Position numbers and translations under genes: made by a program
DNA from: Escherichia phage vB_EcoM-pEK20
Direction: 5' to 3' (one strand)
Length of the DNA stretch: 64,000 nt
Sequence record: MZ868638.1
Notes under the pieces: model-generated
What the model was told of the DNA's origin: nothing
Seen by the model: only the letters and a program-made list of their open reading frames with translations
The model's database searches: none
In this document: in pieces, positions 1 to 64,000 of the stretch
Position numbering within the stretch: position 1 is the stretch's first letter
How the letters are laid out: each line of letters opens with the position of its first letter

Positions 1-33
1 AACATTTAAAACAGGAACTTGGAAAGCGTATAT

Positions 34-315
34 ATGAAAACATATAGTGAATTTTTATCAGAATCTATTCTTAACGAAGCTACTGACACATTTGCAACTA
101 AGCTAGGTGCAGCTTTGGTTGAAGCTGAAAGTTTATTAGCACGTATTTCTGAACTTGCTAGTAAGATAGATACTCGCAAATTTGAGCGCACCAGTGATAT
201 CGTTAAGCTTGAAGCCTTGTTGCGTATGTGCGATAAACCGGAAGAAATCGCTAAGAACGGCTCGCTGATGAAACAACGTCTTGAAAAATATATTTCAGGC
301 GCTTCAGAAAAATAG
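34..315 (+). CDS. Internal-protein-like, capsid-targeted (N-terminal CTS MKTYSEFLSE)
   Basis: ORF 19-315, internal ATG at 34; N-terminus matches T4 internal protein capsid targeting sequence MKTYQEFIAE with LxE prohead protease site; sits upstream of denV like ipII/ipIII. Confidence 0.5.
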   Translation: MKTYSEFLSESILNEATDTFATKLGAALVEAESLLARISELASKIDTRKFERTSDIVKLEALLRMCDKPEEIAKNGSLMKQRLEKYISGASEK

Positions 316-316
316 T

Positions 317-346
317 GTTTACTTCCTCCAAGGGTTTTGATACTAT
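317..346 (+). promoter_or_regulatory. T4-type early promoter (GTTTAC -35, TACTAT -10); spacer TTCCTCCAAG is inverted repeat of RBS region CTTGGAGGAA at 361-370
   Basis: GTTTAC at 317-322, 18-nt spacer, TACTAT at 341-346, immediately upstream of denV. Confidence 0.45.
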
Positions 347-373
347 ACATTCATCAACTACTTGGAGGAAATT

Positions 374-787
374 ATGACTCGTATCAATTTAACACTTGTT
401 TCTGAACTGGCCGACCAACATCTTATGGCTGAGTATCGTGAATTACCACGCGTATTTGGTGCAGTCCGTAAACATGTTCAAAACGGTAAACGTGTAAAGG
501 ATTTTAAAATCTCTCCAACATTTATCTTAGGCACAGGTCACGTAACATTCTTTTACGACAAACTCGAATTTTTACGTTTACGCCAAATCGAGCTAATCGC
601 TGAATGCTTGAAACGTGGTTTCAAAATCAAGGACACGACTGTCCAGGATATTTCCGACATCCCTGCCGAATTTCGTAATAATTATGTCCCGTCCGAAGCG
701 TCCATTGCGATAAGTCAAGCACGCTTAGATGAAAAAATTGCTCAACGTCCGACTTGGTACAAATACTATGGTAAATCAATTTACTAA
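374..787 (+). CDS. denV: Endonuclease V, pyrimidine-dimer DNA glycosylase / AP lyase
   Basis: Protein [35 protein letters not shown]... is near-identical to T4 DenV as recalled; start at internal ATG 374 of ORF 362-787. Confidence 0.95.
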
Positions 788-793
788 GGAAAA

Positions 794-910
794 ATGAAAA
801 TGTATCAAGAATTTATCATTGAAGCAGAGGCCAAAGGTCCTAAAGTAGATGTTGACGATATTGGATATGATTTTAACAACTTCGGAATTATTTCTGGCGG
901 TAAAGCTTAA
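794..910 (+). CDS. Small CTS-tagged peptide (38 aa), internal-protein-like
   Basis: ATG 794, MKMYQEFIIEAEAKGPK...; same N-terminal motif as neighbouring ORFs; below the 60-aa cut-off of the ORF track. Confidence 0.35.
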   Translation: MKMYQEFIIEAEAKGPKVDVDDIGYDFNNFGIISGGKA

Positions 911-913
911 ACG

Positions 914-943
914 GTTTACGCTTAAGTATTAATATGGTATAAT
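914..943 (+). promoter_or_regulatory. T4-type early promoter
   Basis: GTTTAC 914-919, TATAAT 938-943, upstream of ORF 974. Confidence 0.4.
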
Positions 944-973
944 TGCTCTATCAAAACAAACAAGGAAACAAAA

Positions 974-1288
974 ATGAAAACCTATAAAGAATTTATTGCA
1001 GAATCCGCCAACCAACGCGTTGAAGGTGGTTATATTTGGATTGAACAAGTTGAGCCACCGAGCCGCACTTCTACAGGTAAATGGAAAATTACTGTTGATG
1101 GTCCTGGTGGTAAACGTAGGACTCTTAAAGAAATTAATGGGTACTATGAAGAAGCTCTTTCGGATGCAGGAACTTACATGATGCAAATCATGATTAAAAA
1201 CCCTGAAAACCGTTTTGCAGCTAAAGTCTTCCGCCGTATTGGTAATAAACTTTATGATGCATATTCTAAAAACTTCCCTAAAGAATAA
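974..1288 (+). CDS. Internal-protein-like, capsid-targeted (CTS MKTYKEFIAE), 104 aa
   Basis: N-terminal CTS motif; rest has no family I can name. Confidence 0.5.
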   Translation: MKTYKEFIAESANQRVEGGYIWIEQVEPPSRTSTGKWKITVDGPGGKRRTLKEINGYYEEALSDAGTYMMQIMIKNPENRFAAKVFRRIGNKLYDAYSKNFPKE

Positions 1289-1314
1289 CATAAATTAAAA
1301 CAATAGGAAAAAAA

Positions 1315-1617
1315 ATGAAAACATATCAAGAATTTATTACTGAAGCGCGAGTGAGTGCAGGTAAATTAGAAGCCGCTATAAATAAAAAGGCCCATTCATT
1401 TCATGATTTGTCCGATAAAGACCGTAAGAAACTTGTAAGCCTTTATATTGACAAAGAGCGTATTCTCGCTCTTCCTGGCGCTAATGAAGGTAAACAGGCC
1501 AAGCCTTTGAATGCCGTCGAAAAGAAAATTGATAACTTTGCTTCTAAATTCGGTATGTCTATGGATGACCTTCAGCAAGCGGCTATCGAAGCAGCTAAAG
1601 TAATTAAAGGTAAATAA
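1315..1617 (+). CDS. Internal protein (T4 IP family), CTS MKTYQEFITE
   Basis: 100 aa; N-terminus and body resemble T4 internal protein sequences as recalled. Confidence 0.55.
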   Translation: MKTYQEFITEARVSAGKLEAAINKKAHSFHDLSDKDRKKLVSLYIDKERILALPGANEGKQAKPLNAVEKKIDNFASKFGMSMDDLQQAAIEAAKVIKGK

Positions 1618-1619
1618 CA

Positions 1620-1649
1620 GTTTACTTTCTCCTAGAATTGTGATAGTAT
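1620..1649 (+). promoter_or_regulatory. T4-type early promoter
   Basis: GTTTAC 1620-1625, TAGTAT 1644-1649; precedes denV-like remnant. Confidence 0.4.
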
Positions 1650-1674
1650 ATTCATAATTACTTGGATGGGTAAA

Positions 1675-1804
1675 ATGACTTATATTAATTTGACTTTAGT
1701 ATCTAAATTTGCTGATCAACATTTAATCGCCGAATACTGTGAATTGCCACGTGTTTTTTGGTATAATTCGTAAACACGTGGCAAAAATATTTACATTCAA
1801 ATAA
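1675..1804 (+). pseudogene. denV-like 5' remnant (N-terminal ~43 codons, frameshifted)
   Basis: [28 protein letters not shown] matches DenV residues 1-28; a T7 run at 1754-1759 shifts frame, +1 frame continues FGIIRKHV (DenV FGAVRKHV) then stops at 1802-1804. Confidence 0.6.
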
Positions 1805-1946
1805 AATGGGAACAACCTGGACCTCATGATTCTATGAGGGATTCCCGCCAACCTGTAATAAGGTCGAGCCCAAGTGCGGTAATGGGTAAATACAGAAATG
1901 GACAATTCATGCGCCACGGAACGGCCCCAACCTTAAGAGAAACTAA

Positions 1947-2486
1947 ATGAGAACATTTTTAACCGGACCTTATCTATCCCTGATGAATGCTTTTACACAC
2001 CATTCTGATGCTAGAGTAGAAGAAATTTGTAAGAACGGTTATGCCCCACCATTTGAAGACGTACTCAAGCAGTACTGTACACTTCGTTTAGACGGTGGCA
2101 GACAATCCGGTAAATCAATTGCTGTGACTAATTTTGCTGCTAATTGGTTGTATGATGGCGGAACGGTTATTGTTCTTTCTAATACTTCAGCTTATGCTAA
2201 AATTTCTGCTGGCAACATTGAAAAAGAATTTTCTCGTTATTCTAGCGACGATATTCGATTCCGTTTATTTACTGATTCTGTTCGTAGTTTTATTGGTAAT
2301 GAAGGACATAAATTCCGTGGATTAACACTTTCTCGTATTCTGTACATAATTGACGAGCCTATTAAAGCTCCTGATATGGATAAGATTTACGACATCCATA
2401 TTAAAACAGTCCAACACTGTTGCAAAAGCAAATATTGCATCGGCGGTAATGCTCGTCCTCAATTTTTTGTGATTGGAATGCAATGA
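1947..2486 (+). CDS. Small P-loop NTPase (Walker A GGRQSGKS, Walker B ILYIIDEP)
   Basis: Motifs read from translation; family not assignable by eye. Confidence 0.4.
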   Translation: MRTFLTGPYLSLMNAFTHHSDARVEEICKNGYAPPFEDVLKQYCTLRLDGGRQSGKSIAVTNFAANWLYDGGTVIVLSNTSAYAKISAGNIEKEFSRYSSDDIRFRLFTDSVRSFIGNEGHKFRGLTLSRILYIIDEPIKAPDMDKIYDIHIKTVQHCCKSKYCIGGNARPQFFVIGMQ

Positions 2487-2791
2487 TGACCGCTATTGAA
2501 GTTTTTGAGTACTGTTATAACAGCCCAGTATGCAATAAAAGGGCCCTTGTAGAAAATTATGAGATTTACCATTTTAAACCTAAACGATACCGTTTGACTA
2601 AAGGTCCGTTCGCAGGGCAGCAGGTTCTTTGTACTGCTCCTAATGCACGGTTGATGACTAGTATTCCACATTTCAAAATGGAATTTATTGATGGGCCATT
2701 TAAAGGATTAATCACTCAAAGTTTAATGGCGTTTAATTCCGACCCATTTTTGATTAAAGAAAAAACTTGGATAAATTTATTTTCTAATTGA
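2483..2791 (+). CDS. Hypothetical protein, start overlaps stop of upstream NTPase (ATGA)
   Basis: ORF with overlapping start/stop suggesting translational coupling. Confidence 0.3.
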   Translation: MMTAIEVFEYCYNSPVCNKRALVENYEIYHFKPKRYRLTKGPFAGQQVLCTAPNARLMTSIPHFKMEFIDGPFKGLITQSLMAFNSDPFLIKEKTWINLFSN

Positions 2792-2797
2792 GGTTAT

Positions 2798-3160
2798 ATG
2801 AAAGCATATCAAATTCTTGAAGGTGAACATAAAGGCACTATTTATTTTGAAGACGGTACTCAAGCCCGGATTATTGTCTCTAAGACTTTTAAAGAAGACA
2901 CTATTGTAGACCCGGAAATTTTCTACGGTTTGAATGCTCGTGAAATTGAAATTGAACATCAACCTAAAGTTAAAATTGAAGGTGGTCAACACCTGAACGT
3001 TAACGTTCTGCGTCGCGAAACTCTGGAAGATGCAGTTAAGCATCCAGAAAAATATCCGCAGCTGACCATCCGTGTATCCGGTTATGCAGTTCGCTTTAAC
3101 TCTCTGACTCCGGAACAGCAGCGCGACGTTATCGCTCGTACCTTTACCGAGAGTCTATAA
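2798..3160 (+). CDS. Autonomous glycyl radical cofactor (GrcA/YfiD-like)
   Basis: C-terminal ~58 aa [59 protein letters not shown] matches E. coli GrcA as recalled, including the glycyl-radical motif RVSGY. Confidence 0.85.
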
Positions 3161-3384
3161 TGGCTAAATTGATTATAGAAGGGTCTGAAGATGTTTTAAA
3201 ATGTTTTGCCGCCTGGTTTAGTTGCCCAGGCGAGCAATCATTCATTGAAGCATTTAGAACGGGTGATATTACTGGAAACTATCCGACAACTGATATCACT
3301 GTACGTGGATATGGTATTAATGAGCCTATCCAATTGGTCGAATATGACCTTGCCACCGATGAGGAAATTCCTTATGTCGATTGA
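3160..3384 (+). CDS. Hypothetical protein
   Basis: ORF only. Confidence 0.3.
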   Translation: MAKLIIEGSEDVLKCFAAWFSCPGEQSFIEAFRTGDITGNYPTTDITVRGYGINEPIQLVEYDLATDEEIPYVD

Positions 3385-3619
3385 AGACATCAAAGGCTAC
3401 AAGCCGCATACCGATGATAAAATCGGTAAAGTGAACGCTATTAAAGATGCCGAAGTTCGTTTAGGACTTATTCTAGACGCCCTGGCAGAAGAAGCATTAT
3501 CAGCAAATACTCCTGAAGCTCTGACGGCTTTGTCCCAATTGAACTGTGCTAAAGAACGCCTAAAGGAAGCTAGTATGTGGGCTTGTCGTGCGGTATTTCA
3601 ACCAGAGGAAAAATACTAA
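3374..3619 (+). CDS. Hypothetical protein
   Basis: Internal ATG of ORF 3206-3619, overlaps upstream stop. Confidence 0.3.
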
Positions 3620-3918
3620 TGGCTCAAATCCTATCAGGCTTTGGAACTCATTATGAAGCATCTCGACGCATAACTGAAAGCAATCCTTTTGGCCTTGTTC
3701 CGAAGCACAAGAAAATTCAAAGCCTTGATGACTTTGAGAATCGCCTATGGGCCCTCTTTAATGAGTACAAGGCATATCTGAAAGAAGACGCTGACGATTG
3801 TCTTGAAGAAGATGAGATTGCGTATTACGAACAACGCCTTGAACAGCTCAAGAACTTCCACCAGGTTCGTGACGAAGTATCTAAAGCAGTTAAAAAGTTA
3901 ATTCCTTTCAAAGAGTAG
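3619..3918 (+). CDS. Hypothetical protein
   Basis: ATG 3619 overlapping upstream stop (TAATG). Confidence 0.3.
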
Positions 3919-3946
3919 TTTACTTCTCCTCTAGTTGTGTTACTAT
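3918..3946 (+). promoter_or_regulatory. T4-type early promoter with stem-loop (PeSL-like)
   Basis: GTTTAC 3918-3923, TACTAT 3941-3946; arm TTCTCCTCTAGTTG 3924-3937 pairs with CAACTAGAGGAGAA 3955-3968. Confidence 0.45.
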
Positions 3947-3974
3947 AGACCTGTCAACTAGAGGAGAAATCAAA

Positions 3975-4433
3975 ATGACTATCAATTCAGACGTTTTTAT
4001 CCGCCGCAATAAACTCCGTCGAATCTTTGAAACGGAGTTCCGCAAAATAAATGCCAGTATAAAAGATGCTGCAAAGTCTCTTGGACTACCGGGCTTTCAT
4101 ATCAAGTATTCTCAACATCTCTTAGATCGTGCCATCCAGAGAGAAATAGATGAGAATTACGTTTTTGAATTATTTCATAAAGTAAAAAATCATGTTAAAG
4201 AAGTTGCAGAATTTTTATCAATGCCGGCACGTCCAGATGTTGATGAAGATTTTGTCGAAGGTGTCGAATATCGCCCAGGCCGTTTAGAAATAACTGATGG
4301 AAATCTTTGGTTAGGACTTACAGTTTGTCGCGAAAATCCAGCATTCAAAATGAAGACTCTTCAATGCAGAATGGCTATTATTAACAATAAACGACTACCA
4401 GGAAAAGCTTCTAAAGCAGTGATTAAAATCTAG
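3975..4433 (+). CDS. regB: RegB-like sequence-specific endoribonuclease
   Basis: 152 aa; resembles T4 RegB as recalled and lies between denV and tk. Confidence 0.55.
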   Translation: MTINSDVFIRRNKLRRIFETEFRKINASIKDAAKSLGLPGFHIKYSQHLLDRAIQREIDENYVFELFHKVKNHVKEVAEFLSMPARPDVDEDFVEGVEYRPGRLEITDGNLWLGLTVCRENPAFKMKTLQCRMAIINNKRLPGKASKAVIKI

Positions 4434-4441
4434 AGGTAAAC

Positions 4442-4984
4442 ATGAGAAAAGCACTACTCGCTGGTCTATTTGCTCTTTCATTATCAGCACATAGCTCCGA
4501 GCATACTTTTAGTAATGTCCAACTCGATAACTTGAATTATGCTTATCAGTTTGGGGAACAGTTTTCTAAGGATGGAAAATTTAAAACGCATGAAAATATG
4601 CATAAGAAAGGACTTGGATACATAATGGCCGCAATACTATGGCAGGAATCATCTGCCGGTATTAATCTTAAAGATAAGAAAGGTCACCATGCGTATGGAA
4701 TGTTCCAAAATTATCTACCAACAATGAGGGCAAGAATTAACCAACTTGGTTATAATATGACTGATGCCCAAATTAAGAAAATGCTATCTAAGCGGTCTAA
4801 TTCAGCCAGATGGGCTTATATAGAATTTTCTTATTGGTTAAATATACATAACGGGGATATAAGGAAAGCCTTATCCTCATATAATGCGGGATGGAAGACA
4901 AGTGCTGGAAGTAAATATGCTTCTGAAGTCCTAGAAAAGGCTAATTACCTTAAATCAAATAAACTACTGGAAATAAAAGAATGA
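4442..4984 (+). CDS. Periplasmic lytic transglycosylase-like protein with signal peptide
   Basis: Signal peptide MRKALLAGLFALSLSA; Slt-type motifs E-S-S (WQESSAG), GMFQ and YNAGW. Confidence 0.5.
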   Translation: MRKALLAGLFALSLSAHSSEHTFSNVQLDNLNYAYQFGEQFSKDGKFKTHENMHKKGLGYIMAAILWQESSAGINLKDKKGHHAYGMFQNYLPTMRARINQLGYNMTDAQIKKMLSKRSNSARWAYIEFSYWLNIHNGDIRKALSSYNAGWKTSAGSKYASEVLEKANYLKSNKLLEIKE

Positions 4985-5328
4985 CCAAAATGTTGGCTTT
5001 AATAGTTGGCTTGGTTTCATTTAACGCTCTTGCTAATACTACATATACTGATGTAACGGAGTATACAAACAGAACGGCGTCTGATTATTGTGGTAAAAGT
5101 CAAGAGTGTAAAGTAGATTTTTCACAAAAATTGTTATATGCGTATAAAGACGGAGAAAAAGACGGGGCGTCTAGTAGGTTCAAGGCGTCTACTTTAATTA
5201 AAAGATACTATAAAAAATGGCAAATATTAGAATGCTCGGTGGCGGAACCTAAAGATAAGGCGGCATGCAATTCTATGGTGGACCGTCTAGTTGACTCTTA
5301 TACTAGAGGACTTGTAGCAAGTGATTAA
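4981..5328 (+). CDS. Secreted small protein (signal peptide, Cys-containing)
   Basis: N-terminal hydrophobic signal MTKMLALIVGLVSFNALA. Confidence 0.35.
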   Translation: MTKMLALIVGLVSFNALANTTYTDVTEYTNRTASDYCGKSQECKVDFSQKLLYAYKDGEKDGASSRFKASTLIKRYYKKWQILECSVAEPKDKAACNSMVDRLVDSYTRGLVASD

Positions 5329-5788
5329 AAACTATATCAAGGGCGATATTGTCGCCCTGTTTTCTAAAGGTAATAATATTGCTCATGGGTGCAATTGTTT
5401 TCATACAATGGGCGCCGGTGTAGCAGGTCAATTGGCAAAGGCTTATCCAAAAATTTTAGAAGCCGATAAACTTCAAACCGAATTCGGAGATGAGTCTAAA
5501 CTCGGGACTTATTCGGTTTATGAAAAATATTTTAAGACCCATAAAGCTTATTGCTTTAATCTTTATACACAGTTTGAGCCGGGACCTAATTTTGAGTACT
5601 ATGCTTTAATGAATTGTATAATAGAATTAAATGAATTCGGAAAAAATAAGATAACAAAGCCTGTAATTTATATGCCAAGAATTGGTGCAGGTATAGGTGG
5701 TGGAAACTGGGATATCATTGAAGAAATTCTTGATACATATTCCACTAAACTAGAAATTGTGATTGTTGATTGGGAACCATTATTATGA
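5321..5788 (+). CDS. Macro-domain protein (ADP-ribose binding / hydrolase family)
   Basis: GDIVALFSKGNNIAHGCNCFHTMGAGVAGQL and PRIGAGIGGGNW resemble macro-domain motifs; GTG start. Confidence 0.5.
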   Translation: MIKNYIKGDIVALFSKGNNIAHGCNCFHTMGAGVAGQLAKAYPKILEADKLQTEFGDESKLGTYSVYEKYFKTHKAYCFNLYTQFEPGPNFEYYALMNCIIELNEFGKNKITKPVIYMPRIGAGIGGGNWDIIEEILDTYSTKLEIVIVDWEPLL

Positions 5789-5997
5789 ATGTGCATTACC
5801 CACATCCGTTTGATCCTAAAAATAAAGCAGTAATTATTCGTCAATGGGAACGCATTTGTCGTACTAAATGTCCAATTAATAGTCCACATGATGTAGATAA
5901 AGACTACATCGGAACATTCGTTGAATATACCTTTATTGATAAGAAAGGTCGTAAACAACATGTAGAAGAATATTGCTTAAAGGTTACATGGTTATGA
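5785..5997 (+). CDS. Hypothetical protein
   Basis: ORF only. Confidence 0.3.
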   Translation: MNVHYPHPFDPKNKAVIIRQWERICRTKCPINSPHDVDKDYIGTFVEYTFIDKKGRKQHVEEYCLKVTWL

Positions 5998-6179
5998 GTT
6001 TAAGTAAAGAACAAAAAGACATACTATTTTCTCTTATTCACGAAGTTATGGATAAAAATAGTGAATTGGAAAAAGTTTGCGATGAATGCGGTCCTTTTAA
6101 TACCGACGAATACGAAGAACTGTGTAAAGATTTCGACGATAAAGAACAAGAACTTATTGATTATATAAATTCCTTATGA
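5994..6179 (+). CDS. Hypothetical acidic protein
   Basis: ORF only. Confidence 0.3.
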   Translation: MSLSKEQKDILFSLIHEVMDKNSELEKVCDECGPFNTDEYEELCKDFDDKEQELIDYINSL

Positions 6180-6373
6180 TTACTCGCGAACAAAAGAATG
6201 AAATACGATTTTTAATCAGCGAAATTATTAGTTTAGAACGAGATTTATCTTTTGAATTGGCTTCGGATTATGGAGATGCTGAAACATACTACGAATTAGT
6301 AAAATCTATCGATAAAGCTGAAAATGATTTAGAAACATATTTAGAAAATTTAACTAAGGACTCTTATGGCTAG
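6176..6373 (+). CDS. Hypothetical acidic protein
   Basis: ORF only. Confidence 0.3.
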   Translation: MITREQKNEIRFLISEIISLERDLSFELASDYGDAETYYELVKSIDKAENDLETYLENLTKDSYG

Positions 6374-6947
6374 TTTAATTTTTACATATGCCGCTATGAA
6401 CGCTGGTAAGTCTGCTTCATTACTTACTGCCGCTCATAACTATAAAGAACGTGGCATGGGTGTATTAGTTCTTAAACCGGCTATTGATACTCGCGATTCA
6501 AAAGGTGAAATAGTCTCTCGTATTGGTATTCGTCAGGACGCCAATATAATTACAAAAGACATGGATATCTTTGAATTCTATAAATGGGCTGCAGCACAAA
6601 AGGATATTCATTGTGTATTTGTTGACGAAGCTCAATTCTTAACTACTGAAAAGGTGTATCAACTTAGTCGTATTGTTGACGTATACAATGTGCCGGTAAT
6701 GGCATATGGACTACGAACAGATTTTAAAGGTAATCTATTTGAAGGTTCTCAAGCATTAATGGCTATTGCCGATAAGCTTGTTGAACTTAAAGGTGTCTGT
6801 CATTGTGGTAAAAAGACCACAATGGTAGCTAGAGTCACGGAAGACGGACTTCCAATTATAGATGGCAGTCAAATTGAAATTGGTGATACTGATAGATATG
6901 TGTCATTATGCCGGAAGCATTGGAATGATTTGACAGGGTTGTTATAA
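6366..6947 (+). CDS. tk: Thymidine kinase
   Basis: P-loop AAMNAGKS plus C-terminal Zn motif CHCGKK...CRKH; matches T4 Tk. Confidence 0.9.
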   Translation: MASLIFTYAAMNAGKSASLLTAAHNYKERGMGVLVLKPAIDTRDSKGEIVSRIGIRQDANIITKDMDIFEFYKWAAAQKDIHCVFVDEAQFLTTEKVYQLSRIVDVYNVPVMAYGLRTDFKGNLFEGSQALMAIADKLVELKGVCHCGKKTTMVARVTEDGLPIIDGSQIEIGDTDRYVSLCRKHWNDLTGLL

Positions 6948-6974
6948 ATACTAATATCTAACCAAGAGGTATAT

Positions 6975-7187
6975 ATGCAGCAATTAAACGAAAGACAACT
7001 TCGTAATCTTACTGTAACCCAATTGGATGAAATCCGAAGAGAATTAGGACATTCTATTTCTCATTTAAACGAGGATATCCGTCAAACTGGTTCTAAAGCT
7101 GATTATACACGCAAGCGCAAGCTGGAAAAATACCTCACAGATGTTAAGGCCGTCCAAAGGCGAAAAATAAATACTGGCCAAAATTAA
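6975..7187 (+). CDS. Hypothetical protein (rI.-1 position)
   Basis: ORF between tk and rI. Confidence 0.35.
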
Positions 7188-7199
7188 CAGGAGGCCTAT

Positions 7200-7502
7200 A
7201 TGGCCTTAAGAGCGATAGCTGTCATAGCGATGCTGGGGTTTTTTGCAGCAACAACTCCTATCGTTGGTACTGCACATATCGACCCATATTTTGATAACTT
7301 TATGGAATCAGGGATTAAAAACGTATATACTTTGTTTGAAATTCAAAATGTCGAGAATTCTGAAAAATTCTATAAGTATATGGCAAAGCATTACAAAAAT
7401 AGCCCCTGTGATGATGCATTTGAATGTCATGAACAAGGCATAAAAACCGCCAGACAATTTGCCGAGTTCATGAAAATAAAATTAGAGCCTACATCTATCT
7501 AA
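7200..7502 (+). CDS. rI: Lysis inhibition regulator RI (antiholin-binding)
   Basis: Signal-anchor plus NxDPxFDxFMESGIxxVYxLFE motif, matches T4 RI as recalled. Confidence 0.8.
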   Translation: MALRAIAVIAMLGFFAATTPIVGTAHIDPYFDNFMESGIKNVYTLFEIQNVENSEKFYKYMAKHYKNSPCDDAFECHEQGIKTARQFAEFMKIKLEPTSI

Positions 7503-7508
7503 TTTACT

Positions 7509-7537
7509 AGCCCCTTCCTTATGGTTGGGGCTTTTTG
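7509..7537 (+). terminator. Rho-independent terminator
   Basis: GCCCC 7510-7514 / GGGGC 7527-7531 hairpin followed by T5. Confidence 0.55.
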
Positions 7538-7547
7538 GCATTTAGCA

Positions 7548-7576
7548 GTTTACTTCTCCTCAGGTTGTGTTATAGT
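7548..7576 (+). promoter_or_regulatory. T4-type early promoter
   Basis: GTTTAC 7548-7553, TATAGT 7571-7576; spacer TTCTCCTC is inverted repeat of GAGGAGAA at RBS. Confidence 0.45.
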
Positions 7577-7603
7577 AGTCCTTACTTACTAGAGGAGAAC
7601 GTT

Positions 7604-7783
7604 ATGACACGTAAAGAAAAAATTTCTAAGTTAATGTTTTTGATTGAAGAGTACGCTAATGCGGTATCTGATTGGGAAAATGCTCATGGTTGCGAAGATG
7701 GAGACATCGACATTAACAGAGCTATGAAAAAGATGGCTGAAGCCCACACCGAATTGCAAATGTATGTTAACGAGATTATGTGA
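7604..7783 (+). CDS. Hypothetical protein
   Basis: Internal ATG with GAGGAGAA SD. Confidence 0.35.
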   Translation: MTRKEKISKLMFLIEEYANAVSDWENAHGCEDGDIDINRAMKKMAEAHTELQMYVNEIM

Positions 7784-7790
7784 GGATATT

Positions 7791-8000
7791 ATGCTTTACG
7801 ATTATACTGGAAAATCTGAAGACGGTGTACTTGAACTTTTACCTGAAAGCGCTGAAGATGACGATATGACGACGGTGATGTTTTGTAAAAATGGCCCTGG
7901 GGATAAGGGATGGATTTATCTTCGTCAAGAAAATGACTTAATTGTTTTGGACCCTAAACAAGTTGAAGAACTTTATCAACATTTAAAACACAATCGGTAG
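7791..8000 (+). CDS. Hypothetical protein
   Basis: ORF only. Confidence 0.3.
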   Translation: MLYDYTGKSEDGVLELLPESAEDDDMTTVMFCKNGPGDKGWIYLRQENDLIVLDPKQVEELYQHLKHNR

Positions 8001-8029
8001 TTTACGTCTTGGTAGGACTATGATATAGT
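8000..8029 (+). promoter_or_regulatory. T4-type early promoter with stem-loop
   Basis: GTTTAC 8000-8005, TATAGT 8024-8029; TTGGTAGGA 8009-8017 pairs with TCCTACCAA 8032-8040. Confidence 0.4.
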
Positions 8030-8345
8030 AATCCTACCAAAACAAATGGAGAACAAAATGAAACTTTTGCTTATCGCTTATGTTGTAGTACAATACAATT
8101 ATCCGATGTTTACTTATAACATGGTAAACGGCATAGTGAATCTTATTGAAACGAGTATGGTAAAATGACCCGTGAACAAGCTAATAAATTGATGGACCTT
8201 ATCCGTGACTTACGTGAAGCCGATTCAGATTTGAATGATGTAGCTTATCATGCGGTAAATGATAACGAAGACTTTTATGAAAATCAGGTTGATGCTTGCC
8301 AGAATGCTTTGGTGAATTTTGTTGAAACTTTAATTGGTGAATAAT

Positions 8346-8879
8346 ATGAAAACTGTAATTGAAACAACCGAGTTGTTTGGTGATTTATGTATCGAAAAAC
8401 GTGGTTATGTGTATGTTCTGACACAAGAAGATGATGCTGCTACTATTCTTCCTATGGAACTGGACAAGATTTTGAAACTCAATCCGTCTGGACGTCGTCG
8501 AGAGGTAATTAACATTGGTAAAGACCTCCAAGTTCGTTTTTATCCTGGTCTTTACAATGTGGCTAATATCGAAACTGAAGACGAATGTTTTTCTATTAAT
8601 AATTGGAAAACATTCGTCACTAAGGTGAAAGAATTAATGGAATCTGAAACAGCCAAAAAGGCCAAACTTCAATGGGCTAAATGCCGTAATGCTTTTATTA
8701 CAAATCAGGACCGCCCTGACTATACAACAGTCCTAGGCGTTAATCCTTCTTATGAAGATGGTGATGTCGTAGTTATTCGTCAAATTGATGACCTTCGTCA
8801 ACATATCGTTACATTAGACAAAGATGAAGCAGTTGCTCTTAAAGCTTATCTTGATTCTATTATCCCGACTTTGAAATAA
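8346..8879 (+). CDS. Hypothetical protein
   Basis: ORF only. Confidence 0.35.
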   Translation: MKTVIETTELFGDLCIEKRGYVYVLTQEDDAATILPMELDKILKLNPSGRRREVINIGKDLQVRFYPGLYNVANIETEDECFSINNWKTFVTKVKELMESETAKKAKLQWAKCRNAFITNQDRPDYTTVLGVNPSYEDGDVVVIRQIDDLRQHIVTLDKDEAVALKAYLDSIIPTLK

Positions 8880-8888
8880 GGAATTATT

Positions 8889-9362
8889 ATGATTATCAAT
8901 GAAAACTCTTGGCACTTTAAAATTTATGCCGCGTTCAATAGTACATGGAATCGCCCGAAAACGTTGTGTGCTTATTTTTGGAAAACGTTAATCCCGGTAT
9001 TGGCTGTTTCAATTATTGGATTTGCGATTTTAGCAGCAGTCGTAATCATTGGCCAGGAAATTTTAACTAAATTCTTTGTTTTTAGCAGTCTATGGACATT
9101 AGTTCCAGCCTCAATTGGCGTAGGCATTTTAATGGTAGCAGTCATGGCTTTTATTGCTACCGGGTTGGTAATTGGCCCGTCTTGGCTGTTAGACAAATAT
9201 AACGACAGAAAATATTATAAAGAAATTGAGCTCATTGCGCAAAACCAAGAACGAATTAAAAATGGACTAGAGCCTATTGAACGTAAGAAATCATTAATAG
9301 GTGAATACCTTAAAGCTCGTAAAGAAAAAATCTGTCCTACTCTTGAATATAAGGCTAAATGA
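8889..9362 (+). CDS. Integral membrane protein (about 3 TM segments)
   Basis: Long hydrophobic stretches in translation. Confidence 0.4.
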   Translation: MIINENSWHFKIYAAFNSTWNRPKTLCAYFWKTLIPVLAVSIIGFAILAAVVIIGQEILTKFFVFSSLWTLVPASIGVGILMVAVMAFIATGLVIGPSWLLDKYNDRKYYKEIELIAQNQERIKNGLEPIERKKSLIGEYLKARKEKICPTLEYKAK

Positions 9363-10348
9363 TGAAAACGATTGTTAAGGCTTACTTTGGTAGCCATCTT
9401 TATGGAACGTCTACTCCTGAATCTGACATCGATTTTAAAGAAATTTATGTCCCTCATGCTCGTGATATCTTGACCGGTAACGTTAAAGAACACATGAGCA
9501 AGAACACGAATAACACATCTTCTAAGAACACAAAAGACGACGTGGACCATGAGTTGTATAGTCTCAAATATTTCTTTAAACTAGCTGCAGATGGCGAAAC
9601 CGTCGCATTAGATATGCTTCACACTCCACCAAGTTTAGTAGTTAAATCTGATTTGCCTGATGTATGGAAGTATATTCAAGATAACAGGTCTCGTTTCTAT
9701 ACCACTAACATGAAATCTTATTTAGGGTATGTCCGTAAGCAAGCTTCTAAATACGGTGTCAAGGGTTCTCGACTGGCTGTTCTTCGTCAAGCCCTTAAAC
9801 GTTCTAATGAATGGGGACAATACTTTGATAATGGTGCAGTAATTCGTTTATCACATATGAAGAATGTTCTGCCTGTAGGTGAATTTGCTTCGTGGATTGA
9901 AACTGAAAACGAGAAAACAGGTAAGCAAACATTCTATAATCTGTTAGACCGTAAATTCCAAGACACGTTAACCAATAAAGAGTTCAATGCCATCCTGGTT
10001 AAACTGGAAGAGAACTATGGTGAACGTGCTCGTAAGGCAGAAGCTAACGAAGGTATTGATTGGAAAGCATTGAGTCATGCATGTCGTGGTGGACTTCAAC
10101 TATTAGAAATTTATAAAACCGGCGACCTGGTTTACCCACTTCAGGATGCTCCATTTATTCTCGATGTTAAGCTCGGTAAACATACGTTTAAAACTGTACA
10201 AGAATTCCTAGAAGATATCGTCGACCAAGTTGAACATGCGTCAGAACAAGCTGCCAAGAACGGTATGCAACAAAAAGTAGATATGAGTTTCTGGGATGAT
10301 TTCCTTGAACAAGTCTATCTCGAAAATCATAATTCTTACTATAAATAA
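9359..10348 (+). CDS. Pol-beta-superfamily nucleotidyltransferase-fold protein
   Basis: FGSHLYGTSTPESDIDF fits the GS-x(9-13)-DxD nucleotidyltransferase signature. Confidence 0.45.
   Translation: MMKTIVKAYFGSHLYGTSTPESDIDFKEIYVPHARDILTGNVKEHMSKNTNNTSSKNTKDDVDHELYSLKYFFKLAADGETVALDMLHTPPSLVVKSDLPDVWKYIQDNRSRFYTTNMKSYLGYVRKQASKYGVKGSRLAVLRQALKRSNEWGQYFDNGAVIRLSHMKNVLPVGEFASWIETENEKTGKQTFYNLLDRKFQDTLTNKEFNAILVKLEENYGERARKAEANEGIDWKALSHACRGGLQLLEIYKTGDLVYPLQDAPFILDVKLGKHTFKTVQEFLEDIVDQVEHASEQAAKNGMQQKVDMSFWDDFLEQVYLENHNSYYK
10340..10347 (+). promoter_or_regulatory. Candidate T4 late promoter TATAAATA
   Basis: Exact TATAAATA 33 nt upstream of ORF 10380. Confidence 0.35.
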
Positions 10349-10379
10349 GTAGATAAATAACCATTAACTTGAGGTAAAT

Positions 10380-10646
10380 ATGAAAAAATTAGTAATTGGT
10401 TTATTCGCAGTAATGATGGCATTCTCTGTTGGTGCTACCACGGGTGCAGGAGCTGGTGGTAACCAGTCTTCTGGGCCTTCTAATGGTTCGGTAAATGCAT
10501 CACATTCTCAGGGTATTGAGAACATTAGATCAAGCTATATTAATAGCACCGCCGGACAAGCAACTGAAGCATGGTCAAAGGGCCGAGTAGTTACTCGCTC
10601 CGTATTCTGTGATATGCCTAATTATGTTGCTAAGTGCGATAAGTAA
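10380..10646 (+). CDS. Small secreted protein (signal peptide, Gly/Ser-rich)
   Basis: MKKLVIGLFAVMMAFSVGA signal. Confidence 0.4.
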   Translation: MKKLVIGLFAVMMAFSVGATTGAGAGGNQSSGPSNGSVNASHSQGIENIRSSYINSTAGQATEAWSKGRVVTRSVFCDMPNYVAKCDK

Positions 10647-10742
10647 ATGTGGGGACCTTCGGGTCCCTTTAGGGGGTTAAAATATTTAAAAAAGTGGTGT
10701 ACATGCTTTTAGGATATGTTATTATAGACCTATCGAAACGAA

Positions 10743-11744
10743 ATGAGTAAATTGGAGAATAAAATGTTCAACGTTCAAATCAAAAAAGGTATCTATCGTA
10801 ATAACGAAATCTCTGGTTCTTATGTTGCCACAAAGACCTGGTTCCCGGCAAAGCTTAATCCTGAATGTTCCCACTTAGGTGATGGTAAAATTTTCGTTAT
10901 GATTGATGGTTCTGAACGTGGAGTATGGGTCTTCAAATCAGACATCGTAATGGAAGGAGTTGAGACGTCACCAGTTGCAGTTGTTGAAAGCACTGAAGAT
11001 ATGAAAACTCGTATCAACAAACGCTTTAAAGTAATGAACATGATGACGAATGGCATTATCGATGGCAAAATTCGTTCACTCATTATTTCAGGTGCAGCCG
11101 GTATTGGTAAGACGTATTCTCTGGATAAAGCACTTAATAATGCTAATGATAACGGTTTCATCAAATACAAAAGCATTAATGGTAAAATCTCCGGTATTGG
11201 CCTTTACGAACAACTTTGGCTCAACCGTGATGCGGACAGCGTTCTCTTAATCGACGACGTTGACGTATTCTCGGATATGGACATCTTGAACCTTCTTAAA
11301 GCAGCATTAGATACCGGAGATAAACGCAAAGTTTGCTGGAGCACTGCGTCATCTTATCTCGATGATAAGGGTATTGATAAAGAATTTGAGTTTGAAGGTA
11401 CTATCGTTTTCATTACAAACGTTGATATCGATAAAGAGTTAGAACGCGGTTCGAAACTTGCCCCACACCTTCAAGCTTTAGTATCTCGTTCAGTGTATCT
11501 CGACCTTGGAGTACACTCTAATGAAGAGATTATGGTTCGAGTTGAAGATGTAATATTATCTACTGACATGATGCAGAAACGTGGTCTGACAGATGCAGAA
11601 ACGTATAAAGCATTGTCCTGGATGAAGGCTAACGTATCTCGTCTTCGCAATGTATCATTACGTACGGCTCTTTACGTAGCAGATTTTATTTCAACTGATA
11701 AAGATGGTTGGGAGGAAATCTCTGAAGTAACTTTACTGAAATAA
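10743..11744 (+). CDS. P-loop ATPase (Walker A GAAGIGKT, Walker B LLIDDVD)
   Basis: Motifs read from translation. Confidence 0.5.
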   Translation: MSKLENKMFNVQIKKGIYRNNEISGSYVATKTWFPAKLNPECSHLGDGKIFVMIDGSERGVWVFKSDIVMEGVETSPVAVVESTEDMKTRINKRFKVMNMMTNGIIDGKIRSLIISGAAGIGKTYSLDKALNNANDNGFIKYKSINGKISGIGLYEQLWLNRDADSVLLIDDVDVFSDMDILNLLKAALDTGDKRKVCWSTASSYLDDKGIDKEFEFEGTIVFITNVDIDKELERGSKLAPHLQALVSRSVYLDLGVHSNEEIMVRVEDVILSTDMMQKRGLTDAETYKALSWMKANVSRLRNVSLRTALYVADFISTDKDGWEEISEVTLLK

Positions 11745-11882
11745 GCTTATAGGAAGTTCTGAGGTAACAAAAGCCATAAAGATGAATAATCATATGGCTT
11801 ACCTCAAAGAAGGACACCAGGAACCTACTGAGGGCATAGAAATATTTAAAAATAATGATGTACAAATCAAAGAGGATATGTT

Positions 11883-12170
11883 ATGGATTTTATGCAAAAA
11901 ATTAAAGCCGCAGTAGAACTCTATGCTCATCGTATGGTTAGTTCTACAATGCAATATAGCGAGGAGGTTCGCCAGGACTCTTCCTTGAAAGGAAAAACTA
12001 AAGCCTTAATTACCTTAGATCGTTTGCAAAAGAATGCCATAGAGATGCTCCAGTACGACAAGGCTGTATATAAGAAAGAACAGGAAGAGAAACTTAAATC
12101 TGAAAAATTACAGAAAATTCCGAAATCGGTTTGGTTCAGTGGAAAAAATACCGAAAAAAGTTTCTTTTAG
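11883..12170 (+). CDS. Hypothetical protein
   Basis: ORF only. Confidence 0.3.
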   Translation: MDFMQKIKAAVELYAHRMVSSTMQYSEEVRQDSSLKGKTKALITLDRLQKNAIEMLQYDKAVYKKEQEEKLKSEKLQKIPKSVWFSGKNTEKSFF

Positions 12171-12172
12171 TT

Positions 12173-12201
12173 GTTTACAAGGTCTATAGTTATGTTATTA
12201 T
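12173..12201 (+). promoter_or_regulatory. T4-type early promoter with stem-loop
   Basis: GTTTAC 12173-12178, TATTAT 12196-12201, GGTCTATA/TATAGACC inverted repeat. Confidence 0.4.
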
Positions 12202-12228
12202 AGACCTATCAACTACTGGAGGTAAAAC

Positions 12229-12756
12229 ATGAACGCTAAAGATATTTTCAACCTGGTAAATTATAACGACGGTAAATTTAAATCTGAAGCACAAAGCAAG
12301 TTCTTTAATGACGTTGCTTATGGTAACGAGATTACCGTGGACGGAGGTCAGATTTTCAAATCTCGCTGGAATTGGATTGCTATCATCGATTCAGTTGGAA
12401 TTGTGGAAGTCTACAAAAACACTAACAAAAAACGTACATTATTCTGGTCTCGTGAAACTAACGAGCAGTACAAAAAGGATAAAGCATCTCGTTTATCCAA
12501 AGTAACCCAGGAAGATATCGAGTTTATCAAGAAAGATATCGAGATGTACGAAAATTTAATCGCTGAAGACCAGGCAGTACTCGACAAGTTTGACGAAATT
12601 AAAGCTTCTCGTGAAATCCCTGACTTCATGAAAGAAACAGTAAATGAACGATACGCTCTCACTTCAGAACGTATTGCAAACTATACAAAACAGAAAGCAG
12701 AACGTATTAGTACTCTTCGGAAATTTGAAGAACGTTTAAAGACGGTTCACGCATAA
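12229..12756 (+). CDS. Hypothetical protein
   Basis: ORF only. Confidence 0.35.
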   Translation: MNAKDIFNLVNYNDGKFKSEAQSKFFNDVAYGNEITVDGGQIFKSRWNWIAIIDSVGIVEVYKNTNKKRTLFWSRETNEQYKKDKASRLSKVTQEDIEFIKKDIEMYENLIAEDQAVLDKFDEIKASREIPDFMKETVNERYALTSERIANYTKQKAERISTLRKFEERLKTVHA

Positions 12757-12818
12757 ACGCTTTACCCAAGGACGGGTTATAATGGTTTTGAGTTCCAATT
12801 CAATCTGAGGAAATAGTT

Positions 12819-13814
12819 ATGAGCATTACATCTGATGCGGTAAAACATGAAATTAACGGTTTATGTGCTTCACAGATTAAAGTGTGGTTTAAAGACCATA
12901 ATGATCGCAGAGCACTTAATTATGAGCAAATTGCTATCCAAGTTCATCAATTACTGACTAGTAAATTTGATTTTCATATGCCGTCTGAAATTTATACTAA
13001 TCTACCACGAGCGCTTATTAAAGCGTGTAAAGGTTACGGAAAATCAATGGCCGATGGAATCTTCAGCGCGCTGAATAAACTTAACGTTCTGTCGATGATT
13101 AACTCTAACAACATCCTGCGTAATCTAGGACGTACTGATTTGTTCGGCCGTGAACAGTGTAAAATGCCTTTGAAATGGATTGTTGCTCATCTTAACGAGA
13201 ACCAAACACGTTTTATGGCCGTATCAGCACGCTTACAAATGGGTCTAGATCGTCAGATGAACTTTAAAACTCATCCACGTTATTCAGGTTCAACAGACTT
13301 TTATAAATGTGAGCTTCAAAAGGTTGCAGGTAAAACTGTCTTAGTAGTTCGTGTAACGTTTGAAGGACGACGTCAAGGATATTTTGACCTAATCGGCTCT
13401 GGACTTAAACATTGTGGATTTATTGACGAAGTTGATATCAAGCGAGACAGCATTGGATACCGTATTGGATATGTTTGTACTCTTAAAGAAGAGATTTCAG
13501 GACCAGCACCAGGACTAAAAGACGTTAGATATAAAGACGAACTCGTTGAAGAAATAAAAGAAGTTGAATATGATATCAACCAAGAAGATGCTCTTAAAGA
13601 CCTTATTGATGAACTAAACCAAGACGTTATTCCGGTTCAGAAATTTGAATCAAAACATGCTGAGCAAATCAAATACTTTGAAGCTTTGATTAACGAACTT
13701 AATGTAACTATTCAACAGACTGATGATGAAATCTCACGATTAGCAGGCTTAAACGGTAAAAATAAAACAGAACGAGCTAATCTTATCCAGGTAGTAAAAC
13801 TTCTTAAGGAATGA
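12819..13814 (+). CDS. Hypothetical protein with C-terminal coiled coil
   Basis: Charged heptad-like C-terminal ~60 aa. Confidence 0.35.
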   Translation: MSITSDAVKHEINGLCASQIKVWFKDHNDRRALNYEQIAIQVHQLLTSKFDFHMPSEIYTNLPRALIKACKGYGKSMADGIFSALNKLNVLSMINSNNILRNLGRTDLFGREQCKMPLKWIVAHLNENQTRFMAVSARLQMGLDRQMNFKTHPRYSGSTDFYKCELQKVAGKTVLVVRVTFEGRRQGYFDLIGSGLKHCGFIDEVDIKRDSIGYRIGYVCTLKEEISGPAPGLKDVRYKDELVEEIKEVEYDINQEDALKDLIDELNQDVIPVQKFESKHAEQIKYFEALINELNVTIQQTDDEISRLAGLNGKNKTERANLIQVVKLLKE

Positions 13815-13869
13815 TGTACAACCAAGGATGGTTGGAGTATAATAAATTTTTCAACATGAGGAATATAAA

Positions 13870-14805
13870 ATGGCTTCTATTACACGTAGAGAACTTATCA
13901 AAGAATTTACCTCGAACGCATATACCCCAGGACCTAATCCTATCCGTATGCCTGTAAAGACTCCTGAAGAGATTGAGGAAATCTGTTCATATTATGGGAT
14001 TAATTCTCGTAAGTTTACTCAATTTGAATGCGTTACTAACACACCCGTTAAAGAGTTCATTAAAAATGGTGAGTTCAGCCGTTTATTAGCCAAACAGAAA
14101 CTTCGTAATTTTTGTATTGGCGGTGAAGGACAATATTTCGCTAAGCAGTTCAGGAATAACCTTAACAATCTGATGGCCATTGCTTCTCGTATTCGTCCTC
14201 AAGCAATTAACATGAAACATTTGAAATATACTTACGATAAGTTAGAAATCATGGTTATCAGTGAGAACGAGTTCACTCTTACGTATAAACCTAAGAATGA
14301 TAACGTTGCTCGTGTATTCCACCAAGCGTTGGAAGTTTTAGGTGATAATATCCACCAGATTAAAGCAATTTATTCTCGTGAGCTTAATATTATCAACCCT
14401 ATCAAGAATAAGGGCCATATCGCTATCCAGGCTCGTGTATCTGTTGGTAAAAAGGTTCCTGCGCCATGGTGGCACAAAGACTCTGAATACTATCAAAATC
14501 TTAAAAAGGAAAATGCAACGTTCGAAGCGTCAATTACTACAACCCCAATTGGCAATGCTGAAGTTCAAGGTGCATATTTTACTGCTCCATCTATATACAC
14601 TTCACCGTCGACTAAACTGGAAATCTCTAACGGTCTTCTTCCTGCCGAAGATTACTATTATAATCAAATCAAAGCCACTGTGGACCAACTGTCTGTTGAA
14701 CTTGACAAAGCACAAGCTAAGCTTCGTGATGCTCAACAAGTAGTTACCAAGCTCCAGTTGCAGTACTCTAAACTTTTTAACGCAATGAATGCATTAAAAT
14801 CATAA
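13870..14805 (+). CDS. Hypothetical protein with C-terminal coiled coil
   Basis: Same architecture as neighbours. Confidence 0.35.
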   Translation: MASITRRELIKEFTSNAYTPGPNPIRMPVKTPEEIEEICSYYGINSRKFTQFECVTNTPVKEFIKNGEFSRLLAKQKLRNFCIGGEGQYFAKQFRNNLNNLMAIASRIRPQAINMKHLKYTYDKLEIMVISENEFTLTYKPKNDNVARVFHQALEVLGDNIHQIKAIYSRELNIINPIKNKGHIAIQARVSVGKKVPAPWWHKDSEYYQNLKKENATFEASITTTPIGNAEVQGAYFTAPSIYTSPSTKLEISNGLLPAEDYYYNQIKATVDQLSVELDKAQAKLRDAQQVVTKLQLQYSKLFNAMNALKS

Positions 14806-14809
14806 ATCA

Positions 14810-14839
14810 GTTTACAACCAAGGATGGTTGGAGTATAAT
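14810..14839 (+). promoter_or_regulatory. T4-type early promoter cassette (repeated)
   Basis: GTTTAC 14810-14815, TATAAT 14834-14839; about 48 nt identical to 57277-57324. Confidence 0.45.
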
Positions 14840-14867
14840 CTTTCTATCTTAACGAGAGGAAAATATT

Positions 14868-15812
14868 ATGACACGTTCACATTACATTGATTATTTTGCA
14901 GGTCTTATCGCTAACGTTCATGCCCAACGTGCTTCTGGTTCATTAGGATTTGATGTTCCACACCGAGTTGTAGTAAGTGGTATTCTTCGCGATTTTGGTA
15001 CATACACAGGCCAAGAAAATCATATCTGTAAAGATACTCAGAATGCATATTCTCATTCATTAGGGACACTGCTTCAATGGTTCAAACGTTCTCGTTTATT
15101 ATCTTCTACTGTAGCTCGCGATAACATTAAAAACTTTATGAAGCCGAGCTTTATTAAATCTGTGACATCTAAAACCGATTTGGTTGAATTCACTATTGTT
15201 AATGATGTTAAAAAGACTCATTTGGCTGATTGGTTATCTACCATTCCTGAAACTAAATTTGCTGATAAATTTGCTTGTGAATTCAATAACCAAGTGAATA
15301 TGCTTTTTAAACATTCTCGTAAATTATTCACAGGCGGCGATGATCGTACAAATAAAGTTCATGTTAAAGATTGGGTTACTGCAGTATTCAAACCAACCGG
15401 TAATGGTAACGCATCATTATCAATTGATATCCAGGTTCCTTATTACTACTCACGTAATCTCGGTACCATGAAAGCCGAAGAAATTAATAAGCACAACAAA
15501 ACCATTCGTTCGCTGTCTTATAAACTTCGCATGATGTTAAGAATCATGGACGTGGTAGAAATGTATGATGAAACCGAAGATAATGGTTCAATGTTATACA
15601 GTTCTCGCATTCAAATTAAGTTGAAGAACCCTAACGAGTATAAGCCTATTAAAGAGCCTAAAGCAGAAAAAGTTGATAACTTAAGAGAAGAACGCGAATA
15701 TCTCAAATCTCGTCTGAAAGAAGTCGAAGCCCAGATTGCAGAACAAACTAAATCGTTAAAAGCTCTGAATGCGAAAGCGGATGGCTTACGAAATGCCATT
15801 GAGGTGTTATAA
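14868..15812 (+). CDS. Hypothetical protein with C-terminal coiled coil
   Basis: Same architecture as neighbours. Confidence 0.35.
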   Translation: MTRSHYIDYFAGLIANVHAQRASGSLGFDVPHRVVVSGILRDFGTYTGQENHICKDTQNAYSHSLGTLLQWFKRSRLLSSTVARDNIKNFMKPSFIKSVTSKTDLVEFTIVNDVKKTHLADWLSTIPETKFADKFACEFNNQVNMLFKHSRKLFTGGDDRTNKVHVKDWVTAVFKPTGNGNASLSIDIQVPYYYSRNLGTMKAEEINKHNKTIRSLSYKLRMMLRIMDVVEMYDETEDNGSMLYSSRIQIKLKNPNEYKPIKEPKAEKVDNLREEREYLKSRLKEVEAQIAEQTKSLKALNAKADGLRNAIEVL

Positions 15813-16117
15813 TGAAACTACGTCTTTTAGAGGATATTGATATGAGCACTAATCATGGCTTGGTTAAGTTTATTGACGATAGTTCAAAGATTGAATTTGT
15901 TCAGCGAGATAAAATCCACGGTGAAGAAGAGTTCGTTCCTCCGGCATGGAACGAAATCATGAAAATGGTTGAACGACGTGAAAATGCTGCCAAATCGGCA
16001 GCAAAACATCCATGTCCGGAATGTGGAACTATCCAAGTCCAACTGGTTAACTGGACCACTGATAACTTGAAATTGAAATGCCGTAAATGCTTCCACAAAT
16101 TTGAGAGAACATTATAA
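15812..16117 (+). CDS. Zinc-ribbon protein (CPECG...CRKC)
   Basis: Two CxxC pairs near C-terminus. Confidence 0.35.
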   Translation: MKLRLLEDIDMSTNHGLVKFIDDSSKIEFVQRDKIHGEEEFVPPAWNEIMKMVERRENAAKSAAKHPCPECGTIQVQLVNWTTDNLKLKCRKCFHKFERTL

Positions 16118-16530
16118 TGAGATATAGCTTTCGTTGTTTTATCGCAGCTTTAGTTTTTGCTATTATTCCATTCATTTGGAACAGCCAGAATACTTACATG
16201 GAAACTAAAGTAATTCCTGTGGAGGTAGTGGAATTAATCTCAGGCCAATCTACAGGAAAATATTCTAAATTAGAATTTATTGCAGTCTATAAAGATGAGC
16301 AAGGACGAGTTTTTGACAGGCGTGTATCGCCGTCGTTTTATACGCTTCTGAATAAAGGTGATACGATAGCTATAGAAATTCGTGAGATGGATATAAAACA
16401 AACTACTAAAGATAACTTGATTTGGTTCTTTGGTACAGTGTTGTTGGTTTCTATCTGTATCACAGGTTTTATTACATGTATTGTATTTGGCATTGCATAT
16501 TTAATCGATGAAAGGAAAAATAATGTTTAA
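16117..16530 (+). CDS. Membrane protein
   Basis: N- and C-terminal hydrophobic segments. Confidence 0.35.
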   Translation: MRYSFRCFIAALVFAIIPFIWNSQNTYMETKVIPVEVVELISGQSTGKYSKLEFIAVYKDEQGRVFDRRVSPSFYTLLNKGDTIAIEIREMDIKQTTKDNLIWFFGTVLLVSICITGFITCIVFGIAYLIDERKNNV

Positions 16531-16786
16531 AGTGTACGGGTATGACTCTACTATTCATAAATGCATTTATTGCGATAATGCGAAACGATTGCTGACTGTT
16601 AAGAAACAACCATTCGAATTCATTAATGTTATGCCAGAAAAAGGTGTGTTCGATGATGAGAAAATTGCTGAGCTTCTGGTTAAGCTTGGTCGTGAATCAC
16701 AAGTTGGATTGACTATGCCTCAAGTGTTTGCTCCTGATGGAACTTCGATCGGTGGCTTTGACCAACTACGAGAATATTTTAAATGA
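16523..16786 (+). CDS. nrdC: Thioredoxin/glutaredoxin for ribonucleotide reductase
   Basis: MFKVYGYDSTIHKCIYCDNAKRLL... matches T4 NrdC as recalled (CxxC motif). Confidence 0.85.
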   Translation: MFKVYGYDSTIHKCIYCDNAKRLLTVKKQPFEFINVMPEKGVFDDEKIAELLVKLGRESQVGLTMPQVFAPDGTSIGGFDQLREYFK

Positions 16787-17139
16787 CATATTCATTAAAT
16801 CTTAAAGATTTCCAAGATGTATACGAAGTTTGTGCCAATGAACTTGGTCCTGATGCTCCAACTATTATTGAAGTTTTAAATGTGCTCCCTTCATCATTAG
16901 CTTACGAAGCCAAATCATGGGGTTGGAACGACACTGTCGTTCGTGATGACCTTTACGTCCTGATGAACGATATGATGGTTAAAAAGGCAGAACCGGTTGC
17001 ACCAATGGTTACCATTACCGTTGAAGAATATAATCGCCTGCAAGCCATTGAAGAGCTTCTGTGGAACATTGAATGTGACCTGCCATCCGGACTAGAATCC
17101 TGGATTGATTATGAAGAGCTCAATAAACTCCGGGGTTAA
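16783..17139 (+). CDS. Hypothetical protein
   Basis: ORF only. Confidence 0.3.
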   Translation: MTYSLNLKDFQDVYEVCANELGPDAPTIIEVLNVLPSSLAYEAKSWGWNDTVVRDDLYVLMNDMMVKKAEPVAPMVTITVEEYNRLQAIEELLWNIECDLPSGLESWIDYEELNKLRG

Positions 17140-17267
17140 ACCGTGGTATTCGGCTCGATGGGAGACAGTCGAGCCAGACGTCGAAACAGTTTACAATGAC
17201 GAAGAAACGTGTTATGATGAACCTTCAATAAATGAATTAATTGATATGGAAATGGGAAGAGATTATT

Positions 17268-17438
17268 ATGCAAGTTAAATTATTGTACCGTTTATTAAAA
17301 AATGGCAAGCATGATTGGTATTTGCTTATTAAAACCGATCCGAATTTTTTCTCTGGACAACCATTTACAGTTCGTCCTACTAAACGTCAGCTTCGCAAAG
17401 CTAAACGTTCTCATCGTAACTTTTATAGAGAATATTGA
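17268..17438 (+). CDS. Small protein with basic C-terminal tail VRPTKRQLRKAKR
   Basis: Internal ATG of ORF 17241-17438; shares tail motif with 17863-18042 and 46456-46668. Confidence 0.35.
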   Translation: MQVKLLYRLLKNGKHDWYLLIKTDPNFFSGQPFTVRPTKRQLRKAKRSHRNFYREY

Positions 17439-17439
17439 T

Positions 17440-17853
17440 ATGAATATTTCTGAAACTCGCGGTAAATGGTTCAAGATTGTTAAAGAAGACGAAGAACTCC
17501 AAGATAAGTTTCCTGAATTAAAGAAAGATACGATCATCAAGGTAATTGGTACTACTACCGAAGATGGTTATGGCGACCATGGCATTATCGAAGTGATGTT
17601 GAACACAGGTGAGAAACTTTGCATCTATGACCGTGATACTTCTCTTTGGTGCTTCTGGGAATCCCATTCAATAGATGAACTCGAAGAAATTGACCAAGTA
17701 GTTTGTGATGGTGGACTTGGCGAATTCAAAGGTGAACGTATTTCTTATGCTTTAGCTAAATTAGCCGCCCAAGAAAATAATGACGGTTATGAAGGTAATC
17801 TGATGCAAGCCGCAGCGGAATACATTGAATATTTAGAAAGACGTTTAAGTTAA
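17440..17853 (+). CDS. Hypothetical protein
   Basis: Internal ATG 17440 of ORF 17302-17853. Confidence 0.35.
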   Translation: MNISETRGKWFKIVKEDEELQDKFPELKKDTIIKVIGTTTEDGYGDHGIIEVMLNTGEKLCIYDRDTSLWCFWESHSIDELEEIDQVVCDGGLGEFKGERISYALAKLAAQENNDGYEGNLMQAAAEYIEYLERRLS

Positions 17854-17862
17854 GGGCTTATT

Positions 17863-18042
17863 ATGAAAACTGCATTATTTTTTGGCGAAAGAACAAACGG
17901 TCAAAAATCTTGGAAATTTGTTATAATTGGTGCTCCAAACAATCCGAACATGAGGACTTCAATCATTTCGGTAACACGTCCTACTAAAAGAATGATTCGC
18001 CAATACAAACGTTTTCATCGAGACTTTTATAACGTTTACTAA
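17863..18042 (+). CDS. Small protein with basic C-terminal tail TRPTKRMIRQYKR (paralog)
   Basis: 59-aa ORF not in track; same tail motif. Confidence 0.35.
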   Translation: MKTALFFGERTNGQKSWKFVIIGAPNNPNMRTSIISVTRPTKRMIRQYKRFHRDFYNVY

Positions 18043-18044
18043 AT

Positions 18045-18052
18045 TATAAATA
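18045..18052 (+). promoter_or_regulatory. T4 late promoter TATAAATA followed by hairpin (CCCTTA / TAAGGG)
   Basis: Exact TATAAATA 30 nt upstream of gene 49; T4 gene 49 is known to have a late promoter. Confidence 0.45.
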
Positions 18053-18081
18053 CCCTTATCTATTTAAGGTAAGGGTTTATC

Positions 18082-18555
18082 ATGTTATTATCAGGCGCAA
18101 AATATAAAGAAGAAAAACAAAAATTTTATGATGCACAGAACGGTAAGTGTCCTATTTGCCACCGTGAATTAGACCCTGATGTTCAAGGTAACCATCTTGA
18201 CCACGACCACGAATTAAACGGGCCAAAAGCCGGTAGAGTTCGTGGATTACTCTGTAATCTGTGCAACGCAGCAGAAGGTCAAATGAAGCATAAGTTCAAC
18301 CGTTCCGGTCTTAAAGGACGTGATGTCGACTACCTCGAATGGCTTGAAGCTCTTCTTGCTTATTTGAAACAAGATTATTCTGATAATAATATCCATCCTA
18401 ATTTTGTTCCAGACAAAACTAAAGAGTTCTCAAGACTAGGTAAAGAGGAAATGATGGCTGAGATGCTTCAAAGAGGATTTGAATATAATGAATCTGATAC
18501 CAAAACACAATTAATAGCTTCATTCAAAAAGCAGCTTAGAAAGAGTTTAAAATGA
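18082..18555 (+). CDS. 49: Endonuclease VII (Holliday junction resolvase)
   Basis: HLDHDHELNGPKAGRVRGLLCNLCN motif and length 157 aa match T4 gp49. Confidence 0.9.
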   Translation: MLLSGAKYKEEKQKFYDAQNGKCPICHRELDPDVQGNHLDHDHELNGPKAGRVRGLLCNLCNAAEGQMKHKFNRSGLKGRDVDYLEWLEALLAYLKQDYSDNNIHPNFVPDKTKEFSRLGKEEMMAEMLQRGFEYNESDTKTQLIASFKKQLRKSLK

Positions 18556-20369
18556 AAATTGAAAAAGAAATTGAAGGATTAATTCATAAAACTAATAAAG
18601 ATCTTTTGAACGAGAATGCTAATAAAGATTCTCGTGTTTTTCCAACTCAACGGGACCTTATGGCTGGTATTGTGTCTAAGCACATTGCCAAAAATATGGT
18701 CCCGTCTTTTATTATGAAAGCACATGAAAGCGGAATTGTCCATTTCCATGATATTGATTATTCCCCTGCTCTTCCATTTACTAATTGCTGTTTAGTAGAT
18801 TTAAAAGGAATGCTTGAAAACGGGTTTAAGCTAGGTAATGCTCAAATTGAAACGCCTAAATCGATTGGTGTTGCTACTGCAATTATGGCACAAATTACCG
18901 CACAGGTTGCTTCACATCAGTACGGCGGAACGACTTTTGCTAATGTAGATAAAGTACTTTCTCCTTATGTTAAACGCACCTATGCAAAACATATTGAGGA
19001 TGCAGAAAAATGGCAAATCGCTGATGCGTTGAATTATGCCCAATCTAAAACAGAAAAAGACGTATACGATGCATTTCAAGCTTATGAGTATGAAGTAAAT
19101 ACTCTTTTTAGCTCAAACGGTCAAACGCCTTTTGTAACAATTACATTTGGTACTGGAACTGACTGGACTGAACGAATTATTCAGAAAGCAATTCTTAAAA
19201 ACCGCATTAAAGGCCTTGGTCGTGATGGAATAACTCCTATTTTCCCTAAACTTGTTATGTTCATTGAAGAGGGTGTCAATCTTTATAAAGACGACCCGAA
19301 CTATGATATTAAGCAGCTTGCTCTAGAGTGTGCAAGCAAAAGAATGTATCCTGATATTATTTCAGCTAAGAACAATAAAGCTATCACTGGTTCATCTATT
19401 CCTGTTTCTCCAATGGGTTGTCGTAGTTTCTTGAGTGTATGGAAAGATTCGACTGGAAATGAAATTCTTGATGGACGTAATAATCTTGGTGTTGTAACAC
19501 TGAATCTTCCTCGTATTGCGTTAGATTCTTATATTGGAACACAATTCAATGAACAGAAATTTGTTGAGCTATTTAATGAACGAATGGATCTGTGTTTTGA
19601 AGCCTTGATGTGTAGAATTAGTTCTTTAAAGGGTGTTAAAGCAACAGTTGCTCCTATTCTTTACCAAGAAGGTGCATTTGGGGTTCGTCTTAAACCTGAT
19701 GATGATATAATTGAGCTATTTAAAAACGGTAGAAGTTCAGTGTCTTTAGGATACATTGGTATTCACGAATTGAATATTCTTGTCGGTCGTGATATTGGAC
19801 AGGAAATTTTGACTAAAATGAATGCTCGTCTTAAGCAGTGGACTGAAAGAACCGGTTTTGCTTTTAGCTTGTATTCTACTCCTGCTGAAAACCTGTGCTA
19901 TCGCTTCTGTAAACTTGATACTGAAAAATATGGAAGTGTAAAAGATGTTACTGATAAAGGCTGGTACACTAATAGTTTCCATGTTTCAGTAGAAGAAAAT
20001 ATCACTCCGTTTGAAAAGATTTCTCGCGAAGCCCCATATCATTTCATTGCGACTGGCGGACACATTTCTTATGTTGAACTTCCTGATATGAAAAATAACC
20101 TAAAAGGTCTTGAGGCTGTCTGGGATTATGCTGCGCAACATTTAGATTATTTTGGTGTTAATATGCCAGTAGATAAATGTTTTACGTGTGGAAGTACCCA
20201 TGAAATGACTCCTACCGAAAACGGATTTGTTTGTTCTATTTGTGGAGAAACTGATCCTAAAAAGATGAACACAATAAGAAGAACTTGTGGTTATCTTGGA
20301 AATCCTAACGAACGTGGATTTAATCTCGGCAAAAATAAAGAAATCATGCATAGGGTTAAACACCAATGA
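18552..20369 (+). CDS. nrdD: Anaerobic ribonucleoside-triphosphate reductase (glycyl radical enzyme)
   Basis: 605 aa, continuous ORF, C-terminal Zn/Cys motif and glycyl-radical region RRTCGY. Confidence 0.95.
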   Translation: MKIEKEIEGLIHKTNKDLLNENANKDSRVFPTQRDLMAGIVSKHIAKNMVPSFIMKAHESGIVHFHDIDYSPALPFTNCCLVDLKGMLENGFKLGNAQIETPKSIGVATAIMAQITAQVASHQYGGTTFANVDKVLSPYVKRTYAKHIEDAEKWQIADALNYAQSKTEKDVYDAFQAYEYEVNTLFSSNGQTPFVTITFGTGTDWTERIIQKAILKNRIKGLGRDGITPIFPKLVMFIEEGVNLYKDDPNYDIKQLALECASKRMYPDIISAKNNKAITGSSIPVSPMGCRSFLSVWKDSTGNEILDGRNNLGVVTLNLPRIALDSYIGTQFNEQKFVELFNERMDLCFEALMCRISSLKGVKATVAPILYQEGAFGVRLKPDDDIIELFKNGRSSVSLGYIGIHELNILVGRDIGQEILTKMNARLKQWTERTGFAFSLYSTPAENLCYRFCKLDTEKYGSVKDVTDKGWYTNSFHVSVEENITPFEKISREAPYHFIATGGHISYVELPDMKNNLKGLEAVWDYAAQHLDYFGVNMPVDKCFTCGSTHEMTPTENGFVCSICGETDPKKMNTIRRTCGYLGNPNERGFNLGKNKEIMHRVKHQ

Positions 20370-20836
20370 ATTATGATAGATTTTATCCTTGCGATTTTGT
20401 GAATGGCCCTGGTTGCAGGGTCGTTCTTTTCGTTACAGGTTGTTTGCATAAATGCGAAGGGTGTTATAATAAATCAACATGGAATGCTAGAAATGGTATT
20501 CCATTCACAGGTGAAACACTAGAGCAATTAATTGAATGTTTGAATAATGATTATATAGAAGGATTAACTATAACTGGAGGAGACCCTCTCTATCCCGATA
20601 ACAGAGATGTTGTTCATTGCATTGCTCAAACAGTAAAAAATCTTTATCCCAATAAAAGCATTTGGTTGTGGACAGGATATAAGTTTGAAGATATTAAACA
20701 ACTAGAAATGCTTAAATATGTTGATGTTATTATTGATGGGAAGTATGAGAAAAATCTTCCGACCAAAAAACTGTGGCGAGGATCAGATAATCAGCGACTT
20801 TGGTCAAATACCGATGGGGTGTGGAAACATGATTAA
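20366..20836 (+). CDS. nrdG: Anaerobic RNR activating enzyme (radical SAM)
   Basis: Cys motif CLHKCEGC; position after nrdD. Confidence 0.9.
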   Translation: MNYDRFYPCDFVNGPGCRVVLFVTGCLHKCEGCYNKSTWNARNGIPFTGETLEQLIECLNNDYIEGLTITGGDPLYPDNRDVVHCIAQTVKNLYPNKSIWLWTGYKFEDIKQLEMLKYVDVIIDGKYEKNLPTKKLWRGSDNQRLWSNTDGVWKHD

Positions 20837-20946
20837 ATTGAATTACATTATGGATACTATAAATGATATGATTTTTCGTTTTGGTCCAGAATTTTATTCG
20901 CAGTATAGTTTGGTGTTTATCAATGCTTAGTTAATTAAGGGTAAAT

Positions 20947-21162
20947 ATGTATAAATTTCGTAAAGGTTTAGCTGATTTTCTTACAACTGTAACGTTCTTT
21001 TTGTTTATGGCAGTTGGAGCTATTTTTCTTATTCCTTTTACTGTTGTATTTTTCTTGATTAGTTTAATTTCTCCGGAAAAGGGTTTATCCTCCAGCGAAT
21101 TCAATGAACGTTTGGACAAAATTACTAATAAACTGAATTCTGTTCTTGATAAAAAGGCTTAA
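20947..21162 (+). CDS. Small membrane protein
   Basis: Hydrophobic core. Confidence 0.35.
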   Translation: MYKFRKGLADFLTTVTFFLFMAVGAIFLIPFTVVFFLISLISPEKGLSSSEFNERLDKITNKLNSVLDKKA

Positions 21163-21164
21163 TT

Positions 21165-21482
21165 ATGATTAGTTTTGAGCGGTATGTGGTAGAGAGTTGG
21201 AAAGGTTTTGATATGTTCGGTAATGACTATTATTTTTACGAATGTAATCTAAATCCTAGTTTTTGGGCTGGACGTGAACGAGATCTCGAAGAAATTAATG
21301 CTCGTGCCGAATTGTTAGGTGAACTGCCTACAGTTTATTTTACCTTTGATGAATCTGGATTTGTTATCCAGGTTTATTTTCCTGAAGAAAACTCTGGCGA
21401 GGATTCTGTTAATCCTCCTTATTGGGCTTACCAAGGAATTATTTCTCGTGGAACAAAACTCGAACTTAAAGAACAAGATTGA
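21165..21482 (+). CDS. Hypothetical protein
   Basis: ORF only. Confidence 0.4.
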   Translation: MISFERYVVESWKGFDMFGNDYYFYECNLNPSFWAGRERDLEEINARAELLGELPTVYFTFDESGFVIQVYFPEENSGEDSVNPPYWAYQGIISRGTKLELKEQD

Positions 21483-21771
21483 AATTTATGGCATCCCTGA
21501 AGAAGTAGGACGTTGTCCGGGATGTTATACTGTTACAAAACTTTTAAAGGAGCTCAATGCTCCTTATACGTTTTATAAAGTCCTCACTAATAATGGTAAG
21601 ATTGAATATGACCGTCCTTTAATCGTATCTCTTGCTAAACGTGCAGGATTCACTTCACTTAATATTCGTTATCCTGTCATATTTTTAAATGATAAGAAAC
21701 AAAAGAATATTGCAGAGTTTAAAAAGTCCTTGATTTCATTAGGATATGACTCCGATATCATAGAAGATTGA
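21478..21771 (+). CDS. nrdH: Glutaredoxin-like protein (CPGC motif), no canonical in-frame start
   Basis: IEIYGIPEEVGRCPGCYT... thioredoxin-fold; the only in-frame ATG (21319) lies in an L-rich overlap with the upstream gene; start given at ATT 21478 is a guess. Confidence 0.45.
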   Translation: MEIYGIPEEVGRCPGCYTVTKLLKELNAPYTFYKVLTNNGKIEYDRPLIVSLAKRAGFTSLNIRYPVIFLNDKKQKNIAEFKKSLISLGYDSDIIED

Positions 21772-21880
21772 CCAGGTGCCGCCTGGTCTTCTTTATCTCA
21801 TTTCTAATATAATCCATTGGAATCTTCACTTCACTATCTCCTTGTGCCCCTCTCAAATCAAAAAATATTTTCATAAAACA

Positions 21881-21909
21881 GTTTACATCCTCAATAGATG
21901 TGTTAAGAT
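21881..21909 (+). promoter_or_regulatory. T4-type early promoter
   Basis: GTTTAC 21881-21886, TAAGAT 21904-21909. Confidence 0.35.
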
Positions 21910-21937
21910 TAAACCATCTACTATAGAGGAAAATAAA

Positions 21938-22120
21938 ATGACAATTGAAGATAAAGAAATTAAGGTCGACCAGTACTATTCTGTCAACGGTAGTGCAGTA
22001 CAGATAACCAGAGTTTCAAGCCTGGATGTTTGGTACCGTTCGATCAAATATCCAGAAATTGGTGAAATGCTTTGTGACCGTGGTATCTTCTGTTCAATTG
22101 CGAAGGAAATTAAGCCATGA
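21938..22120 (+). CDS. Hypothetical protein
   Basis: Internal ATG with SD. Confidence 0.3.
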   Translation: MTIEDKEIKVDQYYSVNGSAVQITRVSSLDVWYRSIKYPEIGEMLCDRGIFCSIAKEIKP

Positions 22121-22365
22121 TTAGTTTAGATTCAAAGAAAGTTGTTCTAACCCTTAAAGTTAATGATGAGCGTCTAGTATTCGTTACCATTTCAGATTTG
22201 CATGTTGAAATTGCTAATGGCGTCCGTACTTATCAAACGTCTAAAACACAATGGGACTATATCCCAATGTTGACGCTTACTCAGCGTTTAGAATCAATCG
22301 GTCTTAAAGACCTTTCAGTAAGTGAAGTGAATTTTATCAAACGCGTTGTATCAATCAACCTCTGA
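22117..22365 (+). CDS. Hypothetical protein
   Basis: ORF only. Confidence 0.3.
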   Translation: MISLDSKKVVLTLKVNDERLVFVTISDLHVEIANGVRTYQTSKTQWDYIPMLTLTQRLESIGLKDLSVSEVNFIKRVVSINL

Positions 22366-22372
22366 GGTACTT

Positions 22373-22666
22373 ATGGGTAAAACGTATCGTCGTAAAGATT
22401 TGAAAGTTCGTGATTACGACTATTTTGGTAAACGTAAAGCTCCTGACGGTGTTAGCCACAAAGACATGGTTGAAAACATTTTCCGCTCAGATAAATGGAA
22501 ACGTATGAAAGGCGTTGATTCTGAAGTCAAGAACGAAATGAATCGACAACTCCGCAAAGAAGTTCGTAAGTTGAAAAAAGATGTTTACAGTAAAGAAGAT
22601 TATGATTATAATACTTCTCATACTGAAGCCAAACGTAAAGCTAATGAATGTTATCGTTACAGTTGA
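22373..22666 (+). CDS. Hypothetical basic protein
   Basis: Internal ATG of ORF 22346-22666. Confidence 0.3.
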   Translation: MGKTYRRKDLKVRDYDYFGKRKAPDGVSHKDMVENIFRSDKWKRMKGVDSEVKNEMNRQLRKEVRKLKKDVYSKEDYDYNTSHTEAKRKANECYRYS

Positions 22667-22673
22667 GGAAATT

Positions 22674-22808
22674 ATGAATATCAAACGAATGCTTTTTAAG
22701 CAGGGATTATATACTTTAAATGTTAATCCAAAGGGTGATACAACTAAATGGTCTGTAAATGACTGGATTAAGTTCATCGATGAAAATGGGGCGTGGAACA
22801 CAAAATGA
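22674..22808 (+). CDS. Hypothetical small protein
   Basis: ATG 22674 with GAGGAA SD. Confidence 0.3.
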   Translation: MNIKRMLFKQGLYTLNVNPKGDTTKWSVNDWIKFIDENGAWNTK

Positions 22809-23005
22809 ATCCTGAAAATATTGTGTCATGGCAACTTCGTGAAGAACGTGCCGAATTCTTTGCCAATATGAAACTCAACGGCGTTGAGGACGAAGACTTT
22901 TTACGTTGGTTCTGGATTTACAAATACAAAGAATGCCAGCACGCTGTACTACTGACTTGTGCAGCTATGTATGAAGGCTGGAAAGGCGCTAAAAAGTTCG
23001 GTTAA
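22805..23005 (+). CDS. Hypothetical protein
   Basis: ORF only. Confidence 0.3.
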   Translation: MNPENIVSWQLREERAEFFANMKLNGVEDEDFLRWFWIYKYKECQHAVLLTCAAMYEGWKGAKKFG

Positions 23006-23068
23006 TAATGTACAACGATAGGAAGACGTGTTATTATCTTCCTATCGTCTTAAAATGAGGAAAATATC

Positions 23069-23308
23069 ATGGAACAAGAATTAGACGTTATTACATCGAA
23101 AAAACGTCTTGAAGTCGTAGTGAATGGCTCAACTATTAAGTTTGTATATGACACTTTAACTGATGCTATTACCGTTAGTTGTGGTGGAAAGGCTTTTAGT
23201 CTAGATTCTACTGAAAACAAATACCCGTTCTATAAAGGTATCTTTGATATGGGTGTTGATATCAGTGTTCGTCAAGCAAACTATTTACATTATCTTATCA
23301 CGGAATAA
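23069..23308 (+). CDS. Hypothetical protein
   Basis: ORF only. Confidence 0.3.
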   Translation: MEQELDVITSKKRLEVVVNGSTIKFVYDTLTDAITVSCGGKAFSLDSTENKYPFYKGIFDMGVDISVRQANYLHYLITE

Positions 23309-23376
23309 TGCACAAACTCTTGAGAGCAGAGTATAATGCTCTCTCATTGGATAATAAAATAACCGAGGAAAATAAT

Positions 23377-23709
23377 ATGTCTACTAAAATCAAAAACGTA
23401 GTTAATTCTTTCGCTTTCGATAAAGTTGTTGCTCTTCTGGAATCCGGCAATATTGTTACTCCTCAAGTCCTTGACGCGTGGGAATTCCGTCTTTATGAAA
23501 TCATGCAAAAACACGACCAGAAAATTGGACGTAATTCTATTCGTGAAATTCTAGTACAATATATTCTTTCTGAATTTGACGTTGCTGCATTTGGTGTTGA
23601 ATCTAAAGCTTATCAGAAACATGAAATCTCTGAAAAGACTATCCGTCGTATGAAAAATCAACGTAAGAAAAAATTCGTTGACCTGAAAATTGTTAAGGCG
23701 GTAAAATGA
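23377..23709 (+). CDS. Hypothetical protein
   Basis: Internal ATG with SD; alternative start 23308. Confidence 0.3.
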   Translation: MSTKIKNVVNSFAFDKVVALLESGNIVTPQVLDAWEFRLYEIMQKHDQKIGRNSIREILVQYILSEFDVAAFGVESKAYQKHEISEKTIRRMKNQRKKKFVDLKIVKAVK

Positions 23710-23933
23710 GTGTATTAACAGAATCTTTGATTAATGACCTGCGTCTAGCTGGTTACGAAGTTGGTACAAATAGCCTAGGTCTTTCTCAGATTGAAGGGCT
23801 TGGATTTATCCTAGAATATGAATTCAAACAATGGTGGCTATATGCTACGGCTGACGATGCGTTGAATATCGATTTCGTTGACCAATTTGATTCGTTGGAT
23901 GATGCTCTTGAAGCAGCAAAGGAACTAGAATGA
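23706..23933 (+). CDS. Hypothetical acidic protein
   Basis: ORF only. Confidence 0.3.
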   Translation: MSVLTESLINDLRLAGYEVGTNSLGLSQIEGLGFILEYEFKQWWLYATADDALNIDFVDQFDSLDDALEAAKELE

Positions 23934-24199
23934 AATTAACTCGAATCAGTATAACTGAAGAAAAGCTGGGCGAATTTTATGTTGACGAATACATGAAAGT
24001 CACGTATTTTCCATTCGTTAAAGGTGTTGGTTTTTGGGAAACTCATGTATCTCAATTAAACGAAGGCGACTATAACGAAACACATGAGAACTTTTTAGAT
24101 TTTCTTTATAATGCCGGTCTTACTGAGCTTTATATCGATATCCATGAGTTCAAACGTTTAATGGAAAAAGTGTTTCAGGCTTATTGTTTGCTCCGATAG
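23930..24199 (+). CDS. Hypothetical protein
   Basis: ORF only. Confidence 0.3.
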   Translation: MKLTRISITEEKLGEFYVDEYMKVTYFPFVKGVGFWETHVSQLNEGDYNETHENFLDFLYNAGLTELYIDIHEFKRLMEKVFQAYCLLR

Positions 24200-24271
24200 T
24201 ATCTCGTGCTTTAAGATAGGTCTCTAAATATTATGATATAATAGACCTATGAATTGAGCTAAGAGGTACTT

Positions 24272-24829
24272 ATGACCGAACAAAAACCTAAAAATAACTA
24301 TGTGAATAATAAAGAGCTTCTCGCCGCTATAATCGAGTGGAAAAAGGAGCTCTTAAATAATAAAGACCCAAACAAAATTATTCGTCAGAATGATACCATC
24401 GGTTTAGCAATTATGCTTATCGCCGAAGGCCTGTCCAAACGTTTCAACTTTTCAGGATATACCCAGTCTTGGAAGCAGGAGATGATTGCAGATGGGATTG
24501 AAGCCTCTATTAAGGGACTTCATAATTTCGACGAAACTAAGTACAATAACCCACATGCATACATAACTCGAGCTTGTTTTAATGCTTTTGTCCAACGTAT
24601 CAAAAAAGAACGTAAGGAAGTTGCAAAGAAATATAGTTACTTCGTTCATAACGTCTACGACAGTCATGACGATGATATGGTAGCGTTGGTAGATGAAACG
24701 TTTATTCAAGACATCTACGATAAAATGACGCATTATGAAGAATCCGCTTATAAAGCTCCTGGGGCTGAAAAGAAGGAAGTTGTTAGCGATTCGCCTAGTT
24801 TGGATTTTTTATATGAGGATGACAATTGA
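24272..24829 (+). CDS. 55: Late transcription sigma factor gp55
   Basis: 185 aa, near-identical to T4 gp55 as recalled. Confidence 0.9.
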
Positions 24830-25028
24830 CATCTCTAACTACTTAGAAGAACCTTTTGACGAAGCAATCCCTTATTTGGTAAAACTGTTGGGTCGTGAAT
24901 TTAAAATTAATTTTGACATCGACCCTTTGAACCCACATGACGTGTCATTTTCGATAAATGGGACTCCGGTTGAGTATGAGTTCTGTATTGAAGAGGATGG
25001 ACGTTTTTATTTTAATTTAATGAGATAA
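24813..25028 (+). CDS. Hypothetical protein
   Basis: Internal ATG of ORF 24735-25028. Confidence 0.3.
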
Positions 25029-25029
25029 T

Positions 25030-25353
25030 ATGACTACCGAGATTATTGAAAATAAAGAAGCAGAAGATGCAGTAGCTAAAATGCTACAAGAAATCCAAAA
25101 GAAAAATGAAGCTGAAGCACGTAAAAAATCCGAAAAGATTCTTAAAAAGAATCGTTTTGAACTAAACCGTCTTTATGCTCATGCTCAAGAAGCAGCAATT
25201 CAAAACAACTTCGAAGCTTACGAATATGCTATTAAGAAATCTCGGGATATTCTACGACAACCATATAATGACAAGTTAATTAAAATCCAGTGGATTACTA
25301 CTCGTCAGGCTATTGAGGACATCATTAATGGCGCTAGTTCAAACAAAGTTTAA
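25030..25353 (+). CDS. Hypothetical protein
   Basis: ORF only. Confidence 0.3.
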   Translation: MTTEIIENKEAEDAVAKMLQEIQKKNEAEARKKSEKILKKNRFELNRLYAHAQEAAIQNNFEAYEYAIKKSRDILRQPYNDKLIKIQWITTRQAIEDIINGASSNKV

Positions 25354-25746
25354 ACGTCTGAAGCTGAACGCAGGGTTCACCCTTAAATTGGGAGGTCCTC
25401 TTTGTGTTAAAATTTCTGAAAAGGAATATCACGACGGTTCTATTACAGAAATTTGTCCGCCTATTGTAAAGGCAGACCCAAAACAACTCGTGTGGGTTGA
25501 TTCATTTCAAGTTAAGAAATGGTGGAAACGATGAGAGAAATCGATTTAGGCATTTTCTGAGAGGTGCTTATGCATGACGAACATCCCGACTTCTGAAAAT
25601 TTCGATAAAATCCGTAAAGGCAAAGCAGAAAGAATGAGACGTTTTAAAGAGTCTTATGATAAAGCTAAAGCCGAAGGAACTATTACATACAAGCCCATTC
25701 GATTTAAAAGTTCAAATGAGCCTCTGTACGGTGTACTATGTGGATA

Positions 25747-25771
25747 GGAACTCTTCGGAGTTCCTTTTTTG
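25747..25771 (+). terminator. Rho-independent terminator (UUCG loop)
   Basis: GGAACTC-TTCG-GAGTTCC then T6. Confidence 0.6.
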
Positions 25772-25793
25772 CTTTATAAACGGATGATAGAAT
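25770..25793 (+). promoter_or_regulatory. Candidate MotA-dependent middle promoter
   Basis: TGCTTTA 25770-25776, 11-nt gap, TAGAAT 25788-25793, upstream of gene 47. Confidence 0.4.
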
Positions 25794-25816
25794 GAATTAA
25801 CTAATGAGGAAATAAT

Positions 25817-26836
25817 ATGAAAATTTTAAATTTAGGTGATTGGCATTTAGGTGTTAAAGCCGATGATGAGTGGGTTCAATCCATTCAGTTGGATGGAATT
25901 AAGCAGGCGATAGAATATTCTAAGAAAAATGGAATTACTACATGGATTCAATACGGCGATATTTTTGATGTGCGAAAAGCAATCACGCATAAAACTATGG
26001 AGTTCGCACGTGAAATAGTTCAAATGCTTGATGATGCTGGTATTACCCTACATACTGTTGTAGGAAACCATGATATGCACTTTAAAAATACTTTAACTCC
26101 AAACGCTTCTACTGAGCTTTTAGCTAAATATCCTAATGTTAAAGTATATGATAAGCCTACTACAGTAGATTTTGACGGATGTTTGATTGATTTAATTCCT
26201 TGGATGTGCGAAGAAAATACTGGTGAAATTCTTGAACATATCAAAACTTCATCTGCTTCTTTTTGTGTTGGGCACTGGGAACTGAATGGTTTTTATTTCT
26301 ATAAAGGAATGAAGTCTCATGGGCTTGAACCTGATTTTTTAAAGACCTATAAACAAGTCTGGTCCGGCCACTTCCACACAATCTCTGAAGCTGCTAACGT
26401 CAAATATATTGGGACACCATGGACCCTTACTGCAGGTGATGAAAACGACCCTCGAGGATTCTGGGTATTTGACACCGATGTTGAACGTATGGAATTTATT
26501 CCTAATGAAACAACATGGCATCGACGAATCACTTATCCGTTTAAAGGCAAAATCAATTATTCTGATTATACTAATCTAGCCGTACGTGTTATAGTATCAG
26601 AAATTGATTCAGAGTTGACTAAGTTTGAATCTGAACTTGAAAAAGTAGTTCACTCTCTTCGTATGGTTTCTAAAGTTGATAACAGTGTTGAATCTGATGA
26701 CGACCAGGAAATCGAGATTAAATCACTTCAAGATATCATTAAAGAATATATTGACGCGATTCCAGATATCTCAGACGAAGACAGAGAAGCGCTGGTCAAA
26801 TATTCCAACGAACTTTATATTGAGGCAACACAATGA
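25817..26836 (+). CDS. 47: Recombination endonuclease subunit gp47 (Mre11-like)
   Basis: Phosphoesterase motifs GDWHLG, GNHD; matches T4 gp47. Confidence 0.9.
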   Translation: MKILNLGDWHLGVKADDEWVQSIQLDGIKQAIEYSKKNGITTWIQYGDIFDVRKAITHKTMEFAREIVQMLDDAGITLHTVVGNHDMHFKNTLTPNASTELLAKYPNVKVYDKPTTVDFDGCLIDLIPWMCEENTGEILEHIKTSSASFCVGHWELNGFYFYKGMKSHGLEPDFLKTYKQVWSGHFHTISEAANVKYIGTPWTLTAGDENDPRGFWVFDTDVERMEFIPNETTWHRRITYPFKGKINYSDYTNLAVRVIVSEIDSELTKFESELEKVVHSLRMVSKVDNSVESDDDQEIEIKSLQDIIKEYIDAIPDISDEDREALVKYSNELYIEATQ

Positions 26837-27090
26837 CTTTAGATGAATTTAACAATGCTGGACTCAGGCTTGAAGTTGAAATGGACGTTAAAGATGATGA
26901 TGGATTCGAGAACACTATCAAGTATTGGATTGAGCCATTACGTGTTGAAGGCAATGAAGTTAAAGCAGTTCATGTCTGCACCGACTGGGCTATTGAATTT
27001 AGCTTTAATATAATGGACAACGATACTCCTGGCTCTATTCTTAAAATGGCTGAAGCGTGTATTGAGGACGCGTATAATGACGAAGACTGA
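26833..27090 (+). CDS. Hypothetical acidic protein
   Basis: ORF only. Confidence 0.3.
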   Translation: MTLDEFNNAGLRLEVEMDVKDDDGFENTIKYWIEPLRVEGNEVKAVHVCTDWAIEFSFNIMDNDTPGSILKMAEACIEDAYNDED

Positions 27091-27937
27091 CTATGAAACT
27101 CAAATTTATAAAATTCTTAAAACCTCCTTCCCTTCGTGGGAAGGACTTGATGAGTATTTAAACTTTATAAAAACTAATTCCACTAATAAAGTAAAAGGAC
27201 TGACTCAGGTTCACCATATACTACCAAAATCTATTTTTCCAGATTTTAAAACATGTAAATGGAACTTGTGTCATTTAAGTCATTATAACCATTTTATTGC
27301 ACATAGCATTTTGGCAAAAACTGGCAACCACAAGATGATTAACGCGCTTCAAAGAATGTATACCGGGCGATTTAATTTAAATTGTACAACGCATGAACTA
27401 AATAATATAGCCGAGGCGTATTCTTTAGAATTCGAAAATGTTTGTAAAGTTAATTCTATAAAAATGACATTATACTATTCCAATCAGGATAATAGAATTA
27501 AGATTAGTCAAGCTTTAAAAGCATGGTTTAAAAATCCGGAAAATTTAAAGAAACATAGAATTATGACAAGTTCAAAGGAATTTAAAGAAACCGTCTCTAT
27601 TATGACCCAAAAGTGGTTTAGTGACCCTATTAATAAACAAAAACATTTGGATGCTTGTCGTAAAATATCTAAAACAACCGAATATAGAGAATCATTATCG
27701 GCTGGAGTTTCACGCAGTTGGAAAAATCCTAAAGTTAGAGACACTCATTTGAAATCTAGAAGAAAAGGATATCATTGGGAAAATTTTGATATGCTTTACG
27801 TTGAATGGGTTAAAATGAACAAACCTAAATATGTAACTTTTTCTAAAAATTTAGTCAATTTAGGATATCCTATACAAAGTTCTTTACAGGCTTTAGTTTC
27901 TGAATTCATGAGGAAAAATTTAAGTGAAAACATTTAA
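27077..27937 (+). mobile_element. Free-standing HNH homing endonuclease gene (mob-like) between genes 47 and 46
   Basis: HNH motif VHHILPKS...N...L...H...H; C-terminal repeated WxNP...KH modules; overlaps GTG start of gene 46. Confidence 0.55.
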
Positions 27938-29612
27938 ATTAAATCGTGTTCGTTATAAAAATATAATGTCTGTTGGGCAAAATTTTATCGATATCCAATT
28001 AGATAAAGTCCAAAAGACCTTAATCACAGGTAAAAATGGTGGTGGTAAATCTACGATGTTAGAAGCCATTACTTTCGGACTTTTCGGTAAACCATTTCGT
28101 GATGTTAAGAAAGGGCAAATCATTAATAGCACGAACAAGAAAGAGCTCTTAGTTGAGCTTTGGATGGAATTCGATGGTAAAAAATACTTCATTAAACGTG
28201 GCCAAAAACCCAATATTTTCGAAATCTCCGTTGACGGTGTTCGTCTTGATGAATCTGCCAGCAGTCGTGACTTCCAAGAAGAATTTGAACGCAGCATCGG
28301 AATGTCATACGCGTCTTTTAAACAAATCGTTGTGCTTGGGACGGCAGGGTATACCCCTTTCATGGCTCTTAGCACCCCTGCTCGCAGAAAACTTGTCGAA
28401 GACCTTTTAGAAGTCGGCACACTCGCTGAAATGGATAAAATCAATAAGTCTCAAGTTCGAGAACTTAATTCCCAGGGACAAGTTCTCGATGCCAAGAAAG
28501 ATGGTATTATCCAACAAATTAAGATTTATAACGAGAATATCGAACGTCAAAAGAAATTATCTGGTGATAATGTAGCGCGTCTACAGAATATGTATGACGA
28601 CCTAGCCAAAGAAGCTCGTTCATTAAAAGCAGAAATCGAAGAAGCTAATGAGCGACTACTTAATATCGTTCTTGATGAAGACCCTACTGAGGCATTCAAC
28701 AAGATAGGACAAGAAGCATTCTTGATTAAATCTAAAATCGACTCATATAACAAAGTTATTAAGATGTATCATGACGGTGGCACATGTCCTACTTGTGCAT
28801 CACAGTTGCACCAGGGTGATCCTATTGTCTCTAAGATTACCGATAAGCTTCACGAATGTAATCACTCATTCGAACAACTTACATGTCACAGAGATAATCT
28901 GAGTGTCTTAGTGGACGAATATAGAGCTAATGTTAAGACTAAACAGGACCTTGCATCTGATATTCGTACCAAGAAACAAGCAATGATTGCCACTATTGAT
29001 AAAGCTAAGAAAGTTAAAGCTGCAATAGAACAAGCCTCAGCGGAATTTATCGACCATGCCGATGAGATAGCTTTGCTTCAAAAAGAACTTGATAAAATCA
29101 TTAAAACAAAATCGGATATCGTTCTTGAAAAATACCATCGTGGTATTATCACAGATATGTTAAAAGATTCTGGTATTAAAGGTGCTATCATTAAAAAATA
29201 TGTGCCTCTGTTCAACAAACAGATTAACCATTATCTTAAAATCATGGAAGCTGATTACGTGTTTTCTATTGACGAAGAATTCAATGAATCTATAAAATCA
29301 CGTGGTCGTGAAGAGTTCAGTTATGCTTCATTTAGTCAAGGTGAAAAGGCACGTATCGATATCGCATTGTTGTTTACATGGCGAGATATTGCTGAAAAGG
29401 TCTCTGGTGTTAGAATCAATACATTAATTATGGACGAAGTCATGGATTCCGCGACTGATTCTGAAGGTATTAAAGCTATTTCAACAATTCTTAACTCTCT
29501 AACCGATGCAAACGTGTTTATAATTAGTCACAGAGACCATGACCCACAAGCTTATGGACAACATCTTCAAATGAGCAAAGTTGGACGATTTACTGTAATG
29601 ACTGTTTCATAA
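27924..29612 (+). CDS. 46: Recombination endonuclease subunit gp46 (Rad50-like)
   Basis: Walker A GKNGGGKST, zinc hook CPTC, near-identical to T4 gp46. Confidence 0.9.
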   Translation: MKTFKLNRVRYKNIMSVGQNFIDIQLDKVQKTLITGKNGGGKSTMLEAITFGLFGKPFRDVKKGQIINSTNKKELLVELWMEFDGKKYFIKRGQKPNIFEISVDGVRLDESASSRDFQEEFERSIGMSYASFKQIVVLGTAGYTPFMALSTPARRKLVEDLLEVGTLAEMDKINKSQVRELNSQGQVLDAKKDGIIQQIKIYNENIERQKKLSGDNVARLQNMYDDLAKEARSLKAEIEEANERLLNIVLDEDPTEAFNKIGQEAFLIKSKIDSYNKVIKMYHDGGTCPTCASQLHQGDPIVSKITDKLHECNHSFEQLTCHRDNLSVLVDEYRANVKTKQDLASDIRTKKQAMIATIDKAKKVKAAIEQASAEFIDHADEIALLQKELDKIIKTKSDIVLEKYHRGIITDMLKDSGIKGAIIKKYVPLFNKQINHYLKIMEADYVFSIDEEFNESIKSRGREEFSYASFSQGEKARIDIALLFTWRDIAEKVSGVRINTLIMDEVMDSATDSEGIKAISTILNSLTDANVFIISHRDHDPQAYGQHLQMSKVGRFTVMTVS

Positions 29613-29666
29613 ACGCTTTAACACGATGTGGTTATAATGACCACATCAAATTAAATGGAGAACAAC

Positions 29667-29855
29667 ATGGAGTATTCAACTGGCCAACATCTTCTCGTTG
29701 TCCCTGAAATTAAAAAATATGTTTTGACCAATACGTTTTCAGGTGAAGAACATATTGTTACTGAACAAATGCTCAAATCTGCTTTTAAAGATGAGTATAA
29801 TAAAATAATGTCTAATCGCAATTCCGCATGGACAGTTACCGACTTCTACGAATAA
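29667..29855 (+). CDS. Hypothetical protein
   Basis: Internal ATG of ORF 29655-29855. Confidence 0.3.
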   Translation: MEYSTGQHLLVVPEIKKYVLTNTFSGEEHIVTEQMLKSAFKDEYNKIMSNRNSAWTVTDFYE

Positions 29856-29867
29856 GAGAGAAATAAT

Positions 29868-30284
29868 ATGTTTACTACTGCTAAAGGTTTCACTGCTGCT
29901 GATCTGAAAGTTACTTCTATCCGTACTGACGCTAACCCACATAACCATAATCGTGTTCGTAAAGCATGGGTCCTGCATTGTGATGACGCAAGTGCTAAAA
30001 AGCTTCAATCTCTTCCACAAGAAACTCGTTTTATGATTTATGGTTTTATTGATAACGATGTATCTGATATGTGGATTCATCTGATGCGTAAGCACTATAA
30101 AGATTCTATTGAAGCCGGCGGAAAAATCGTTCTTGATAAAGATGGTTCTGAGCGTCTGGAAGATTTCTACTGTGTTGATGCCGACGAACAACTAATTGCA
30201 GCTGGCGAAATTGTTGCTTCTAAAATTCCAGAATATATTGAATCACTGCCTGAAGCTATTAAAAAGCAAATGGTTGCTGCATAA
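29868..30284 (+). CDS. rpbA: RNA polymerase binding protein RpbA-like
   Basis: Position between 46 and 45 and size; sequence not verified from memory. Confidence 0.4.
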   Translation: MFTTAKGFTAADLKVTSIRTDANPHNHNRVRKAWVLHCDDASAKKLQSLPQETRFMIYGFIDNDVSDMWIHLMRKHYKDSIEAGGKIVLDKDGSERLEDFYCVDADEQLIAAGEIVASKIPEYIESLPEAIKKQMVAA

Positions 30285-30324
30285 TAAATTTGTTAAACTT
30301 TGAATTGTCTTGAAAGGAAATAAA

Positions 30325-31011
30325 ATGAAACTGTCTAAAGATACTATCGCTATTCTGAAAAACTTTGCCTCTATTAACTCCGGCATTCTGCTGAGTCAAG
30401 GTAAATTTATTATGACTCGTGCAGTTAATGGCACAACTTATGCGGAAGCAAATATCTCTGATGAAATTGATTTTGACGTAGCACTTTATGATTTGAATAG
30501 CTTCTTAAGCATTTTGAGTCTAGTGTCTGATGATGCTGAAATTTCAATGCACACCGATGGCAATATTAAAATTGCAGATACACGTTCCACGGTTTATTGG
30601 CCTGCCGCTGACAAGAGCACCATTGTTTTTCCTAATAAGCCAATTCAATTTCCAGTGGCTTCTGTGATTACTGAAATTAAAGCTGAAGACCTTCAACAAT
30701 TGCTTCGAGTTTCACGTGGTCTTCAGATTGATACAATTGCTATTACAAATAAAGATGGTAAAATTGTTATCAATGGCTATAATAAAGTTGAAGATTCTGG
30801 ACTAACTCGTCCTAAGTATTCTTTGACTCTTACCGATTATGATGGTTCTAACAACTTTAACTTCGTAATCAATATGGCTAATATGAAAATCCAGCCAGGT
30901 AACTATAAAGTAATGTTGTGGGGAGCTGGTGATAAAGTTGCAGCCAAGTTTGAAAGCTCTCAAGTAAGTTATGTTATTGCGATGGAAGCCGATTCTACTC
31001 ACGACTTCTAA
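30325..31011 (+). CDS. 45: Sliding clamp gp45
   Basis: 228 aa from ATG 30325, near-identical to T4 gp45. Confidence 0.9.
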   Translation: MKLSKDTIAILKNFASINSGILLSQGKFIMTRAVNGTTYAEANISDEIDFDVALYDLNSFLSILSLVSDDAEISMHTDGNIKIADTRSTVYWPAADKSTIVFPNKPIQFPVASVITEIKAEDLQQLLRVSRGLQIDTIAITNKDGKIVINGYNKVEDSGLTRPKYSLTLTDYDGSNNFNFVINMANMKIQPGNYKVMLWGAGDKVAAKFESSQVSYVIAMEADSTHDF

Positions 31012-31086
31012 GTCAAAGCTTTACGTTTAATGTAGTACTATTATGGAGGAGAAATCCTCCAGTTTAATGATAATGAGGAAAATTAC

Positions 31087-32049
31087 ATGATTACTATCAA
31101 TTCCAAAGAACACATTCTAGAACAGAAATATCGTCCTTCTTCCATTGACGAATGTATTCTGCCTGCGTATGACCATGAAACATTCAAGTCTTTAGTATCT
31201 AAAGGAAAACTTCCTCATATTATTTTGCACTCTCCTTCTCCTGGTACAGGTAAAACAACCGTAGCAAAAGCATTATGTAATGATATCAATGCCGAAATGA
31301 TGTTCGTCAACGGTTCTGATTGTAAGATTGATTTTGTGCGTGGTCCGTTAACCGCATTCGCTCGTTCAGTCTCAATGGAAGGCAAGCCTAAAGTTATTGT
31401 TATTGATGAATTTGACCGTAGTGGCCTCGCCGAATCACAACGTCACCTTCGTACATTCATGGAAGAATTCTCTAGTAACTGCTCTATTATTATTACTGCT
31501 AACAACATCGATGGAATTATTGAACCATTACGTAGTCGTTGTCGAGTTATCGAATTCGGACGTCCAACCGAAGAAGATAAAATCTCGATGATGAAGAAAA
31601 TGATTCATCGTATGGTTGAAATCTGTAAGAACGAAAATATCGAAATCGCTGATATGAAAGTTGTTGCAGCTCTGGTTAAAAAGAACTTCCCGGACTTTCG
31701 TCGCACAATTGGACAATTAGACCAGTACTCGTCTAAAGGTGTTCTTGATGCGGGTATTTTGTCTATCGTAACTAATGACCGTGGCACGGTCTCTGATGTT
31801 ATCGAAGCAATGAAGAACAAAGATATCAAACAGCTTCGTGCATTAGCTCCAAAATATGCCGCAGATTATTCATGGTTCATCGATAAATTAGTTTCAGAAT
31901 GTTATGACCAAGTTGCACCTGGTAAAAGTATTATTTCGCTTTATGAAATTGCAGGCGAAAACAATAAGTTTCATGGATTAGCAAGTAATATTGAATTACA
32001 TGTTATGTATATGCTTCTTCAACTGACCTGCGAACTGACTTGGAAATAA
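31087..32049 (+). CDS. 44: Clamp loader large subunit gp44 (AAA+)
   Basis: Walker [11 protein letters not shown]; matches T4 gp44. Confidence 0.9.
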
Positions 32050-32050
32050 T

Positions 32051-32614
32051 ATGAACTTATTCGATGATGACGTCCAGCTTAACGAGCACCAAATTGCATG
32101 GAAGTCTAATGACGCTGATGCGATTCAAAAATGTGCTGATATGTTTAAAGAAAAACCTGAGAATGAATTCTTTAAAATCATTAATGCTATTAATGAAAAG
32201 AAATCTATGTCAATTGCTCAGGTCGACTACTCAAAATTTATGGTTGAGAACTCATTATCCCAGTTCCCAGAATGTATGCCAGCTGTTTACATGATGAACT
32301 TAGTCGGTTCTGAATTAAGTGATGAAGCGCACTTCAACTATATGATGGCGGCAATTCCGCGTGGTCGTCGATTCTCTAAATGGGCTAAACTAGTCGAAGA
32401 CACTTCAGAGTTACTAGTTATCAAACTGTTGATGAAACATTACACAATCAACATGAATGATGCTACTGAGTATAAGCGGCTCCTTGAAAAAAATAACAAG
32501 TTGCCAATAGTCCTTAAAGAACTGAAGGCCATGGTCACTGATGAGTTTCTCAAAGAAGTTACAAAAAATGTGAAAGAACAAAAACAATTTAAAAAATTAG
32601 CATTGGAATGGTAA
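32051..32614 (+). CDS. 62: Clamp loader small subunit gp62
   Basis: 187 aa, position and similarity to T4 gp62. Confidence 0.85.
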
Positions 32615-32616
32615 AA

Positions 32617-32985
32617 ATGATTGAAATTAAATTGAAGAACCCTGAAGATTTTCTGAAAGTCAAAGAGACTTTGACCCGTATGGGCATCGCTAATAACAAG
32701 GATAAAGTCCTTTACCAGTCTTGTCATATCCTCCAAAAGCAAGGTAAATACTATATCGTCCACTTTAAAGAAATGCTGCGTATGGACGGACGTCAGGTTG
32801 ATATTGATGGTGAAGACTATCAGCGACGTGATTCGATTGCTCAGTTGCTTGAAGACTGGGGATTGATTGTTATTGAAGACTCTGCTCGTGAAGATCTGTT
32901 TGGTCTGACTAATAACTTCCGCGTTATCTCTTTTAAACAGAAAGATGACTGGACTTTGAAAGCAAAATATACAATTGGTAATTAA
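32617..32985 (+). CDS. regA: Translational repressor RegA
   Basis: MIEIKLKNPEDFLKVKETLTRMGIANNKDKVLYQSCHILQK... matches T4 RegA. Confidence 0.9.
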   Translation: MIEIKLKNPEDFLKVKETLTRMGIANNKDKVLYQSCHILQKQGKYYIVHFKEMLRMDGRQVDIDGEDYQRRDSIAQLLEDWGLIVIEDSAREDLFGLTNNFRVISFKQKDDWTLKAKYTIGN

Positions 32986-32989
32986 AGCA

Positions 32990-33010
32990 ATGGGACTTCG
33001 GTCCCATTTG
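32990..33010 (+). terminator. Rho-independent terminator (UUCG loop)
   Basis: TGGGAC-TTCG-GTCCCA then TTT. Confidence 0.5.
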
Positions 33011-33066
33011 GAGTATAATAAGTTCATCAACAAACAAAAGACAATAACTCGTCTAAAGGAAATTAA

Positions 33067-35778
33067 ATGAAAGAATTTTACTTAACGGTTGAACAGATTG
33101 GTGATTCAATTTTTGAACGTTACATCGATTCTAACGGTCGTGAACGTACTCGTGAAGTAGAATATAAACCATCACTGTTTGCTCATTGTCCAGAAAGTCA
33201 GGCTACGAAATATTTCGATATCTACGGTAAGCCGTGTACTCGTAAGTTGTTCGCCAATATGCGTGATGCCTCCCAATGGATTAAACGCATGGAAGATATC
33301 GGACTTGAAGCACTTGGCATGGACGATTTCAAATTGGCGTATTTGTCCGACACTTATAACTATGAAATAAAATACGACCATACAAAAATTCGTGTGGCTA
33401 ACTTCGACATCGAAGTAACATCTCCAGATGGGTTCCCTGAGCCATCACAAGCAAAACATCCGATTGATGCTATCACTCATTATGACTCAATTGACGACAG
33501 GTTCTACGTATTTGACCTTTTGAATTCTCCATACGGTAATGTAGAAGAATGGTCTATCGAAATTGCGGCTAAGCTTCAAGAACAAGGTGGTGATGAAGTT
33601 CCATCCGAAATTATCGATAAAATCATTTATATGCCGTTTGATAACGAAAAAGAATTGTTGATGGAATATCTCAACTTCTGGCAACAGAAAACTCCTGTCA
33701 TTTTGACTGGATGGAACGTTGAGTCATTTGATATTCCATATGTGTATAACCGAATCAAGAATATTTTTGGCGAATCTACTGCGAAACGTTTATCACCACA
33801 TCGTAAAACTCGTGTTAAAGTTATCGAAAACATGTATGGTTCTCGTGAAATCATTACATTGTTCGGTATCTCTGTTCTTGATTACATTGACCTTTACAAA
33901 AAATTCTCTTTTACCAATCAACCATCATATTCTCTGGATTACATTTCAGAATTTGAATTGAACGTTGGTAAACTGAAATATGACGGCCCTATTTCTAAGC
34001 TTCGTGAAAGCAATCACCAACGATATATTTCTTATAACATTATCGACGTATATCGTGTATTGCAAATTGACGCTAAGCGTCAGTTCATCAACTTGAGTTT
34101 GGACATGGGTTATTATGCTAAGATACAGATTCAATCTGTGTTTAGCCCAATTAAAACATGGGATGCTATTATTTTTAATAGCCTTAAAGAGCAGAACAAG
34201 GTGATTCCACAAGGTCGTTCTCACCCGGTTCAACCTTATCCAGGCGCTTTTGTTAAGGAACCTATTCCAAATCGGTACAAATATGTAATGAGTTTCGACC
34301 TTACATCTCTGTATCCAAGTATTATTCGCCAAGTGAATATTAGCCCAGAAACAATAGCAGGAACGTTTAAAGTAGCTCCATTGCATGATTATATTAACGC
34401 TGTTGCTGAACGTCCTTCTGATGTGTACAGTTGTTCTCCTAACGGCATGATGTATTATAAAGACCGTGACGGTGTTGTTCCAACTGAAATCACTAAGGTC
34501 TTTAATCAACGTAAAGAACATAAAGGTTACATGCTTGCAGCTCAACGTAATGGTGAAATAATTAAAGAGGCATTGCATAATCCTAATCTTTCTGTTGACG
34601 AACCATTAGATGTTGATTATCGTTTCGACTTCAGTGATGAGATTAAAGAAAAGATTAAAAAGTTGTCTGCTAAATCTCTTAACGAAATGTTGTTTAGAGC
34701 TCAACGTACTGAAGTTGCAGGTATGACTGCCCAAATTAACCGTAAATTGCTTATCAACTCACTTTATGGTGCACTTGGCAACGTTTGGTTCCGTTATTAT
34801 GATTTGCGTAATGCTACTGCAATCACAACATTCGGGCAAATGGCTTTACAGTGGATTGAACGTAAAGTTAATGAATATTTGAATGAAGTTTGTGGCACAG
34901 AAGGTGAAGCTTTCGTTCTTTATGGTGATACAGACTCTATTTACGTATCTGCTGATAAAATTATCGATAAGGTTGGTGAATCTAAATTCCGTGATACCAA
35001 CCATTGGGTAGACTTCTTAGATAAGTTTGCACGTGAACGTATGGAACCAGCTATTGATAGAGGTTTCCGTGAAATGTGTGAATACATGAACAATAAACAA
35101 CACTTAATGTTCATGGACCGAGAAGCTATCGCTGGGCCTCCACTCGGTTCTAAAGGTATTGGTGGATTCTGGACTGGTAAGAAACGTTATGCATTAAACG
35201 TGTGGGATATGGAAGGTACTCGTTACGCTGAGCCTAAACTCAAAATCATGGGTCTAGAGACTCAGAAATCTTCGACTCCTAAAGCAGTACAGAAAGCTCT
35301 TAAAGAATGTATTCGTCGTATGCTTCAAGAAGGTGAAGAATCATTACAAGAATATTTTAAAGAGTTTGAAAAAGAATTCCGTCAATTGAATTATATTAGC
35401 ATCGCGTCGGTATCTTCTGCGAATAACATTGCTAAATATGATGTAGGTGGATTCCCTGGTCCCAAATGCCCGTTCCATATTCGTGGAATTCTGACGTATA
35501 ACCGGGCTATCAAAGGTAATATCGATGCACCACAAGTTGTAGAAGGTGAAAAAGTATATGTTCTGCCTTTACGTGAAGGAAACCCATTCGGTGATAAATG
35601 TATCGCATGGCCTTCTGGTACTGAAATCACAGATTTAATTAAAGACGATGTACTTCATTGGATGGACTACACTGTTCTCCTTGAGAAGACATTTATTAAA
35701 CCACTTGAAGGATTCACATCAGCAGCGAAACTCGATTACGAGAAGAAAGCATCTCTGTTCGATATGTTCGATTTTTGA
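33067..35778 (+). CDS. 43: DNA polymerase (family B)
   Basis: 903 aa; matches RB69 gp43 (MKEFYLTVEQIGDSIFERYIDSNGRERTREVEYKPSLFAHCPESQATKYFDIYGKPC...) as recalled; motifs DIE exonuclease, YGDTDS. Confidence 0.97.
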   Translation: MKEFYLTVEQIGDSIFERYIDSNGRERTREVEYKPSLFAHCPESQATKYFDIYGKPCTRKLFANMRDASQWIKRMEDIGLEALGMDDFKLAYLSDTYNYEIKYDHTKIRVANFDIEVTSPDGFPEPSQAKHPIDAITHYDSIDDRFYVFDLLNSPYGNVEEWSIEIAAKLQEQGGDEVPSEIIDKIIYMPFDNEKELLMEYLNFWQQKTPVILTGWNVESFDIPYVYNRIKNIFGESTAKRLSPHRKTRVKVIENMYGSREIITLFGISVLDYIDLYKKFSFTNQPSYSLDYISEFELNVGKLKYDGPISKLRESNHQRYISYNIIDVYRVLQIDAKRQFINLSLDMGYYAKIQIQSVFSPIKTWDAIIFNSLKEQNKVIPQGRSHPVQPYPGAFVKEPIPNRYKYVMSFDLTSLYPSIIRQVNISPETIAGTFKVAPLHDYINAVAERPSDVYSCSPNGMMYYKDRDGVVPTEITKVFNQRKEHKGYMLAAQRNGEIIKEALHNPNLSVDEPLDVDYRFDFSDEIKEKIKKLSAKSLNEMLFRAQRTEVAGMTAQINRKLLINSLYGALGNVWFRYYDLRNATAITTFGQMALQWIERKVNEYLNEVCGTEGEAFVLYGDTDSIYVSADKIIDKVGESKFRDTNHWVDFLDKFARERMEPAIDRGFREMCEYMNNKQHLMFMDREAIAGPPLGSKGIGGFWTGKKRYALNVWDMEGTRYAEPKLKIMGLETQKSSTPKAVQKALKECIRRMLQEGEESLQEYFKEFEKEFRQLNYISIASVSSANNIAKYDVGGFPGPKCPFHIRGILTYNRAIKGNIDAPQVVEGEKVYVLPLREGNPFGDKCIAWPSGTEITDLIKDDVLHWMDYTVLLEKTFIKPLEGFTSAAKLDYEKKASLFDMFDF

Positions 35779-35818
35779 TATAATGTCATGGACGGTAAAC
35801 TAATTAAATGAGAGAAAT

Positions 35819-36454
35819 ATGAAAACTACTCCTATTACTATCGCTATTGACGCAATCATAAAACAAGCTTCTTCTTTGGCCGCTATGGCCAAAGTAATTA
35901 GTCAAAACCCTGCTCGTTATAATGCTATTCTAGAAACTCTTCGACGCCCGGGACTTAGTAATTATGAAAGTCGTGTAATTATTACAGGTGTGGGTAAGAA
36001 TGCTAATATTGCAACTAAAGCTTCTGAGACATTTGCTTCACTTGGTATCCCGAGTATGTACTTGAACACCGGGCATTATTCTCACGGTGATGCAGGATTC
36101 ATTGCGCCTAATGATGTGTTGATTCATATTAGTCGTTCTGGTAAAACTGAAGAAATGATAGGCGTGGCTAAGCATCTTAAAATGATTCGTCCGAACGTCA
36201 AACAGATTCTGTTGCATTGTAACCCAGACATTCCACAAGAAAATGAAGCCCTTTTTGATTACTCTTTCTGTACAGGCATCGCAGTAGAGGTTGATGAGAA
36301 TTCTCTGGCTCCGACTATGTCCACTACATTGTTGTTAGCGCTTATCGATACGTTTGCTATCAACCTTTCGTCTGAACGTGGATTTACCTCTAATGACTTC
36401 CTTAAGTTCCACCCTGGCGGTGCACTAGGTGCCATGTTACGAGGCGAACAATGA
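35819..36454 (+). CDS. SIS-domain sugar-phosphate isomerase, KdsD/GutQ-like (D-arabinose-5-phosphate isomerase family)
   Basis: GVGKNANIATKASETFASLGIPS...HGDAGF...HISRSGKTEE...LAPTMSTT...RGFTSNDFLKFHPGGALG parallels the E. coli KdsD SIS domain motif for motif. Confidence 0.75.
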   Translation: MKTTPITIAIDAIIKQASSLAAMAKVISQNPARYNAILETLRRPGLSNYESRVIITGVGKNANIATKASETFASLGIPSMYLNTGHYSHGDAGFIAPNDVLIHISRSGKTEEMIGVAKHLKMIRPNVKQILLHCNPDIPQENEALFDYSFCTGIAVEVDENSLAPTMSTTLLLALIDTFAINLSSERGFTSNDFLKFHPGGALGAMLRGEQ

Positions 36455-36635
36455 AAGCAATAACAATAGGACTTTTACTATTGATGCTTGTCATGACTAT
36501 CTACTGGAGCTTAACGGCTCCAGTAATGATTCCGACTCTTATAATCGGATGGATTATGATTGGACTACAAGCAAAGTATGAATGCTTTAACTAGAATAGT
36601 GTACAATACTCCTACTTACCAATGAGGACCACAAC

Positions 36636-38324
36636 ATGAAAAAAGCTGTTATTCTTGGTGCTGGACTGGCAACTCGTTTGTATCCAATAACGCATCATAT
36701 TCCTAAGGTGCTTGTTAACTATAAACAAGACACTATTCTGAGCAATTTGTATACAATTTATTCTGACCTTGGCGCAGATGAAATTATTGTAGTAGTTCAT
36801 TCAAAATTTGCTGAAACTGTTCGAGCTTATTGTGAGCAAGAAGGGTTCAATGTGACTATTCGTACAGTTGATGAAGCGTATGGTTCCGCTTATGCTCTTG
36901 CTAAATTACACAAAGATTTAGACGGCCATAATGTAATTGTTAACTGGTGTGATATTATTCCCGATTTTGGTTCATGGTCTTGGAATGTTAACGCAATCTA
37001 TGTTAAGGGCGACGAATGTCGTTATAATTTCGACGGTGAAAATATCACTAACGTAGGTTCAACAGGTGGTAATGTTGTAGGAATTTATCAGTTCAAAGAC
37101 TGGGAATTCTATATGGGTTCTACTGATGAGGAAATTCATGAATACTGCAAAGGACGTGATTTCGTAGAATTCCTTTACGGCAGCGCATTCAATAAATCAG
37201 AGCTTATGAATATCATCGACCTTGGTGATATGCCTAAACTTGAAAAAGCTCATGAAGTTCGTGAACTTAATCGTAGTTTTAATGCAGTTGAAATTGGCGA
37301 AGAAACGGTAACAAAGATTGCTTTAACAGAACAGGGCGTTGCACTTCAAAAAGATGAAGTCAATTGGTATAAGAAAGTTAAATCAGATTCAGTTCCACGG
37401 ATTGTAAGTTATCATCCTGGCGGCCACTTTATTATGGAACGCATTAAAGGTAAGCCAGCATTTGAATATATTAAATCCAAATCGAGTCTTGCTCGTCCAC
37501 AAATTGTTGATGCAATTTTAGACGCACTGAAATTCAGCACAGACACTTATTTTGTAAGTCCTGAAACTGTTCGTCGTGATTTCACTAAAGAATTCTATAC
37601 GAAAGTTATTGATCGTTGTGAAAGTATTCAACCATTGATTGATTCATTTGGTAAAATCACACATGTGAACTACACTAAGATTGGGCGTCTGAAGCCAATG
37701 CTGAAACAAGCTTTAGAACACCTTATTCGTTATCATAACCGTTCTCAGGGACAGTACTCTGTTATTCATGGTGACCCGAACTTCAGTAATACTATGATTA
37801 CTGATAATGGTGAAGTCAAGTTTATCGACCCTCGTGGATATTTTGGTGAAACCAAGATTTATGGGCCAAAATTGTATGATGAAGCTAAAGTGCTTTATGC
37901 TGTTTCAGGTTATGATGAATTCAACGCTAATCCGACCTGGGGTCAGTTTACTATTGATGAAACAACTTGTAATGTGACTATTAACATCAATCCATTAGTT
38001 TACAAATATGGAAAGATGAGTTCGTTTAATGAGTATCATCATTTGGCTGTAGCAATTATCTGGATTGCATTAGGTGGTTATTTCAAGAATAATCCACTTA
38101 AAGCGGTAGCCGCATATTATAAAGGTATGGAACTTCTGACTAAGCAATTACGTAACATGGGCCGTGTACTTCAGGACGGCACTATTAGTTATGATGTAGC
38201 AGAACCTGTAACGGCTACTCTGATTACAAAAAATCCTGGTAAATGGGTACTAACTGATAAAGAAACTGGTGTTTCTTATCGTCCAATCGGTGGCGATATC
38301 ACTCATCAATGGGAACGAATCTAA
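36636..38324 (+). CDS. Bifunctional sugar-1-phosphate nucleotidyltransferase (N-term) / APH-like sugar kinase (C-term)
   Basis: N-term KAVILGAGLATRLYPIT...PKVL is the GxGTRLxPxT nucleotidyltransferase signature; C-term IHGDPNFSNTMI plus KFIDPRGYFG is the HGDxxxxN / D-x-G catalytic pair of APH/choline-kinase-fold kinases. Confidence 0.7.
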   Translation: MKKAVILGAGLATRLYPITHHIPKVLVNYKQDTILSNLYTIYSDLGADEIIVVVHSKFAETVRAYCEQEGFNVTIRTVDEAYGSAYALAKLHKDLDGHNVIVNWCDIIPDFGSWSWNVNAIYVKGDECRYNFDGENITNVGSTGGNVVGIYQFKDWEFYMGSTDEEIHEYCKGRDFVEFLYGSAFNKSELMNIIDLGDMPKLEKAHEVRELNRSFNAVEIGEETVTKIALTEQGVALQKDEVNWYKKVKSDSVPRIVSYHPGGHFIMERIKGKPAFEYIKSKSSLARPQIVDAILDALKFSTDTYFVSPETVRRDFTKEFYTKVIDRCESIQPLIDSFGKITHVNYTKIGRLKPMLKQALEHLIRYHNRSQGQYSVIHGDPNFSNTMITDNGEVKFIDPRGYFGETKIYGPKLYDEAKVLYAVSGYDEFNANPTWGQFTIDETTCNVTININPLVYKYGKMSSFNEYHHLAVAIIWIALGGYFKNNPLKAVAAYYKGMELLTKQLRNMGRVLQDGTISYDVAEPVTATLITKNPGKWVLTDKETGVSYRPIGGDITHQWERI

Positions 38325-38710
38325 TGCACCGTGTAGAAAACATGCTTAATCTTTGTTTTGATGTCGATGATTGTATAACAGAGTGGAATAACAACCGTGA
38401 TTACGTGAACTTCAAACCAGACGTCGAAATGGTGACTGCCATTAATGCCCTGTACGATGCAGGGCATACCATAACGCTTTACACTGCTCGCGGTATGAAG
38501 TCAGTCGGTCCTGGTCGTATAGCAATTGACATTCTCCCAAGTCTGATTCAGAACTTGGCAAACATTGGATTGAAGTACCATAATTTGCTAACACATAAAC
38601 CAGTATATGATTGGATTATCGACGACAAAGCTATGCGTCCTGACGAATTCAAAGCTCTTATGAATAAAGGCGAATTCGAAACATTTAAATCGTATAAACC
38701 GAATCTATAA
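38324..38710 (+). CDS. HAD-superfamily phosphatase, KdsC-like
   Basis: FDVDDCIT (KdsC FDVDGVLT), TLYTAR, IIDDKAM (motif IV DD); start 38324 overlaps upstream stop, alternative 38309. Confidence 0.6.
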   Translation: MHRVENMLNLCFDVDDCITEWNNNRDYVNFKPDVEMVTAINALYDAGHTITLYTARGMKSVGPGRIAIDILPSLIQNLANIGLKYHNLLTHKPVYDWIIDDKAMRPDEFKALMNKGEFETFKSYKPNL

Positions 38711-38766
38711 TAATTTAAGTAAGACCTGCAAAAACCATCGCGTCAATTAACGTGAGATGCAAAAAA

Positions 38767-39927
38767 ATGAATACTTTTAAAATCGGAACGAATTTTGATT
38801 TAGCTCTTCTTGATAAAATCGTAGAGCTCAATAAAACTTATCCTAATAGCTTGATAAACGAAGTATACGGCTCTACAAGAGAAATGGCTTTTGTAGCAGC
38901 CAGACCTGATTTTAGGCTTCCTGACGTTGACAAAAAGATGTTAGAAGATTACGTTAAACGTTGTAACGAATTAGGTATTTGCTTTAACTATACACTCAAC
39001 ACGATAAATCCTGGTTCAAAAAGAGAACTAGTTGAGTGGAAGAAGAAAGCTATTCAGGATTATGTTCAGTATCTTTGGTCAATAGGCGTATGGCGTATTA
39101 CTATCGCTAACCCTGTTGTTATGGAAATTGTTCGTGAAGTCAATAAAGACATTGAGATTGAAGTTTCAACAATTCTACATGTCGATGCTGTAACTCAAAT
39201 CAAATACTTGCATGACCAGTATAATATCAAAAAGGTCTGCTGTGGAATTCATAAGAACCGTTCGGTTTCTTTCCTGAAGCGTGCAGCAGAGTTTTGCAAT
39301 AAGAACAATATAATATTTGAAGTTCTTGTAAATGAGTTCTGTTCTAATGCTGGTAAAGGGTATACAACACATTGTAGCTATCGTGACTCTTGCTATATTT
39401 TCCATAGTACTGATGTTACCGCTGATGATGCTAAATCCTTAAATGGATATCCAATGCAACACTGCATTAAAGCTCGTGATACAGATCCATTTAACTGGTT
39501 GAGAACTCGTTTTGTTCGTCCTCAAGATTTGAAACTTTATAATGATATTGGTATCACTCAATTCAAAGTTTCAGGACGTACAGGTAGCACAGACTACATT
39601 TTGAAAGTTCTTGAAGCTTATGCTTCCGAAAAATTTGAAGGTAATTTGTTGGAATTGTGGAAGCCTTTAGAGACCATTTTCACTCTTGAAAATGAGACCG
39701 AGTTTTCACATACGGTAAATATTGAAACCTCTTTGTTAGATGGCTTTTTAGAAAAAAGGTGGTTCAGACATCCAGATTTCGATTGTGCTAATGAAATCTG
39801 TGGGACGACGTGTACATATTGTGAAAGATATTATAAACGTCAATTATCTAAAAATGGGTTATCAGAAAACTCTATATCTATTATTGATATAACTAACTCT
39901 GACGACGCTTTGAGGTACCCAGAATGA
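38767..39927 (+). CDS. Cys-rich enzyme of unknown family (possible Fe-S/metal-binding)
   Basis: Central Cys cluster KVCCGIH...EFCNKNN...EFCSNAGKGYTTHCSYRDSCY and C-terminal CANEICGTTCTYCERYY; fold not assignable by eye. Confidence 0.4.
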   Translation: MNTFKIGTNFDLALLDKIVELNKTYPNSLINEVYGSTREMAFVAARPDFRLPDVDKKMLEDYVKRCNELGICFNYTLNTINPGSKRELVEWKKKAIQDYVQYLWSIGVWRITIANPVVMEIVREVNKDIEIEVSTILHVDAVTQIKYLHDQYNIKKVCCGIHKNRSVSFLKRAAEFCNKNNIIFEVLVNEFCSNAGKGYTTHCSYRDSCYIFHSTDVTADDAKSLNGYPMQHCIKARDTDPFNWLRTRFVRPQDLKLYNDIGITQFKVSGRTGSTDYILKVLEAYASEKFEGNLLELWKPLETIFTLENETEFSHTVNIETSLLDGFLEKRWFRHPDFDCANEICGTTCTYCERYYKRQLSKNGLSENSISIIDITNSDDALRYPE

Positions 39928-40206
39928 TTTCTAGAAAAACTTTTAACCACCAACTTAATGAAGAGATTTTGACTATGAAAATTAACAGCAACGAACAAAT
40001 TCTTAAAAAGGCCCTTATGGGCCTGTTTGAAACCAAAGCGGCTTAAAGTGATTAAAGAACCTGTTCAATTGTAATACTACGCTGATGCATTTCTTCATAG
40101 TGTCCTTGGAAGTATCGATGCCGAAGCTCTACGTTATATCAACATCGCTAAGAAATTCAAATAAGCTTTATGAATTGAGTATATAATAAATTGTATTGAG
40201 GTAAAC

Positions 40207-40923
40207 ATGGGAAAACATAACACAATGAAATATATTAAAGCCGCAGATTTTCAATCCGCATTTAAAGCTGTCAATCGTGAAATTTTAGAAAACCCGGAAT
40301 TCGTAACTGATTCTCGTATTGGACGTTGTAATGAAATTGGGTCTATGACAGTAGTTGTTGACACTCCATCATCATTCAAAATGACCGACCCACGTATTAA
40401 CCGCATCTCTTATGAATATGCTGAAGACTTCTGGAAGTTTATGGTTTCTGGTGGTACTGATGCAGAAGAAGCATTTAAGGCATATCCTAACGTTGCTAAA
40501 TTTATTTCTAAACCTAAATCAGACGCTTTGCCTGCAAACTTCAACACTTTCTACGGTCCACGAATTGCGGCCCAATTACCAGCTCTTTTAAAAGAACTTA
40601 AAGAGAAGCCTAACTCTCGAAGAGTTGTGTTTCAAATTCTTGAAAGTTCTGATCAGGCTTTGCTTGATTCGGACGAAACGCTTGAATATCCATGTACTGA
40701 CTCAGTGACTTATTATATTCGTGATGGTAAGCTTTATACCCACTGCCATATGCGTTCTCAGAACTGTGCTGTTGTTATGCAGTTGGATTTTTATCTCCAA
40801 GGAAAATTACTTCATTATATCGCTAACGAATGTGGTGTAGAAGTTGGTGATTATACTCATACCATGGTAAGTGCCCATGTGTTTGAACGTGATTTTGATT
40901 ATGTTAAAGGATTCCTTGACTAA
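40207..40923 (+). CDS. 42: Thymidylate-synthase-fold pyrimidine hydroxymethylase (gp42-like, divergent)
   Basis: KPNSRRVVFQIL (TS NPxSRR), YPCTDSV (nucleophile PC), MRSQNCAVVMQLD (TS RSxD...N/D specificity position is Asp); position equals T4 gene 42. Confidence 0.65.
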   Translation: MGKHNTMKYIKAADFQSAFKAVNREILENPEFVTDSRIGRCNEIGSMTVVVDTPSSFKMTDPRINRISYEYAEDFWKFMVSGGTDAEEAFKAYPNVAKFISKPKSDALPANFNTFYGPRIAAQLPALLKELKEKPNSRRVVFQILESSDQALLDSDETLEYPCTDSVTYYIRDGKLYTHCHMRSQNCAVVMQLDFYLQGKLLHYIANECGVEVGDYTHTMVSAHVFERDFDYVKGFLD

Positions 40924-41822
40924 TGGCTATTTTCCGCGTACCTATCTTGAGTATGCGGTCTTATGAAACTGGACAGTATGCTATCCTTAAGGATGGCAAC
41001 TTCCAACTTCATTTGCACCGTGCTAATCCAGGTGATGTGATTACATATCCACGTAATGCATCTGATATTAAAGAATGTGAACGTCTTTTCCCAGAATTTA
41101 AGTTTGTTCCATTATGGTATAAAGATAACGCGTATAACACTCGTAAATATTTCTGGTCTGAAAATGAATTTGTGGTTGATTCATTAATTGCTTATTATGA
41201 TTGTGATTTTCTAATAACAGATATCACTGGATATGATGGTGCTTTTGATGTAGAATTCAATTTCAATATCACCGCAGACCCTAATAAACCGCGTTTTTAT
41301 ATTGACGAATTCTTAAAAACCGACATGTTGTCGGTTAATCGTTCACTTCAAACTACTGTGTTGAATGAACGTCAAAAGGAAGTGCTGGTTAACGCTGGTG
41401 CGGATGGTAATAAGATTATCGTAACGCAGAAAGTTATACGTCCTTCCATCATGCAGCGTCTTGTAGGTGATTTGGCTCCTATTCATCTAGATGGTATTTT
41501 TCATCCATTTCGAATTAGTGACCCGTGCTATCGTTTTGAACAAGTGGTTGAATGTGCAATTCAATTAGGCCAACCGCTTTATATAACCGATCCAAATAAT
41601 AGCTTCGACAGAAATAAGTATCCTGAAGAAGCGCTGATTCGAATTTTTAAACCAACTAAAACCGAGTACTATCAAATTCTTAAAGGACGTCCAAAGATTC
41701 AATATTTCGAAAATCCTGAAGAAGTATTCCATCCAGGTCTTGGTGAGTTCATCTACTTTAATGCTTTAATTTCTTCGCCGTATAATATACCTAAATACGA
41801 AGATGTCGTAATCGAGGAATAA
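40923..41822 (+). CDS. Hypothetical protein at the T4 beta-gt position
   Basis: 299 aa; no motif I can assign. Confidence 0.35.
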   Translation: MAIFRVPILSMRSYETGQYAILKDGNFQLHLHRANPGDVITYPRNASDIKECERLFPEFKFVPLWYKDNAYNTRKYFWSENEFVVDSLIAYYDCDFLITDITGYDGAFDVEFNFNITADPNKPRFYIDEFLKTDMLSVNRSLQTTVLNERQKEVLVNAGADGNKIIVTQKVIRPSIMQRLVGDLAPIHLDGIFHPFRISDPCYRFEQVVECAIQLGQPLYITDPNNSFDRNKYPEEALIRIFKPTKTEYYQILKGRPKIQYFENPEEVFHPGLGEFIYFNALISSPYNIPKYEDVVIEE

Positions 41823-41823
41823 A

Positions 41824-42372
41824 ATGGCTAAAATTATTTTAGTAGATGGCCCGGATAATGCTGGTAAAACAACTTTCATTAATGACATAATGGAAATTAG
41901 TGAAAGATATGTAAAGATTGATTTCCCTAAACGAACGGTTGATGGACGTTTCGATGTTAAGTCTCGAAATGAAGTTGGCTGTTTCGAAACGATGCTGAAT
42001 TATTTAGACCCTACTAAGATTTATCTGTTAGATCGTGGATATATTAGTAACTGGGTTTACGGACGTATTCGACAAGATGCGGACTCGGTTCTTGACGTTT
42101 ATGAACAGGATTATGTTCGTCTTTGCCAAAACCATGATGTGTTCACAATTATTTTAACACGTAACGAAATGACTGAAAGTTTTGAAGACGACCTTATTAC
42201 TTTGTCTTCATTCGGTTTTAATACAGTAATTTCATATTTTGAAGAGTTTGCAATCCATAACGAAATCCAAACGTATCAATTACTTAATCATGATGGTGCT
42301 AACAAAGTTATAGGATTTAATGCAAGCGAACGTAATAATTTGATTACAGAAATTATCAAATGGGCTCGTTAA
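41824..42372 (+). CDS. Tmk-like P-loop nucleoside monophosphate kinase
   Basis: IILVDGPDNAGKTT Walker A and LLDRGYISNWVYG resemble thymidylate kinase DRY motif region. Confidence 0.45.
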   Translation: MAKIILVDGPDNAGKTTFINDIMEISERYVKIDFPKRTVDGRFDVKSRNEVGCFETMLNYLDPTKIYLLDRGYISNWVYGRIRQDADSVLDVYEQDYVRLCQNHDVFTIILTRNEMTESFEDDLITLSSFGFNTVISYFEEFAIHNEIQTYQLLNHDGANKVIGFNASERNNLITEIIKWAR

Positions 42373-42471
42373 GAGCCTGTTTAAAGTTTTAAATGCTGTA
42401 TAACCCTTAGTATATAATCGTCTTATCTTTTAAACATGAGTAAAATATAATGATGCCTATGGAAAAATACA

Positions 42472-43644
42472 ATGTCTGATTTAAAATCTCGTCTGATTAA
42501 AGCTTCTACTTCTAAAATGACTGCAGACTTGACTAAGTCTAAGTTGTTTAATAATCGCGATGAAGTCCCTACTCGTATTCCGATGTTGAATATTGCATTA
42601 GGTGGTGCACTGAATGCTGGGTTGCAATCAGGCTTAACTATTTTTGCTGCTCCTTCTAAACACTTTAAAACGTTGTTTGGACTGACCATGGTTGCAGCAT
42701 ATATGAAGAAATATAAAGATGCAATTTGTTTGTTCTATGATTCAGAATTTGGTGCTTCAGAATCTTATTTTCGTTCGATGGGTGTTGATTTAGACCGTGT
42801 AGTTCATACTCCGATTCAATCTGTCGAACAACTTAAAGTTGATATGACTAATCAGCTTGACGCGATTGAACGCGGTGATAAAGTTATTATCTTTATCGAT
42901 TCAATTGGTAATACTGCATCTAAGAAAGAAACCGAAGATGCGTTGAACGAGAAAGTTGTAGGTGATATGTCTCGTGCTAAGGCACTTAAATCTCTGTTCC
43001 GCATTGTGACTCCTTATCTGACTATTAAAGATATTCCGTGTGTTGCAATCAACCATACAGCAATGGAAATTGGCGGACTATATCCTAAAGAGATTATGGG
43101 TGGTGGTACAGGTATTCTTTACTCTGCTAACACTGTATTCTTTATCTCTAAACGTCAGGTTAAAGAAGGTACAGAATTGACCGGTTATGACTTCACGTTG
43201 AAAGCAGAAAAATCTCGTACAGTTAAAGAGAAATCTACTTTCCCAATCACAGTCAATTTCGATGGCGGTATCGACCCATTCAGTGGCTTGTTAGAAATGG
43301 CAACTGAAATTGGTTTTGTAGTTAAGCCTAAAGCCGGGTGGTATGCTCGAGAATTCCTTGACGAAGAAACAGGCGAAATGATTCGTGAAGAGAAATCATG
43401 GCGTGCTAAAGCTACTGATTGTGTAGAATTCTGGGGACCGTTGTTTAAACACAAACCTTTCCGAGATGCAATTGAAACTAAATATAAACTAGGTGCTATC
43501 TCTTCTATTAAAGAAGTCGATGACGCTGTTAACGACCTTATTAATTGCAAAGCAACAACTAAAGTTCCGGTTAAAACTTCTGATGCTCCGTCTGCAGCAG
43601 ATATAGAAAACGACCTTGACGAAATGGAAGATTTCGATGAATAA
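42472..43644 (+). CDS. uvsX: RecA-like recombinase UvsX
   Basis: 390 aa; RecA core motifs, matches T4 UvsX. Confidence 0.9.
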   Translation: MSDLKSRLIKASTSKMTADLTKSKLFNNRDEVPTRIPMLNIALGGALNAGLQSGLTIFAAPSKHFKTLFGLTMVAAYMKKYKDAICLFYDSEFGASESYFRSMGVDLDRVVHTPIQSVEQLKVDMTNQLDAIERGDKVIIFIDSIGNTASKKETEDALNEKVVGDMSRAKALKSLFRIVTPYLTIKDIPCVAINHTAMEIGGLYPKEIMGGGTGILYSANTVFFISKRQVKEGTELTGYDFTLKAEKSRTVKEKSTFPITVNFDGGIDPFSGLLEMATEIGFVVKPKAGWYAREFLDEETGEMIREEKSWRAKATDCVEFWGPLFKHKPFRDAIETKYKLGAISSIKEVDDAVNDLINCKATTKVPVKTSDAPSAADIENDLDEMEDFDE

Positions 43645-43978
43645 TCTCGATGATTTAAATCTAGAAATCGTTGATGAATCCCCTTCTTCGGAAGGGGAAG
43701 ACATTCGCAAAGAACGAGTGTTTAATGAATCTCTTAAAATTGTCCGTTCAGCAATGGAAAATGTCATTCAAGAGATTCTGATTACGCTTGAAGATGGTTC
43801 TCATCATATAGTCTATATTACAAAACTAGACTGGGTTGATGGTAAAATCGTAATGGACTTTGCAGTTCTTGACCAGGACAGAAAAGCAGAACTTGCACCA
43901 CATGTTGAAAAATGTGTTACAATGCAAGTACAACAAGCTTTTAATGAACGGGCCAAGAAAAAATTTAGATTCTTTTAA
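43637..43978 (+). CDS. 40: Head vertex assembly chaperone gp40-like
   Basis: Position between uvsX and 41; start could be 43616 or 43637. Confidence 0.5.
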   Translation: MNNLDDLNLEIVDESPSSEGEDIRKERVFNESLKIVRSAMENVIQEILITLEDGSHHIVYITKLDWVDGKIVMDFAVLDQDRKAELAPHVEKCVTMQVQQAFNERAKKKFRFF

Positions 43979-43987
43979 GGAGTTATC

Positions 43988-45430
43988 GTGGTAGAAATTA
44001 TTTTGTCTCATCTAGTATACGACCAGGCTTATTTTTCTAAGGTCTGGCCTTATATGGATTCTGAGTATTTTGAGCGTGGACCGGCAAAAAATGTCTTTAA
44101 AATTATAAAGAGCCACGTTAACGAATATAATGCAATGCCGTCTATCAATGCATTAAAGGTGGCTTTAGATAACAGTTCTTTAACTGAAGCCGAATATAAA
44201 GGAACTTCAGACCTAATTGAAAAATTGGCTGATACTCCTGAAGACCACGAATGGTTGGTTAAAGAAACTGAGAAATATGTCCAGCAAAAAGCGATGTATA
44301 ATGCTACATCCAAAATCATTGAGATTCAGTCTAATGCTGAACTACCTCCAGAACAACGTAACAAGAAAATGCCTGACGTAGGAGCTATTCCTGATATTAT
44401 GCGTCAAGCACTTTCAATTTCGTTTGATAGTTATGTTGGACATGACTGGATGGAAGACTATGAAGCACGCTGGCTTTCTTATCTGAACAAAGCACGTAAG
44501 GTCCCGTTCAAATTAAACATTCTGAATAAAATCACTAAAGGTGGTGCTGAAACCGGTACACTGAATGTTTTAATGGCTGGTGTTAACGTTGGTAAATCTT
44601 TAGGCCTTTGTTCACTTGCTGCAGATTATCTTCAAACAGGTCATAATGTTCTTTATATTTCCATGGAAATGGCTGAAGAAGTTTGTGCTAAGCGTATAGA
44701 TGCAAACATGCTTGACGTATCACTCGATGATATCGATGATGGTAACGTATCTTATGCTGAATATAAAGCCAAGATGGAAAAATGGCGTTCAAAATCCACA
44801 TTAGGACGTTTAGTGGTTAAACAGTATCCTACTGGCGGAGCTAATGCTAATACATTCCGTGCATTGCTTAATGAATTGAAACTCAAGAAGAACTTTGTGC
44901 CATCTGTAATCATGGTTGATTACTTAGGTATTTGTGGGTCTTGTCGTATCAGAGTTTACACTGAAAATAGCTACACATTAGTTAAAGCTATCGCAGAAGA
45001 ACTTCGTGCATTAGCAGTAGAATCTGAAACAGTTCTATGGACTGCAGCTCAAGTAGGACGTGCAGCATGGGATGCTTCGGATATGAACATGAGCGATATT
45101 GCAGAATCAGCAGGTTTACCAGCAACGGCAGATTTCATGTTGGCCGTAATTGAAACCGAAGAACTTGCACAAGCTGAACAACAACTTATCAAACAAATCA
45201 AATCACGATATGGTGATAAGAATAAGTGGAATAAATTCCTGATGGGTGTACGTAAAGGCAACCAGAAATGGATTGAGATTGAGCAAGAAGGCATGAACAC
45301 ATCTAACACAGTAAATGAAAACGCAGGTGCTCAGATGCGTCAGGCAGAGGTGAATCGTACGGAACGCGTAGGTAAAGCCAAAGCAACACGTGCTGACCTA
45401 GATAGCTTAGCCAATGAGTTAAAATTTTAA
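43988..45430 (+). CDS. 41: Replicative DNA helicase gp41 (DnaB-like)
   Basis: GTG start MVEIILSHLVYDQAYFSKVWPYMDSEYF matches T4 gp41; Walker A GVNVGKS. Confidence 0.9.
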   Translation: MVEIILSHLVYDQAYFSKVWPYMDSEYFERGPAKNVFKIIKSHVNEYNAMPSINALKVALDNSSLTEAEYKGTSDLIEKLADTPEDHEWLVKETEKYVQQKAMYNATSKIIEIQSNAELPPEQRNKKMPDVGAIPDIMRQALSISFDSYVGHDWMEDYEARWLSYLNKARKVPFKLNILNKITKGGAETGTLNVLMAGVNVGKSLGLCSLAADYLQTGHNVLYISMEMAEEVCAKRIDANMLDVSLDDIDDGNVSYAEYKAKMEKWRSKSTLGRLVVKQYPTGGANANTFRALLNELKLKKNFVPSVIMVDYLGICGSCRIRVYTENSYTLVKAIAEELRALAVESETVLWTAAQVGRAAWDASDMNMSDIAESAGLPATADFMLAVIETEELAQAEQQLIKQIKSRYGDKNKWNKFLMGVRKGNQKWIEIEQEGMNTSNTVNENAGAQMRQAEVNRTERVGKAKATRADLDSLANELKF

Positions 45431-45435
45431 TAAAA

Positions 45436-45456
45436 AGGAGACTTCGGTCTCCTTTC
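45436..45456 (+). terminator. Rho-independent terminator (UUCG loop)
   Basis: GGAGAC-TTCG-GTCTCC then TTT. Confidence 0.5.
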
Positions 45457-45518
45457 GGGGTTTACATCTTCCTCTAGGCATGATATGATGTACTTACACA
45501 AACCAAGAGGAAAACATT

Positions 45519-45893
45519 ATGAATATGTCTCAAGCAATTTTTACTGCAATCACCGAAAACACAACTGTTGAAGTAGTTTCTCCGCTGGCAACCTACGTTA
45601 TTCTTGCTCCTAAAACTATTGTATCTCGTATGGAAAACATGGGCAAACGTATCGTACAAATTGTTGGAGCCGGAAATCAAAAACTTGATTATCTGCGAAC
45701 CATCAAAGCTTATGAACATTTCCAACTCGAAAAAGGTTCTCCTATCCAGGTAGAACTCGTAAATGGTGATATTGTTCGAGCAATGTTCCATCATTTCTAT
45801 GCATTGAATGACCCATCTAAAGCGGTTCGTTTAATTGCATACGACGCAAACCAAAACGAAATCAACGCAGATGTATCTAAATTACGTTTTTAA
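45519..45893 (+). CDS. Hypothetical protein
   Basis: ORF only. Confidence 0.35.
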   Translation: MNMSQAIFTAITENTTVEVVSPLATYVILAPKTIVSRMENMGKRIVQIVGAGNQKLDYLRTIKAYEHFQLEKGSPIQVELVNGDIVRAMFHHFYALNDPSKAVRLIAYDANQNEINADVSKLRF

Positions 45894-45922
45894 GTTTACT
45901 TCTCCAGTAGTTGTGTTATTAT
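45894..45922 (+). promoter_or_regulatory. T4-type early promoter with stem-loop (PeSL-like)
   Basis: GTTTAC 45894-45899, TATTAT 45917-45922; TTCTCCAGTAGTTG pairs with CAACTACTGGAGAA 45931-45944. Confidence 0.45.
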
Positions 45923-45948
45923 AGACCTATCAACTACTGGAGAACAAA

Positions 45949-46266
45949 ATGAAAACCATCGATTGTAAAGCAGAATTTAAGATTTTTTATCACGGTTCAA
46001 GTAGTTCAGCTAACATCGAAAACATGCTTTGTCCTCCTGAGGAAACAGGAGTTCTGTCTGAAACCGGACGTAAGAAAAACTTGGATCGTGTATTCTTTAC
46101 TGAAGATATCGGTTTAGCAAAGATTTATGCAGGACGAGCAGCACGCTCTTATGGAGGTGAACCACGTCTCTATCGAGTAATTTCTCCGGTAGACGTAGTT
46201 CAAATGAATAATACTAAAGGTGCTACAGTTTATCACGCTGAATGGGCATTTTGCGAGGAAATATGA
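45949..46266 (+). CDS. Small protein with PARP-like HGS motif
   Basis: FYHGSSSS...CPPEE...VFFTEDIGLAKIYA parallels the PARP NAD-site HGS...PPE...YFA pattern; only 105 aa. Confidence 0.3.
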   Translation: MKTIDCKAEFKIFYHGSSSSANIENMLCPPEETGVLSETGRKKNLDRVFFTEDIGLAKIYAGRAARSYGGEPRLYRVISPVDVVQMNNTKGATVYHAEWAFCEEI

Positions 46267-46454
46267 GCAAATTAACTAAAGTTACTTTTATTGGTTGGTT
46301 TAAAAGTGGTGAGATGTTCACTAAAGATATCATGTTATCAGGTGACCGTGAAGAAATCGAGTGGGTTGCTGTACAACTCGCTGAAGTGAACAGTGCACTT
46401 GTTAAAGCATTTGTTAATGACGAGAAAGTTTTTGAAGCTGATTTCAGAGGATAA
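46263..46454 (+). CDS. dmd: Dmd, antitoxin against host RnlA/LsoA RNases
   Basis: MSKLTKVTFIGWFKSGEMFTKDIM...VNSALVKAFVNDEKVFEADFRG matches T4 Dmd as recalled. Confidence 0.8.
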   Translation: MSKLTKVTFIGWFKSGEMFTKDIMLSGDREEIEWVAVQLAEVNSALVKAFVNDEKVFEADFRG

Positions 46455-46455
46455 T

Positions 46456-46668
46456 ATGTATTCAACTGTGTTTAAACCATCAACATACGAATTTGCATCA
46501 ACTACACAATGGAAAGCTCTTATTCTGGAAGGATGGGAACTAATGATGGACTGTGAAGCATCTGAAAAGTTTCCACACGGCAAAGTGGACTTCGTTAAAT
46601 TTGCTGTACGTCCGACTAAACGACAGATTCGTCAAGAAAAACGCAAATTTCGCAAAAGTTTAAAATAA
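46456..46668 (+). CDS. Small protein with basic C-terminal tail VRPTKRQIRQEKRK (paralog)
   Basis: Internal ATG of ORF 46393-46668; same tail motif as 17268 and 17863 ORFs. Confidence 0.35.
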   Translation: MYSTVFKPSTYEFASTTQWKALILEGWELMMDCEASEKFPHGKVDFVKFAVRPTKRQIRQEKRKFRKSLK

Positions 46669-46728
46669 CTGTTTACAAGCACCACATACTGTGTTACTAT
46701 CTTTTTATCAACTACAGAGGAAATTGAA

Positions 46729-47097
46729 ATGAAAAAATTAATCGCTTTAGCAATGGTATTTGGATTAACCGGATGTGGTGCCCATGGCTTTATCCCTAAT
46801 AACGTTGGCCAACTGATTTACAATCCGAATGTTAAACAGTATGACCAACCTAAAGTTGAAGTGGAAGACCCGGTTACTGTAGGTAATCGAATGATTCAAG
46901 CTGATGCCCATGCTCAACGTTATCGTGACTCTGATACTGTAGCATTGTCAAAAGAACAACGCGTTAAAGAACATTGTCTACAATCTACTGAAATCGCATT
47001 CATTCGCTATGTTGAAACAACTGGTAAAGAGCCTACCCAGAAACAAATCGCAAATAACTACGTCCAGTGTATTGAACGTTTAAACAAATTTAACTAA
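46729..47097 (+). CDS. Lipoprotein (lipobox LTGC)
   Basis: MKKLIALAMVFGLTGC signal/lipobox. Confidence 0.5.
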   Translation: MKKLIALAMVFGLTGCGAHGFIPNNVGQLIYNPNVKQYDQPKVEVEDPVTVGNRMIQADAHAQRYRDSDTVALSKEQRVKEHCLQSTEIAFIRYVETTGKEPTQKQIANNYVQCIERLNKFN

Positions 47098-47158
47098 TTG
47101 GTTTACACCAAAGTTAAAATAAGATACTATAAACATAACAAATCAAGAGGAAATTAAC

Positions 47159-47407
47159 ATGGAATTATTCGTAGCTAGTTCAGTAGCAGTTTTAATCGCA
47201 GGTATTGGTTCAATCATCATTTACATGTTGCCTTGGGTAATCGCACTTATTCGTGGCACAAAAAGCACAACAGCAATCTTCTTTGTATCTTTACTCTTTA
47301 ACTGGACGATGATTGGTTGGATTGGAACTTTAATTTGGTCTATCGTTGCCGAAAAGAAATCTGCTCAGCAGCCTCAACAAGTAATTATTATTCGCGAAAA
47401 AGAATAA
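47159..47407 (+). CDS. Small two-TM membrane protein, Imm-like (superinfection immunity candidate)
   Basis: Two hydrophobic helices, adjacent to sp. Confidence 0.35.
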   Translation: MELFVASSVAVLIAGIGSIIIYMLPWVIALIRGTKSTTAIFFVSLLFNWTMIGWIGTLIWSIVAEKKSAQQPQQVIIIREKE

Positions 47408-47470
47408 ACTTGTTTACATTATAGATGGACTATAGTATAGTAGTCCTATCAAATCAACTAAGGAGTTAAA

Positions 47471-47764
47471 ATGAAAAAGTTATCATTGGCAGCAATCTTA
47501 CTTGCAGTATCATGTGCACCAGCTCCAGTTACGGCAGGTTATGATAAAGACCTCTGTGAGTGGTCAATGACTGCAAATCAAGAAGATGTTGAACAACAAA
47601 TCTTCTCTGATATCATGAACATCACTAAACGAGACCGTCCTAATATGGTTAATAAAGTTGTTGAACAACTTAAGTCTGGCGGTATCATGCAGTACAACTA
47701 TGTTTTGTATTGTGACCCTAATTTCGATAACAAAGATATCGTAACCGAAATCACAGGTGAATAA
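47471..47764 (+). CDS. sp: Spackle periplasmic protein (superinfection exclusion, gp5 lysozyme inhibitor)
   Basis: AGYDKDLCEWSMTANQEDVEQQI...GGIMQYNYVLYCDPNF matches T4 Sp as recalled. Confidence 0.75.
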   Translation: MKKLSLAAILLAVSCAPAPVTAGYDKDLCEWSMTANQEDVEQQIFSDIMNITKRDRPNMVNKVVEQLKSGGIMQYNYVLYCDPNFDNKDIVTEITGE

Positions 47765-47765
47765 C

Positions 47766-48416
47766 ATGATTTATTACATGCACAAAAATGCGCCATTTAA
47801 ATATGGTAAATTTCCTAATGCGCAATGTTATAATATAACGCCGAATGAAAATAATAACGGATATCATATTGGTGTAATTTTTGTAATTGTTAAAGATAAC
47901 GAAATCGTTGCCTGGGCAGATTTTAAAGGTACAACATATGATGTTAATCCTGTGCCTTTCACATATTACAATATAATGGATTTGGCATATGATTATAATT
48001 GGTTTAATCACGACGCGTTGGCTCATATTGAAGGTGTAGGATTTGACATCTCTTATTCTAGCTATTCATTATGTCCTATGAGCCGAGCTCACGGTAAAGA
48101 TGCATCATATCTTTCATTTCGGAAACGTGTAAACTTCAAACGTAGTACAGAGTATGTCGGTGGACTCTTTGTTAAAGATAATAAAATAACCCGTATTAGT
48201 TATCCTCTAAGTGTAGGTCAAAAAGATGTTGATGTTGATTTAGACTTAACTGAAAATAACATTAATCATATTGCTTCTGTATATTTTGATATCGATGAAA
48301 AAATTGTAGTGTGTGGATACGAATTACCACCCGAAGAAAAGGCTGAAGCAATTGAAGTCGAATTAGAAATTTCTGTCGATGACCAAATATTTAATGCATT
48401 TATGAATCGAGGTTAA
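47766..48416 (+). CDS. Hypothetical protein
   Basis: ORF only. Confidence 0.3.
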   Translation: MIYYMHKNAPFKYGKFPNAQCYNITPNENNNGYHIGVIFVIVKDNEIVAWADFKGTTYDVNPVPFTYYNIMDLAYDYNWFNHDALAHIEGVGFDISYSSYSLCPMSRAHGKDASYLSFRKRVNFKRSTEYVGGLFVKDNKITRISYPLSVGQKDVDVDLDLTENNINHIASVYFDIDEKIVVCGYELPPEEKAEAIEVELEISVDDQIFNAFMNRG

Positions 48417-48417
48417 A

Positions 48418-48615
48418 ATGACTACTGCAATTTGCACTGGTTCTAAAATTAGTGTTTTTACAAGTTTTGAAGATTATGAAGTTATTTCAAAACACCAATG
48501 CCATATTAGCGTAAAAGCTAATGACGGTGTAATTTGGAATATTCCACAGTATGAAGGCACTACATATGAAGTCACAGATATAAATGGTGACAAAGCAATC
48601 TTTGTAATTGATTAA
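48418..48615 (+). CDS. Hypothetical protein
   Basis: ORF only. Confidence 0.3.
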   Translation: MTTAICTGSKISVFTSFEDYEVISKHQCHISVKANDGVIWNIPQYEGTTYEVTDINGDKAIFVID

Positions 48616-48634
48616 ATATACTCAGGAGGTACCT

Positions 48635-49102
48635 ATGGGTATTATTAACACTGCAATAGATTCTGTTTACGCATATAAGTTTATTCGACTAATGCAAAAA
48701 CCTTTTACTGAATGGAAAGCATACGAAGCCAAAATCATCGATGAACGTGGAAGTGTTCTTAAACGTCCTTCCACTCCTGAAGAGAAAGCGGCTTATACAC
48801 CTTTTCATGCTTCAGTTCGTTCAATGAAGCGAATGATGAGCACTGTTCCAGGTCTTAATGGAATGGCCTCAATGATGTCTGCCTGGAGTGCTGTAGCTTC
48901 ACGCTATAACATTACGGAAGAACAGCAGAAAGAAATATTTAAAGAACTCCCTTTATTTGAGGATATGGTTGCTGGTGATTCAGGTGGCAGCCCTCAAGCT
49001 ATTGCATCAGGAACAACTACAGGTGCAGTAGTAAATAAAGGTCCAGAACAAATTCCTTCCAAGAAAAGAAAGCGAATTAAAGTAAATATTAATAAGTTGT
49101 GA
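48635..49102 (+). CDS. Hypothetical protein
   Basis: Internal ATG with GGAGG SD. Confidence 0.35.
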   Translation: MGIINTAIDSVYAYKFIRLMQKPFTEWKAYEAKIIDERGSVLKRPSTPEEKAAYTPFHASVRSMKRMMSTVPGLNGMASMMSAWSAVASRYNITEEQQKEIFKELPLFEDMVAGDSGGSPQAIASGTTTGAVVNKGPEQIPSKKRKRIKVNINKL

Positions 49103-49141
49103 TAAGATGGCCTTATTAATTTAAGGCCTCTGGAGAATACT

Positions 49142-50164
49142 ATGGCTGAATGGATAGATAATGAATTTGCTTATCGCGCGTTTTCTCACCTACCTCGTTT
49201 TAGACAAATCAATAATTCAAGCACATTTAAATTAACATTTCGATGTCCAGTTTGTGGCGACTCCCAGACAGATGCAATGAAAGCTCGCGGATGGTATTAT
49301 GGCGGTACTCCTGGTAATGTACATTGTTATAATTGCCAATACCACAATACAATTTCCGGATACTTAAAAGAGTATGATGAAGAGCTTTATCGCGAATATC
49401 TAATGGAAGTTCGTAAAGAAAAAGCTAGAATGGAACCAAAGATTGAAAAGGTTCCTGAACATAAACCAGAACCGGAGAAAAAGACTATAAATTCTTTGCC
49501 GTCTTGTTCTCGTCTGGACAAGCTGCCCGAAGAGCATCCTATTGTGAAATATGTTAAGTCTCGGTGTATTCCTAAAGAATCGTGGAACAGATTATGGTTC
49601 ACATTAGAATGGCCTAAATTGGTCAACAAGATTCAACCTGGTACGTATAAGAAAGAGATTCCCGAACCACGTTTAGTGATTCCTATTTTTAATAAAGATG
49701 GGAAGGCCGAGTCATTCCAAGGACGTGCACTTCGTAAAGATGCTCCTCAGAAATATATCACTATTAAAGCGTTTGAGTCTGCAACAAAAATTTATGGTGT
49801 TGAACGTGTTAAGGAAGGGGACGTCTGGGTAATGGAAGGCCCTATTGATAGTTTATTCATACCCAATGCAATCGCTATTACAGGCGGCTCAATAGATTTA
49901 GATGTGGTACCATTTAAAGAACGTCGGGTATGGGTAATGGATAATGAACCTAGGCATCCGGATACTATAGCTCGCATGAAGCGATTAGTTGATGCAGGCG
50001 AACGTGTCATGTTCTGGGACCGAGCTCCGTGGAGATCAAAGGATGTGAATGATATGGTAATGAAAGAAAATGCAACACCACAAGAAATTTTAGAATATAT
50101 GAAACAGAATATTTCAAGTGGGTTGCATGCTAAAATGAGATTATCTCGTTATTCGAAGATTTAA
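49142..50164 (+). CDS. 61: DNA primase gp61
   Basis: Zinc ribbon CPVCGD...CYNC and TOPRIM region; matches T4 gp61. Confidence 0.9.
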   Translation: MAEWIDNEFAYRAFSHLPRFRQINNSSTFKLTFRCPVCGDSQTDAMKARGWYYGGTPGNVHCYNCQYHNTISGYLKEYDEELYREYLMEVRKEKARMEPKIEKVPEHKPEPEKKTINSLPSCSRLDKLPEEHPIVKYVKSRCIPKESWNRLWFTLEWPKLVNKIQPGTYKKEIPEPRLVIPIFNKDGKAESFQGRALRKDAPQKYITIKAFESATKIYGVERVKEGDVWVMEGPIDSLFIPNAIAITGGSIDLDVVPFKERRVWVMDNEPRHPDTIARMKRLVDAGERVMFWDRAPWRSKDVNDMVMKENATPQEILEYMKQNISSGLHAKMRLSRYSKI

Positions 50165-50358
50165 ACAAGCCCTATAATAGCAAAGGCCAAATCAACTACA
50201 GTATCCAATGGAACAGAAGGAACCATAACACCATGGGCAACTAACAATGGTGCAATCCCGAAGTTCCATGAAATAATGCCACCTACAACTATTGCAGCGA
50301 TAGCAGTTTTCTTTTTATTGCCTTTAATAGCGTTGATTAACGATGGAAGTTTAAACAT
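50161..50358 (-). CDS. Small two-TM membrane protein on the opposite strand
   Basis: Reverse-strand ORF with strong SD (TAAGGAGATATT-ATG) in an intergenic gap. Confidence 0.45.
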   Translation of the reverse strand: MFKLPSLINAIKGNKKKTAIAAIVVGGIISWNFGIAPLLVAHGVMVPSVPLDTVVDLAFAIIGLV

Positions 50359-50447
50359 AATATCTCCTTAGTTACCTATTATTTATTACGCTTTATAAAA
50401 TTAATGTTAGAATTAACTTCTCTTATACTGAATTGAAAGGAAAAATA

Positions 50448-50969
50448 ATGGCACACTTTAACGAATGTTCACAACTTATTTCTGGTGTTGATAAAGCAGA
50501 AGAAGCTTATTTTAATGCTCTGATTCACGAAGATAAAGACCCTCTGCAGGTAATGCTTGATATGCAGAAATCTTTACAGGTTCGTCTGGCAAATGACAAG
50601 CCTGAACATAACAAACATCCTGATGAATTGGCCACTGCTGGTGATGTTGTTGATTGGCTGCGTAATCAGAAAGATTATATTGATGATGAATTCCGTGAAC
50701 TGTTGACTTCACTTGGTGGTATGAGCAATGGTGAAAAAGCCGCTAGCTCTGTATGGAAGCCGTGGAAAGCACAACATGCTGAATATCGAAATCGTCGTAT
50801 CGATGAACTGTCTCCTGAAGACCAGCTTGAAATTAAATTTGAAATGATTGATATTCTGCATTTCGTTCTAAATATGTTCCAAGGTCTAGGACTTTCTGCT
50901 GAAGAAATCTTCAAACTGTATTACCTGAAAAACCAACACAACTTTGAACGCCAGGATAATGGTTACTAA
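50448..50969 (+). CDS. 56: dCTPase / dCTP pyrophosphatase gp56 (MazG-like)
   Basis: MAHFNECSQLISGVDK...DPLQVMLDMQ...SPEDQLEIKFEMID matches T4 gp56 as recalled. Confidence 0.85.
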   Translation: MAHFNECSQLISGVDKAEEAYFNALIHEDKDPLQVMLDMQKSLQVRLANDKPEHNKHPDELATAGDVVDWLRNQKDYIDDEFRELLTSLGGMSNGEKAASSVWKPWKAQHAEYRNRRIDELSPEDQLEIKFEMIDILHFVLNMFQGLGLSAEEIFKLYYLKNQHNFERQDNGY

Positions 50970-51014
50970 TTAAGTTATAAATACACCTGTAATTAAACAA
51001 CAAAGGAGTTAATT

Positions 51015-51251
51015 ATGGGTGGTTACGTTAATATCAAAACCTTTACGCATCCTGCAGGTGAAGGCAAAGAAGTTAAAGGTATGGAAGTTTCTGTACCGTT
51101 TGAGATTTATTCAAACGAACATCGGATTGCGGATTCTCATTACCAAATCTTTCCGTCAGAAAAGGCAGCTTATTCTGATGTCGTTTCTGATGCAGCAACT
51201 TGGAAAACTAAGAACGCTGCAATGTTTACCCCTACACCAGTAAGTGGTTAA
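51015..51251 (+). CDS. Hypothetical protein
   Basis: ORF only. Confidence 0.3.
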   Translation: MGGYVNIKTFTHPAGEGKEVKGMEVSVPFEIYSNEHRIADSHYQIFPSEKAAYSDVVSDAATWKTKNAAMFTPTPVSG

Positions 51252-51259
51252 ATAATTTA

Positions 51260-51286
51260 AGGAATCCTTCGGGATTCCTTTTTTTG
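51260..51286 (+). terminator. Rho-independent terminator (UUCG loop)
   Basis: GGAATCC-TTCG-GGATTCC then T7. Confidence 0.65.
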
Positions 51287-51352
51287 TTTCTACAGTTTAC
51301 AACCACTAAAAACTGTGTTAAGATATTATTACTTACTCAAGAGGAGAACAAT

Positions 51353-51580
51353 ATGTTAAATCGTTGGATTAAACCTAATAACACATTAGGTGCTTTGATT
51401 GCTCAAGAAGTTTCGTTGAAATATGGTCTTGGATATTATGACGACGTAGTCGTACACTCATTCATGATGGATGGTGAAGACGTCAAATTTAATGCCGAAA
51501 TCCGTTGGGATGATGGTGGTGTTCGTTTTGTTCGAGGAACAATTAATGCTTACGATGCTGAAGAAGTTGTTTGCTGTTAA
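51353..51580 (+). CDS. Hypothetical protein
   Basis: Internal ATG; promoter GTTTAC 51295-51300 upstream. Confidence 0.35.
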   Translation: MLNRWIKPNNTLGALIAQEVSLKYGLGYYDDVVVHSFMMDGEDVKFNAEIRWDDGGVRFVRGTINAYDAEEVVCC

Positions 51581-51593
51581 ACCAGGCGAAGGT

Positions 51594-51782
51594 ATGATGC
51601 CTATTCCTGATACACGTGAAAAGGCTTGGGAATACATTGGTGACGGCATGATGGAAGAAGTTATTCGTCCAAAGTCTGCTTCAAGCTCTTCAAGTTATAA
51701 TCATTCATACGTATCGTCTTGGTCTGGTGATTCTGGGTCAAGTTATTCTGATTGTGATTCAAGCTCAGGGAGCTGCGAATGA
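51594..51782 (+). CDS. Hypothetical protein with Ser-rich C-terminal tail
   Basis: SASSSSSYNHSYVSSWSGDSGSSYSDCDSSSGSCE tail; start uncertain. Confidence 0.25.
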   Translation: MMPIPDTREKAWEYIGDGMMEEVIRPKSASSSSSYNHSYVSSWSGDSGSSYSDCDSSSGSCE

Positions 51783-51957
51783 ACAAGATAGTTAAATGGT
51801 TTAAAAGCTGGGACGATGGTGTCGGTCCAGAAGATTGGCTGGATGTTCTTGAAGAGAATATGGCTAAAGAATTCCAGAAACATGAAGAAAAGCTCGTCGA
51901 AGATGAAGGCGAACGTATTGTAAAACTTTATATGGGTGAACCATCGAGGAAATTATA

Positions 51958-52317
51958 ATGGATGCTATGCTATTTAAAATGTATTTGCTTGAAGCCAAGT
52001 CATTTAAACATATACCAGTGGAAGATAAGACTCCACTAGAAATAGCTATTCTAATTAACAAAAGTCTAAATAATCCGCAATATATCGTAGAAGAATTCTG
52101 CAAATTGCAGATTCCTAAAGGTTACAAAATTCGTGTAGAGCGAGTTGGAGCTATTACTCGTTCTAAAAATTCTCCGTTTAGTCTTGAAGAAGGCATAAAG
52201 GACTTAGGTTATGAATCTACGGAAAATGCAGTTTATGTGAATCCTGAAAAGCGTTTAGACTTGTTTGAAAAGCGAGACCATAAGTATTTTGCCAAAAATA
52301 CTTTATTACATCATTAG
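51958..52317 (+). CDS. Hypothetical protein
   Basis: ORF only. Confidence 0.3.
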   Translation: MDAMLFKMYLLEAKSFKHIPVEDKTPLEIAILINKSLNNPQYIVEEFCKLQIPKGYKIRVERVGAITRSKNSPFSLEEGIKDLGYESTENAVYVNPEKRLDLFEKRDHKYFAKNTLLHH

Positions 52318-52413
52318 CAGATTTAGTCCATTTGCAACGAGCTATTTGGAAATTTTTTAAGACAAAAGGTGTAGCGCTAGAAACATTCTCTGAACCTGCT
52401 AGTTTTTATCTAG

Positions 52414-52602
52414 GTGAATAATATGGACCTTATGAGTATGTTTGACGAGCCTGAAGTTGAGGCTCCTAAAGTGCATCGTAGTGAACTTATTGATGAACTA
52501 GATAGTATTATACAACGACACGGCTTTAGTTTACCTGTTGAAGCCCTGAAAGACCTTGCATCTTATTATGACGACCCTCCACCATGGAGTCCTTGGAAAT
52601 GA
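52414..52602 (+). CDS. Hypothetical acidic protein
   Basis: ORF only. Confidence 0.3.
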   Translation: MNNMDLMSMFDEPEVEAPKVHRSELIDELDSIIQRHGFSLPVEALKDLASYYDDPPPWSPWK

Positions 52603-52818
52603 AAGAGAAATTGAAAGAGAAATTCTTACTAGAAATCAAGGAAAAAGACTTTGAGACATGGTATCGAATGGTGAAAGGGCTGACATTGCTTTTTAAAGCA
52701 TCGTTATTCATGTTAGAACAACCTGGTCCTGATGGGCCTTTAGTAGGAAAGCTTAAAAAGTAGTTTACATTCCCTCCTCTCGTGTTATGATAGGCTTATC
52801 TTTAAATGGAGGTCTATC

Positions 52819-53400
52819 ATGACATGTCAATCTGAACTTCAAGAACGCGAATACCTAACAAATCTGATTGATAGCAAATTCACCCGCCAAGAACAAAACA
52901 TTCTCTGGGCCTGCACCGATTCTAAGGAAGACCCGGATTTCCACTATGAATTAGACCATCTTGTTCGTAAGCATATGACTTCTACAGTGCCAGTAGAACT
53001 CTACCGTGGTGTAACTCCAGAAGAAGTAGAACGTCTTTCCCTTCTTTCTGTGGGATGCCATTGGTCTCCTGGACGAGTAACATCGTTCACAACTGATTTC
53101 AGTACAGCTCGTCAATTCTCCGGGAGATGGGAATATCAGACGTACACTATTCTTAGTCTCAGGAATGCTCCATTCATTTTTGATTACTACCAAAACATGG
53201 TTAACATTGTACTTGCCGGAAAGAACCCTAAGCATGTTATGGAAGAAACGCGTGTTGACGTCCTAGATATGATTGAATCTGAACAAGAATACATGGTCTC
53301 AGGTATCTCTAGATTTGAGATTGTGGAAATTGAAGAGTTAGAGTATGACCCTTTGTCTCGAGTATACAAAATCATTCACTTAAAGATGTTGAATTTTTAG
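52819..53400 (+). CDS. modB: ADP-ribosyltransferase, ModB-like (R-S-E class)
   Basis: LYRGV (Arg), FTTDFSTA (S-T-S region), EQEYMV (E-x-E); position after gene 56 like T4 modB. Confidence 0.5.
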   Translation: MTCQSELQEREYLTNLIDSKFTRQEQNILWACTDSKEDPDFHYELDHLVRKHMTSTVPVELYRGVTPEEVERLSLLSVGCHWSPGRVTSFTTDFSTARQFSGRWEYQTYTILSLRNAPFIFDYYQNMVNIVLAGKNPKHVMEETRVDVLDMIESEQEYMVSGISRFEIVEIEELEYDPLSRVYKIIHLKMLNF

Positions 53401-53457
53401 TGTACAAACTCTACCTACGATGATACTATACTTTTATCAACCACAGGAGAAACCTAA

Positions 53458-54066
53458 ATGTTTATGCCGTATAACGAGTGTGAAATTGAAGAAATGGTTC
53501 GTCGTGCTCAAAACCCCGAATATCAAGATGTATTGCAGTACGAAATTGATAGTCAATTCAGCGACATTGAACAAAGTGTACTGTGGCAGTGTATGGAAAA
53601 CAAGCCAGACTGTATTCAACAGGAGTTAAGTTCAATCGTTCGTAGAAATTGGACGTCTTCTGTTCCTGAGACAATGTATCGTGGAATCTCTAAGAAAACT
53701 ATAGCCACACTCGATGATAAAGGTATTGGTAGTATTATTAAATTTGACAGAGTAATGAGCTTCAGCCCAGTGTTCGGTGTAGCACGTAACTTTGCTTCGT
53801 ATAATTTTTACGGAACATTTAATATGTTCTGCATCAAAGATGCACCATTTGCTTTCAACTTCCGTGAACATATGCTTAATATGATTCTGGCTGCACCATC
53901 TTGTGAGTTCAATGGAGCTTTCCCTGAAGCGACAAGACGGTCTAATGCTAGACTTATATCTGACGAATGTGAATTTATGCTCCCTATAGGGACTACACTG
54001 CGTGTAGATTCTATTATTCAAGATGGACGTTATACAATCTGGAATCTGTCTATTGTCAGTTACTGA
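53458..54066 (+). CDS. modA: ADP-ribosyltransferase, ModA-like (R-S-E class)
   Basis: MYRGI, MSFSPVFGVA, ECEFML; paralog of the upstream gene. Confidence 0.5.
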   Translation: MFMPYNECEIEEMVRRAQNPEYQDVLQYEIDSQFSDIEQSVLWQCMENKPDCIQQELSSIVRRNWTSSVPETMYRGISKKTIATLDDKGIGSIIKFDRVMSFSPVFGVARNFASYNFYGTFNMFCIKDAPFAFNFREHMLNMILAAPSCEFNGAFPEATRRSNARLISDECEFMLPIGTTLRVDSIIQDGRYTIWNLSIVSY

Positions 54067-54218
54067 CTGAATTGGAATAACCGGATGGAACTCAGAACCA
54101 TTATAACACATAAAAAATTAAAGCATTTTATGAAAAAAGAGTGTACACTACCTGAGGGCATGATATTATAAGCTTATCAGCTAAATGACCTAACGTCCGT
54201 AAGACAGAGGAAAATATT

Positions 54219-54965
54219 ATGTTGTCAAATAATAAAATTAACAAAATCAATCGTCGTCTTGACCACACCAGAGCTTCTGCGAAGAGACGCTCTAAGGATT
54301 TTAACTTAGACTTTAATTACCTTAAAAACATTCTTGATCAAAAGGTCTGCGCTTACTCAGGTGAATCTTTTAATAACTCTGTTGAAGGTGAGAAATTATC
54401 CTTAGAACGTTTTAATAATGATATCGGCTACATTAAAGGTAATGTTATCCCAGTTAAGAAAAAATATAACACGGCTCGTTCTGATTTAACATTAGAAGAA
54501 CTTATTGAGAAACGTGATGCCATTGCAAGACGTATCGCTAATCCTTCTGCCCGTAAAGTAGAGAAACTTAATCTCGACGAGAAGAAATGGGCCCAAATTA
54601 AAAAGGTTTATGGTACTATTTTAAAAATCCGAGCAAAACGTGAAAATCGTGTTAAGCATATGGCGAACATGATGAAAAATCAACCTTTATCTAACGAATC
54701 TAAACTTAGAATTGTTGCTTTGAAAGCACGCATTAATGGCTCACATCAAGCAGAAGGCCATGAACTTACTAAACTCAACGTTCTTCTTAAAGGCTCTGAC
54801 TGGAAAACTAAAACTAAATTAACTGACGCTGAATCGCTTTTCGATACATATGATAAAGTTATCCAAGGTCTGCAACGTTTTGAAAAGATTGGTTTCATTG
54901 GTAAATTAAAATTGAAACGTGGCTTACCACTTAGCGCATCATTATTCCAACTGATTAAAGGTTAA
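54219..54965 (+). CDS. Srd-like protein (positional assignment)
   Basis: 248 aa between mod genes and dda; sequence not verified. Confidence 0.3.
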   Translation: MLSNNKINKINRRLDHTRASAKRRSKDFNLDFNYLKNILDQKVCAYSGESFNNSVEGEKLSLERFNNDIGYIKGNVIPVKKKYNTARSDLTLEELIEKRDAIARRIANPSARKVEKLNLDEKKWAQIKKVYGTILKIRAKRENRVKHMANMMKNQPLSNESKLRIVALKARINGSHQAEGHELTKLNVLLKGSDWKTKTKLTDAESLFDTYDKVIQGLQRFEKIGFIGKLKLKRGLPLSASLFQLIKG

Positions 54966-54967
54966 TT

Positions 54968-55279
54968 ATGGTTTATGTATATGCAATAGTTTATCGAGAT
55001 ATGGAAGGATTTACTGTCCCGGTTCCACTTGATGAGCATCGTCCTGCAGTATTTTTTAGAAAAGATATTGCAGATAAAGTTTTCGATACTTTGAAAACAC
55101 AGTATAAAACGGATTTAAAAATGGGAGTTCTAAGAATGGTCGAAACTCCGCGTAAGTTCTGGTTTAATAAGCTTGAAATGAAACACGTTAAACTAGATGC
55201 GGAGACGCAAAAATTGTATCAACGAATCCTGGACACAGGACGTATTGTTAGTATTCCAATTGCAGGGACTTTACGATGA
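54968..55279 (+). CDS. Hypothetical protein
   Basis: ORF only. Confidence 0.3.
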   Translation: MVYVYAIVYRDMEGFTVPVPLDEHRPAVFFRKDIADKVFDTLKTQYKTDLKMGVLRMVETPRKFWFNKLEMKHVKLDAETQKLYQRILDTGRIVSIPIAGTLR

Positions 55280-56589
55280 CATTTGATGATTTGACTGAAG
55301 GCCAGAAAAACGCCTTCAACGTTGTTATGAACGCTATTAAAGAAAAGAAACATCACGTAACTATTAATGGGCCTGCTGGTACAGGTAAAACAACCCTTAC
55401 TAGATTCATCGTTGAAGCCCTTATTTCTTCTGGAGAATCAGGTATTATTTTAGCAGCCCCTACACATGCTGCTAAAAAGGTTCTAAGCAAACTTGCGGGT
55501 CAAGAAGCATCGACTATTCATAGCATTCTTAAAATCAACCCAACTACATACGAAGAAAACGTATTATTTGAACAGAAAAAGGTTCCAGACTTAGCCTTGT
55601 GTCGTGTACTGTTATTTGATGAAGCGTCAATGTGCGACCGTTCTCTGTTTAAAATAATGTTAGCTAGTATCCCTAAATGGTGTACAGTAATTGGAATCGG
55701 CGACCGATGTCAGATTCGTCCGGTAGACCCAGGCGAATCAACTGCGTATCTAAGTCCTTTCTTCACTCACAAAGACTTCGTGCAATGCAACCTTACAGAA
55801 GTTAAACGTAGCAACGCACCAATTATTGATGTTGCGACTGATATTCGTAATGGCAAATGGATCTACGATAAAGTAGTTGATGGGCATGGTGTTCATGGAT
55901 ATACAGACCTTAAATCGTATATGATGAACTATTTTAACGTCGTTAAAACTCCTGAAGACCTTTTCGAAAATCGAATGATGGCATTCACAAATAAGTCGGT
56001 GGACAAGTTAAATTCAATTATTCGCCGAAAACTTCTTGAAACAGAAAAACCATTTATTAAAGACGAAGTCATTGTTCTACAAGAGCCGTTTACTAAGACA
56101 TATAAGCTAGATGGTAAAAATATGACCGAAATGCTTTTCAATAACGGTCAATTCGTTCGTATTCGAGATGCTGTAGAAACGTCTACATTCGTTAAAGCAC
56201 GTGGTGTTTCAGGCGAATATATGATACGATACTGGAATCTTACAGTAGAAACGTATGGGGATGATGAAGAATACATCCGCGAAGATATAAAGGTTATTTC
56301 TTCTGAAGAAGAGCTTTATAAATTCAATTTGTTTTTGGCTAAGACCGCAGAAACATACAAATTTTGGAATAAAGGTGGTAAAGCTCCATGGAGCGAATTC
56401 TGGGATGCTAAACGTATGTTCACTAAGGTGAAGGCACTACCAGTATCAACCTTCCATAAGGCCCAGGGTATGTCTGTTGACACGGCCTTTGTTTATACAC
56501 CGTGTATCCATTACGCCGATTCAGAATTAGCTAAACAGTTATTGTATGTCGGCACAACTCGTGGTCGGTTTGACGTCCATTTTATTTGA
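55276..56589 (+). CDS. dda: Dda DNA helicase (SF1B)
   Basis: Walker A GPAGTGKTT, motif LFDEASM; matches T4 Dda. Confidence 0.9.
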   Translation: MTFDDLTEGQKNAFNVVMNAIKEKKHHVTINGPAGTGKTTLTRFIVEALISSGESGIILAAPTHAAKKVLSKLAGQEASTIHSILKINPTTYEENVLFEQKKVPDLALCRVLLFDEASMCDRSLFKIMLASIPKWCTVIGIGDRCQIRPVDPGESTAYLSPFFTHKDFVQCNLTEVKRSNAPIIDVATDIRNGKWIYDKVVDGHGVHGYTDLKSYMMNYFNVVKTPEDLFENRMMAFTNKSVDKLNSIIRRKLLETEKPFIKDEVIVLQEPFTKTYKLDGKNMTEMLFNNGQFVRIRDAVETSTFVKARGVSGEYMIRYWNLTVETYGDDEEYIREDIKVISSEEELYKFNLFLAKTAETYKFWNKGGKAPWSEFWDAKRMFTKVKALPVSTFHKAQGMSVDTAFVYTPCIHYADSELAKQLLYVGTTRGRFDVHFI

Positions 56590-56598
56590 GAGAAAATT

Positions 56599-57276
56599 AT
56601 GAGCACTGATGTTATTATAGATTTTGAAACATTCGGCAATACATCAAAAGCGGCTGTTATTGACCTTGCGGTTATTGCATATAATTCCGACCCTGAAGTT
56701 GTTGAATCATTTGAAGAACTTGTTCAACGAGGTAAGCGAATTAAATTTAATTTAGCTTCTCAGAAAGGGAAGCGAGTTTTCGCTAAATCCACTATGAAAT
56801 GGTGGAAAGAACAATCGGCTGAAGCACGTAAAAACTTGGCTCCGTCTGAAGACGATGTCACTACGCTTGAAGGCATTAAAATCTTTTTAGACTATTGCCG
56901 AGCTAATAAAGTTGACCAATGGAAATCACAGATGTGGTGTCGTGGTATGAGCTTTGACTTCCCGATATTGGTCGATTTGATTCGTGACCTCTATCGTGAT
57001 GAAGGTGTTCCTGAACCAGAGATTGATACTGATAAATTAGAACCGGTTAAATTCTGGGCTCAACGTGATATTCGTACGGCAATCGAAGCTTACTCGTTGA
57101 CACGAGGATTAAGTATGTGTCCATTACCGATGGGTACGCTAAAAGGATTCGTTGCCCATGATAGTATTCATGATTGTGCTAAAGATATTTTGATGTTAAA
57201 ATATGCTCAGCGTTATGCGCTTGGTCTTGAAGATGTCCCTGAGAATCCTGACCCGTTAAGTGTAAAACAGCGATAA
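56599..57276 (+). CDS. dexA: Exonuclease A (DEDD 3'-5' exonuclease)
   Basis: IIDFETFG exo motif I and HDSIHDCAKD motif; position after dda. Confidence 0.8.
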   Translation: MSTDVIIDFETFGNTSKAAVIDLAVIAYNSDPEVVESFEELVQRGKRIKFNLASQKGKRVFAKSTMKWWKEQSAEARKNLAPSEDDVTTLEGIKIFLDYCRANKVDQWKSQMWCRGMSFDFPILVDLIRDLYRDEGVPEPEIDTDKLEPVKFWAQRDIRTAIEAYSLTRGLSMCPLPMGTLKGFVAHDSIHDCAKDILMLKYAQRYALGLEDVPENPDPLSVKQR

Positions 57277-57281
57277 AATCA

Positions 57282-57311
57282 GTTTACAACCAAGGATGGT
57301 TGGAGTATAAT
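57282..57311 (+). promoter_or_regulatory. T4-type early promoter cassette (repeated)
   Basis: GTTTAC 57282-57287, TATAAT 57306-57311; about 48 nt identical to 14805-14852. Confidence 0.45.
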
Positions 57312-57341
57312 CTTTCTATCTTAACCAAACGGGAAACAATT

Positions 57342-57836
57342 ATGAATATCAATACTACGTCTACTTACATCCTGAAAGACGAAAAACAAATCAACTGGTA
57401 CGGTGCTTCAGTGCGAGCTTATGAAAAGTTTTGTGAAATTTTAGGTGCCACTCAAGGTAATAGTTTCACTATTGTTAACTTCATTAAACAAGTTGAAGGC
57501 CCTTGGTTATTCTTAGAAATTAAAAATTCATACGGTACAATTTCTACTACTGCCATCCCAAGCACCGACTTTGAACTGTTGATTGAAGAAGCACCTGTTA
57601 AAGATGGTCTCCACTTTGATATGGATATCGTTTGTATGTACGGTACTCTGATTAAGCCTATTGAGCCTACTGATTTATTGTGTAAATATGTTTCAATTCG
57701 ACGCCCATTCGATGGTCCAGTAAATGGATGGGTAACTGACCAGTGGATTGAAGATGGGGTTGAACTTCTGAACGTTGTTCATGCCGGTGATTTTAGTGTG
57801 GTTCCACGTAGTGCAGTAGTTAATATTCTAAATTAA
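57342..57836 (+). CDS. Paralog family member A (C-terminal DQWIEDGVELLNVVHAGDFSVV motif)
   Basis: One of three tandem paralogs. Confidence 0.4.
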   Translation: MNINTTSTYILKDEKQINWYGASVRAYEKFCEILGATQGNSFTIVNFIKQVEGPWLFLEIKNSYGTISTTAIPSTDFELLIEEAPVKDGLHFDMDIVCMYGTLIKPIEPTDLLCKYVSIRRPFDGPVNGWVTDQWIEDGVELLNVVHAGDFSVVPRSAVVNILN

Positions 57837-57897
57837 TGTTGTACATCCAAGGATGGATGGAGTATAATGAATTCAATTTAACAAAGAGAGAAAAATT

Positions 57898-58353
57898 ATG
57901 ATTACTATTGGTGAAATTAAGCGTGTATCAACTGCATCCCGGTCTAAAGCCGCAGGTCGTCTGGTTGAAGTGGTAGGACTTCGCACAAATGGCATGGGAC
58001 GCATTAAAGAAGTTAAAGTTCGAATCATTCCTAGTTTTGGACGCCAGGATACTCAGCACGCTTACGTAAGTCCTAAATTCTTGGAAACTCCTGTGAGCGC
58101 TCATTTTGCTTCTACTGAACCTAATGCACAGTTCAAATGGGCCTTGTGTAAAGGTGTTGAATTCCAGACTGATAAAGAATTTGACTTCATCGATGAATAC
58201 GGTTATCCAAGCAAAACTGATACTATGTGTGGCTTCATTAGTGACCAATGGGTTGAAGATGGTGAAAAGTTATACAATATCGTATTCTTAGGTGACTTCC
58301 GAGTTGTTAAAGAATCTGAAATCACTCGTTATGTGTCTCCTCGTAAAGCTTAA
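57898..58353 (+). CDS. Paralog family member B (ISDQWVEDGEKLYNIVFLGDFRVV)
   Basis: Tandem paralog. Confidence 0.4.
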   Translation: MITIGEIKRVSTASRSKAAGRLVEVVGLRTNGMGRIKEVKVRIIPSFGRQDTQHAYVSPKFLETPVSAHFASTEPNAQFKWALCKGVEFQTDKEFDFIDEYGYPSKTDTMCGFISDQWVEDGEKLYNIVFLGDFRVVKESEITRYVSPRKA

Positions 58354-58362
58354 GGAATTATT

Positions 58363-58782
58363 ATGAATATTGTAAATCTCTCTACAGGTGATTACGTATA
58401 TGTATCTGTTGCTTCTCGCTCTAAAGTTGCCGGGAAGTTGGTTGAAGTTCTTTCTGTGAGTGATCCGGTTTTTGGTCGTAACCAAGTTAAAGTTCGTGAC
58501 GCCGATGGTAACATTGGTTACGTTAAAAGCCAATTTATTGAACCAGAAGAAAAAGCGTTCAAATGGAAACTGGGCAGATCAGTTTTAGTTGTAAAAGACT
58601 ACGAGTTCACCATTGCCGCTGCGACAGATGGAACACCGTGGACAACGAATCAAGTTGCTGGTTTTATTTCGGACCAATGGGTAGAAGATGGTGTTAAGCT
58701 TTATAACATTGTTTTCGCTGGGCAGTTCATGGTAGTTCCTGAGTTCCAAATCAAAAAATATTGTCCAGCATCTTTTGCATAA
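58363..58782 (+). CDS. Paralog family member C (ISDQWVEDGVKLYNIVFAGQFMVV)
   Basis: Tandem paralog. Confidence 0.4.
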   Translation: MNIVNLSTGDYVYVSVASRSKVAGKLVEVLSVSDPVFGRNQVKVRDADGNIGYVKSQFIEPEEKAFKWKLGRSVLVVKDYEFTIAAATDGTPWTTNQVAGFISDQWVEDGVKLYNIVFAGQFMVVPEFQIKKYCPASFA

Positions 58783-58841
58783 AGTTGTTTACTTCTCCTC
58801 CGGTTTTGATATTATAACCATATCAACCAGAGGAGAATAAT

Positions 58842-59366
58842 ATGTTAGTTTACCGCGTAGAACGTAGTTTTTGTACTCAACGTGAATCATTACCAGGAAT
58901 TGCTATCGAAGATGGTAAAGCCGTCAGAATTTGGGAAACCTCTTGGAATAAAGAACCTCGTTCGCCGTATGGTTGGTCGGGCACCGACAACTCTGAAGAA
59001 ACATGGGAGTTCCTTGATAAGCATGGAATACTCTCAGGTAACTTCTACCATCACGGCGACAACTATAATGTCCCTAATCGTCCTACAGTAAATGAAGACA
59101 AACTCCTTGAACAAAATATCTTAAGATACTATAGAATTGAGCACACATTTGAATTGAGTGAAGATTGGGCTCAAGGGTTCTATTTTGGATTTGAAAGTGT
59201 TGACGCGGTTTATGCATGGTTTGATGACCAGGTGGATGTTGAACTCTTGAAAGCTAAAGGATACTACATCGCGGTCTATGAAGCACCTGATTTCATCCTC
59301 GGAAGTTGTCAATTAATGTTTAGACGTTCATTGGCAGAACAAGTTGATTTTATTTTGCTAAAATGA
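58842..59366 (+). CDS. Hypothetical protein
   Basis: ORF; promoter GTTTAC 58787-58792 upstream. Confidence 0.35.
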   Translation: MLVYRVERSFCTQRESLPGIAIEDGKAVRIWETSWNKEPRSPYGWSGTDNSEETWEFLDKHGILSGNFYHHGDNYNVPNRPTVNEDKLLEQNILRYYRIEHTFELSEDWAQGFYFGFESVDAVYAWFDDQVDVELLKAKGYYIAVYEAPDFILGSCQLMFRRSLAEQVDFILLK

Positions 59367-59423
59367 TGTACAACAACTATGGTCTATGATACTATAGACC
59401 TATCAAAACAAGAGGAGAATATT

Positions 59424-59651
59424 ATGAAACGTCAAATCATTAAAAACGTAACTACTGATTCAAACATCGATGAGTTTGAAGATGTTCTGTTTAATCCTGA
59501 TTTAGTTGTTGTACAGAAAAACTGGACCGAATTTTTATGCTACACTGAAGTGGTTTACGTTTACGAAAAACTCGGCGATGAAATGCCTATCTATGGTATC
59601 TTCCGTGAAATCACTGAAAACGGTACAACTTATTGGAAGGAAACTTACTAA
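59424..59651 (+). CDS. Hypothetical protein
   Basis: Internal ATG; 5' part of ORF 59379-59651 is a promoter/stem-loop cassette. Confidence 0.35.
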
Positions 59652-60061
59652 TGGCTAATAAATTCCGCGTTAACTCATGGTACCAATTTATAGATAAACG
59701 TGCCCAAGAAGAGTTTATTAAAGACCACACTGATAATGGGATTTATGCACGACGTCTTGGCATGGAACCATTTAAAGTATTAGATGTTGACCATCTTGGT
59801 CGTCCTACTAAAATTGTGACATCTACTGGCACGGTTGGATACGCAACAGGCGGTGATATCCTTGATGAAAACTTTATCTGGCTCTCCACGAATGAAGCAG
59901 AGTTCTTTGACGAAGTTGAAAATCCATATCAAGCGTCCGAAGAGCAAGATTCTGGTGAACTTGAAGAATTGTCTGAATTTCCTGTGATGACGATTACTAT
60001 CGAAAATAATGACCAGGCATGGTCTTTGTATCAAATGTTGAAAGCACATTTTAAGGAATAA
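59651..60061 (+). CDS. Hypothetical acidic protein
   Basis: ATG overlapping upstream stop (TAATG). Confidence 0.35.
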
Positions 60062-60063
60062 TA

Positions 60064-60243
60064 ATGCCCTTATACGACTATAAATGCCAATCTGAAGATT
60101 GTGGTCATGAATATGAAAAAATTAAAAGGATTTCTGAACGAGAAAACGATGTTTGCCCTGAATGTCATCGTCTGTCTACTCGTCGGGTTTCTGCTCCTAA
60201 ACATGTGAACGGTGGTTTTTACGACTTACTTAAGAAGGGTTAA
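60064..60243 (+). CDS. Small zinc-ribbon protein (CxxC...CxxC)
   Basis: 59-aa ORF not in track: MPLYDYKCQSEDCGHEYEK...CPECHRL. Confidence 0.35.
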   Translation: MPLYDYKCQSEDCGHEYEKIKRISERENDVCPECHRLSTRRVSAPKHVNGGFYDLLKKG

Positions 60244-60245
60244 TT

Positions 60246-60671
60246 ATGGCTTTTAAAGGTTTTGAAGTTGGTAAGAAATATCGTATTATCAAAGGACAGG
60301 AAGATAATTTCTTGAGAATTCTTAATACGACTGGTAAACGTCTTAATACTAATCTGCATACTACTTTATTGTCCAAAGATTTTATTGTGGAAGAGATGAT
60401 TGGTTACGGCGTTTCTGTGATTGCTGTAGAAGCCGTAGGCGATTATGGCCGAACTATTCATAGTATGCAAGGTGATATTCTGCTTTATGGTGCAGAATTT
60501 AAATTCTTTGAAGAAGTTCCGGAACCAGATACAGCTGTCGATTTCAAAAAAGGCTCTATAGAATTTGTTGATGGTTCGGTGATCGTATCAGGCGATGTGG
60601 TCATTACAGTTAAAAGTGAACAAGGGCGTTTGGCTGCAATTGATGCACTTCAGAAAATTAAATTTAAATAA
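60246..60671 (+). CDS. Hypothetical protein
   Basis: ORF only. Confidence 0.35.
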   Translation: MAFKGFEVGKKYRIIKGQEDNFLRILNTTGKRLNTNLHTTLLSKDFIVEEMIGYGVSVIAVEAVGDYGRTIHSMQGDILLYGAEFKFFEEVPEPDTAVDFKKGSIEFVDGSVIVSGDVVITVKSEQGRLAAIDALQKIKFK

Positions 60672-60689
60672 GGGCTTCGGCCCTTTTTG
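60671..60689 (+). terminator. Rho-independent terminator (UUCG loop)
   Basis: GGGC-TTCG-GCCC then T5. Confidence 0.55.
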
Positions 60690-60734
60690 CTTTAGATTTC
60701 GGATGATAGAATACCTTCATAACGAGGAGACAAC

Positions 60735-62552
60735 ATGATTAAAAATGAAATTAAGGTATTGTCAGATGTAGAACATATTAAGAAACGCAGTGGCATGTAT
60801 ATTGGTTCTTCGGCTAAAGAAGCACATGAGCGTTTTTTGTTTGGTAAATATCAACAAGTTGAATATGTTCCTGGTCTGGTTAAATTAATCGATGAGATTA
60901 TTGACAACTCGGTTGATGAAGCTATTCGTACATCATTTAAGTTTGCAAATAAAATTGATGTGCAAATTAAAAATAATCAAGTTTCGGTGGAAGATAACGG
61001 ACGTGGTATTCCTCAAGGTTTAGTTACCGACCAAACAGGTGAACAAATTCCTGGGCCTGTAGCAGCCTGGACTATTCCAAAGGCCGGTGGTAACTTTGGT
61101 GATGACTCTGAACGCAAGACTGGTGGTATGAACGGCGTCGGGAGTAGTTTAACTAATATCTTCTCTACGTTGTTTACAGGCATCACGTCAGATGGCGAAA
61201 ATGAAATCACTGTTAACTGTTCAAACGGAATGGAAAACAAATCATGGTCTTCTAAGAAATCTAAAGGTAAAGGCACTAAAGTAATCTTCACTCCTGATTT
61301 CTCTTCATTTGAAGAGCATAATTTATCTCAAATTTATTTAGATATTACTTTAGACCGACTTCAAACATTGGCAGTCGTTTATCCTGATATCAAGTTCACA
61401 TTTAATGGTAAAAAGGTTGATGGTAATTTTAAACGATTTGCTAAACAATTTGGTGAAGATAACATCATTCAAGAAAATGATAAAGTCTCTATAGCATTCA
61501 CAACATCACCAGATGGCTTCCGTCATTTAACTTATGTGAATAACATCCATACTAAAAATGGTGGTCATCATGTTGAATGCGTAATGGATGATATCTGCGA
61601 ACATCTTTTGCCAGGTATTAAAAAGAAATATAAGGGTATTGAAGTCACTAAAGCTCGTGTTAAAGAATGTCTCACAATGTTGATGTTTATTAGAGACATG
61701 AGCAATATGCGTTTTGATTCTCAGACTAAAGAACGTTTAACGTCAACGTATGGTGATATTCGTAATCATATCCAATTAGATGCTAAGAAAATTGCTCAGG
61801 CACTTCTTAAAAACGAAGCCTTGATTATGCCTATTGTTGAAGCAGCATTAGCTCGTAAATTGGCGGCAGAAAAGGCTGCAGAAACTAAAGCAGCTAAAAA
61901 GGCAACTAAAGCTAAGGTTCATAAGCATATTAAAGCTAACCAATGTGGTAAAGATGCAGATACGACATTGTTCTTAACAGAAGGTGATTCGGCAATTGGT
62001 TATCTCATTGATGTTCGTGACCGTGAACTACATGGTGGATTCCCATTACGTGGTAAGGTGATGAATAGCTGGGGTATGTCATATGCTGATATGATGAAGA
62101 ACAAAGAGCTCTTTGATATCTGTGCTATCACAGGTCTTATTCTTGGTGAAAAGGCAGAGAATACGAACTATCGTAATATTGCAATTATGACTGATGCCGA
62201 TCATGACGGTCTTGGAAGCATTTATCCGGCTTTGCTTGCTTTCTTTAGTAATTGGCCTGAATTGTTTGAACAAGGACGTATTCGTTTTGTTAAAACGCCT
62301 GTAATTATTGCACAAATTGGCAAAACTCAAAAATGGTTTTATACTGCAGCTGAGTATGAAGAAGTTAAAGATACACTGCCTAAGCATAGTATTCGATACA
62401 TCAAGGGATTGGGCTCCCTTGAAAAGTCAGAATATCGTGAAATGATTCAGAACCCTGTGTACGACGTAGTTAAACTTCCTGAAAATTGGAAAGAACTATT
62501 TGAAATGTTGATGGGTGACGATTCAGAACTTCGTAAAGAATGGATGTCCTAA
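60735..62552 (+). CDS. 39: Topoisomerase II large (ATPase, GyrB-like) subunit, uninterrupted 39+60 equivalent
   Basis: 605 aa continuous ORF; N-terminal GHKL ATPase and C-terminal TOPRIM (FLTEGDSA, MTDADHDG). Confidence 0.9.
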   Translation: MIKNEIKVLSDVEHIKKRSGMYIGSSAKEAHERFLFGKYQQVEYVPGLVKLIDEIIDNSVDEAIRTSFKFANKIDVQIKNNQVSVEDNGRGIPQGLVTDQTGEQIPGPVAAWTIPKAGGNFGDDSERKTGGMNGVGSSLTNIFSTLFTGITSDGENEITVNCSNGMENKSWSSKKSKGKGTKVIFTPDFSSFEEHNLSQIYLDITLDRLQTLAVVYPDIKFTFNGKKVDGNFKRFAKQFGEDNIIQENDKVSIAFTTSPDGFRHLTYVNNIHTKNGGHHVECVMDDICEHLLPGIKKKYKGIEVTKARVKECLTMLMFIRDMSNMRFDSQTKERLTSTYGDIRNHIQLDAKKIAQALLKNEALIMPIVEAALARKLAAEKAAETKAAKKATKAKVHKHIKANQCGKDADTTLFLTEGDSAIGYLIDVRDRELHGGFPLRGKVMNSWGMSYADMMKNKELFDICAITGLILGEKAENTNYRNIAIMTDADHDGLGSIYPALLAFFSNWPELFEQGRIRFVKTPVIIAQIGKTQKWFYTAAEYEEVKDTLPKHSIRYIKGLGSLEKSEYREMIQNPVYDVVKLPENWKELFEMLMGDDSELRKEWMS

Positions 62553-62594
62553 GCTCCTTCTGGAGCTTCATTTTAATTTTAATAAGGCTTAATT

Positions 62595-63695
62595 ATGAAA
62601 GTTATGTTTATCCCATCTCGTGCAGTCCCATTTAATCCTGACCGTGTACAAGGTGGTCTTGAAGCAGTACATTTAAATGTGTTGAAATATCTTGTGTCCA
62701 TCGGTGCTGATATTGATTATATCGGCTTTGATAATGACACGTTTGGTGACTGGAAAGTTACACACCATCCTGTTGGTCATCTGACTAAATTTAGTCTAGG
62801 TATGAGTTATACTATGGCTCGTAAGATTGTTGAACTAGCCGGCATCCATGAATACGATTTTGTTGTTACTATGGAACCGACTAAACTAACCGTTCAGGCA
62901 ATTAAAGACGCAGGTCTCTCTAAAGTTCATAAGAATTTTATGGCAACACCATTTGAACCGGTATCTCGTGGCATTGTTCAAATTTGGGACCAGACTATTC
63001 AAATTCATAAGAATGGTGGTAAGAGTTATGCTCCTACTAAAGCCTTCCGTGAATTTGAACGCAAATATTGTTATATGACTTCAGGTCTGACTGACAAAAT
63101 TGATTATGATTATTGGCGAGCAAATCCGTTGTTTGAAGCCGAAGATTATCCGGTTATTTGTTTGAATGAGAAACCTGAAGTTCTTCCGGCGACTGATCTG
63201 ATTATTAGTGCACAACGTTATGACACTAAAATGCGTCGTACTGATGTTGCTCTTGAAGCGATTAAAGCACTAGGCGAAAATGGTGTAGGATACTGTCCAA
63301 GCAAATGGGCACCACCAGCTAAATATCCTGTTATTATTGATGCTCCACACAGTGAAATCATGGAACGTCTTAAAACAGCTAAAGCGCTTATTAATACGTG
63401 TCCTGACACAGGTACGGTAGAGAATAGTTCTATTGAAGCCATCTCTAAAGGTGTCCCTGTAATCCAGTTAGTTTTTAAGGATTATCCTCATGCGACATTC
63501 GAATACGACCCAGATACTGTGCGTGTAGAAATTGATTCCTCTACTCCTAAGAAAGAAGTAGTTGCGCTTTACACAAAAGCTGTATTAGAATTCACTGACA
63601 CATACGAAGCTCGAGTTAAACGTGCTGAAGCAGTATGGAAGAAGTATAACCGAGATGCAGTTGTTGCGATGTGGGATAAAATCTTCACAGCGTAA
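62595..63695 (+). CDS. GT-B fold glycosyltransferase (candidate hydroxymethyl-cytosine sugar transferase)
   Basis: N-terminal Rossmann-like beta-strand/Gly loop and E-x7-E-like region SIEAISKGVPVI; sits between gene 39 and rIIA.1. Confidence 0.55.
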   Translation: MKVMFIPSRAVPFNPDRVQGGLEAVHLNVLKYLVSIGADIDYIGFDNDTFGDWKVTHHPVGHLTKFSLGMSYTMARKIVELAGIHEYDFVVTMEPTKLTVQAIKDAGLSKVHKNFMATPFEPVSRGIVQIWDQTIQIHKNGGKSYAPTKAFREFERKYCYMTSGLTDKIDYDYWRANPLFEAEDYPVICLNEKPEVLPATDLIISAQRYDTKMRRTDVALEAIKALGENGVGYCPSKWAPPAKYPVIIDAPHSEIMERLKTAKALINTCPDTGTVENSSIEAISKGVPVIQLVFKDYPHATFEYDPDTVRVEIDSSTPKKEVVALYTKAVLEFTDTYEARVKRAEAVWKKYNRDAVVAMWDKIFTA

Positions 63696-63787
63696 ATCCT
63701 GAATCGCCTGAGGCACTATTACACATAAGATGATAAATTATATGGTCTTTAGTAATAGTGCCCTAGGAATCTACTGAAGAGAATATT

Positions 63788-63988
63788 ATGAGAACATATA
63801 ACGTGGACTTGGAACTTTTTGATAAAGCAGTGCTCCGGGAATTCCGGCTTATCCAAAGATTTTTTGATATCGAATCAGCTGAAGCCTTTAAAGAACGCTT
63901 TAAGGAAATTCGATATAAAATACAAACCGATACAGCTACTAAAGAAGAACTTCTTGAAGTAGCAGAAATTTTTAAACGTAACTTGTGA
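63788..63988 (+). CDS. rIIA.1-like small protein
   Basis: Position at end of the early region; sequence not verified. Confidence 0.3.
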   Translation: MRTYNVDLELFDKAVLREFRLIQRFFDIESAEAFKERFKEIRYKIQTDTATKEELLEVAEIFKRNL

Positions 63989-64000
63989 TGAGAGAAAAAT

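What the first reader, a model, noticed from the sequence alone, without database searches (positions are those of the whole stretch)
27077..27937. HNH homing endonuclease inserted between recombination genes 47 and 46
A free-standing HNH gene with repeated C-terminal DNA-binding-like modules sits where T4 has 47 and 46 adjacent. Its 3' end overlaps the GTG start of gene 46 by 14 nt, so gene 46 translation may depend on it. This is a likely mobile insertion that could bias inheritance of the flanking markers in mixed infections.
Basis: partly seen in the sequence, partly recalled or inferred. Interest (0 to 1): 0.5.

Follow-up and report, generated by a model that had tools for sequence, protein, structure and literature searches.

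The report
Mobile HNH endonuclease gene beside gene 46
This is an ordinary selfish "homing endonuclease" gene of the T4 Mob type, which has recently spread among RB69-like phages by replacing the small gene 46.1 just upstream of the recombination gene 46; the type is well known but this one has not been studied.

Summary
The ORF is real: 27077-27937, 286 aa, with a 14-nt overlap onto the GTG start of gene 46. It is a Mob-like HNH protein (PHROG 655, E 4e-31; T4 MobD 29% identity). H46/H47, N63, H72 and H76 are invariant in 61 relatives. Three helix-hairpin repeats lie where relatives carry NUMOD3 motifs.

T4 and RB69 have 47-46.2-46.1-46. Here the gene lies between 46.2 and 46 and replaces 46.1. 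It keeps the ribosome site, ATG and first 7 codons of 46.1. A GTG start for gene 46 is also normal in T4.

Mobility is well supported:
- Only 9 of about 151 RB69-like records carry the gene.
- The 887-bp cassette (27099-27985) is 99.4-100% identical among carriers, while their flanks differ by up to 12% and are closest to non-carriers.
- GC is 29.8% against 36-39% in the flanks.
- Every carrier has a variant tract in gene 46 nt 1-62. This is probably a cleavage-immune target.

Relatives at 45-56% identity sit at the 5' end of gene 46 in T6/T2-like, Melville-like and metagenomic phages.

Nuclease activity and the target site are inferred, not shown. Verdict: a new member of a known kind, of modest interest.

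The parts
25746..25793 (+). Terminator-like hairpin (25746-25765) followed by a T4 middle-promoter (MotA-box) motif, TTTGCTTTA-N11-TAGAAT (25768-25793), just upstream of gene 47. It is the likely source of the transcript that carries 47, 46.2, the endonuclease gene and 46.
   Evidence: The same motif is present in RB69 and PNJ-6. The motif class is enriched in the window (17 against 2.8 expected). Function is inferred.
25817..26836 (+). Gene 47 (Mre11/SbcD-like nuclease subunit), the upstream conserved flank.
   Evidence: Pfam Metallophos. Collinear with RB69 gene 47.
26833..27090 (+). Gene 46.2 (85 aa). It lies between gene 47 and the endonuclease gene, and its last 14 nt overlap the endonuclease start.
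   Evidence: Pfam T4_Y03C E 5.6e-44 and PHROG 2192. Annotated as gp46.2 in RB69.
27064..27098 (+). Translation start region taken over from gene 46.1: GAGG (27064-27067), ATG 27077 and the first 7 codons (MTKTDYE). It is shared base for base with gene 46.1 of phages that lack the endonuclease. The left junction of the cassette lies at its end.
   Evidence: Alignment with RB69 and PNJ-6. Differences that separate carriers from non-carriers begin at window 27099.
27077..27937 (+). Free-standing Mob-like HNH homing endonuclease gene (286 aa).
   Evidence: The ORF is intact in all 8 carriers examined, with at most 2 aa differences.
27099..27985 (+). The mobile cassette as delimited by comparison: the body of the endonuclease gene plus a variant copy of the first 62 nt of gene 46. 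It replaces the body of 46.1 and gene 46 nt 1-62 of RB69-type genomes.
   Evidence: It is 99.4-100% identical among 8 carriers, whose flanks are 88-99% identical. In the first set of 7 non-carriers, the columns separating carriers from non-carriers lie only here. A later non-carrier, WFK, carries the nt 34-62 variant, so only nt 1 and 7 stay exclusive to carriers. GC is 29.8% against 36-39% in the flanks.
27203..27316 (+). Predicted beta-beta-alpha metal-finger (HNH) catalytic core, residues 43-80, with H46, H47, N63, H72 and H76.
   Evidence: These residues are invariant in A2 and A3. The AlphaFold models show strand 43-47, strand 64-68 and helix 69-80. Relative P0043 matches Pfam HNH in the region expected to correspond, though this was not mapped residue by residue.
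27485..27760 (+). Three NUMOD3-like helix-hairpin repeats (residues 137-165, 167-198, 201-228), presumed to be DNA-binding modules.
   Evidence: Model secondary structure and the repeat motif. 15 of 50 relatives match Pfam NUMOD3. The NUMOD3 hit of P0029 aligns with repeat 1. The window protein itself has no Pfam hit.
27770..27931 (+). C-terminal small helical domain (residues 232-285), possibly helix-turn-helix-like.
27790..27816 (+). MotA-box middle-promoter motif inside the 3' part of the endonuclease gene (TATGCTTTA-N12-TAAAAT), 134 nt upstream of gene 46. It is a candidate promoter for gene 46 carried by the cassette.
   Evidence: A strict match lies at the same offset in the Melville homologue (L004 3678), and none is found in 46.2 or 46.1 of RB69. 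Protein-coding constraint could also explain the conservation. Function is inferred.
27907..27948 (+). Local RNA hairpin. It holds the GAGG ribosome site (27910-27913) partly, and the GUG start of gene 46 (27924-27926) fully, in its 5' arms. The endonuclease stop UAA (27935-27937) is in the 3' arm. This geometry fits translational coupling.
   Evidence: -9.7 kcal/mol, z -3.1, 1 of 200 shuffles folds as well. It is absent from the equivalent Melville, T6-type and RB69 junctions. Function is inferred.
27924..29612 (+). Gene 46 (Rad50/SbcC-like ATPase subunit) with a GTG start. It is the downstream conserved flank and the proposed target gene.
   Evidence: Pfam AAA_23 and SMC_N. The N-terminus MKTFKLNRVRYKNI is conserved at protein level across genera through many synonymous changes, so codon 1 is the real start.
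27957..27985 (+). Variant tract in gene 46, nt 34-62: 11 substitutions in 29 nt relative to RB69-type genomes, giving gp46 Q12K, G19Q and P21F. The proposal is that the RB69-type sequence is the endonuclease's target and this variant is the immune allele.
   Evidence: The variant is present in all 9 carrier records and in at most 5 of 143 non-carrier records (Fisher p 2e-11). The same G19Q and Q12K/S contrast is seen in T6-type and Melville carriers.

Best explanation
The ORF at 27077-27937 is a free-standing homing endonuclease gene of the T4 Mob (HNH plus NUMOD) type. It belongs to a lineage that specialises in the 5' end of recombination gene 46.

Proposed mechanism:
- The cassette has no ribosome site or start codon of its own. 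It uses those of the gene it displaced (46.1). No promoter motif lies immediately upstream, so it is probably transcribed from the middle promoter in front of gene 47.
- In a mixed infection, the enzyme nicks or cuts the gene 46 allele of RB69-type genomes that lack the cassette, probably within gene 46 nt ~30-65 (TATCAAAAYATMATGTCRGTAGGTGGRAATCC).
- The break is repaired by recombination-dependent replication, using the cassette-bearing genome as template.
- This copies the 887-bp cassette (27099-27985) into the recipient. 46.1 is replaced, and a variant, presumably uncleavable, first 62 nt of gene 46 is installed.
- The cassette also supplies the ribosome site and GTG start for gene 46, and possibly a middle promoter. 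Gene 46 therefore stays expressed, probably coupled to translation of the endonuclease.

Shown here: homology, motif conservation, presence/absence polymorphism, cassette boundaries, near-identity of the cassette on divergent backgrounds, and linkage to the variant tract.

Inferred: catalytic activity, nick versus double-strand cut, the exact target, the promoter and the coupling.
For: Family:
- PHROG 655 'homing endonuclease' E 3.8e-31 and PHROG 12434 'HNH endonuclease' E 2.7e-12.
- tblastn to T4 mobD gives 29% identity over residues 43-277, E 5e-13.
- H46, H47, N63, H72 and H76 are invariant in 61 relatives.
- The confident model (mean pLDDT 92) has a beta-beta-alpha core and three helix-hairpin repeats.
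- Relatives match Pfam NUMOD3 (15 of 50), HNH (3 of 50) and I-HmuI_NUMOD-like (2 of 50). The NUMOD3 hit of P0029 maps onto repeat 1 of the window protein. The Pfam HNH hit of P0043 (residues 23-46) lies where the HH...N region is expected, but was not mapped.

Mobility:
- 9 records carry the gene against 142 RB69-like records with an intact 46.1/46 junction.
- The cassette is 99.4-100% identical among 8 carriers. Their 47+46.2 flanks are 88-99% identical and the rest of gene 46 is 94-99% identical.
- The window's left flank is 99.4% identical to PNJ-6, which lacks the gene, and 88.5% identical to the carrier SQ17.
- GC is 29.8% against 36-39%.
- The ORF is intact in all carriers.

Target:
- Of 191 variable columns in 1700 nt of gene 46, the 13 that separate 8 carriers from 7 non-carriers all fall in nt 1-62.
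- The variant tract is in 9 of 9 carriers and in at most 5 of 143 non-carriers.
- Homologues at 45-56% identity occupy the same place in other genera. These are Melville and a metagenomic contig (between 47 and 46, with the same 14-nt overlap) and T6-, T2- and PhiZZ23-type phages. In the T6 type the element is inserted after gene 46 nt 18 and is present in 72 of about 518 records.
- All carriers have Gln at gp46 residue 19, where most non-carriers have Gly-Gly.

Precedent: T4 MobE is promoterless. It nicks the 5' region of the neighbouring gene nrdB in phages lacking it and is inherited with flanking DNA (PMC2790892).
Against: - No cleavage or cross data exist for this gene or any of its close relatives. 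None was found in the searched literature.
- The window protein itself reaches no Pfam HNH or NUMOD3 threshold.
- There is no sequence match to any solved structure.
- The carrier frequency is low (about 6% of RB69-like records and about 14% of T4-like records). This is not what a freely sweeping element would show, and it is also compatible with passive shuffling by recombination.
- The variant tract occurs without the endonuclease gene in WFK-type phages. A related allele occurs in T4 and ACG-C40. The tract is therefore separable from the gene, and its meaning as an 'immune allele' is an inference.
- T2's copy is a pseudogene, so decay does occur in this lineage.
Confidence: 0.75

Rival explanations
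1. The gene is an inactive or domesticated relic. It is an intact-looking ORF that no longer homes. Its patchy distribution, and its identity across backgrounds, would reflect ordinary homologous recombination among co-infecting RB69-like phages. The variant tract in gene 46 would be a piece of donor DNA that travelled with it.
For: - Carrier frequency is low, 9 of about 151 records.
- The variant tract exists without the gene in WFK.
- T2's homologue is a pseudogene.
- T-even genomes are highly mosaic, and the flanks are shuffled among both carriers and non-carriers.
- There is no direct evidence of activity.
Against: - All 8 copies are intact, with 0-2 aa changes and all motif residues kept.
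- An 887-bp segment that is 99.4-100% identical sits inside flanks as low as 88% identical. This implies a very recent common origin and repeated transfer with very short conversion tracts, which is the signature of break-induced homing rather than random crossovers.
- The association with the variant tract is perfect among carriers (p 2e-11).
- Three or four diverged lineages keep the same position next to gene 46 in different genera.
Confidence: 0.15
2. The enzyme is active, but its main role is competition between phages. It would damage the essential recombination gene 46 of co-infecting relatives, causing marker or genome exclusion that benefits the carrier phage. Spread of the gene itself would be secondary.
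For: - The proposed target lies in an essential, conserved gene.
- About 80% of T4-like non-carriers and more than 95% of RB69-like non-carriers carry the putatively sensitive allele.
- Intron-encoded and free-standing endonucleases are known to mediate exclusion between related phages. This rests on established knowledge: SegF, SegG and I-HmuI; reviewed in PMC2988022.
Against: - This does not exclude homing. The same break yields both outcomes.
- No fitness data exist.
- gp46 and gp47 are supplied in trans in a mixed infection, so cutting the gene would not by itself disable the competitor.
Confidence: 0.07
3. The enzyme's target is not in gene 46 but in 46.1 or at the 46.2/46.1 junction. The variant tract in gene 46 would then be incidental co-converted donor sequence.
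For: - In RB69-like phages the cassette removes 46.1 entirely.
- The left junction sits in the first codons of 46.1.
Against: - T6-type relatives leave 46.1 intact and are inserted inside gene 46 after nt 18.
- Melville-type genomes have no 46.1 or 46.2 at all, yet carry the gene directly upstream of 46.
- The only element common to all four arrangements is the 5' end of gene 46.
- The distal edge of the carrier-specific differences falls at nearly the same place in RB69-like phages (nt 62) and T4-like phages (about nt 63-65).
Confidence: 0.03

Closest known systems
T4 MobE (free-standing HNH homing endonuclease between nrdA and nrdB)
   Same: - Same protein family. The tblastn list includes a phage ORF annotated MobE (Yersinia phage phiR1-RT, 37% identity over residues 14-96), and one carrier record annotates this gene as 'MobE mobile endonuclease'.
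- Like MobE, it is free-standing and apparently promoterless, and lies just upstream of a conserved essential gene.
- MobE nicks the 5' region of that downstream gene in phages lacking it and is inherited with flanking polymorphisms (PMC2790892). Here the carrier-specific polymorphisms likewise sit in the first 62 nt of the downstream gene.
   Different: - The locus differs (46.1/46 rather than nrdA/nrdB), and similarity to the MobE-annotated ORF is limited to the N-terminal domain.
- This element overlaps the downstream gene and supplies its start codon.
- It replaces a resident gene rather than sitting between two genes.
- No activity data exist for it.
T4 MobD (predicted HNH homing endonuclease; target unknown)
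   Same: It is the closest T4 paralogue over most of the length: 29% identity over residues 43-277, E 5e-13. GenBank annotators already call the F2 and Melville copies 'MobD-like homing endonuclease'.
   Different: MobD lies in the nrdC.11/mobD.1 region (PMC2988022). Identity is only 29%. MobD itself has not been characterised.
I-HmuI (SPO1 intron-encoded HNH nicking endonuclease with NUMOD-type DNA-binding modules)
   Same: The architecture is the same: an N-terminal HNH core without zinc-binding cysteines, followed by an extended series of helical DNA-binding modules. Two relatives in the family alignment match Pfam I-HmuI_NUMOD-like.
   Different: I-HmuI is intron-encoded, whereas this gene is free-standing. 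No detectable sequence match to any PDB chain, which would include I-HmuI's structure. Fold searches did not retrieve it.
T4 SegG and SegF (GIY-YIG free-standing endonucleases causing localised marker exclusion)
   Same: The genetic behaviour expected is the same: cleavage in a neighbouring conserved gene of a related phage, with co-conversion of nearby markers. This rests on established knowledge, reviewed in PMC2988022.
   Different: The catalytic family is unrelated (GIY-YIG rather than HNH).
SegH and Hef (endonuclease genes that replace mobC and mobE in T4 relatives)
   Same: They are a precedent for cassette replacement at one locus in different T-even phages. The reference is cited in PMC13096335. 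This rests on established knowledge.
   Different: Those are one endonuclease gene replacing another. Here an endonuclease gene replaces an ordinary small gene (46.1).

Membership tests
HNH (His-Me finger) endonuclease superfamily | H...N...H motif on a beta-hairpin plus helix (beta-beta-alpha metal finger) | tested here: met
   VHH(46,47)...WN(63)L...H(72)FIAH(76). All five residues are invariant in 50- and 61-sequence alignments. The AlphaFold models (pLDDT 92 and 90.5) place them on strand 43-47, strand 64-68 and helix 69-80.
HNH (His-Me finger) endonuclease superfamily | Match to a curated HNH profile (Pfam PF01844 or related) | tested here: not met
   There is no Pfam hit at E <= 1 for the window protein and none in NCBIfam. 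Three of 50 aligned relatives do match PF01844, for example P0043 with 21.7 bits against a cut-off of 21.4, in the region expected to correspond. Membership therefore rests on transitive homology and on PHROG 12434 'HNH endonuclease', E 2.7e-12.
HNH (His-Me finger) endonuclease superfamily | Structural similarity to solved HNH nucleases | tested here: inconclusive
HNH (His-Me finger) endonuclease superfamily | Metal-dependent DNA nicking or cleavage | not testable with these tools
   Needs biochemistry.
T4 Mob-type free-standing homing endonucleases | Sequence homology to MobA-E | tested here: met
   T4 mobD: 29% identity over residues 43-277, E 5e-13. A MobE-annotated ORF: 37% identity over residues 14-96, E 1e-6. 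PHROG 655, E 3.8e-31.
T4 Mob-type free-standing homing endonucleases | Free-standing gene between conserved genes, present in some close relatives and absent from others | tested here: met
   9 carrier records against 142 non-carrier RB69-like records. The junctions were resolved to the base.
T4 Mob-type free-standing homing endonucleases | Evidence of horizontal movement together with short flanking tracts (co-conversion) | tested here: met
   The cassette is 99.4-100% identical on flanks that are 88-99% identical. The variant gene 46 nt 1-62 is linked to it in every carrier. This is indirect, population-level evidence, not a cross.
T4 Mob-type free-standing homing endonucleases | Site-specific nick or break in the cognate site of genomes lacking the gene, and endonuclease-dependent over-inheritance in mixed infection | not testable with these tools
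   Requires in vivo or in vitro mapping and phage crosses.
NUMOD3 DNA-binding modules | Match to Pfam PF07460 in the repeat region | tested here: inconclusive
   The window protein has no hit. 15 of 50 relatives hit NUMOD3, with a best E of 1.3e-15. P0029 aligns end to end with the window protein (30% identity, E 3e-22), and its NUMOD3 hit at residues 120-135 falls opposite repeat 1 of the window protein.

The most novel reading that the evidence does not exclude
The cassette may have made itself hard to lose by taking over the expression signals of gene 46. It supplies the gene's GTG start codon, its ribosome site and possibly a MotA-dependent middle promoter (27790-27816, conserved at the same offset in Melville). 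It also holds the start codon in a hairpin whose other arm contains the endonuclease's own stop codon. Translation of the essential Rad50-like gene would then depend on translation of the selfish gene. If so, this lineage would show a homing endonuclease becoming entrenched through regulatory dependence of its host gene, not only through homing. It would be doing so in the very gene whose product processes the breaks that homing needs.
Probability: 0.2. Interest if true: 0.5.

Novelty: new member of a known kind. Interest (0 to 1): 0.3.

Why it matters
Free-standing homing endonucleases are a main cause of localised marker exclusion and mosaicism in T-even phages, and only a few have a known target.

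This analysis defines a previously undescribed lineage specific to gene 46:
- It has members in at least three genera of T4-like phages.
- Its junctions are resolved to the base.
- A candidate target of about 30 nt is identified.
- Natural sensitive, immune-without-gene and carrier alleles are all available in sequenced phages.

That makes the cleavage and cross experiments simple to design.

It also has practical uses. It explains inconsistent database annotation of the start of gene 46, and the apparent 'loss' of 46.1 in some RB69-like therapeutic phage candidates.

It does not change any general concept.

Tried and rejected
- **Pfam and NCBIfam on the protein:** only sub-threshold, irrelevant hits.
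- **Sequence search of PDB with 7- and 50-sequence profiles:** nothing relevant.
- **Two IMG/VR pattern scans** for the two gene 46 haplotypes returned only 5 loci each, none with the endonuclease gene. They were uninformative about the association.
- **BLASTP self-comparison of the repeat region** did not detect the repeats. They rest on the recurring motif and on the model's repeated helix-hairpins.
- **Sigma-70 promoter and intrinsic terminator scan** around the gene was at background level: 13 promoter-like sites against 11.2 expected. No T4 late-promoter TATAAATA motif occurs in 24000-30000.
- **Paralogues in the window:** none found.
- **Idea rejected: the GTG start of gene 46 was created by the insertion.** T4, RB3 and ACG-C40 use GTG without it.
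- **Idea rejected: all 13 carrier-specific substitutions are inseparable from the gene.** WFK has those at nt 34-62 without it.
- **Literature searches** found no paper on an endonuclease gene at this locus.
Full report
**What is in the sequence**

The window is from an RB69-like T-even phage (genus Mosigvirus). Region 25800-29650 matches Escherichia phage PNJ-9 at 97.5% and RB69 at 93.9%.

The local gene order on the + strand is as follows:

| Gene | Coordinates | Evidence |
|---|---|---|
| 55 | 24272-24829 | position in the T-even order |
| 47 | 25817-26836 | Pfam Metallophos |
| 46.2 | 26833-27090 | Pfam T4_Y03C, E 6e-44 |
| ORF in question | 27077-27937 (286 aa) | see below |
| 46 | 27924-29612 (GTG start) | Pfam AAA_23, SMC_N |

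T4 itself has 47-46.2-46.1-46, and so do T2, RB3, ACG-C40 and RB69. The ORF lies between 46.2 and 46, not between 47 and 46.

**What the protein is**

- It matches PHROG 655 'homing endonuclease' (E 3.8e-31) and PHROG 12434 'HNH endonuclease' (E 2.7e-12).
- It is 29% identical to T4 MobD over residues 43-277 (E 5e-13).
- It matches no Pfam or NCBIfam model.
- In alignments of 50 and 61 homologues, H46, H47, N63, H72 and H76 are invariant.
- An AlphaFold model built on the 50-sequence alignment is confident (mean pLDDT 92). It places those residues on a beta-hairpin plus helix (43-47, 64-68, 69-80). A long helix follows, then three helix-hairpin units (137-165, 167-198, 201-228) and a small C-terminal helical domain.
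- The three units share the motif S-x5-W-[FK]-x-[ND]-P-x4-5-H.
- Among the aligned relatives, 15 of 50 match Pfam NUMOD3, 3 match HNH, and 2 match I-HmuI_NUMOD-like.
- P0029 aligns end to end with the window protein, and its NUMOD3 hit falls opposite repeat 1.

**It is a replacement, not an insertion**

In RB69, PNJ-6 and about 140 other RB69-like records, the 240-bp gene 46.1 (DUF5487) occupies exactly this position.

- **Left junction.** The endonuclease ORF and 46.1 share the same ribosome site, the same ATG and the same first seven codons (ATGACGAAGACTGAYTATGAAA, MTKTDYE). They diverge from window 27099.
- **Right junction.** RB69-type gene 46 starts ATGAAATCATTTAAA, with the 46.1 stop overlapping it (ATGA). 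Here it starts GTGAAAACATTTAAA, and the endonuclease ORF reads on to the TAA inside codons 4-5 of gene 46.

I compared 8 carriers with 7 non-carriers. Gene 46 has 191 variable columns in 1700 nt. The 13 columns with no shared allele between the two groups all lie in nt 1-62. If those columns were placed at random, the chance of this is about (62/1700)^13.

The unit that differs is therefore window 27099-27985 (887 bp). It consists of the body of the endonuclease gene plus a variant first 62 nt of gene 46. The variant changes gp46 at S3T, Q12K, G19Q and P21F.

**Evidence that the cassette moves**

- Among the 8 carriers the cassette is 99.4-100% identical. Their 47+46.2 segments are 88-99% identical and the rest of gene 46 is 94-99% identical.
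- The flanks of carriers are interleaved with those of non-carriers. The window's left flank is 99.4% identical to PNJ-6, which lacks the gene, but only 88.5% identical to SQ17, which has it.
- The cassette is compositionally foreign: 29.8% GC against 36-39% in the flanks.
- Every copy is intact, with at most two amino-acid changes.

This is what recent repeated transfer with very short conversion tracts looks like.

**Where the enzyme probably cuts**

- All 9 carrier records have the variant tract.
- Of 143 non-carrier records, 138 are at least 95% identical to RB69 across the junction, so they cannot carry the variant tract.
- The remaining 5 fall in the 90-95% band. One of them, WFK, has 46.1 and the ATG start together with the exact variant nt 34-62.
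- The association gives Fisher p 2e-11.

So nt 34-62 can be separated from the gene, but the gene is never found next to the common allele. That is the expected pattern if the common allele (TATCAAAAYATMATGTCRGTAGGTGGRAATCC) contains the target and the variant is immune. WFK-type phages would then be immune without the gene, for example through a conversion tract that stopped short of it.

Other genera point to the same place:

- **Melville and a metagenomic contig.** Homologues at 55-56% identity sit between 47 and 46, with the same 14-nt overlap onto gene 46.
- **T6, PhiZZ23 and SHFML-26.** A 45%-identical homologue is present in 72 of about 518 T4-like records. It is inserted after nt 18 of gene 46. 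The ORF begins with gene 46's own GTG and six codons (MKNFKL), and gene 46 is rebuilt downstream with a new ATG.
- **T2.** Its copy has a 2-bp deletion and is a pseudogene.
- All carriers have Gln at gp46 residue 19. RB69, PNJ-6 and RB3 have Gly-Gly there.
- The differences end at about nt 62-65 in both RB69-like and T4-like comparisons.
- T4 and ACG-C40 lack the gene but have the Gln allele. Roughly 20% of T4-like non-carriers appear to share it (estimated from identity bands).

**Expression (inferred only)**

- A MotA-box middle-promoter motif preceded by a terminator-like hairpin lies just upstream of gene 47 (25746-25793). It is shared with RB69.
- No promoter motif lies directly upstream of the endonuclease gene. 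The gene uses the start signals of 46.1. It therefore resembles the promoterless cassettes described for mobE and others (PMC2790892; PMC2988022).
- A second strict MotA-box motif lies inside the 3' part of the gene (27790-27816), 134 nt before gene 46. It is at the same offset in the Melville homologue, and there is none in RB69's 46.2 or 46.1.
- The motif class is enriched in the window, 17 against 2.8 expected. However, coding constraint could explain the conservation at this site.
- Gene 46's GAGG (27910-27913) and its GUG lie in a local hairpin. The hairpin is -9.7 kcal/mol with z -3.1, and its 3' arm contains the endonuclease stop codon. The Melville, T6-type and RB69 junctions lack this hairpin.
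A GTG start is normal for gene 46 in T4. In RB69 gene 46 is already overlapped by the 46.1 stop.

**Comparison with known systems and verdict**

The closest characterised analogue is T4 MobE. It is a promoterless free-standing HNH gene that nicks the 5' region of the adjacent nrdB gene in phages lacking it, and it is inherited with flanking DNA (PMC2790892). The closest T4 paralogue by sequence is the uncharacterised MobD.

GenBank annotators already label copies of this gene 'MobD-like homing endonuclease', 'HNH endonuclease' or 'MobE mobile endonuclease'. I found no paper that describes an endonuclease gene at the 46.1/46 locus.

It is therefore a new, uncharacterised member of a well-known kind. 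The map context, and the implied novelty of the GTG start, are wrong. Nuclease activity, nick versus break, the exact target, the internal promoter and the coupling all remain to be tested.

Noticed in passing
L013 6810-7526 (phage F2); same place in L012 (G2469); L018 6203-6992 (ST0, unannotated gap): Some RB69-like phages carry a second, minus-strand 717-bp ORF annotated 'homing endonuclease' between gene 46 and 45.2. The window has no such ORF: gene 46 ends at 29612 and 45.2 starts at 29655. Gene 46 is therefore flanked by endonuclease-gene sites on both sides in this group.
   Followed up: no
L034 (phage WFK), gene 46 nt 34-62: WFK has gene 46.1 and the ATG-AAA-TCA start of gene 46, so it has no endonuclease gene. 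Yet it carries exactly the variant tract found in all carriers. It is a natural 'immune allele without the gene', and about 5 of 143 non-carrier records fall in the same identity band.
   Followed up: partly
L005 2932-3784 (phage T2): T2's copy of the T6-type endonuclease gene upstream of gene 46 has a 2-bp deletion at nt 609-610. It is annotated as two ORFs and is a decaying copy.
   Followed up: yes
L006 2932-3802 and L023 1948-2818 (T6-type phages): The T6-type homologue starts with gene 46's own GTG and first six codons (MKNFKL). Gene 46 is regenerated downstream with ATGAAATCATTTAAACTT. The element is therefore inserted inside the first codons of gene 46 and duplicates them. Each lineage takes over the start signals of whichever gene it displaces.
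   Followed up: yes
L006 868-1491 (phage PhiZZ23): A further ORF annotated 'HNH endonuclease' lies between a-gt and gene 47, where T4 has 47.1.
   Followed up: no
window 27966; L011 5167; L021 1990: GenBank records disagree on the start of gene 46. Some use the internal ATG at codon 15, others the GTG or ATG at codon 1. Protein-level conservation of residues 1-14 through many synonymous changes across genera supports codon 1.
   Followed up: partly
window, 17 sites (for example 5602, 18464, 20709, 25770, 27792, 29074, 36583, 41762, 60688): The T4 middle-promoter pattern TGCTTHA-N11-13-TANNNT occurs 17 times against 2.8 expected from shuffles, mostly on the + strand. This suggests a usable map of MotA-dependent promoters in this phage.
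   Followed up: no
L037 366-3193 (metagenomic contig SRR20950736_282): A more distant relative (P0004, 39% identity over the N-terminal half) sits next to a DNA polymerase B gene that contains an intein. This is a different homing site for the same N-terminal domain family.
   Followed up: no

Follow-up and report, generated by a model that had tools for sequence, protein, structure and literature searches.

The arabinosyl-5-hydroxycytosine island of Escherichia phage vB_EcoM-pEK20 encodes a U32 protein as a candidate oxygen-independent second hydroxylase

Between the DNA polymerase (33067–35778) and uvsX (42472–43644) genes, the 64,000-nucleotide stretch of Escherichia phage vB_EcoM-pEK20 DNA analyzed here (record MZ868638.1; hereafter the window) has a gene island that very probably represents the core of the published Afh (arabinosyl-5-hydroxycytosine) DNA hypermodification system of RB69-type phages, including both the base and sugar-donor arms, together with a U32 protein that may serve as an O2-independent second hydroxylase. 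The Afh system itself has been published; what is new here is the role proposed for the U32 protein. Based on its kinship with RlhA and its gene context, we infer that this protein may hydroxylate pyrimidines at C5 in a reaction that depends on prephenate but not on O2.

An open reading frame (ORF) check of the window recovered, at exact coordinates, the seven consecutive plus-strand genes that an earlier sequence-only reading had placed at 35819–42372, between DNA polymerase and uvsX (Table 1). The maximal ORF lengths are 211, 562, 133, 391, 238, 299, and 182 aa in island order. The window is of the RB69-type Mosigvirus, with island DNA identities of 98.3% to HY126 and 97.1% to RB69, and these two are among >150 Mosigvirus genomes with 97–98% DNA identity across the region. 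The island genes score far above chance expectation, with PHROG matches of 1e-43 to 1e-294 and Pfam matches to SIS (1e-10), NTP_transferase (9.6e-10; residues 3–99, at the N-terminus of the fusion protein), Peptidase_U32 (7.5e-11), and Thymidylat_synt (2.4e-15). Compared with T4, imm is not in the T4 slot and has moved to 47159–47404. Two small ORFs that the sequence-only reading did not list, of 47 and 40 aa, are also present. The former is annotated in HY126 and RB69, and several other genera have an ORF of 46–51 aa in the same slot.

Table 1. Features of the arabinosyl-5-hydroxycytosine island and related genes in the window.
Feature	Coordinates	Strand	Evidence
SIS isomerase, RB69 gp55	35819..36454	+	Pfam, NCBIfam, PDB matches
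47-aa hydrophobic ORF, RB69 ORF054c slot	36451..36594	+	translation MKAITIGLLLLMLVMTIYWSLTAPVMIPTLIIGWIMIGLQAKYECFN
AfhE-type nucleotidyltransferase/APH-like kinase fusion	36636..38324	+	Pfam, PHROG, PDB
AfhF-type HAD phosphatase	38324..38710 (maximal ORF from 38309)	+	PDB 9iqw
Peptidase_U32-family Fe-S protein, RB69 gp50	38767..39927 (maximal ORF from GTG 38752)	+	Pfam
40-aa ORF, RB69 ORF049c counterpart	39924..40046	+	translation
TS-fold dCMP 5-hydroxylase (5hodCMP synthase), RB69 gp48	40207..40923	+	PDB 9iqc/9ir2
GT-B-fold glycosyltransferase (GT299; predicted fold), RB69 gp46:47	40923..41822	+	AF2 model, Foldseek
Tmk-like P-loop nucleotide kinase, RB69 gp45	41824..42372	+	PHROG 761
gp56 dCTPase	50448..50966	+	tblastn, RB69 gp56
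Second arabinosyltransferase, RB69 ORF003c/gp3 type	62595..63692	+	tblastn, PDB

For the sugar-donor arm, the SIS protein is KpsF/GutQ/KdsD-like without the CBS pair. Its NCBIfam matches to kpsF (2e-32) and KdsD (7e-31) are each under the equivalog cut-off, and its PDB matches include 3etn (2.6e-25) and the arabinose-5-P isomerase 2xhz (3.5e-19). It is a D-arabinose-5-phosphate isomerase, the role assigned in PMC13326640. The fusion protein (PHROG 4098, 3.6e-294; PDB 1jyk, 1.9e-5) has sub-threshold Pfam matches to APH, Fructosamin_kin, and EcKL (4e-3 to 7e-3) at residues 238–410. This protein is a bifunctional enzyme of the AfhE type, in which the N-terminal nucleotidyltransferase makes UDP-Araf and the C-terminal kinase converts Araf5P to Araf1,5P2; these activities are reported for the HY126 orthologue in PMC13326640. 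The HAD phosphatase is near identical to PDB 9iqw (4.4e-87), also matches 1xpj (6e-10) and the NCBIfam capsule biosynthesis phosphatase family TIGR01689 (4.6e-13), and contains the DxD motif FDVDDC. The true start of its gene is probably 38324, which gives an ATGA overlap and agrees with the HY126 annotation, rather than 38309.

According to Lee et al. (2026; PMC13326640) and, as relayed there, He et al. (2026), the route leads from Ru5P to Araf5P (isomerase), Araf1,5P2 (AfhE kinase), Araf1P (AfhF), and UDP-Araf (AfhE N-terminal domain). Lee et al. also relay that He et al. reconstituted the UDP-arabinose route in HY126. Such a route was proposed in 2018, and ORF055c and ORF53_52c were nominated by Thomas et al. 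(2018). The sequence-only reading had assigned the SIS, nucleotidyltransferase/kinase, and HAD genes to an NDP-arabinose donor route, which matches PMC13326640. Its first choice of step order, with dephosphorylation first, does not hold, whereas its alternative, with the kinase before the phosphatase as in GmhA/HldE/GmhB, does; the Araf donor route, with isomerase, kinase, phosphatase, and uridylyltransferase in that order, is like this ADP-heptose pathway. That reading also knew of no characterization of the pathway genes, but they have been characterized (Lee et al., 2026; He et al., 2026), after the nominations of Thomas et al. (2018).

For the base arm, the TS-fold protein had been taken for a gp42-like hydroxymethylase, and the island for the donor-supply arm of a sugar-hmC modification system, a scheme in keeping with the TS-fold homology and with a 2018 report of ara-hmC. 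However, the protein matches PDB 9iqc/9ir2 at 2.5e-162, differs from HY126 9iqc by only three substitutions in 238 residues, is near identical to 9iqu as well, and carries the D169N/N177D signature (HMRSQNCAVVMQLDF), with RSQN...LDF kept in all orthologues. The RB69 orthologue forms 5hodCMP with the use of O2 and a flavin, as supported by 18O2 labeling and FMN binding (PMC13326640). Thus, the TS-fold protein is a flavin/O2-dependent dCMP 5-hydroxylase. Nucleoside NMR and MS identified arabosylated, ether-linked 5-hydroxycytosine, correcting the 2018 assignment, and cytosine replacement in the phage DNA is complete (Lee et al., 2026; PMC13326640). The sugar-hmC scheme, which is refuted by these nucleoside structures and also conflicts with the 18O2 incorporation, the flavin binding, the D169N signature in the window's own protein, and the presence of a transferase gene in the island, is scarcely credible.

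The dCTPase gp56, the presence of which had been noted from the sequence, was confirmed in the window (97% identity over 173 aa to RB69 gp56; tblastn); it supplies dCMP and excludes dCTP. Published work on near-identical proteins indicates that 5hodCTP is produced via a gp1-type kinase (its gene is outside the window) and host enzymes, and that the polymerase incorporates it. The Tmk-like kinase matches the thymidylate kinase family PHROG 761 (5e-45) and has weak Pfam and NCBIfam matches, with no match in a PDB sequence search. Its homologs accompany TS5ho and GT299 at loci without SIS, AfhE, and HAD (L088–L092), and in PolIII-alpha phages they accompany U32 and GT299. This gene travels with the hydroxylase and glycosyltransferase genes, not with the sugar genes, and its product is part of the arm that comprises the base and transferase steps.

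The 299-aa protein has no match in Pfam and PDB sequence searches, and the sequence-only reading had left it as an unknown, with no transferase in the beta-gt slot. Its AF2 model (pLDDT 93.9), however, predicts a GT-B glycosyltransferase fold, with Foldseek matches to MshA 3c4q (TMq 0.61), tll1591 8x3q (0.60), 6kih, and the HY126 glycosyltransferase 9ir0; by this prediction, a transferase does sit in that slot. The protein is proposed to be the first (base-proximal) arabinosyltransferase in PMC13326640, and Lee et al. (2026; PMC13326640) left undecided whether the first arabosylation occurs on the nucleotide or on DNA. The second transferase gene, located between topoisomerase gene 39 and rIIA.1, has 99% identity to RB69 ORF003c (tblastn), a type nominated by Thomas et al. 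(2018), and its product matches PDB 9iqz/9ir0 ("phage HY126 glycosyltransferase with UDP"; 4.7e-251). With the GT-B model in the island and this second transferase, the description of the island as a donor-supply arm was too narrow.

The protein previously described as a "Cys-rich enzyme" is the U32 protein, for which the only NCBIfam match is UbiU (9e-4). The true start of its gene is probably the in-frame ATG at 38767, where homologs begin. The AF2 model (pLDDT 90.4) is a TIM barrel, and 5d88, also a U32 protein, ranks first among its PDB fold matches. Among four E. coli paralogues, the rRNA cytidine-5 hydroxylase RlhA is the best match to the U32 profile (hhalign, E 2e-5, 205 columns). RlhA E161, C169, and C176 in the U32 motif correspond to the invariant phage residues E195, C208, and C214 (counted along the alignment), and E161 and the two motif Cys are important or essential in RlhA (Kimura et al.). 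In the phage protein, 10 Cys are invariant and a Cx4CGx2Cx2C motif lies at the C-terminal end; similarly, RlhA has a conserved C-terminal Cys cluster. This is the best-conserved island protein (82–89% identity, compared with 36–89% for the others). RlhA, TrhP, and UbiU/V are described as Fe-S proteins, prephenate is needed for RlhA and UbiU/V, and reactions of this type are O2-independent (PMC10990095), with direct hydroxylase activity reconstituted for none of the U32 enzymes. No published role for the phage U32 protein was found, and He et al. (2026) and Mahler et al. (2025) may assign or exclude one. A role more similar to that of RlhA, in which residual cytosine in replicated DNA is hydroxylated to 5hoC to make the replacement complete, would agree with the polymer substrate of this closest paralogue, the full cytosine replacement, and the undecided level of arabosylation (PMC13326640). 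This role is unlikely, given that RlhA (653 aa) has a large C-terminal extension not shared by the phage protein (386 aa), that the recurrent neighbors of the phage protein are monomer-level (dCMP deaminase, Tmk-like kinases, dNK, NT5C, and dUTPase/DCD), and that dCTP is already removed from the pool by gp56.

Pfam-significant chorismate mutase genes are located between the U32 and TS-fold genes in 13 of 15 U32-positive and none of 12 U32-negative T4-like loci (Fisher p = 6e-6 for the 27 loci, a statistic that ignores shared ancestry). Moreover, at seven loci of unrelated phages (L026, L038, L040, L041, L042, L051, and L098), U32 is flanked by a gene for DAHP synthase or for a DAHPS-CM fusion. 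These neighbors suggest prephenate supply for U32. Counting against this, the window has no chorismate mutase. Where most of the other T4-like genera with U32 have this gene, the window has the 40-aa ORF, which is a shortened counterpart of RB69 ORF049c (79 aa) that stops early because of one additional T relative to RB69 (the same in HY126), and which has no detectable relation to the chorismate mutase HMM (score ~0–1 bit).

In unrelated phages, U32 has as its neighbors either GT299-family transferases with Tmk-like kinases or the SIS/AfhE/HAD genes; no 5hodCMP-synthase-type TS was found within 10 kb by two narrow peptide patterns. AfhE-like and SIS genes accompany U32 at roughly half of the distant loci, which could mean that U32 acts in the sugar arm and modifies or recycles a pentose intermediate. 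Also in keeping with this are the position of the gene, after that of the HAD phosphatase and before that of the hydroxylase, the gp50 label "sugar or heterocycle reductase" (Lee et al., 2026; PMC13326640), and the BASEL annotation "putative enzyme involved in UDP-arabinose biosynthesis". However, the Acinetobacter phages DLP3 and Maestro lack U32 and yet produce this Araf modification or have the cluster, and the conversion of Araf5P to UDP-Araf, as relayed in PMC13326640, was assigned to AfhE and AfhF alone, with only the isomerase upstream. U32 also occurs without SIS/AfhE, beside GT, Tmk-like, dCMP deaminase, dNK, or NT5C genes, and a sugar-arm role gives no explanation for the chorismate mutase/DAHPS linkage. 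To our knowledge, no U32 member acts on sugars, and such a role appears quite unlikely.

T4-like phages encode tRNAs, and in the papers considered here the two known nucleic-acid substrates of U32 proteins are both RNA. Nonetheless, it is very improbable that the protein is a TrhP/RlhA-like hydroxylase of phage or host tRNA or rRNA, unrelated to DNA modification, whose location in the island is accidental. In the set of 27 T4-like loci, U32 lies only inside the modification island. All 221 phage-database matches are at least 80% identical, with neighbor annotations that fit the island position, and diverged copies were not found in other phage records in this search. Furthermore, unrelated phages place U32 beside DNA glycosyltransferase-type genes (one TAGT-like), and the RNA-binding extension is absent.

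In the preferred reading of an Afh island with two hydroxylases, the steps of the base and donor arms have been demonstrated in other studies with near-identical proteins: gp56 provides dCMP, the TS-fold enzyme hydroxylates its C5 with O2 and a flavin, and the resulting 5hodCMP is converted to 5hodCTP by a gp1-type kinase and host enzymes and enters DNA via the polymerase. In parallel, the SIS isomerase converts ribulose-5-P to arabinofuranose-5-P, the kinase domain adds the anomeric phosphate, the HAD phosphatase strips the 5-phosphate, and the nucleotidyltransferase domain then forms UDP-Araf. As proposed in earlier work, the GT-B transferases would place one and then two arabinoses on the 5-OH, with the island enzyme acting first and that at 62595–63692 second. 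The U32 protein, with [4Fe-4S] clusters and oxygen from prephenate as thought for the RlhA/TrhP/UbiUV family, would yield this 5-hydroxypyrimidine nucleotide under anoxic conditions (e.g., in the gut), as a back-up to the TS-fold hydroxylase. Prephenate would come from the host in Mosigviruses and from the phages' own chorismate mutase in most other genera.

In favor of such a role, the rest of the island is present in Acinetobacter phages, in which U32 and chorismate mutase are absent; Acinetobacter hosts are strictly aerobic. Against it, the Dhakaviruses of E. coli also have the island without U32, indicating that a phage can dispense with U32 even when its host is a facultative anaerobe. 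With nrdD, nrdG, and a gene for a GrcA-like protein in the window, this phage is equipped to replicate anaerobically. The pair of TS-fold and U32 hydroxylases would thus parallel its pair of aerobic and anaerobic ribonucleotide reductases.

The seven consecutive + strand ORFs that the sequence-only reading had placed between the DNA polymerase gene (family B) and uvsX lie exactly there, and every one of them has strong family support from Pfam, NCBIfam, and PHROG matches. The island region recurs in over 150 Mosigvirus genomes and is 98.3% and 97.1% identical to those of Escherichia phage HY126 and RB69, respectively (megablast). Its gene content and order are equal to those of the arabinosyl-5-hydroxycytosine system (RB69, HY126, Bas46/47, LC53, and DLP3; Thomas et al., 2018; Mahler et al., 2025; He et al., 2026; Lee et al., 2026), with 97–98% DNA identity and no substantive difference in the window. 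The island is a member of this published (Afh-type) phage DNA modification system and is thus already known. Thomas et al. (2018; PMC6024577) reported arabinose on RB69 DNA, described a complete eight-gene module between gene 43 and uvsX, and proposed that UDP-arabinose is made by ORF055c (the SIS protein) and ORF53_52c (the fusion protein). The donor pathway as first noted is a rediscovery of that system and alone adds little.

Two small ORFs were missed in the initial inventory of seven genes. One is hydrophobic, overlaps the SIS stop codon, and may encode a small membrane protein of the island; ORFs of 46–51 aa occupy the same slot between SIS and AfhE (the fused nucleotidyltransferase/APH-like kinase) in Serratia, Pectobacterium, Yersinia, and Edwardsiella phages. 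The other is the counterpart of ORF049c, which has 79 aa in the RB69 reference (L002, 5723–5962) and is truncated in the window, as in HY126, by a +1 T frameshift. The RB69 reference carries single-base errors that split ORF52/53 and ORF46/47, and either length of ORF049c may therefore be the genuine one; both split frames are intact in the window. A promoter and terminator scan of the island gave no excess over shuffled sequences (22 vs. 26.5 and 5 vs. 3.7, respectively). The imm gene is retained about 5 kb downstream of uvsX, not beside gene 43. Because imm was moved and not lost, the "imm-42-beta-gt" slot of T4 has been rebuilt, not merely filled.

Coordinates of the island and related features in the window
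Feature	Coordinates	Strand	Remark
GrcA-like autonomous glycyl-radical cofactor	2798-3157
nrdD	18552-20366
nrdG	20366-20833
Family-B DNA polymerase	33067-35778
Seven-gene island	35819-42372	+	SIS, AfhE, HAD (AfhF), U32, TS-fold, GT299, Tmk-like
Hydrophobic small ORF	36451-36594		47 aa
HAD (AfhF)	38324 (likely start)	+
U32 (RB69 gp50)	38767-39927	+	Likely start 38767
Small ORF after U32	39924-40046		40 aa
Region equivalent to RB69 ORF049c	39924-40206
GT299	40923-41822	+	299 aa
uvsX	42472-43644
imm	47159-47404
gp56 dCTPase	50448-50966
Second transferase	62595-63692		RB69 ORF003c type

The proposed SIS/fusion/HAD donor arm for NDP-arabinose was right and already published (PMC6024577; PMC13326640), as was the alternative order with the kinase acting before the phosphatase (He et al., 2026, as cited in PMC13326640). 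According to that citation, AfhE of HY126 converts Araf5P (Araf, arabinofuranose) to Araf1,5P2, AfhF (HAD) takes off the 5-phosphate, and the N-terminal domain of AfhE makes UDP-Araf. In the window, the SIS protein matches arabinose-5-P isomerase structures and scores as KpsF/KdsD/GutQ, not GmhA (NCBIfam), and the HAD protein matches PDB 9iqw at 4e-87. The kinase region of AfhE has weak matches to APH, fructosamine kinase, and EcKL, and none to PfkB (Pfam). A UDP-Araf donor module consisting of an A5P isomerase, a bifunctional kinase/uridylyltransferase, and a HAD phosphatase is predicted from these matches. In three Enterobacter/Karamvirus-type loci (L015, L016, and L027), the AfhE orthologue has about 660 aa, compared with 562 aa in the window, and a SIS-like sequence is present with no separate SIS ORF called. 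This orthologue may be a SIS–AfhE fusion, similar to the Butyrivibrio proteins of Thomas et al. (2018; PMC6024577). The ADP-heptose pathway (GmhA/HldE/GmhB) follows the same sequence of reactions, with an SIS isomerase first, then an anomeric kinase, a HAD phosphatase targeting the distal phosphate, and a nucleotidyltransferase, and the kinase and nucleotidyltransferase are fused in one protein in both. However, the island has a KpsF/GutQ-type SIS protein rather than GmhA, an APH-like rather than PfkB-like kinase, and a reversed domain order in the fusion (transferase N-terminal), with a pentose as the substrate and UDP as the carrier.

The premise of a sugar-hmC modification did not hold. Cytosines of RB69 are replaced by mono- or di-arabinofuranosyl 5-hydroxycytosine with an ether bond (Lee et al., 2026; PMC13326640), and the ara-hmC assignment has been called erroneous independently by a third group. 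The replacement of dC by mono- or di-arabinosyl-5-hydroxy-dC in virion DNA has been demonstrated for RB69 and Mosigvirus NP. The TS-fold protein gp48 of RB69 binds FMN and converts dCMP to 5-hydroxy-dCMP (5hodCMP) with incorporation of 18O from O2 (PMC13326640). The TS-fold protein in the window, initially taken for a hydroxymethylase, is identical to PDB 9iqc at 235 of 238 residues (three differences), and its RB69 orthologue makes 5hodCMP, not 5hmdCMP (PMC13326640). It also carries the D169N/N177D signature (E. coli ThyA numbering) that was defined for TS-fold 5-hydroxylases in PMC13326640 (RSQN...LDF; sequence HMRSQNCAVVMQLDF); the residue at ThyA-169 is Asn (RSQN) and not the Asp of gp42-type dCMP hydroxymethylases. 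By its sequence, this protein is the predicted dCMP 5-hydroxylase of the Afh-type system, not a gp42-type hydroxymethylase.

The beta-gt slot, thought at first to lack a transferase, holds the 299-aa protein (GT299), previously listed as unknown, which was modeled with a GT-B fold (pLDDT 93.9). Foldseek matched this model to MshA, tll1591, sucrose-phosphate synthase, and the HY126 transferase 9ir0. GT299 has no Pfam match and no PDB sequence match (phmmer), so that no solved alpha-gt or beta-gt was matched by sequence, and the RB69 genome annotation has no a-gt or b-gt, only the flanking a-gt.2 to a-gt.5 ORFs. The second transferase equals PDB 9iqz/9ir0, solved with UDP. Based on sequence and modeled fold, these two proteins are predicted GT-B DNA arabinosyltransferases. 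Compared with the solved HY126 structures, the hydroxylase, phosphatase, and second transferase of the window are near identical, and the gp56 dCTPase is also present. The Tmk-like kinase has no match to PDB sequences (phmmer). IMG/VR contigs L088–L092 combine a TS-fold 5-hydroxylase with a GT299-family transferase and a Tmk-like kinase but lack SIS, AfhE, and HAD, and these phages probably attach a host-supplied sugar to 5hoC. Because these three genes are kept together without the sugar genes, the recurrent unit consists of a hydroxylase, a GT299-family transferase, and a Tmk-like kinase, in which the hydroxylase is the TS-fold enzyme, U32, or both.

The island shares its genomic slot with the T4 hmC-glucose system (gp56, gp42, gp1, alpha-gt, and beta-gt), as well as the logic of a dCTPase, a TS-fold enzyme acting on dCMP, a kinase, incorporation by the polymerase, and sugar transfer. 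However, dCMP is hydroxylated (O2/flavin) in the island system and hydroxymethylated (folate) in T4, the sugar is joined by an ether at C5, and the phage makes its own donor UDP-Araf whereas T4 takes UDP-glucose from the host. Moreover, the transferases are unrelated in sequence and the U32 gene is additional. In the way it works, the island resembles both this system and the ADP-heptose pathway, without belonging to either.

The possibly new element of the island, and the only one, concerns U32. This protein, described initially as a Cys-rich enzyme, belongs to the Peptidase_U32 family (Pfam 7.5e-11; 42.2 bits against a cut-off of 22.4). It has no NCBIfam equivalog and no PDB sequence match (phmmer), although structures are available for three or four other island proteins of HY126. 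A role as a protease was rejected, as "peptidase" and "collagenase-like" are legacy family names and the characterized members in the papers covered are hydroxylation factors. Among these, RlhA (ho5C2501 in 23S rRNA), TrhP (ho5U34 in tRNA), and UbiU/V (anaerobic ubiquinone) are described as Fe-S proteins, and their reactions as O2-independent (PMC10990095). RlhA requires prephenate, which for UbiU/V has been demonstrated to donate the oxygen. Lee et al. (PMC13326640) listed gp50 as a "sugar or heterocycle reductase" without further discussion and cited RNA pyrimidine hydroxylation by RlhA/TrhP only as not using TS-fold homologues, passing over the membership of gp50 in the same family. In the literature other than He et al. 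(2026) and Mahler et al. (2025), we found no paper tying U32, RlhA, TrhP, or prephenate to phage DNA modification.

The AlphaFold model of U32 (pLDDT 90.4) has its best PDB fold match to 5d88, the sole solved U32 protein. In profile alignments with the four E. coli paralogues, RlhA was the best match (E 2e-5, 205 columns), TrhP (4e-3) and UbiU (7e-3) were weaker, and UbiV gave no alignment. Among 36 aligned homologues, ten Cys are invariant, including C197, C238, and the C-terminal C345/C350/C354/C357, with a C-terminal Cx4CGx2Cx2C motif; some of these may complete the ligation of an Fe-S cluster. The invariant E195, C208, and C214 align to E161, C169, and C176 of RlhA (residues counted by hand), of which E161 and two Cys of the U32 motif are important or essential (Kimura et al.). 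The window protein shares with RlhA, TrhP, UbiU, and UbiV a U32 domain in which the Glu and both Cys of this motif are kept, it has extra C-terminal cysteines like RlhA, and the chemistry needed in the island (cytosine C5-OH) is identical to that of the RlhA target. Nonetheless, phage U32 is very distant in sequence from these hydroxylases, lacks the RNA-binding extension, and sits in phage deoxynucleotide and glycosyltransferase neighborhoods. Phage U32 proteins form their own compact subfamily (360–390 aa; 1185 representatives at E<=1e-3). Across genera, U32 has the highest identity of the island proteins (82–89%), compared with 73–82% for TS-fold, 59–89% for HAD, 42–73% for AfhE, 57–74% for SIS, 46–72% for GT, and 36–73% for the Tmk-like kinase.

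A genomic link to prephenate supply is a further parallel with the O2-independent hydroxylases and would be indirect support for a prephenate requirement of phage U32. Serratia phage LC53 has a chorismate mutase gene (Pfam 44.6 bits, cut-off 27) between U32 and TS-fold, and this type was found in 54 phage records, all in U32-carrying genera (tblastn). With the TS-fold gene as the anchor, 27 T4-like loci were compared, and chorismate mutase is present in 13 of the 15 with U32 and none of the 12 without (Fisher p = 6e-6, with shared ancestry ignored). Seven loci from several lineages (L026, L038, L040–L042, L051, and L098) have a DAHP synthase (DAHPS) or a DAHPS–chorismate mutase fusion beside U32; in L042, the order is Tmk-like, SIS, AfhE, DAHPS–chorismate mutase, HAD, and U32. 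The window encodes no chorismate mutase, and the corresponding slot in Mosigviruses holds ORF049c. That RB69 ORF049c, or the 40-aa ORF of the window, is a decayed chorismate mutase was rejected, as an HMM of phage and fusion chorismate mutase domains gave about 0–1 bit. Separately, LC53 has a NUMOD3 homing endonuclease (212-aa ORF; L003, 4352–4990) between HAD and U32, and ORFs of the same size occupy this slot in L016, L020, L022, and L024. Mobile endonucleases target this island.

U32 homologues with 37–58% identity are present in many unrelated phage contigs. Among the distant U32 loci from an IMG/VR scan (n = 32), AfhE-like genes are present in 16 and SIS in nine. A U32 ORF was called in 33 distant loci, and among these, profile HMMs found GT299-family genes in 15 (directly adjacent in five) and Tmk-like genes in seven; this set includes two metagenomic contigs, L006 and L007. 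No TS of the 5hodCMP-synthase type was found within 10 kb of U32 among the distant loci, and the lone TS homologue (L028) keeps D169 and N177. A search with two narrow peptide patterns recovered no TS-fold hydroxylase elsewhere on the U32-only contigs, a weak negative result. A phage family of about 50 kb with PolIII-alpha has the order Tmk-like, radical SAM, GT299-family, U32, and polymerase. In L099 (Logan SRR33454321_1371, 61 kb; 5777–14179), U32 is flanked by a GT299-family protein and a TAGT-like transferase, together with Gly_transf_sug, a Tmk-like kinase, dUTPase/DCD, and UDP-galactopyranose mutase, and with no TS-fold enzyme in view. This gene content makes L099 a candidate galactofuranosyl-5-hydroxypyrimidine DNA system. 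L007 (ENA ERZ28598223 scaffold_150, 86 kb; 8001–15428) carries a pair of U32 paralogues, among which lie genes for NT5C, a PnuC-like transporter, a deoxynucleoside kinase, radical SAM/SPASM, and a nucleoside 2-deoxyribosyltransferase. This region resembles an island for modification or salvage at the deoxynucleoside level, and the contig is probably bacterial and Clostridia-like given the nearby dockerin/GH43 protein.

We consider it about an even chance that U32 is an O2-independent, Fe-S, prephenate-dependent DNA-precursor hydroxylase that makes 5-hydroxy-dCMP or a related 5-hydroxypyrimidine nucleotide. In the most likely mechanism, with a chance that is even or slightly better, U32 would hydroxylate C5 of a cytosine deoxynucleotide without O2, using prephenate, and its product would enter the same kinase, polymerase, and transferase steps as the TS-fold product. 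A monomer substrate is favored because the neighbors are dCMP deaminase, dNK, NT5C, Tmk-like kinases, and dUTPase/DCD, and because the C-terminal extension of RlhA is missing. Mosigviruses, having no chorismate mutase, would depend on host PheA/TyrA for prephenate.

U32 is dispensable for the arabinose chemistry, because both the cluster and the modification are present in Acinetobacter phages DLP3 and Maestro, which lack U32, and because Lee et al. (PMC13326640) assigned the whole path from Araf5P to UDP-Araf to AfhE and AfhF, with no other enzyme. It is also dispensable for aerobic hydroxylation, since gp48 alone is enough in E. coli (PMC13326640). U32 may still have a condition-specific role. 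An anaerobic route fits both the aerobic Acinetobacter hosts and the nrdD, nrdG, and GrcA-like genes of the window, an oxygen-sensitive set which implies that the phage regularly replicates without O2. Acinetobacter is strictly aerobic, and it is outside the top ten genera in a summary of the distribution of NrdD, taken as a marker of anaerobic life, although this rank does not establish absence. U32 is absent from the Acinetobacter phages, but also from the E. coli Dhakaviruses, such that the correlation with host aerobiosis is suggestive and not clean.

The sole demonstrated route to 5-hydroxycytosine depends on O2, these phages live in the gut, and dCTP is destroyed; consequently, anaerobic replication would not be possible without a second route. 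A prephenate-dependent U32 hydroxylase would remove this bottleneck. If this is true, enterobacterial T4-like phages would reach one hypermodified base by two routes, an aerobic one (TS-fold/flavin) and an anaerobic one (U32), whereas many other phages would rely on U32 alone, combined with the same families of GT299-type transferases and Tmk-like kinases. Some would bring in a DAHP synthase or chorismate mutase to supply U32, which would explain shikimate-pathway genes in phages. Phage U32 would be the first U32 enzyme in DNA metabolism and would provide the field with a soluble, small-substrate enzyme for in vitro reconstitution, which is still lacking for U32 enzymes (PMC10990095). Furthermore, a hydroxylase, a GT299-family transferase, and a Tmk-like kinase would form a conserved triad, in which a non-orthologous enzyme has displaced the hydroxylase, and the combination of U32, GT299-family, and Tmk-like genes would be a marker for glycosylated 5-hydroxypyrimidine DNA in uncultured phages of anaerobes.

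What the first reader, a model, noticed from the sequence alone, without database searches (positions are those of the whole stretch)
36636..38324. Fusion of a nucleotidyltransferase with a protein-kinase-like sugar kinase
One 562-aa ORF joins an N-terminal GxGTRLxPxT sugar-1-P nucleotidyltransferase domain to a C-terminal domain with the HGDxxxxN catalytic loop and downstream D-x-G typical of APH/choline-kinase-fold kinases. In bacteria the analogous AmgK (kinase) and MurU (nucleotidyltransferase) are separate proteins. A single-polypeptide kinase plus pyrophosphorylase is known for fucose/arabinose salvage (FKP-type), but there the kinase is GHMP-fold. This domain combination is unusual and would channel a free sugar directly to an NDP-sugar.
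Basis: partly seen in the sequence, partly recalled or inferred. Interest (0 to 1): 0.75.

Follow-up and report, generated by a model that had tools for sequence, protein, structure and literature searches.

The report
Known phage UDP-arabinose synthesis enzyme (AfhE)
This gene is the RB69-type phage enzyme AfhE, a two-domain kinase plus uridylyltransferase already reported to help make the UDP-arabinose that decorates phage DNA, so the fusion is real but already explained.

Summary

It is not new. The window is a Mosigvirus (RB69-like coliphage). The protein is 559/562 identical to the phage HY126 homologue and about 97% identical to RB69 ORF053c+052c. A 2026 NAR paper, citing He et al. [quoted passage not shown]

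The reported pathway is:
- ribulose-5-P to arabinose-5-P (SIS isomerase, adjacent gene)
- to arabinose-1,5-bisphosphate (this kinase domain)
- to arabinose-1-P (HAD phosphatase AfhF, next gene, start overlapping this stop)
- to UDP-arabinofuranose (this N-terminal domain), which feeds arabinosylation of 5-hydroxycytosine in phage DNA.

The two domains therefore catalyse non-consecutive steps, as in HldE of the ADP-heptose pathway. They do not channel a free sugar.

The fusion is also common. About 737 clusters at 50% identity match the two-domain profile, and at least 573 bacterial or archaeal genome loci encode relatives, often next to an SIS isomerase.

Side lead: the neighbouring U32-family gene, flanked by chorismate mutase in related phages, may be an oxygen-independent cytosine hydroxylase.

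The parts
35819..36454 (+). SIS-domain D-arabinose-5-phosphate isomerase (RB69 gp55 equivalent); makes arabinose-5-P from ribulose-5-P
   Evidence: Pfam SIS 41.9 bits. NCBIfam KpsF/GutQ E 2e-32 and KdsD E 7e-31. HY126 orthologue annotated D-arabinose-5-phosphate isomerase. Role as given in PMC13326640.
36451..36594 (+). 47-aa hydrophobic small ORF whose start overlaps the isomerase stop (ATGA); function unknown
   Evidence: Sequence read directly. An ORF at the same position is annotated in HY126. In Klebsiella phage KLB31 it is annotated 'contains transmembrane domain'. No Pfam family.
36636..37259 (+). AfhE N-terminal domain (residues 1-208): sugar-1-phosphate nucleotidyltransferase, reported UDP-D-arabinose pyrophosphorylase
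37260..38165 (+). AfhE C-terminal domain (residues ~209-510): APH/choline-kinase-fold kinase, reported D-arabinose-5-phosphate 1-kinase
38166..38324 (+). About 52-residue C-terminal tail (residues 511-562) plus stop; absent from most cellular relatives
   Evidence: Alignment A1: tail present in the phage-type homologues, missing from P0078 onward. Most genome loci match only to residue ~498-508. A 58-aa stand-alone BFVD protein matches with 40% identity over 53 alignment columns; that this falls on the tail is inferred, since one search gives no query coordinates.
38324..38710 (+). HAD-like phosphatase (AfhF / RB69 gp51 equivalent); reported to convert arabinose-1,5-bisphosphate to arabinose-1-phosphate
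   Evidence: ATG overlaps the AfhE stop (TAATG). NCBIfam TIGR01689 capsule-biosynthesis phosphatase E 4.6e-13, below its cut-off. 99% identical to the HY126 orthologue. Role from PMC13326640.
38752..39927 (+). Peptidase-U32-family Fe-S protein (RB69 gp50 equivalent); role in the cluster not established; proposed here as an O2-independent hydroxylase
   Evidence: Pfam Peptidase_U32 42.2 bits. Cys positions align with those of E. coli RlhA, TrhP and UbiU. At least 80% identical in all 221 phage records that hold it.
40207..40923 (+). Thymidylate-synthase-like 5-hydroxy-dCMP synthase (RB69 gp48 equivalent)
   Evidence: Pfam Thymidylat_synt 56.9 bits. Function shown for RB69 gp48 in PMC13326640.
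40923..41822 (+). Putative DNA arabinosyltransferase 1 (RB69 gp46:47 equivalent)
   Evidence: Position and synteny with the RB69 and HY126 clusters. No Pfam or NCBIfam hit here.
41824..42372 (+). Putative nucleotide kinase (RB69 gp45 equivalent)
   Evidence: Synteny. Annotated thymidylate kinase in related phages.

Best explanation
The ORF is the Mosigvirus orthologue of phage HY126 AfhE (RB69 gp52:53), a bifunctional enzyme of the phage UDP-D-arabinofuranose pathway.

Reported pathway (shown elsewhere, inferred here by near-identity):
1. The adjacent SIS isomerase converts host ribulose-5-P to D-arabinose-5-P.
2. The C-terminal APH/ChoK-fold domain of this protein uses ATP to phosphorylate C1, giving arabinose-1,5-bisphosphate.
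3. The HAD phosphatase encoded by the next, translationally coupled gene removes the 5-phosphate.
4. The N-terminal nucleotidyltransferase domain condenses arabinose-1-P with UTP to give UDP-D-arabinofuranose.
5. Phage glycosyltransferases transfer the arabinose onto 5-hydroxycytosine in phage DNA.

Shown here: the fold of both domains, conservation of catalytic residues, near-identity to the HY126 protein, and conserved gene order. Taken from the literature: substrates, products and the order of steps.
For: - Identity: 559/562 residues identical to HY126 XAN60479.1. 96.8% to RB69 ORF053c+052c (H79). BFVD top hits are those two RB69 ORFs.
[quoted passage not shown] It states that AfhF is a Mg-dependent phosphatase acting on the bisphosphate. 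It equates AfhE with RB69 gp52:53.
- Residues: invariant catalytic residues in both domains across 95 homologues.
- Gene order: SIS isomerase, then this gene, then the HAD phosphatase. This order is kept in Mosigvirus (window), HY126, Kanagawavirus KLB31 and Lazarusvirus Apostate.
- Coupling: TAATG stop/start overlap with the phosphatase gene.
- Product: Mosigvirus DNA carries mono- and di-arabosylated 5-hydroxycytosine (PMC13390438).
- Inference: four invariant basic residues in the kinase domain (R213, R327, R400, K418) fit an anionic sugar-phosphate substrate.
Against: - The primary biochemical paper (He et al. 2026, Nat Chem Biol) could not be read here. The activities are therefore second-hand, and the equation AfhE = XAN60479.1 is inferred from architecture and from the RB69 gp52:53 equivalence.
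- Table 1 of PMC13326640 contradicts that paper's own text. It lists the RB69 kinase domain as 'Phosphorylates Ara to Araf1p' and gp51 as 'dephosphorylates Araf5p to Ara'.
- PMC13390438 (June 2026) still says the full pathway is not characterised.
- This sequence alone is below the Pfam APH gathering score.
- Nothing here tests nucleotide specificity.
Confidence: 0.88

Rival explanations
1. Free-sugar route. The HAD phosphatase first dephosphorylates arabinose-5-P to free D-arabinose. The kinase domain then makes arabinose-1-P and the N-terminal domain immediately uridylylates it. The fusion would then catalyse two consecutive steps, like AmgK plus MurU.
For: Table 1 of PMC13326640 annotates RB69 gp51 as 'dephosphorylates Araf5p to Ara' and the kinase domain as 'Phosphorylates Ara to Araf1p'. 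The closest kinase folds (choline kinase, fructosamine kinase, APH) mostly act on unphosphorylated substrates.
Against: [quoted passage not shown] That paper reports a structural match of the phosphatase homologues to a heptose-1,7-bisphosphate 7-phosphatase. The kinase domain has invariant Arg and Lys residues.
Confidence: 0.08
2. A LicA/LicC-type enzyme that activates a phospho-alcohol or another sugar with a different nucleotide (CDP, GDP or dTDP product), unrelated to DNA arabinosylation.
Against: Identity to those proteins is only 12-21%. All NCBIfam equivalog scores are far below their cut-offs. The gene always sits between an arabinose-5-P isomerase and a HAD phosphatase, inside the 5-hydroxycytosine arabinosylation cluster. 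The reported product is UDP-arabinose.
Confidence: 0.03
3. A decayed or split gene without function, as the RB69 reference annotation (two ORFs, 052c and 053c) might suggest.
For: The RB69 GenBank record splits it in two.
Against: The frame is intact here and in 363 of 373 phage records at 80% coverage or more. Catalytic residues are invariant. PMC13326640 attributes the RB69 split to a sequencing error.
Confidence: 0.01

Closest known systems
AfhE of Escherichia phage HY126 (= RB69 gp52:53, Stenotrophomonas phage DLP3 gp82)
   Same: Same length (562 aa), 99.5% identical, same two domains and same neighbours: SIS isomerase upstream, HAD phosphatase AfhF downstream, then the 5-hydroxy-dCMP synthase and glycosyltransferase.
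   Different: Three substitutions (G392C, T448S, T516S), none at a conserved position.
HldE with GmhA and GmhB (ADP-L-glycero-beta-D-manno-heptose pathway; own knowledge of the established pathway)
   Same: Same logic. A SIS isomerase makes a sugar phosphate, an anomeric kinase makes a bisphosphate, a HAD phosphatase removes the distal phosphate, and a nucleotidyltransferase activates the sugar. The kinase and the transferase are fused in one protein although their steps are not consecutive. The N-terminal-domain profile's best PDB match is HddC of the GDP-heptose branch.
   Different: HldE's kinase has a ribokinase/PfkB fold and its transferase a cytidylyltransferase fold. Here the kinase is APH/ChoK-fold and the transferase RmlA/LicC-fold. 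The substrate is a pentose and the nucleotide is UTP.
AmgK / MurU (MurNAc recycling)
   Different: They are separate proteins acting consecutively on a free sugar. The NCBIfam MurU score here is 24.8 bits against a cut-off of 250, so this protein is not a member.
LicA / LicC (choline kinase and CTP:phosphocholine cytidylyltransferase; a fused LicCA is known in Treponema denticola, from own knowledge and not verified here)
   Different: The substrate is choline and the product CDP-choline, and the steps are consecutive. Identity is 12-21% only.
FKP-type fucokinase / GDP-fucose pyrophosphorylase
   Same: One polypeptide combining a kinase and a pyrophosphorylase for sugar activation.
   Different: The kinase is GHMP-fold and acts on a free sugar. 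No GHMP signal appears here.

Membership tests
AfhE (phage D-arabinose-5-P kinase / UDP-D-arabinose pyrophosphorylase) | Close sequence identity to the characterised HY126 protein over its full length | tested here: met
   559/562 identical, no gaps. That XAN60479.1 is the protein named AfhE is inferred from its equivalence to RB69 gp52:53.
AfhE (phage D-arabinose-5-P kinase / UDP-D-arabinose pyrophosphorylase) | N-terminal nucleotidyltransferase domain plus C-terminal kinase domain in one chain | tested here: met
AfhE (phage D-arabinose-5-P kinase / UDP-D-arabinose pyrophosphorylase) | Lies between an arabinose-5-P isomerase and the AfhF HAD phosphatase, in the 5-hydroxycytosine arabinosylation cluster | tested here: met
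AfhE (phage D-arabinose-5-P kinase / UDP-D-arabinose pyrophosphorylase) | ATP-dependent 1-phosphorylation of arabinose-5-P and UTP-dependent formation of UDP-arabinose | not testable with these tools
   Known only through PMC13326640's account of He et al. 2026.
Sugar-1-phosphate nucleotidyltransferase (Pfam PF00483, RmlA/GlmU/LicC fold) | Profile score above the gathering threshold | tested here: met
   38.9 bits against 21.2.
Sugar-1-phosphate nucleotidyltransferase (Pfam PF00483, RmlA/GlmU/LicC fold) | G-x-G-T-R-x(n)-P-K signature and two metal-binding Asp | tested here: met
   G8-A-G-L-A-T-R14...P23-K24 (one Gly replaced by Ala). D106 invariant and D198 at least 90% conserved.
Sugar-1-phosphate nucleotidyltransferase (Pfam PF00483, RmlA/GlmU/LicC fold) | Rossmann-like nucleotidyltransferase fold | tested here: met
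APH / choline-kinase-like kinases (protein-kinase-like superfamily) | Pfam APH (PF01636) score above the gathering threshold | tested here: not met
   17.2 bits against 23.2 for this sequence. However, 13 of 21 homologues hit APH, best E 2.2e-10.
APH / choline-kinase-like kinases (protein-kinase-like superfamily) | Bilobal kinase fold | tested here: met
APH / choline-kinase-like kinases (protein-kinase-like superfamily) | Catalytic loop H-G-D-x4-N, downstream metal-binding Asp, N-lobe Lys and Glu | tested here: met
   H378, G379, D380, N385, D398, K227 and E241 are invariant in 95 sequences. The assignment of K227 and E241 to the N-lobe pair is by position, not by superposition.
MurU (NCBIfam NF045761) | Equivalog score above cut-off | tested here: not met
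   24.8 bits against 250.
FKP (GHMP-kinase fusion) | GHMP kinase domain | tested here: not met
   No GHMP family in the Pfam or NCBIfam scans. The kinase fold is APH-like.
HldE (bifunctional heptose kinase / adenylyltransferase) | Ribokinase-fold kinase plus cytidylyltransferase-fold domain | tested here: not met
   Neither family appears. The resemblance is in pathway logic only.

The most novel reading that the evidence does not exclude
The phage enzyme may be one branch of a large, essentially unstudied cellular family. Full-length relatives (26-30% identity) occur in at least 573 bacterial and archaeal species genomes. These include megabase-scale chromosomal contigs of Coprothermobacteraceae, Gastranaerophilales, Akkermansia, Elusimicrobia, CPR bacteria and archaea. 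In 31 of 78 inspected loci they lie next to a KpsF-like isomerase. In giant-virus-like or eukaryotic contigs the HAD, SIS, nucleotidyltransferase and kinase units are fused into one ~900-aa protein. If these all make NDP-D-arabinofuranose, a nucleotide-sugar route to D-arabinofuranose would be widespread in cells and giant viruses. That route would be distinct from the decaprenyl-phosphate route of actinobacteria, and the phage module would be a capture from it.
Probability: 0.35. Interest if true: 0.55.

Novelty: already known. Interest (0 to 1): 0.15.

Why it matters
The enzyme supplies the activated arabinose that RB69-like phages attach to 5-hydroxycytosine. Modifications of this kind are reported to help phages evade host restriction endonucleases (PMC13326640 abstract), so it bears on phage-host arms races and on choosing or engineering therapeutic phages. 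That role has already been published for a 99.5% identical protein, so this window adds another orthologue rather than a discovery. What remains open lies beside the finding: the cellular relatives of the fusion, and the function of the neighbouring U32-family gene.

Tried and rejected
- Single-sequence AlphaFold gave pLDDT 33.8 and was discarded. The 95-sequence alignment was needed.
- The afdb50 library was unavailable.
- PDB holds no close sequence relative, so no AfhE structure is in that copy.
- A C-terminal-domain-only profile against PDB sequences gave only weak hits (E about 0.008), all to kinase-like chains.
- He et al. 2026 and Mahler et al. 2025 are not in the paper library.
- A text search for 'licCA' returned only noise, so the LicCA precedent rests on memory.
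- A chorismate mutase was looked for in the window and not found (tblastn; the 40-aa ORF 39924..40046 has no family).
- Choline-type and GlmU-type assignments seen in deposited annotations were considered and rejected on context and score.

Full report
**1. What is there**

Window 36636..38324 (+) is a single ATG-started ORF of 562 codons plus stop. A GAGGA ribosome-binding site lies 8 nt upstream. The whole window is about 37% G+C with almost all genes on one strand.

Megablast of the ORF finds 170 phage records, nearly all RB69-like coliphages (Mosigvirus). The gene lies in the T4-type replication region between DNA polymerase gp43 and UvsX.

**2. Checking the observation**

Motifs:
- The N-terminal motif reads G8-A-G-L-A-T-R14-L-Y-P-I-T19...P23-K24. 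This is the nucleotidyltransferase signature with one Gly replaced by Ala.
- The kinase catalytic loop H378-G-D-P-N-F-S-N385 is exactly HGDxxxxN.
- The conserved downstream Asp is D398 in I-D-P-R-G. The literal D-x-G at 390-392 is not conserved.

Profile searches:
- Pfam scores NTP_transferase above threshold (38.9 against 21.2 bits).
- The kinase families APH, fructosamine kinase and EcKL score only below threshold.
- The kinase assignment is nevertheless carried by the family. Thirteen of 21 homologues hit Pfam APH, best E 2.2e-10.
- A profile of 95 homologues matches the whole HddC nucleotidyltransferase chain at E 1.9e-18.

Structure:
- A single-sequence model failed (pLDDT 33.8). The model built on the 95-sequence alignment is very confident (pLDDT 94.5, pTM 0.91).

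Invariant residues across the 95 sequences:
- Nucleotidyltransferase domain: D106, R129, G149, G197.
- Kinase domain: K227, E241, H378, G379, D380, N385, D398.

**3. What it is**

The protein is 559/562 identical to XAN60479.1 of Escherichia phage HY126. It is 96.8% identical to RB69 ORF053c plus ORF052c, which the RB69 record splits in two (H79).

Prior literature:
- Thomas et al. 2018 (PMC6024577) already singled out RB69 'ORF53_52c' and the neighbouring SIS protein as candidates for UDP-arabinose synthesis.
- The 2026 NAR paper PMC13326640 cites He et al. 2026 (Nat Chem Biol). [quoted passage not shown]
- It states that AfhF is a Mg-dependent HAD phosphatase converting arabinose-1,5-bisphosphate to arabinose-1-phosphate.
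- It states that RB69 gp52:53 (split by a sequencing error) and DLP3 gp82 are the equivalents.
- Mosigvirus DNA carries arabinosylated 5-hydroxycytosine (PMC13390438).

**4. Context in the window**

Gene order in the window:
- SIS arabinose-5-P isomerase, 35819..36454 (KpsF/GutQ E 2e-32).
- A 47-aa hydrophobic ORF, 36451..36594.
- AfhE, 36636..38324.
- HAD phosphatase, 38324..38710. Its ATG overlaps the AfhE stop as TAATG.
- U32-family protein, 38752..39927.
- Thymidylate-synthase-like 5-hydroxy-dCMP synthase, 40207..40923.
- Putative arabinosyltransferase, 40923..41822.
- Nucleotide kinase, 41824..42372.
- UvsX.

The isomerase, AfhE and phosphatase order is kept in HY126, Kanagawavirus KLB31, Lazarusvirus Apostate and a 167-kb phage contig binned as a 'bacterium' (L010).

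**5. How it works**

The best-supported mechanism is: ribulose-5-P to arabinose-5-P (isomerase), then arabinose-1,5-bisphosphate (this kinase domain), then arabinose-1-P (AfhF), then UDP-D-arabinofuranose (this N-terminal domain). The product goes to DNA arabinosyltransferases.

I show the folds, the residues, the identity and the synteny. The chemistry is taken from the literature.

The two domains catalyse the second and fourth steps, not consecutive ones. This is the logic of the ADP-heptose pathway (GmhA, HldE kinase, GmhB, HldE transferase; established knowledge), built from different folds.

The main rival is a free-arabinose route in which the phosphatase acts first. It survives only because Table 1 of PMC13326640 words it that way, in conflict with the paper's own text. 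I give it about 8%.

**6. Is the fusion unusual?**

No.
- An exhaustive profile search finds 737 cluster representatives at E<=1e-30. All 150 best match across profile positions ~1-510 in one stretch.
- A scan of one genome per bacterial or archaeal species finds at least 573 loci encoding relatives. The 80 best were kept, and nearly all of them cover residues ~1-505 at 26-30% identity.
- Some of those lie on large chromosomal contigs (1.0 Mb Coprothermobacteraceae, 548 kb and 415 kb Gastranaerophilales).
- In 31 of 78 kept cellular loci a KpsF-like SIS gene lies within 4 kb.
- Some relatives carry the HAD and SIS units in the same polypeptide, giving ~890-1010 aa.

The claims of rarity and of direct channelling of a free sugar are not supported.

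**7. Verdict**

This is an already known enzyme. The window adds an orthologue with three neutral substitutions. Interest is low.

**8. Side observation worth recording: the U32 gene**

The U32-family gene next to the cluster (38752..39927) is annotated in PMC13326640 only as 'sugar or heterocycle reductase'. That paper does not mention U32, RlhA or prephenate.

What is known of U32 proteins:
- RlhA is required for, and appears directly involved in, formation of 5-hydroxycytidine in 23S rRNA. That formation needs Fe-S clusters and prephenate (PMC5727448).
[quoted passage not shown] E. coli TrhP is annotated as the tRNA wobble-base hydroxylation protein, and PMC6599085 describes dual pathways of tRNA hydroxylation (title and abstract only).

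What the phage protein shows:
- It keeps the Cys positions that align with RlhA, TrhP and UbiU. It also has a C-terminal C-x4-C-x3-C-x2-C cluster.
- It is at least 80% identical in all 221 phage records that carry it. AfhE, by contrast, falls to 43%.
- Its hosts are enterobacteria and Shewanella. Acinetobacter accounts for 57 records with AfhE homologues but is not among the ten most frequent host names for U32. The one Acinetobacter cluster inspected has no U32 gene.
- In 48 phage records of other genera a type II chorismate mutase maps to the same place. Wherever the record is annotated there, the thymidylate-synthase-like hydroxylase gene or the U32 gene lies under or beside the match (Pfam CM_2 38.5 bits).
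- One metagenomic contig has the order nucleotidyltransferase/kinase, HAD, SIS, a DAHP-synthase/chorismate-mutase fusion, then U32.

The thymidylate-synthase-like hydroxylase uses O2. I therefore propose that the U32 protein is an O2-independent, prephenate-dependent route to 5-hydroxycytosine for anaerobic hosts. I found no paper in the library making this link, but I could not read He 2026 or Mahler 2025.

Noticed in passing
window 38752-39927 (+); related loci L008:5983-7394, L013:6757-8930: The U32-family Fe-S protein beside the arabinose genes may be an O2-independent, prephenate-dependent cytosine-5 hydroxylase. U32 proteins linked to hydroxylation include RlhA (5-hydroxycytidine in rRNA), TrhP and UbiU/V. 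In 48 related phage records a chorismate mutase, the prephenate-forming enzyme, maps between or beside the U32 gene and the O2-dependent TS-like hydroxylase gene. One contig has a DAHP-synthase/chorismate-mutase fusion next to U32. The Acinetobacter phage cluster inspected has no U32 gene, and Acinetobacter is not among the frequent U32 host names.. No held paper makes this link.
   Followed up: partly
window 39928-40206: Other genera carry the 79-aa chorismate mutase at this position. This Mosigvirus instead has a 280-nt stretch with only a 40-aa ORF (39924..40046) of no known family. There is no tblastn trace of the mutase.
   Followed up: yes
window 36451-36594 (+): A 47-aa strongly hydrophobic ORF sits between the isomerase and AfhE, its start overlapping the isomerase stop (ATGA). 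An ORF at the same position is annotated in HY126. In Klebsiella phage KLB31 it is annotated as transmembrane. A membrane peptide inside a nucleotide-sugar cluster is unexplained.
   Followed up: no
window 38166-38321 (AfhE residues 511-562): The phage-type proteins carry a conserved tail of about 52 residues (T-K-x-P-x-K-W-x-L-x-D-x-E-T-G...W) that most cellular relatives lack. A 58-aa stand-alone phage protein (BFVD A0A6J5KUX0) matches with 40% identity over 53 alignment columns; that this is the tail is inferred, since no query coordinates were returned. Its role is unknown.
   Followed up: partly
proteins P0080, P0082, P0086, P0087, P0089, P0093, P0094; loci L002, L005: Relatives of about 890-955 aa fuse HAD, SIS, nucleotidyltransferase and kinase into one chain, which is the whole three-gene phage pathway. 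P0082 comes from a eukaryote transcriptome. The contigs of P0080 and P0093 have XRN exonuclease, SNF2 helicase, Ulp1-type peptidase and Glyco_transf_25 neighbours, which suggests giant viruses or eukaryotes.
   Followed up: partly
loci L012-L089 (bacterial and archaeal genomes): Full-length relatives of the fusion (26-30% identity) are widespread in gut and environmental bacteria and in archaea. In 31 of 78 loci they lie within 4 kb of a KpsF-like isomerase. This hints at an uncharacterised cellular NDP-arabinose-type pathway.
   Followed up: partly
loci L010, L011, L013: Probable phage DNA filed under cellular genomes. (a) A 167-kb contig of a 'bacterium isolate' carries the isomerase, AfhE, phosphatase, TS-like hydroxylase, glycosyltransferase and kinase genes of the cluster (no U32 match). 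(b) A 385-bp contig of the Dyella japonica DSM 16301 RefSeq assembly is 97% identical at the protein level to this coliphage gene. (c) A 'Gastranaerophilaceae' MAG contig carries the module together with a Tad3 anti-Thoeris gene.
   Followed up: no
RB69 record AY303349.1 28097-29780 (hit H79): The RB69 reference splits this gene into ORF053c (221 aa) and ORF052c (346 aa). The window, HY126 and 363 other records have it intact, which agrees with the sequencing-error explanation in PMC13326640.
   Followed up: yes
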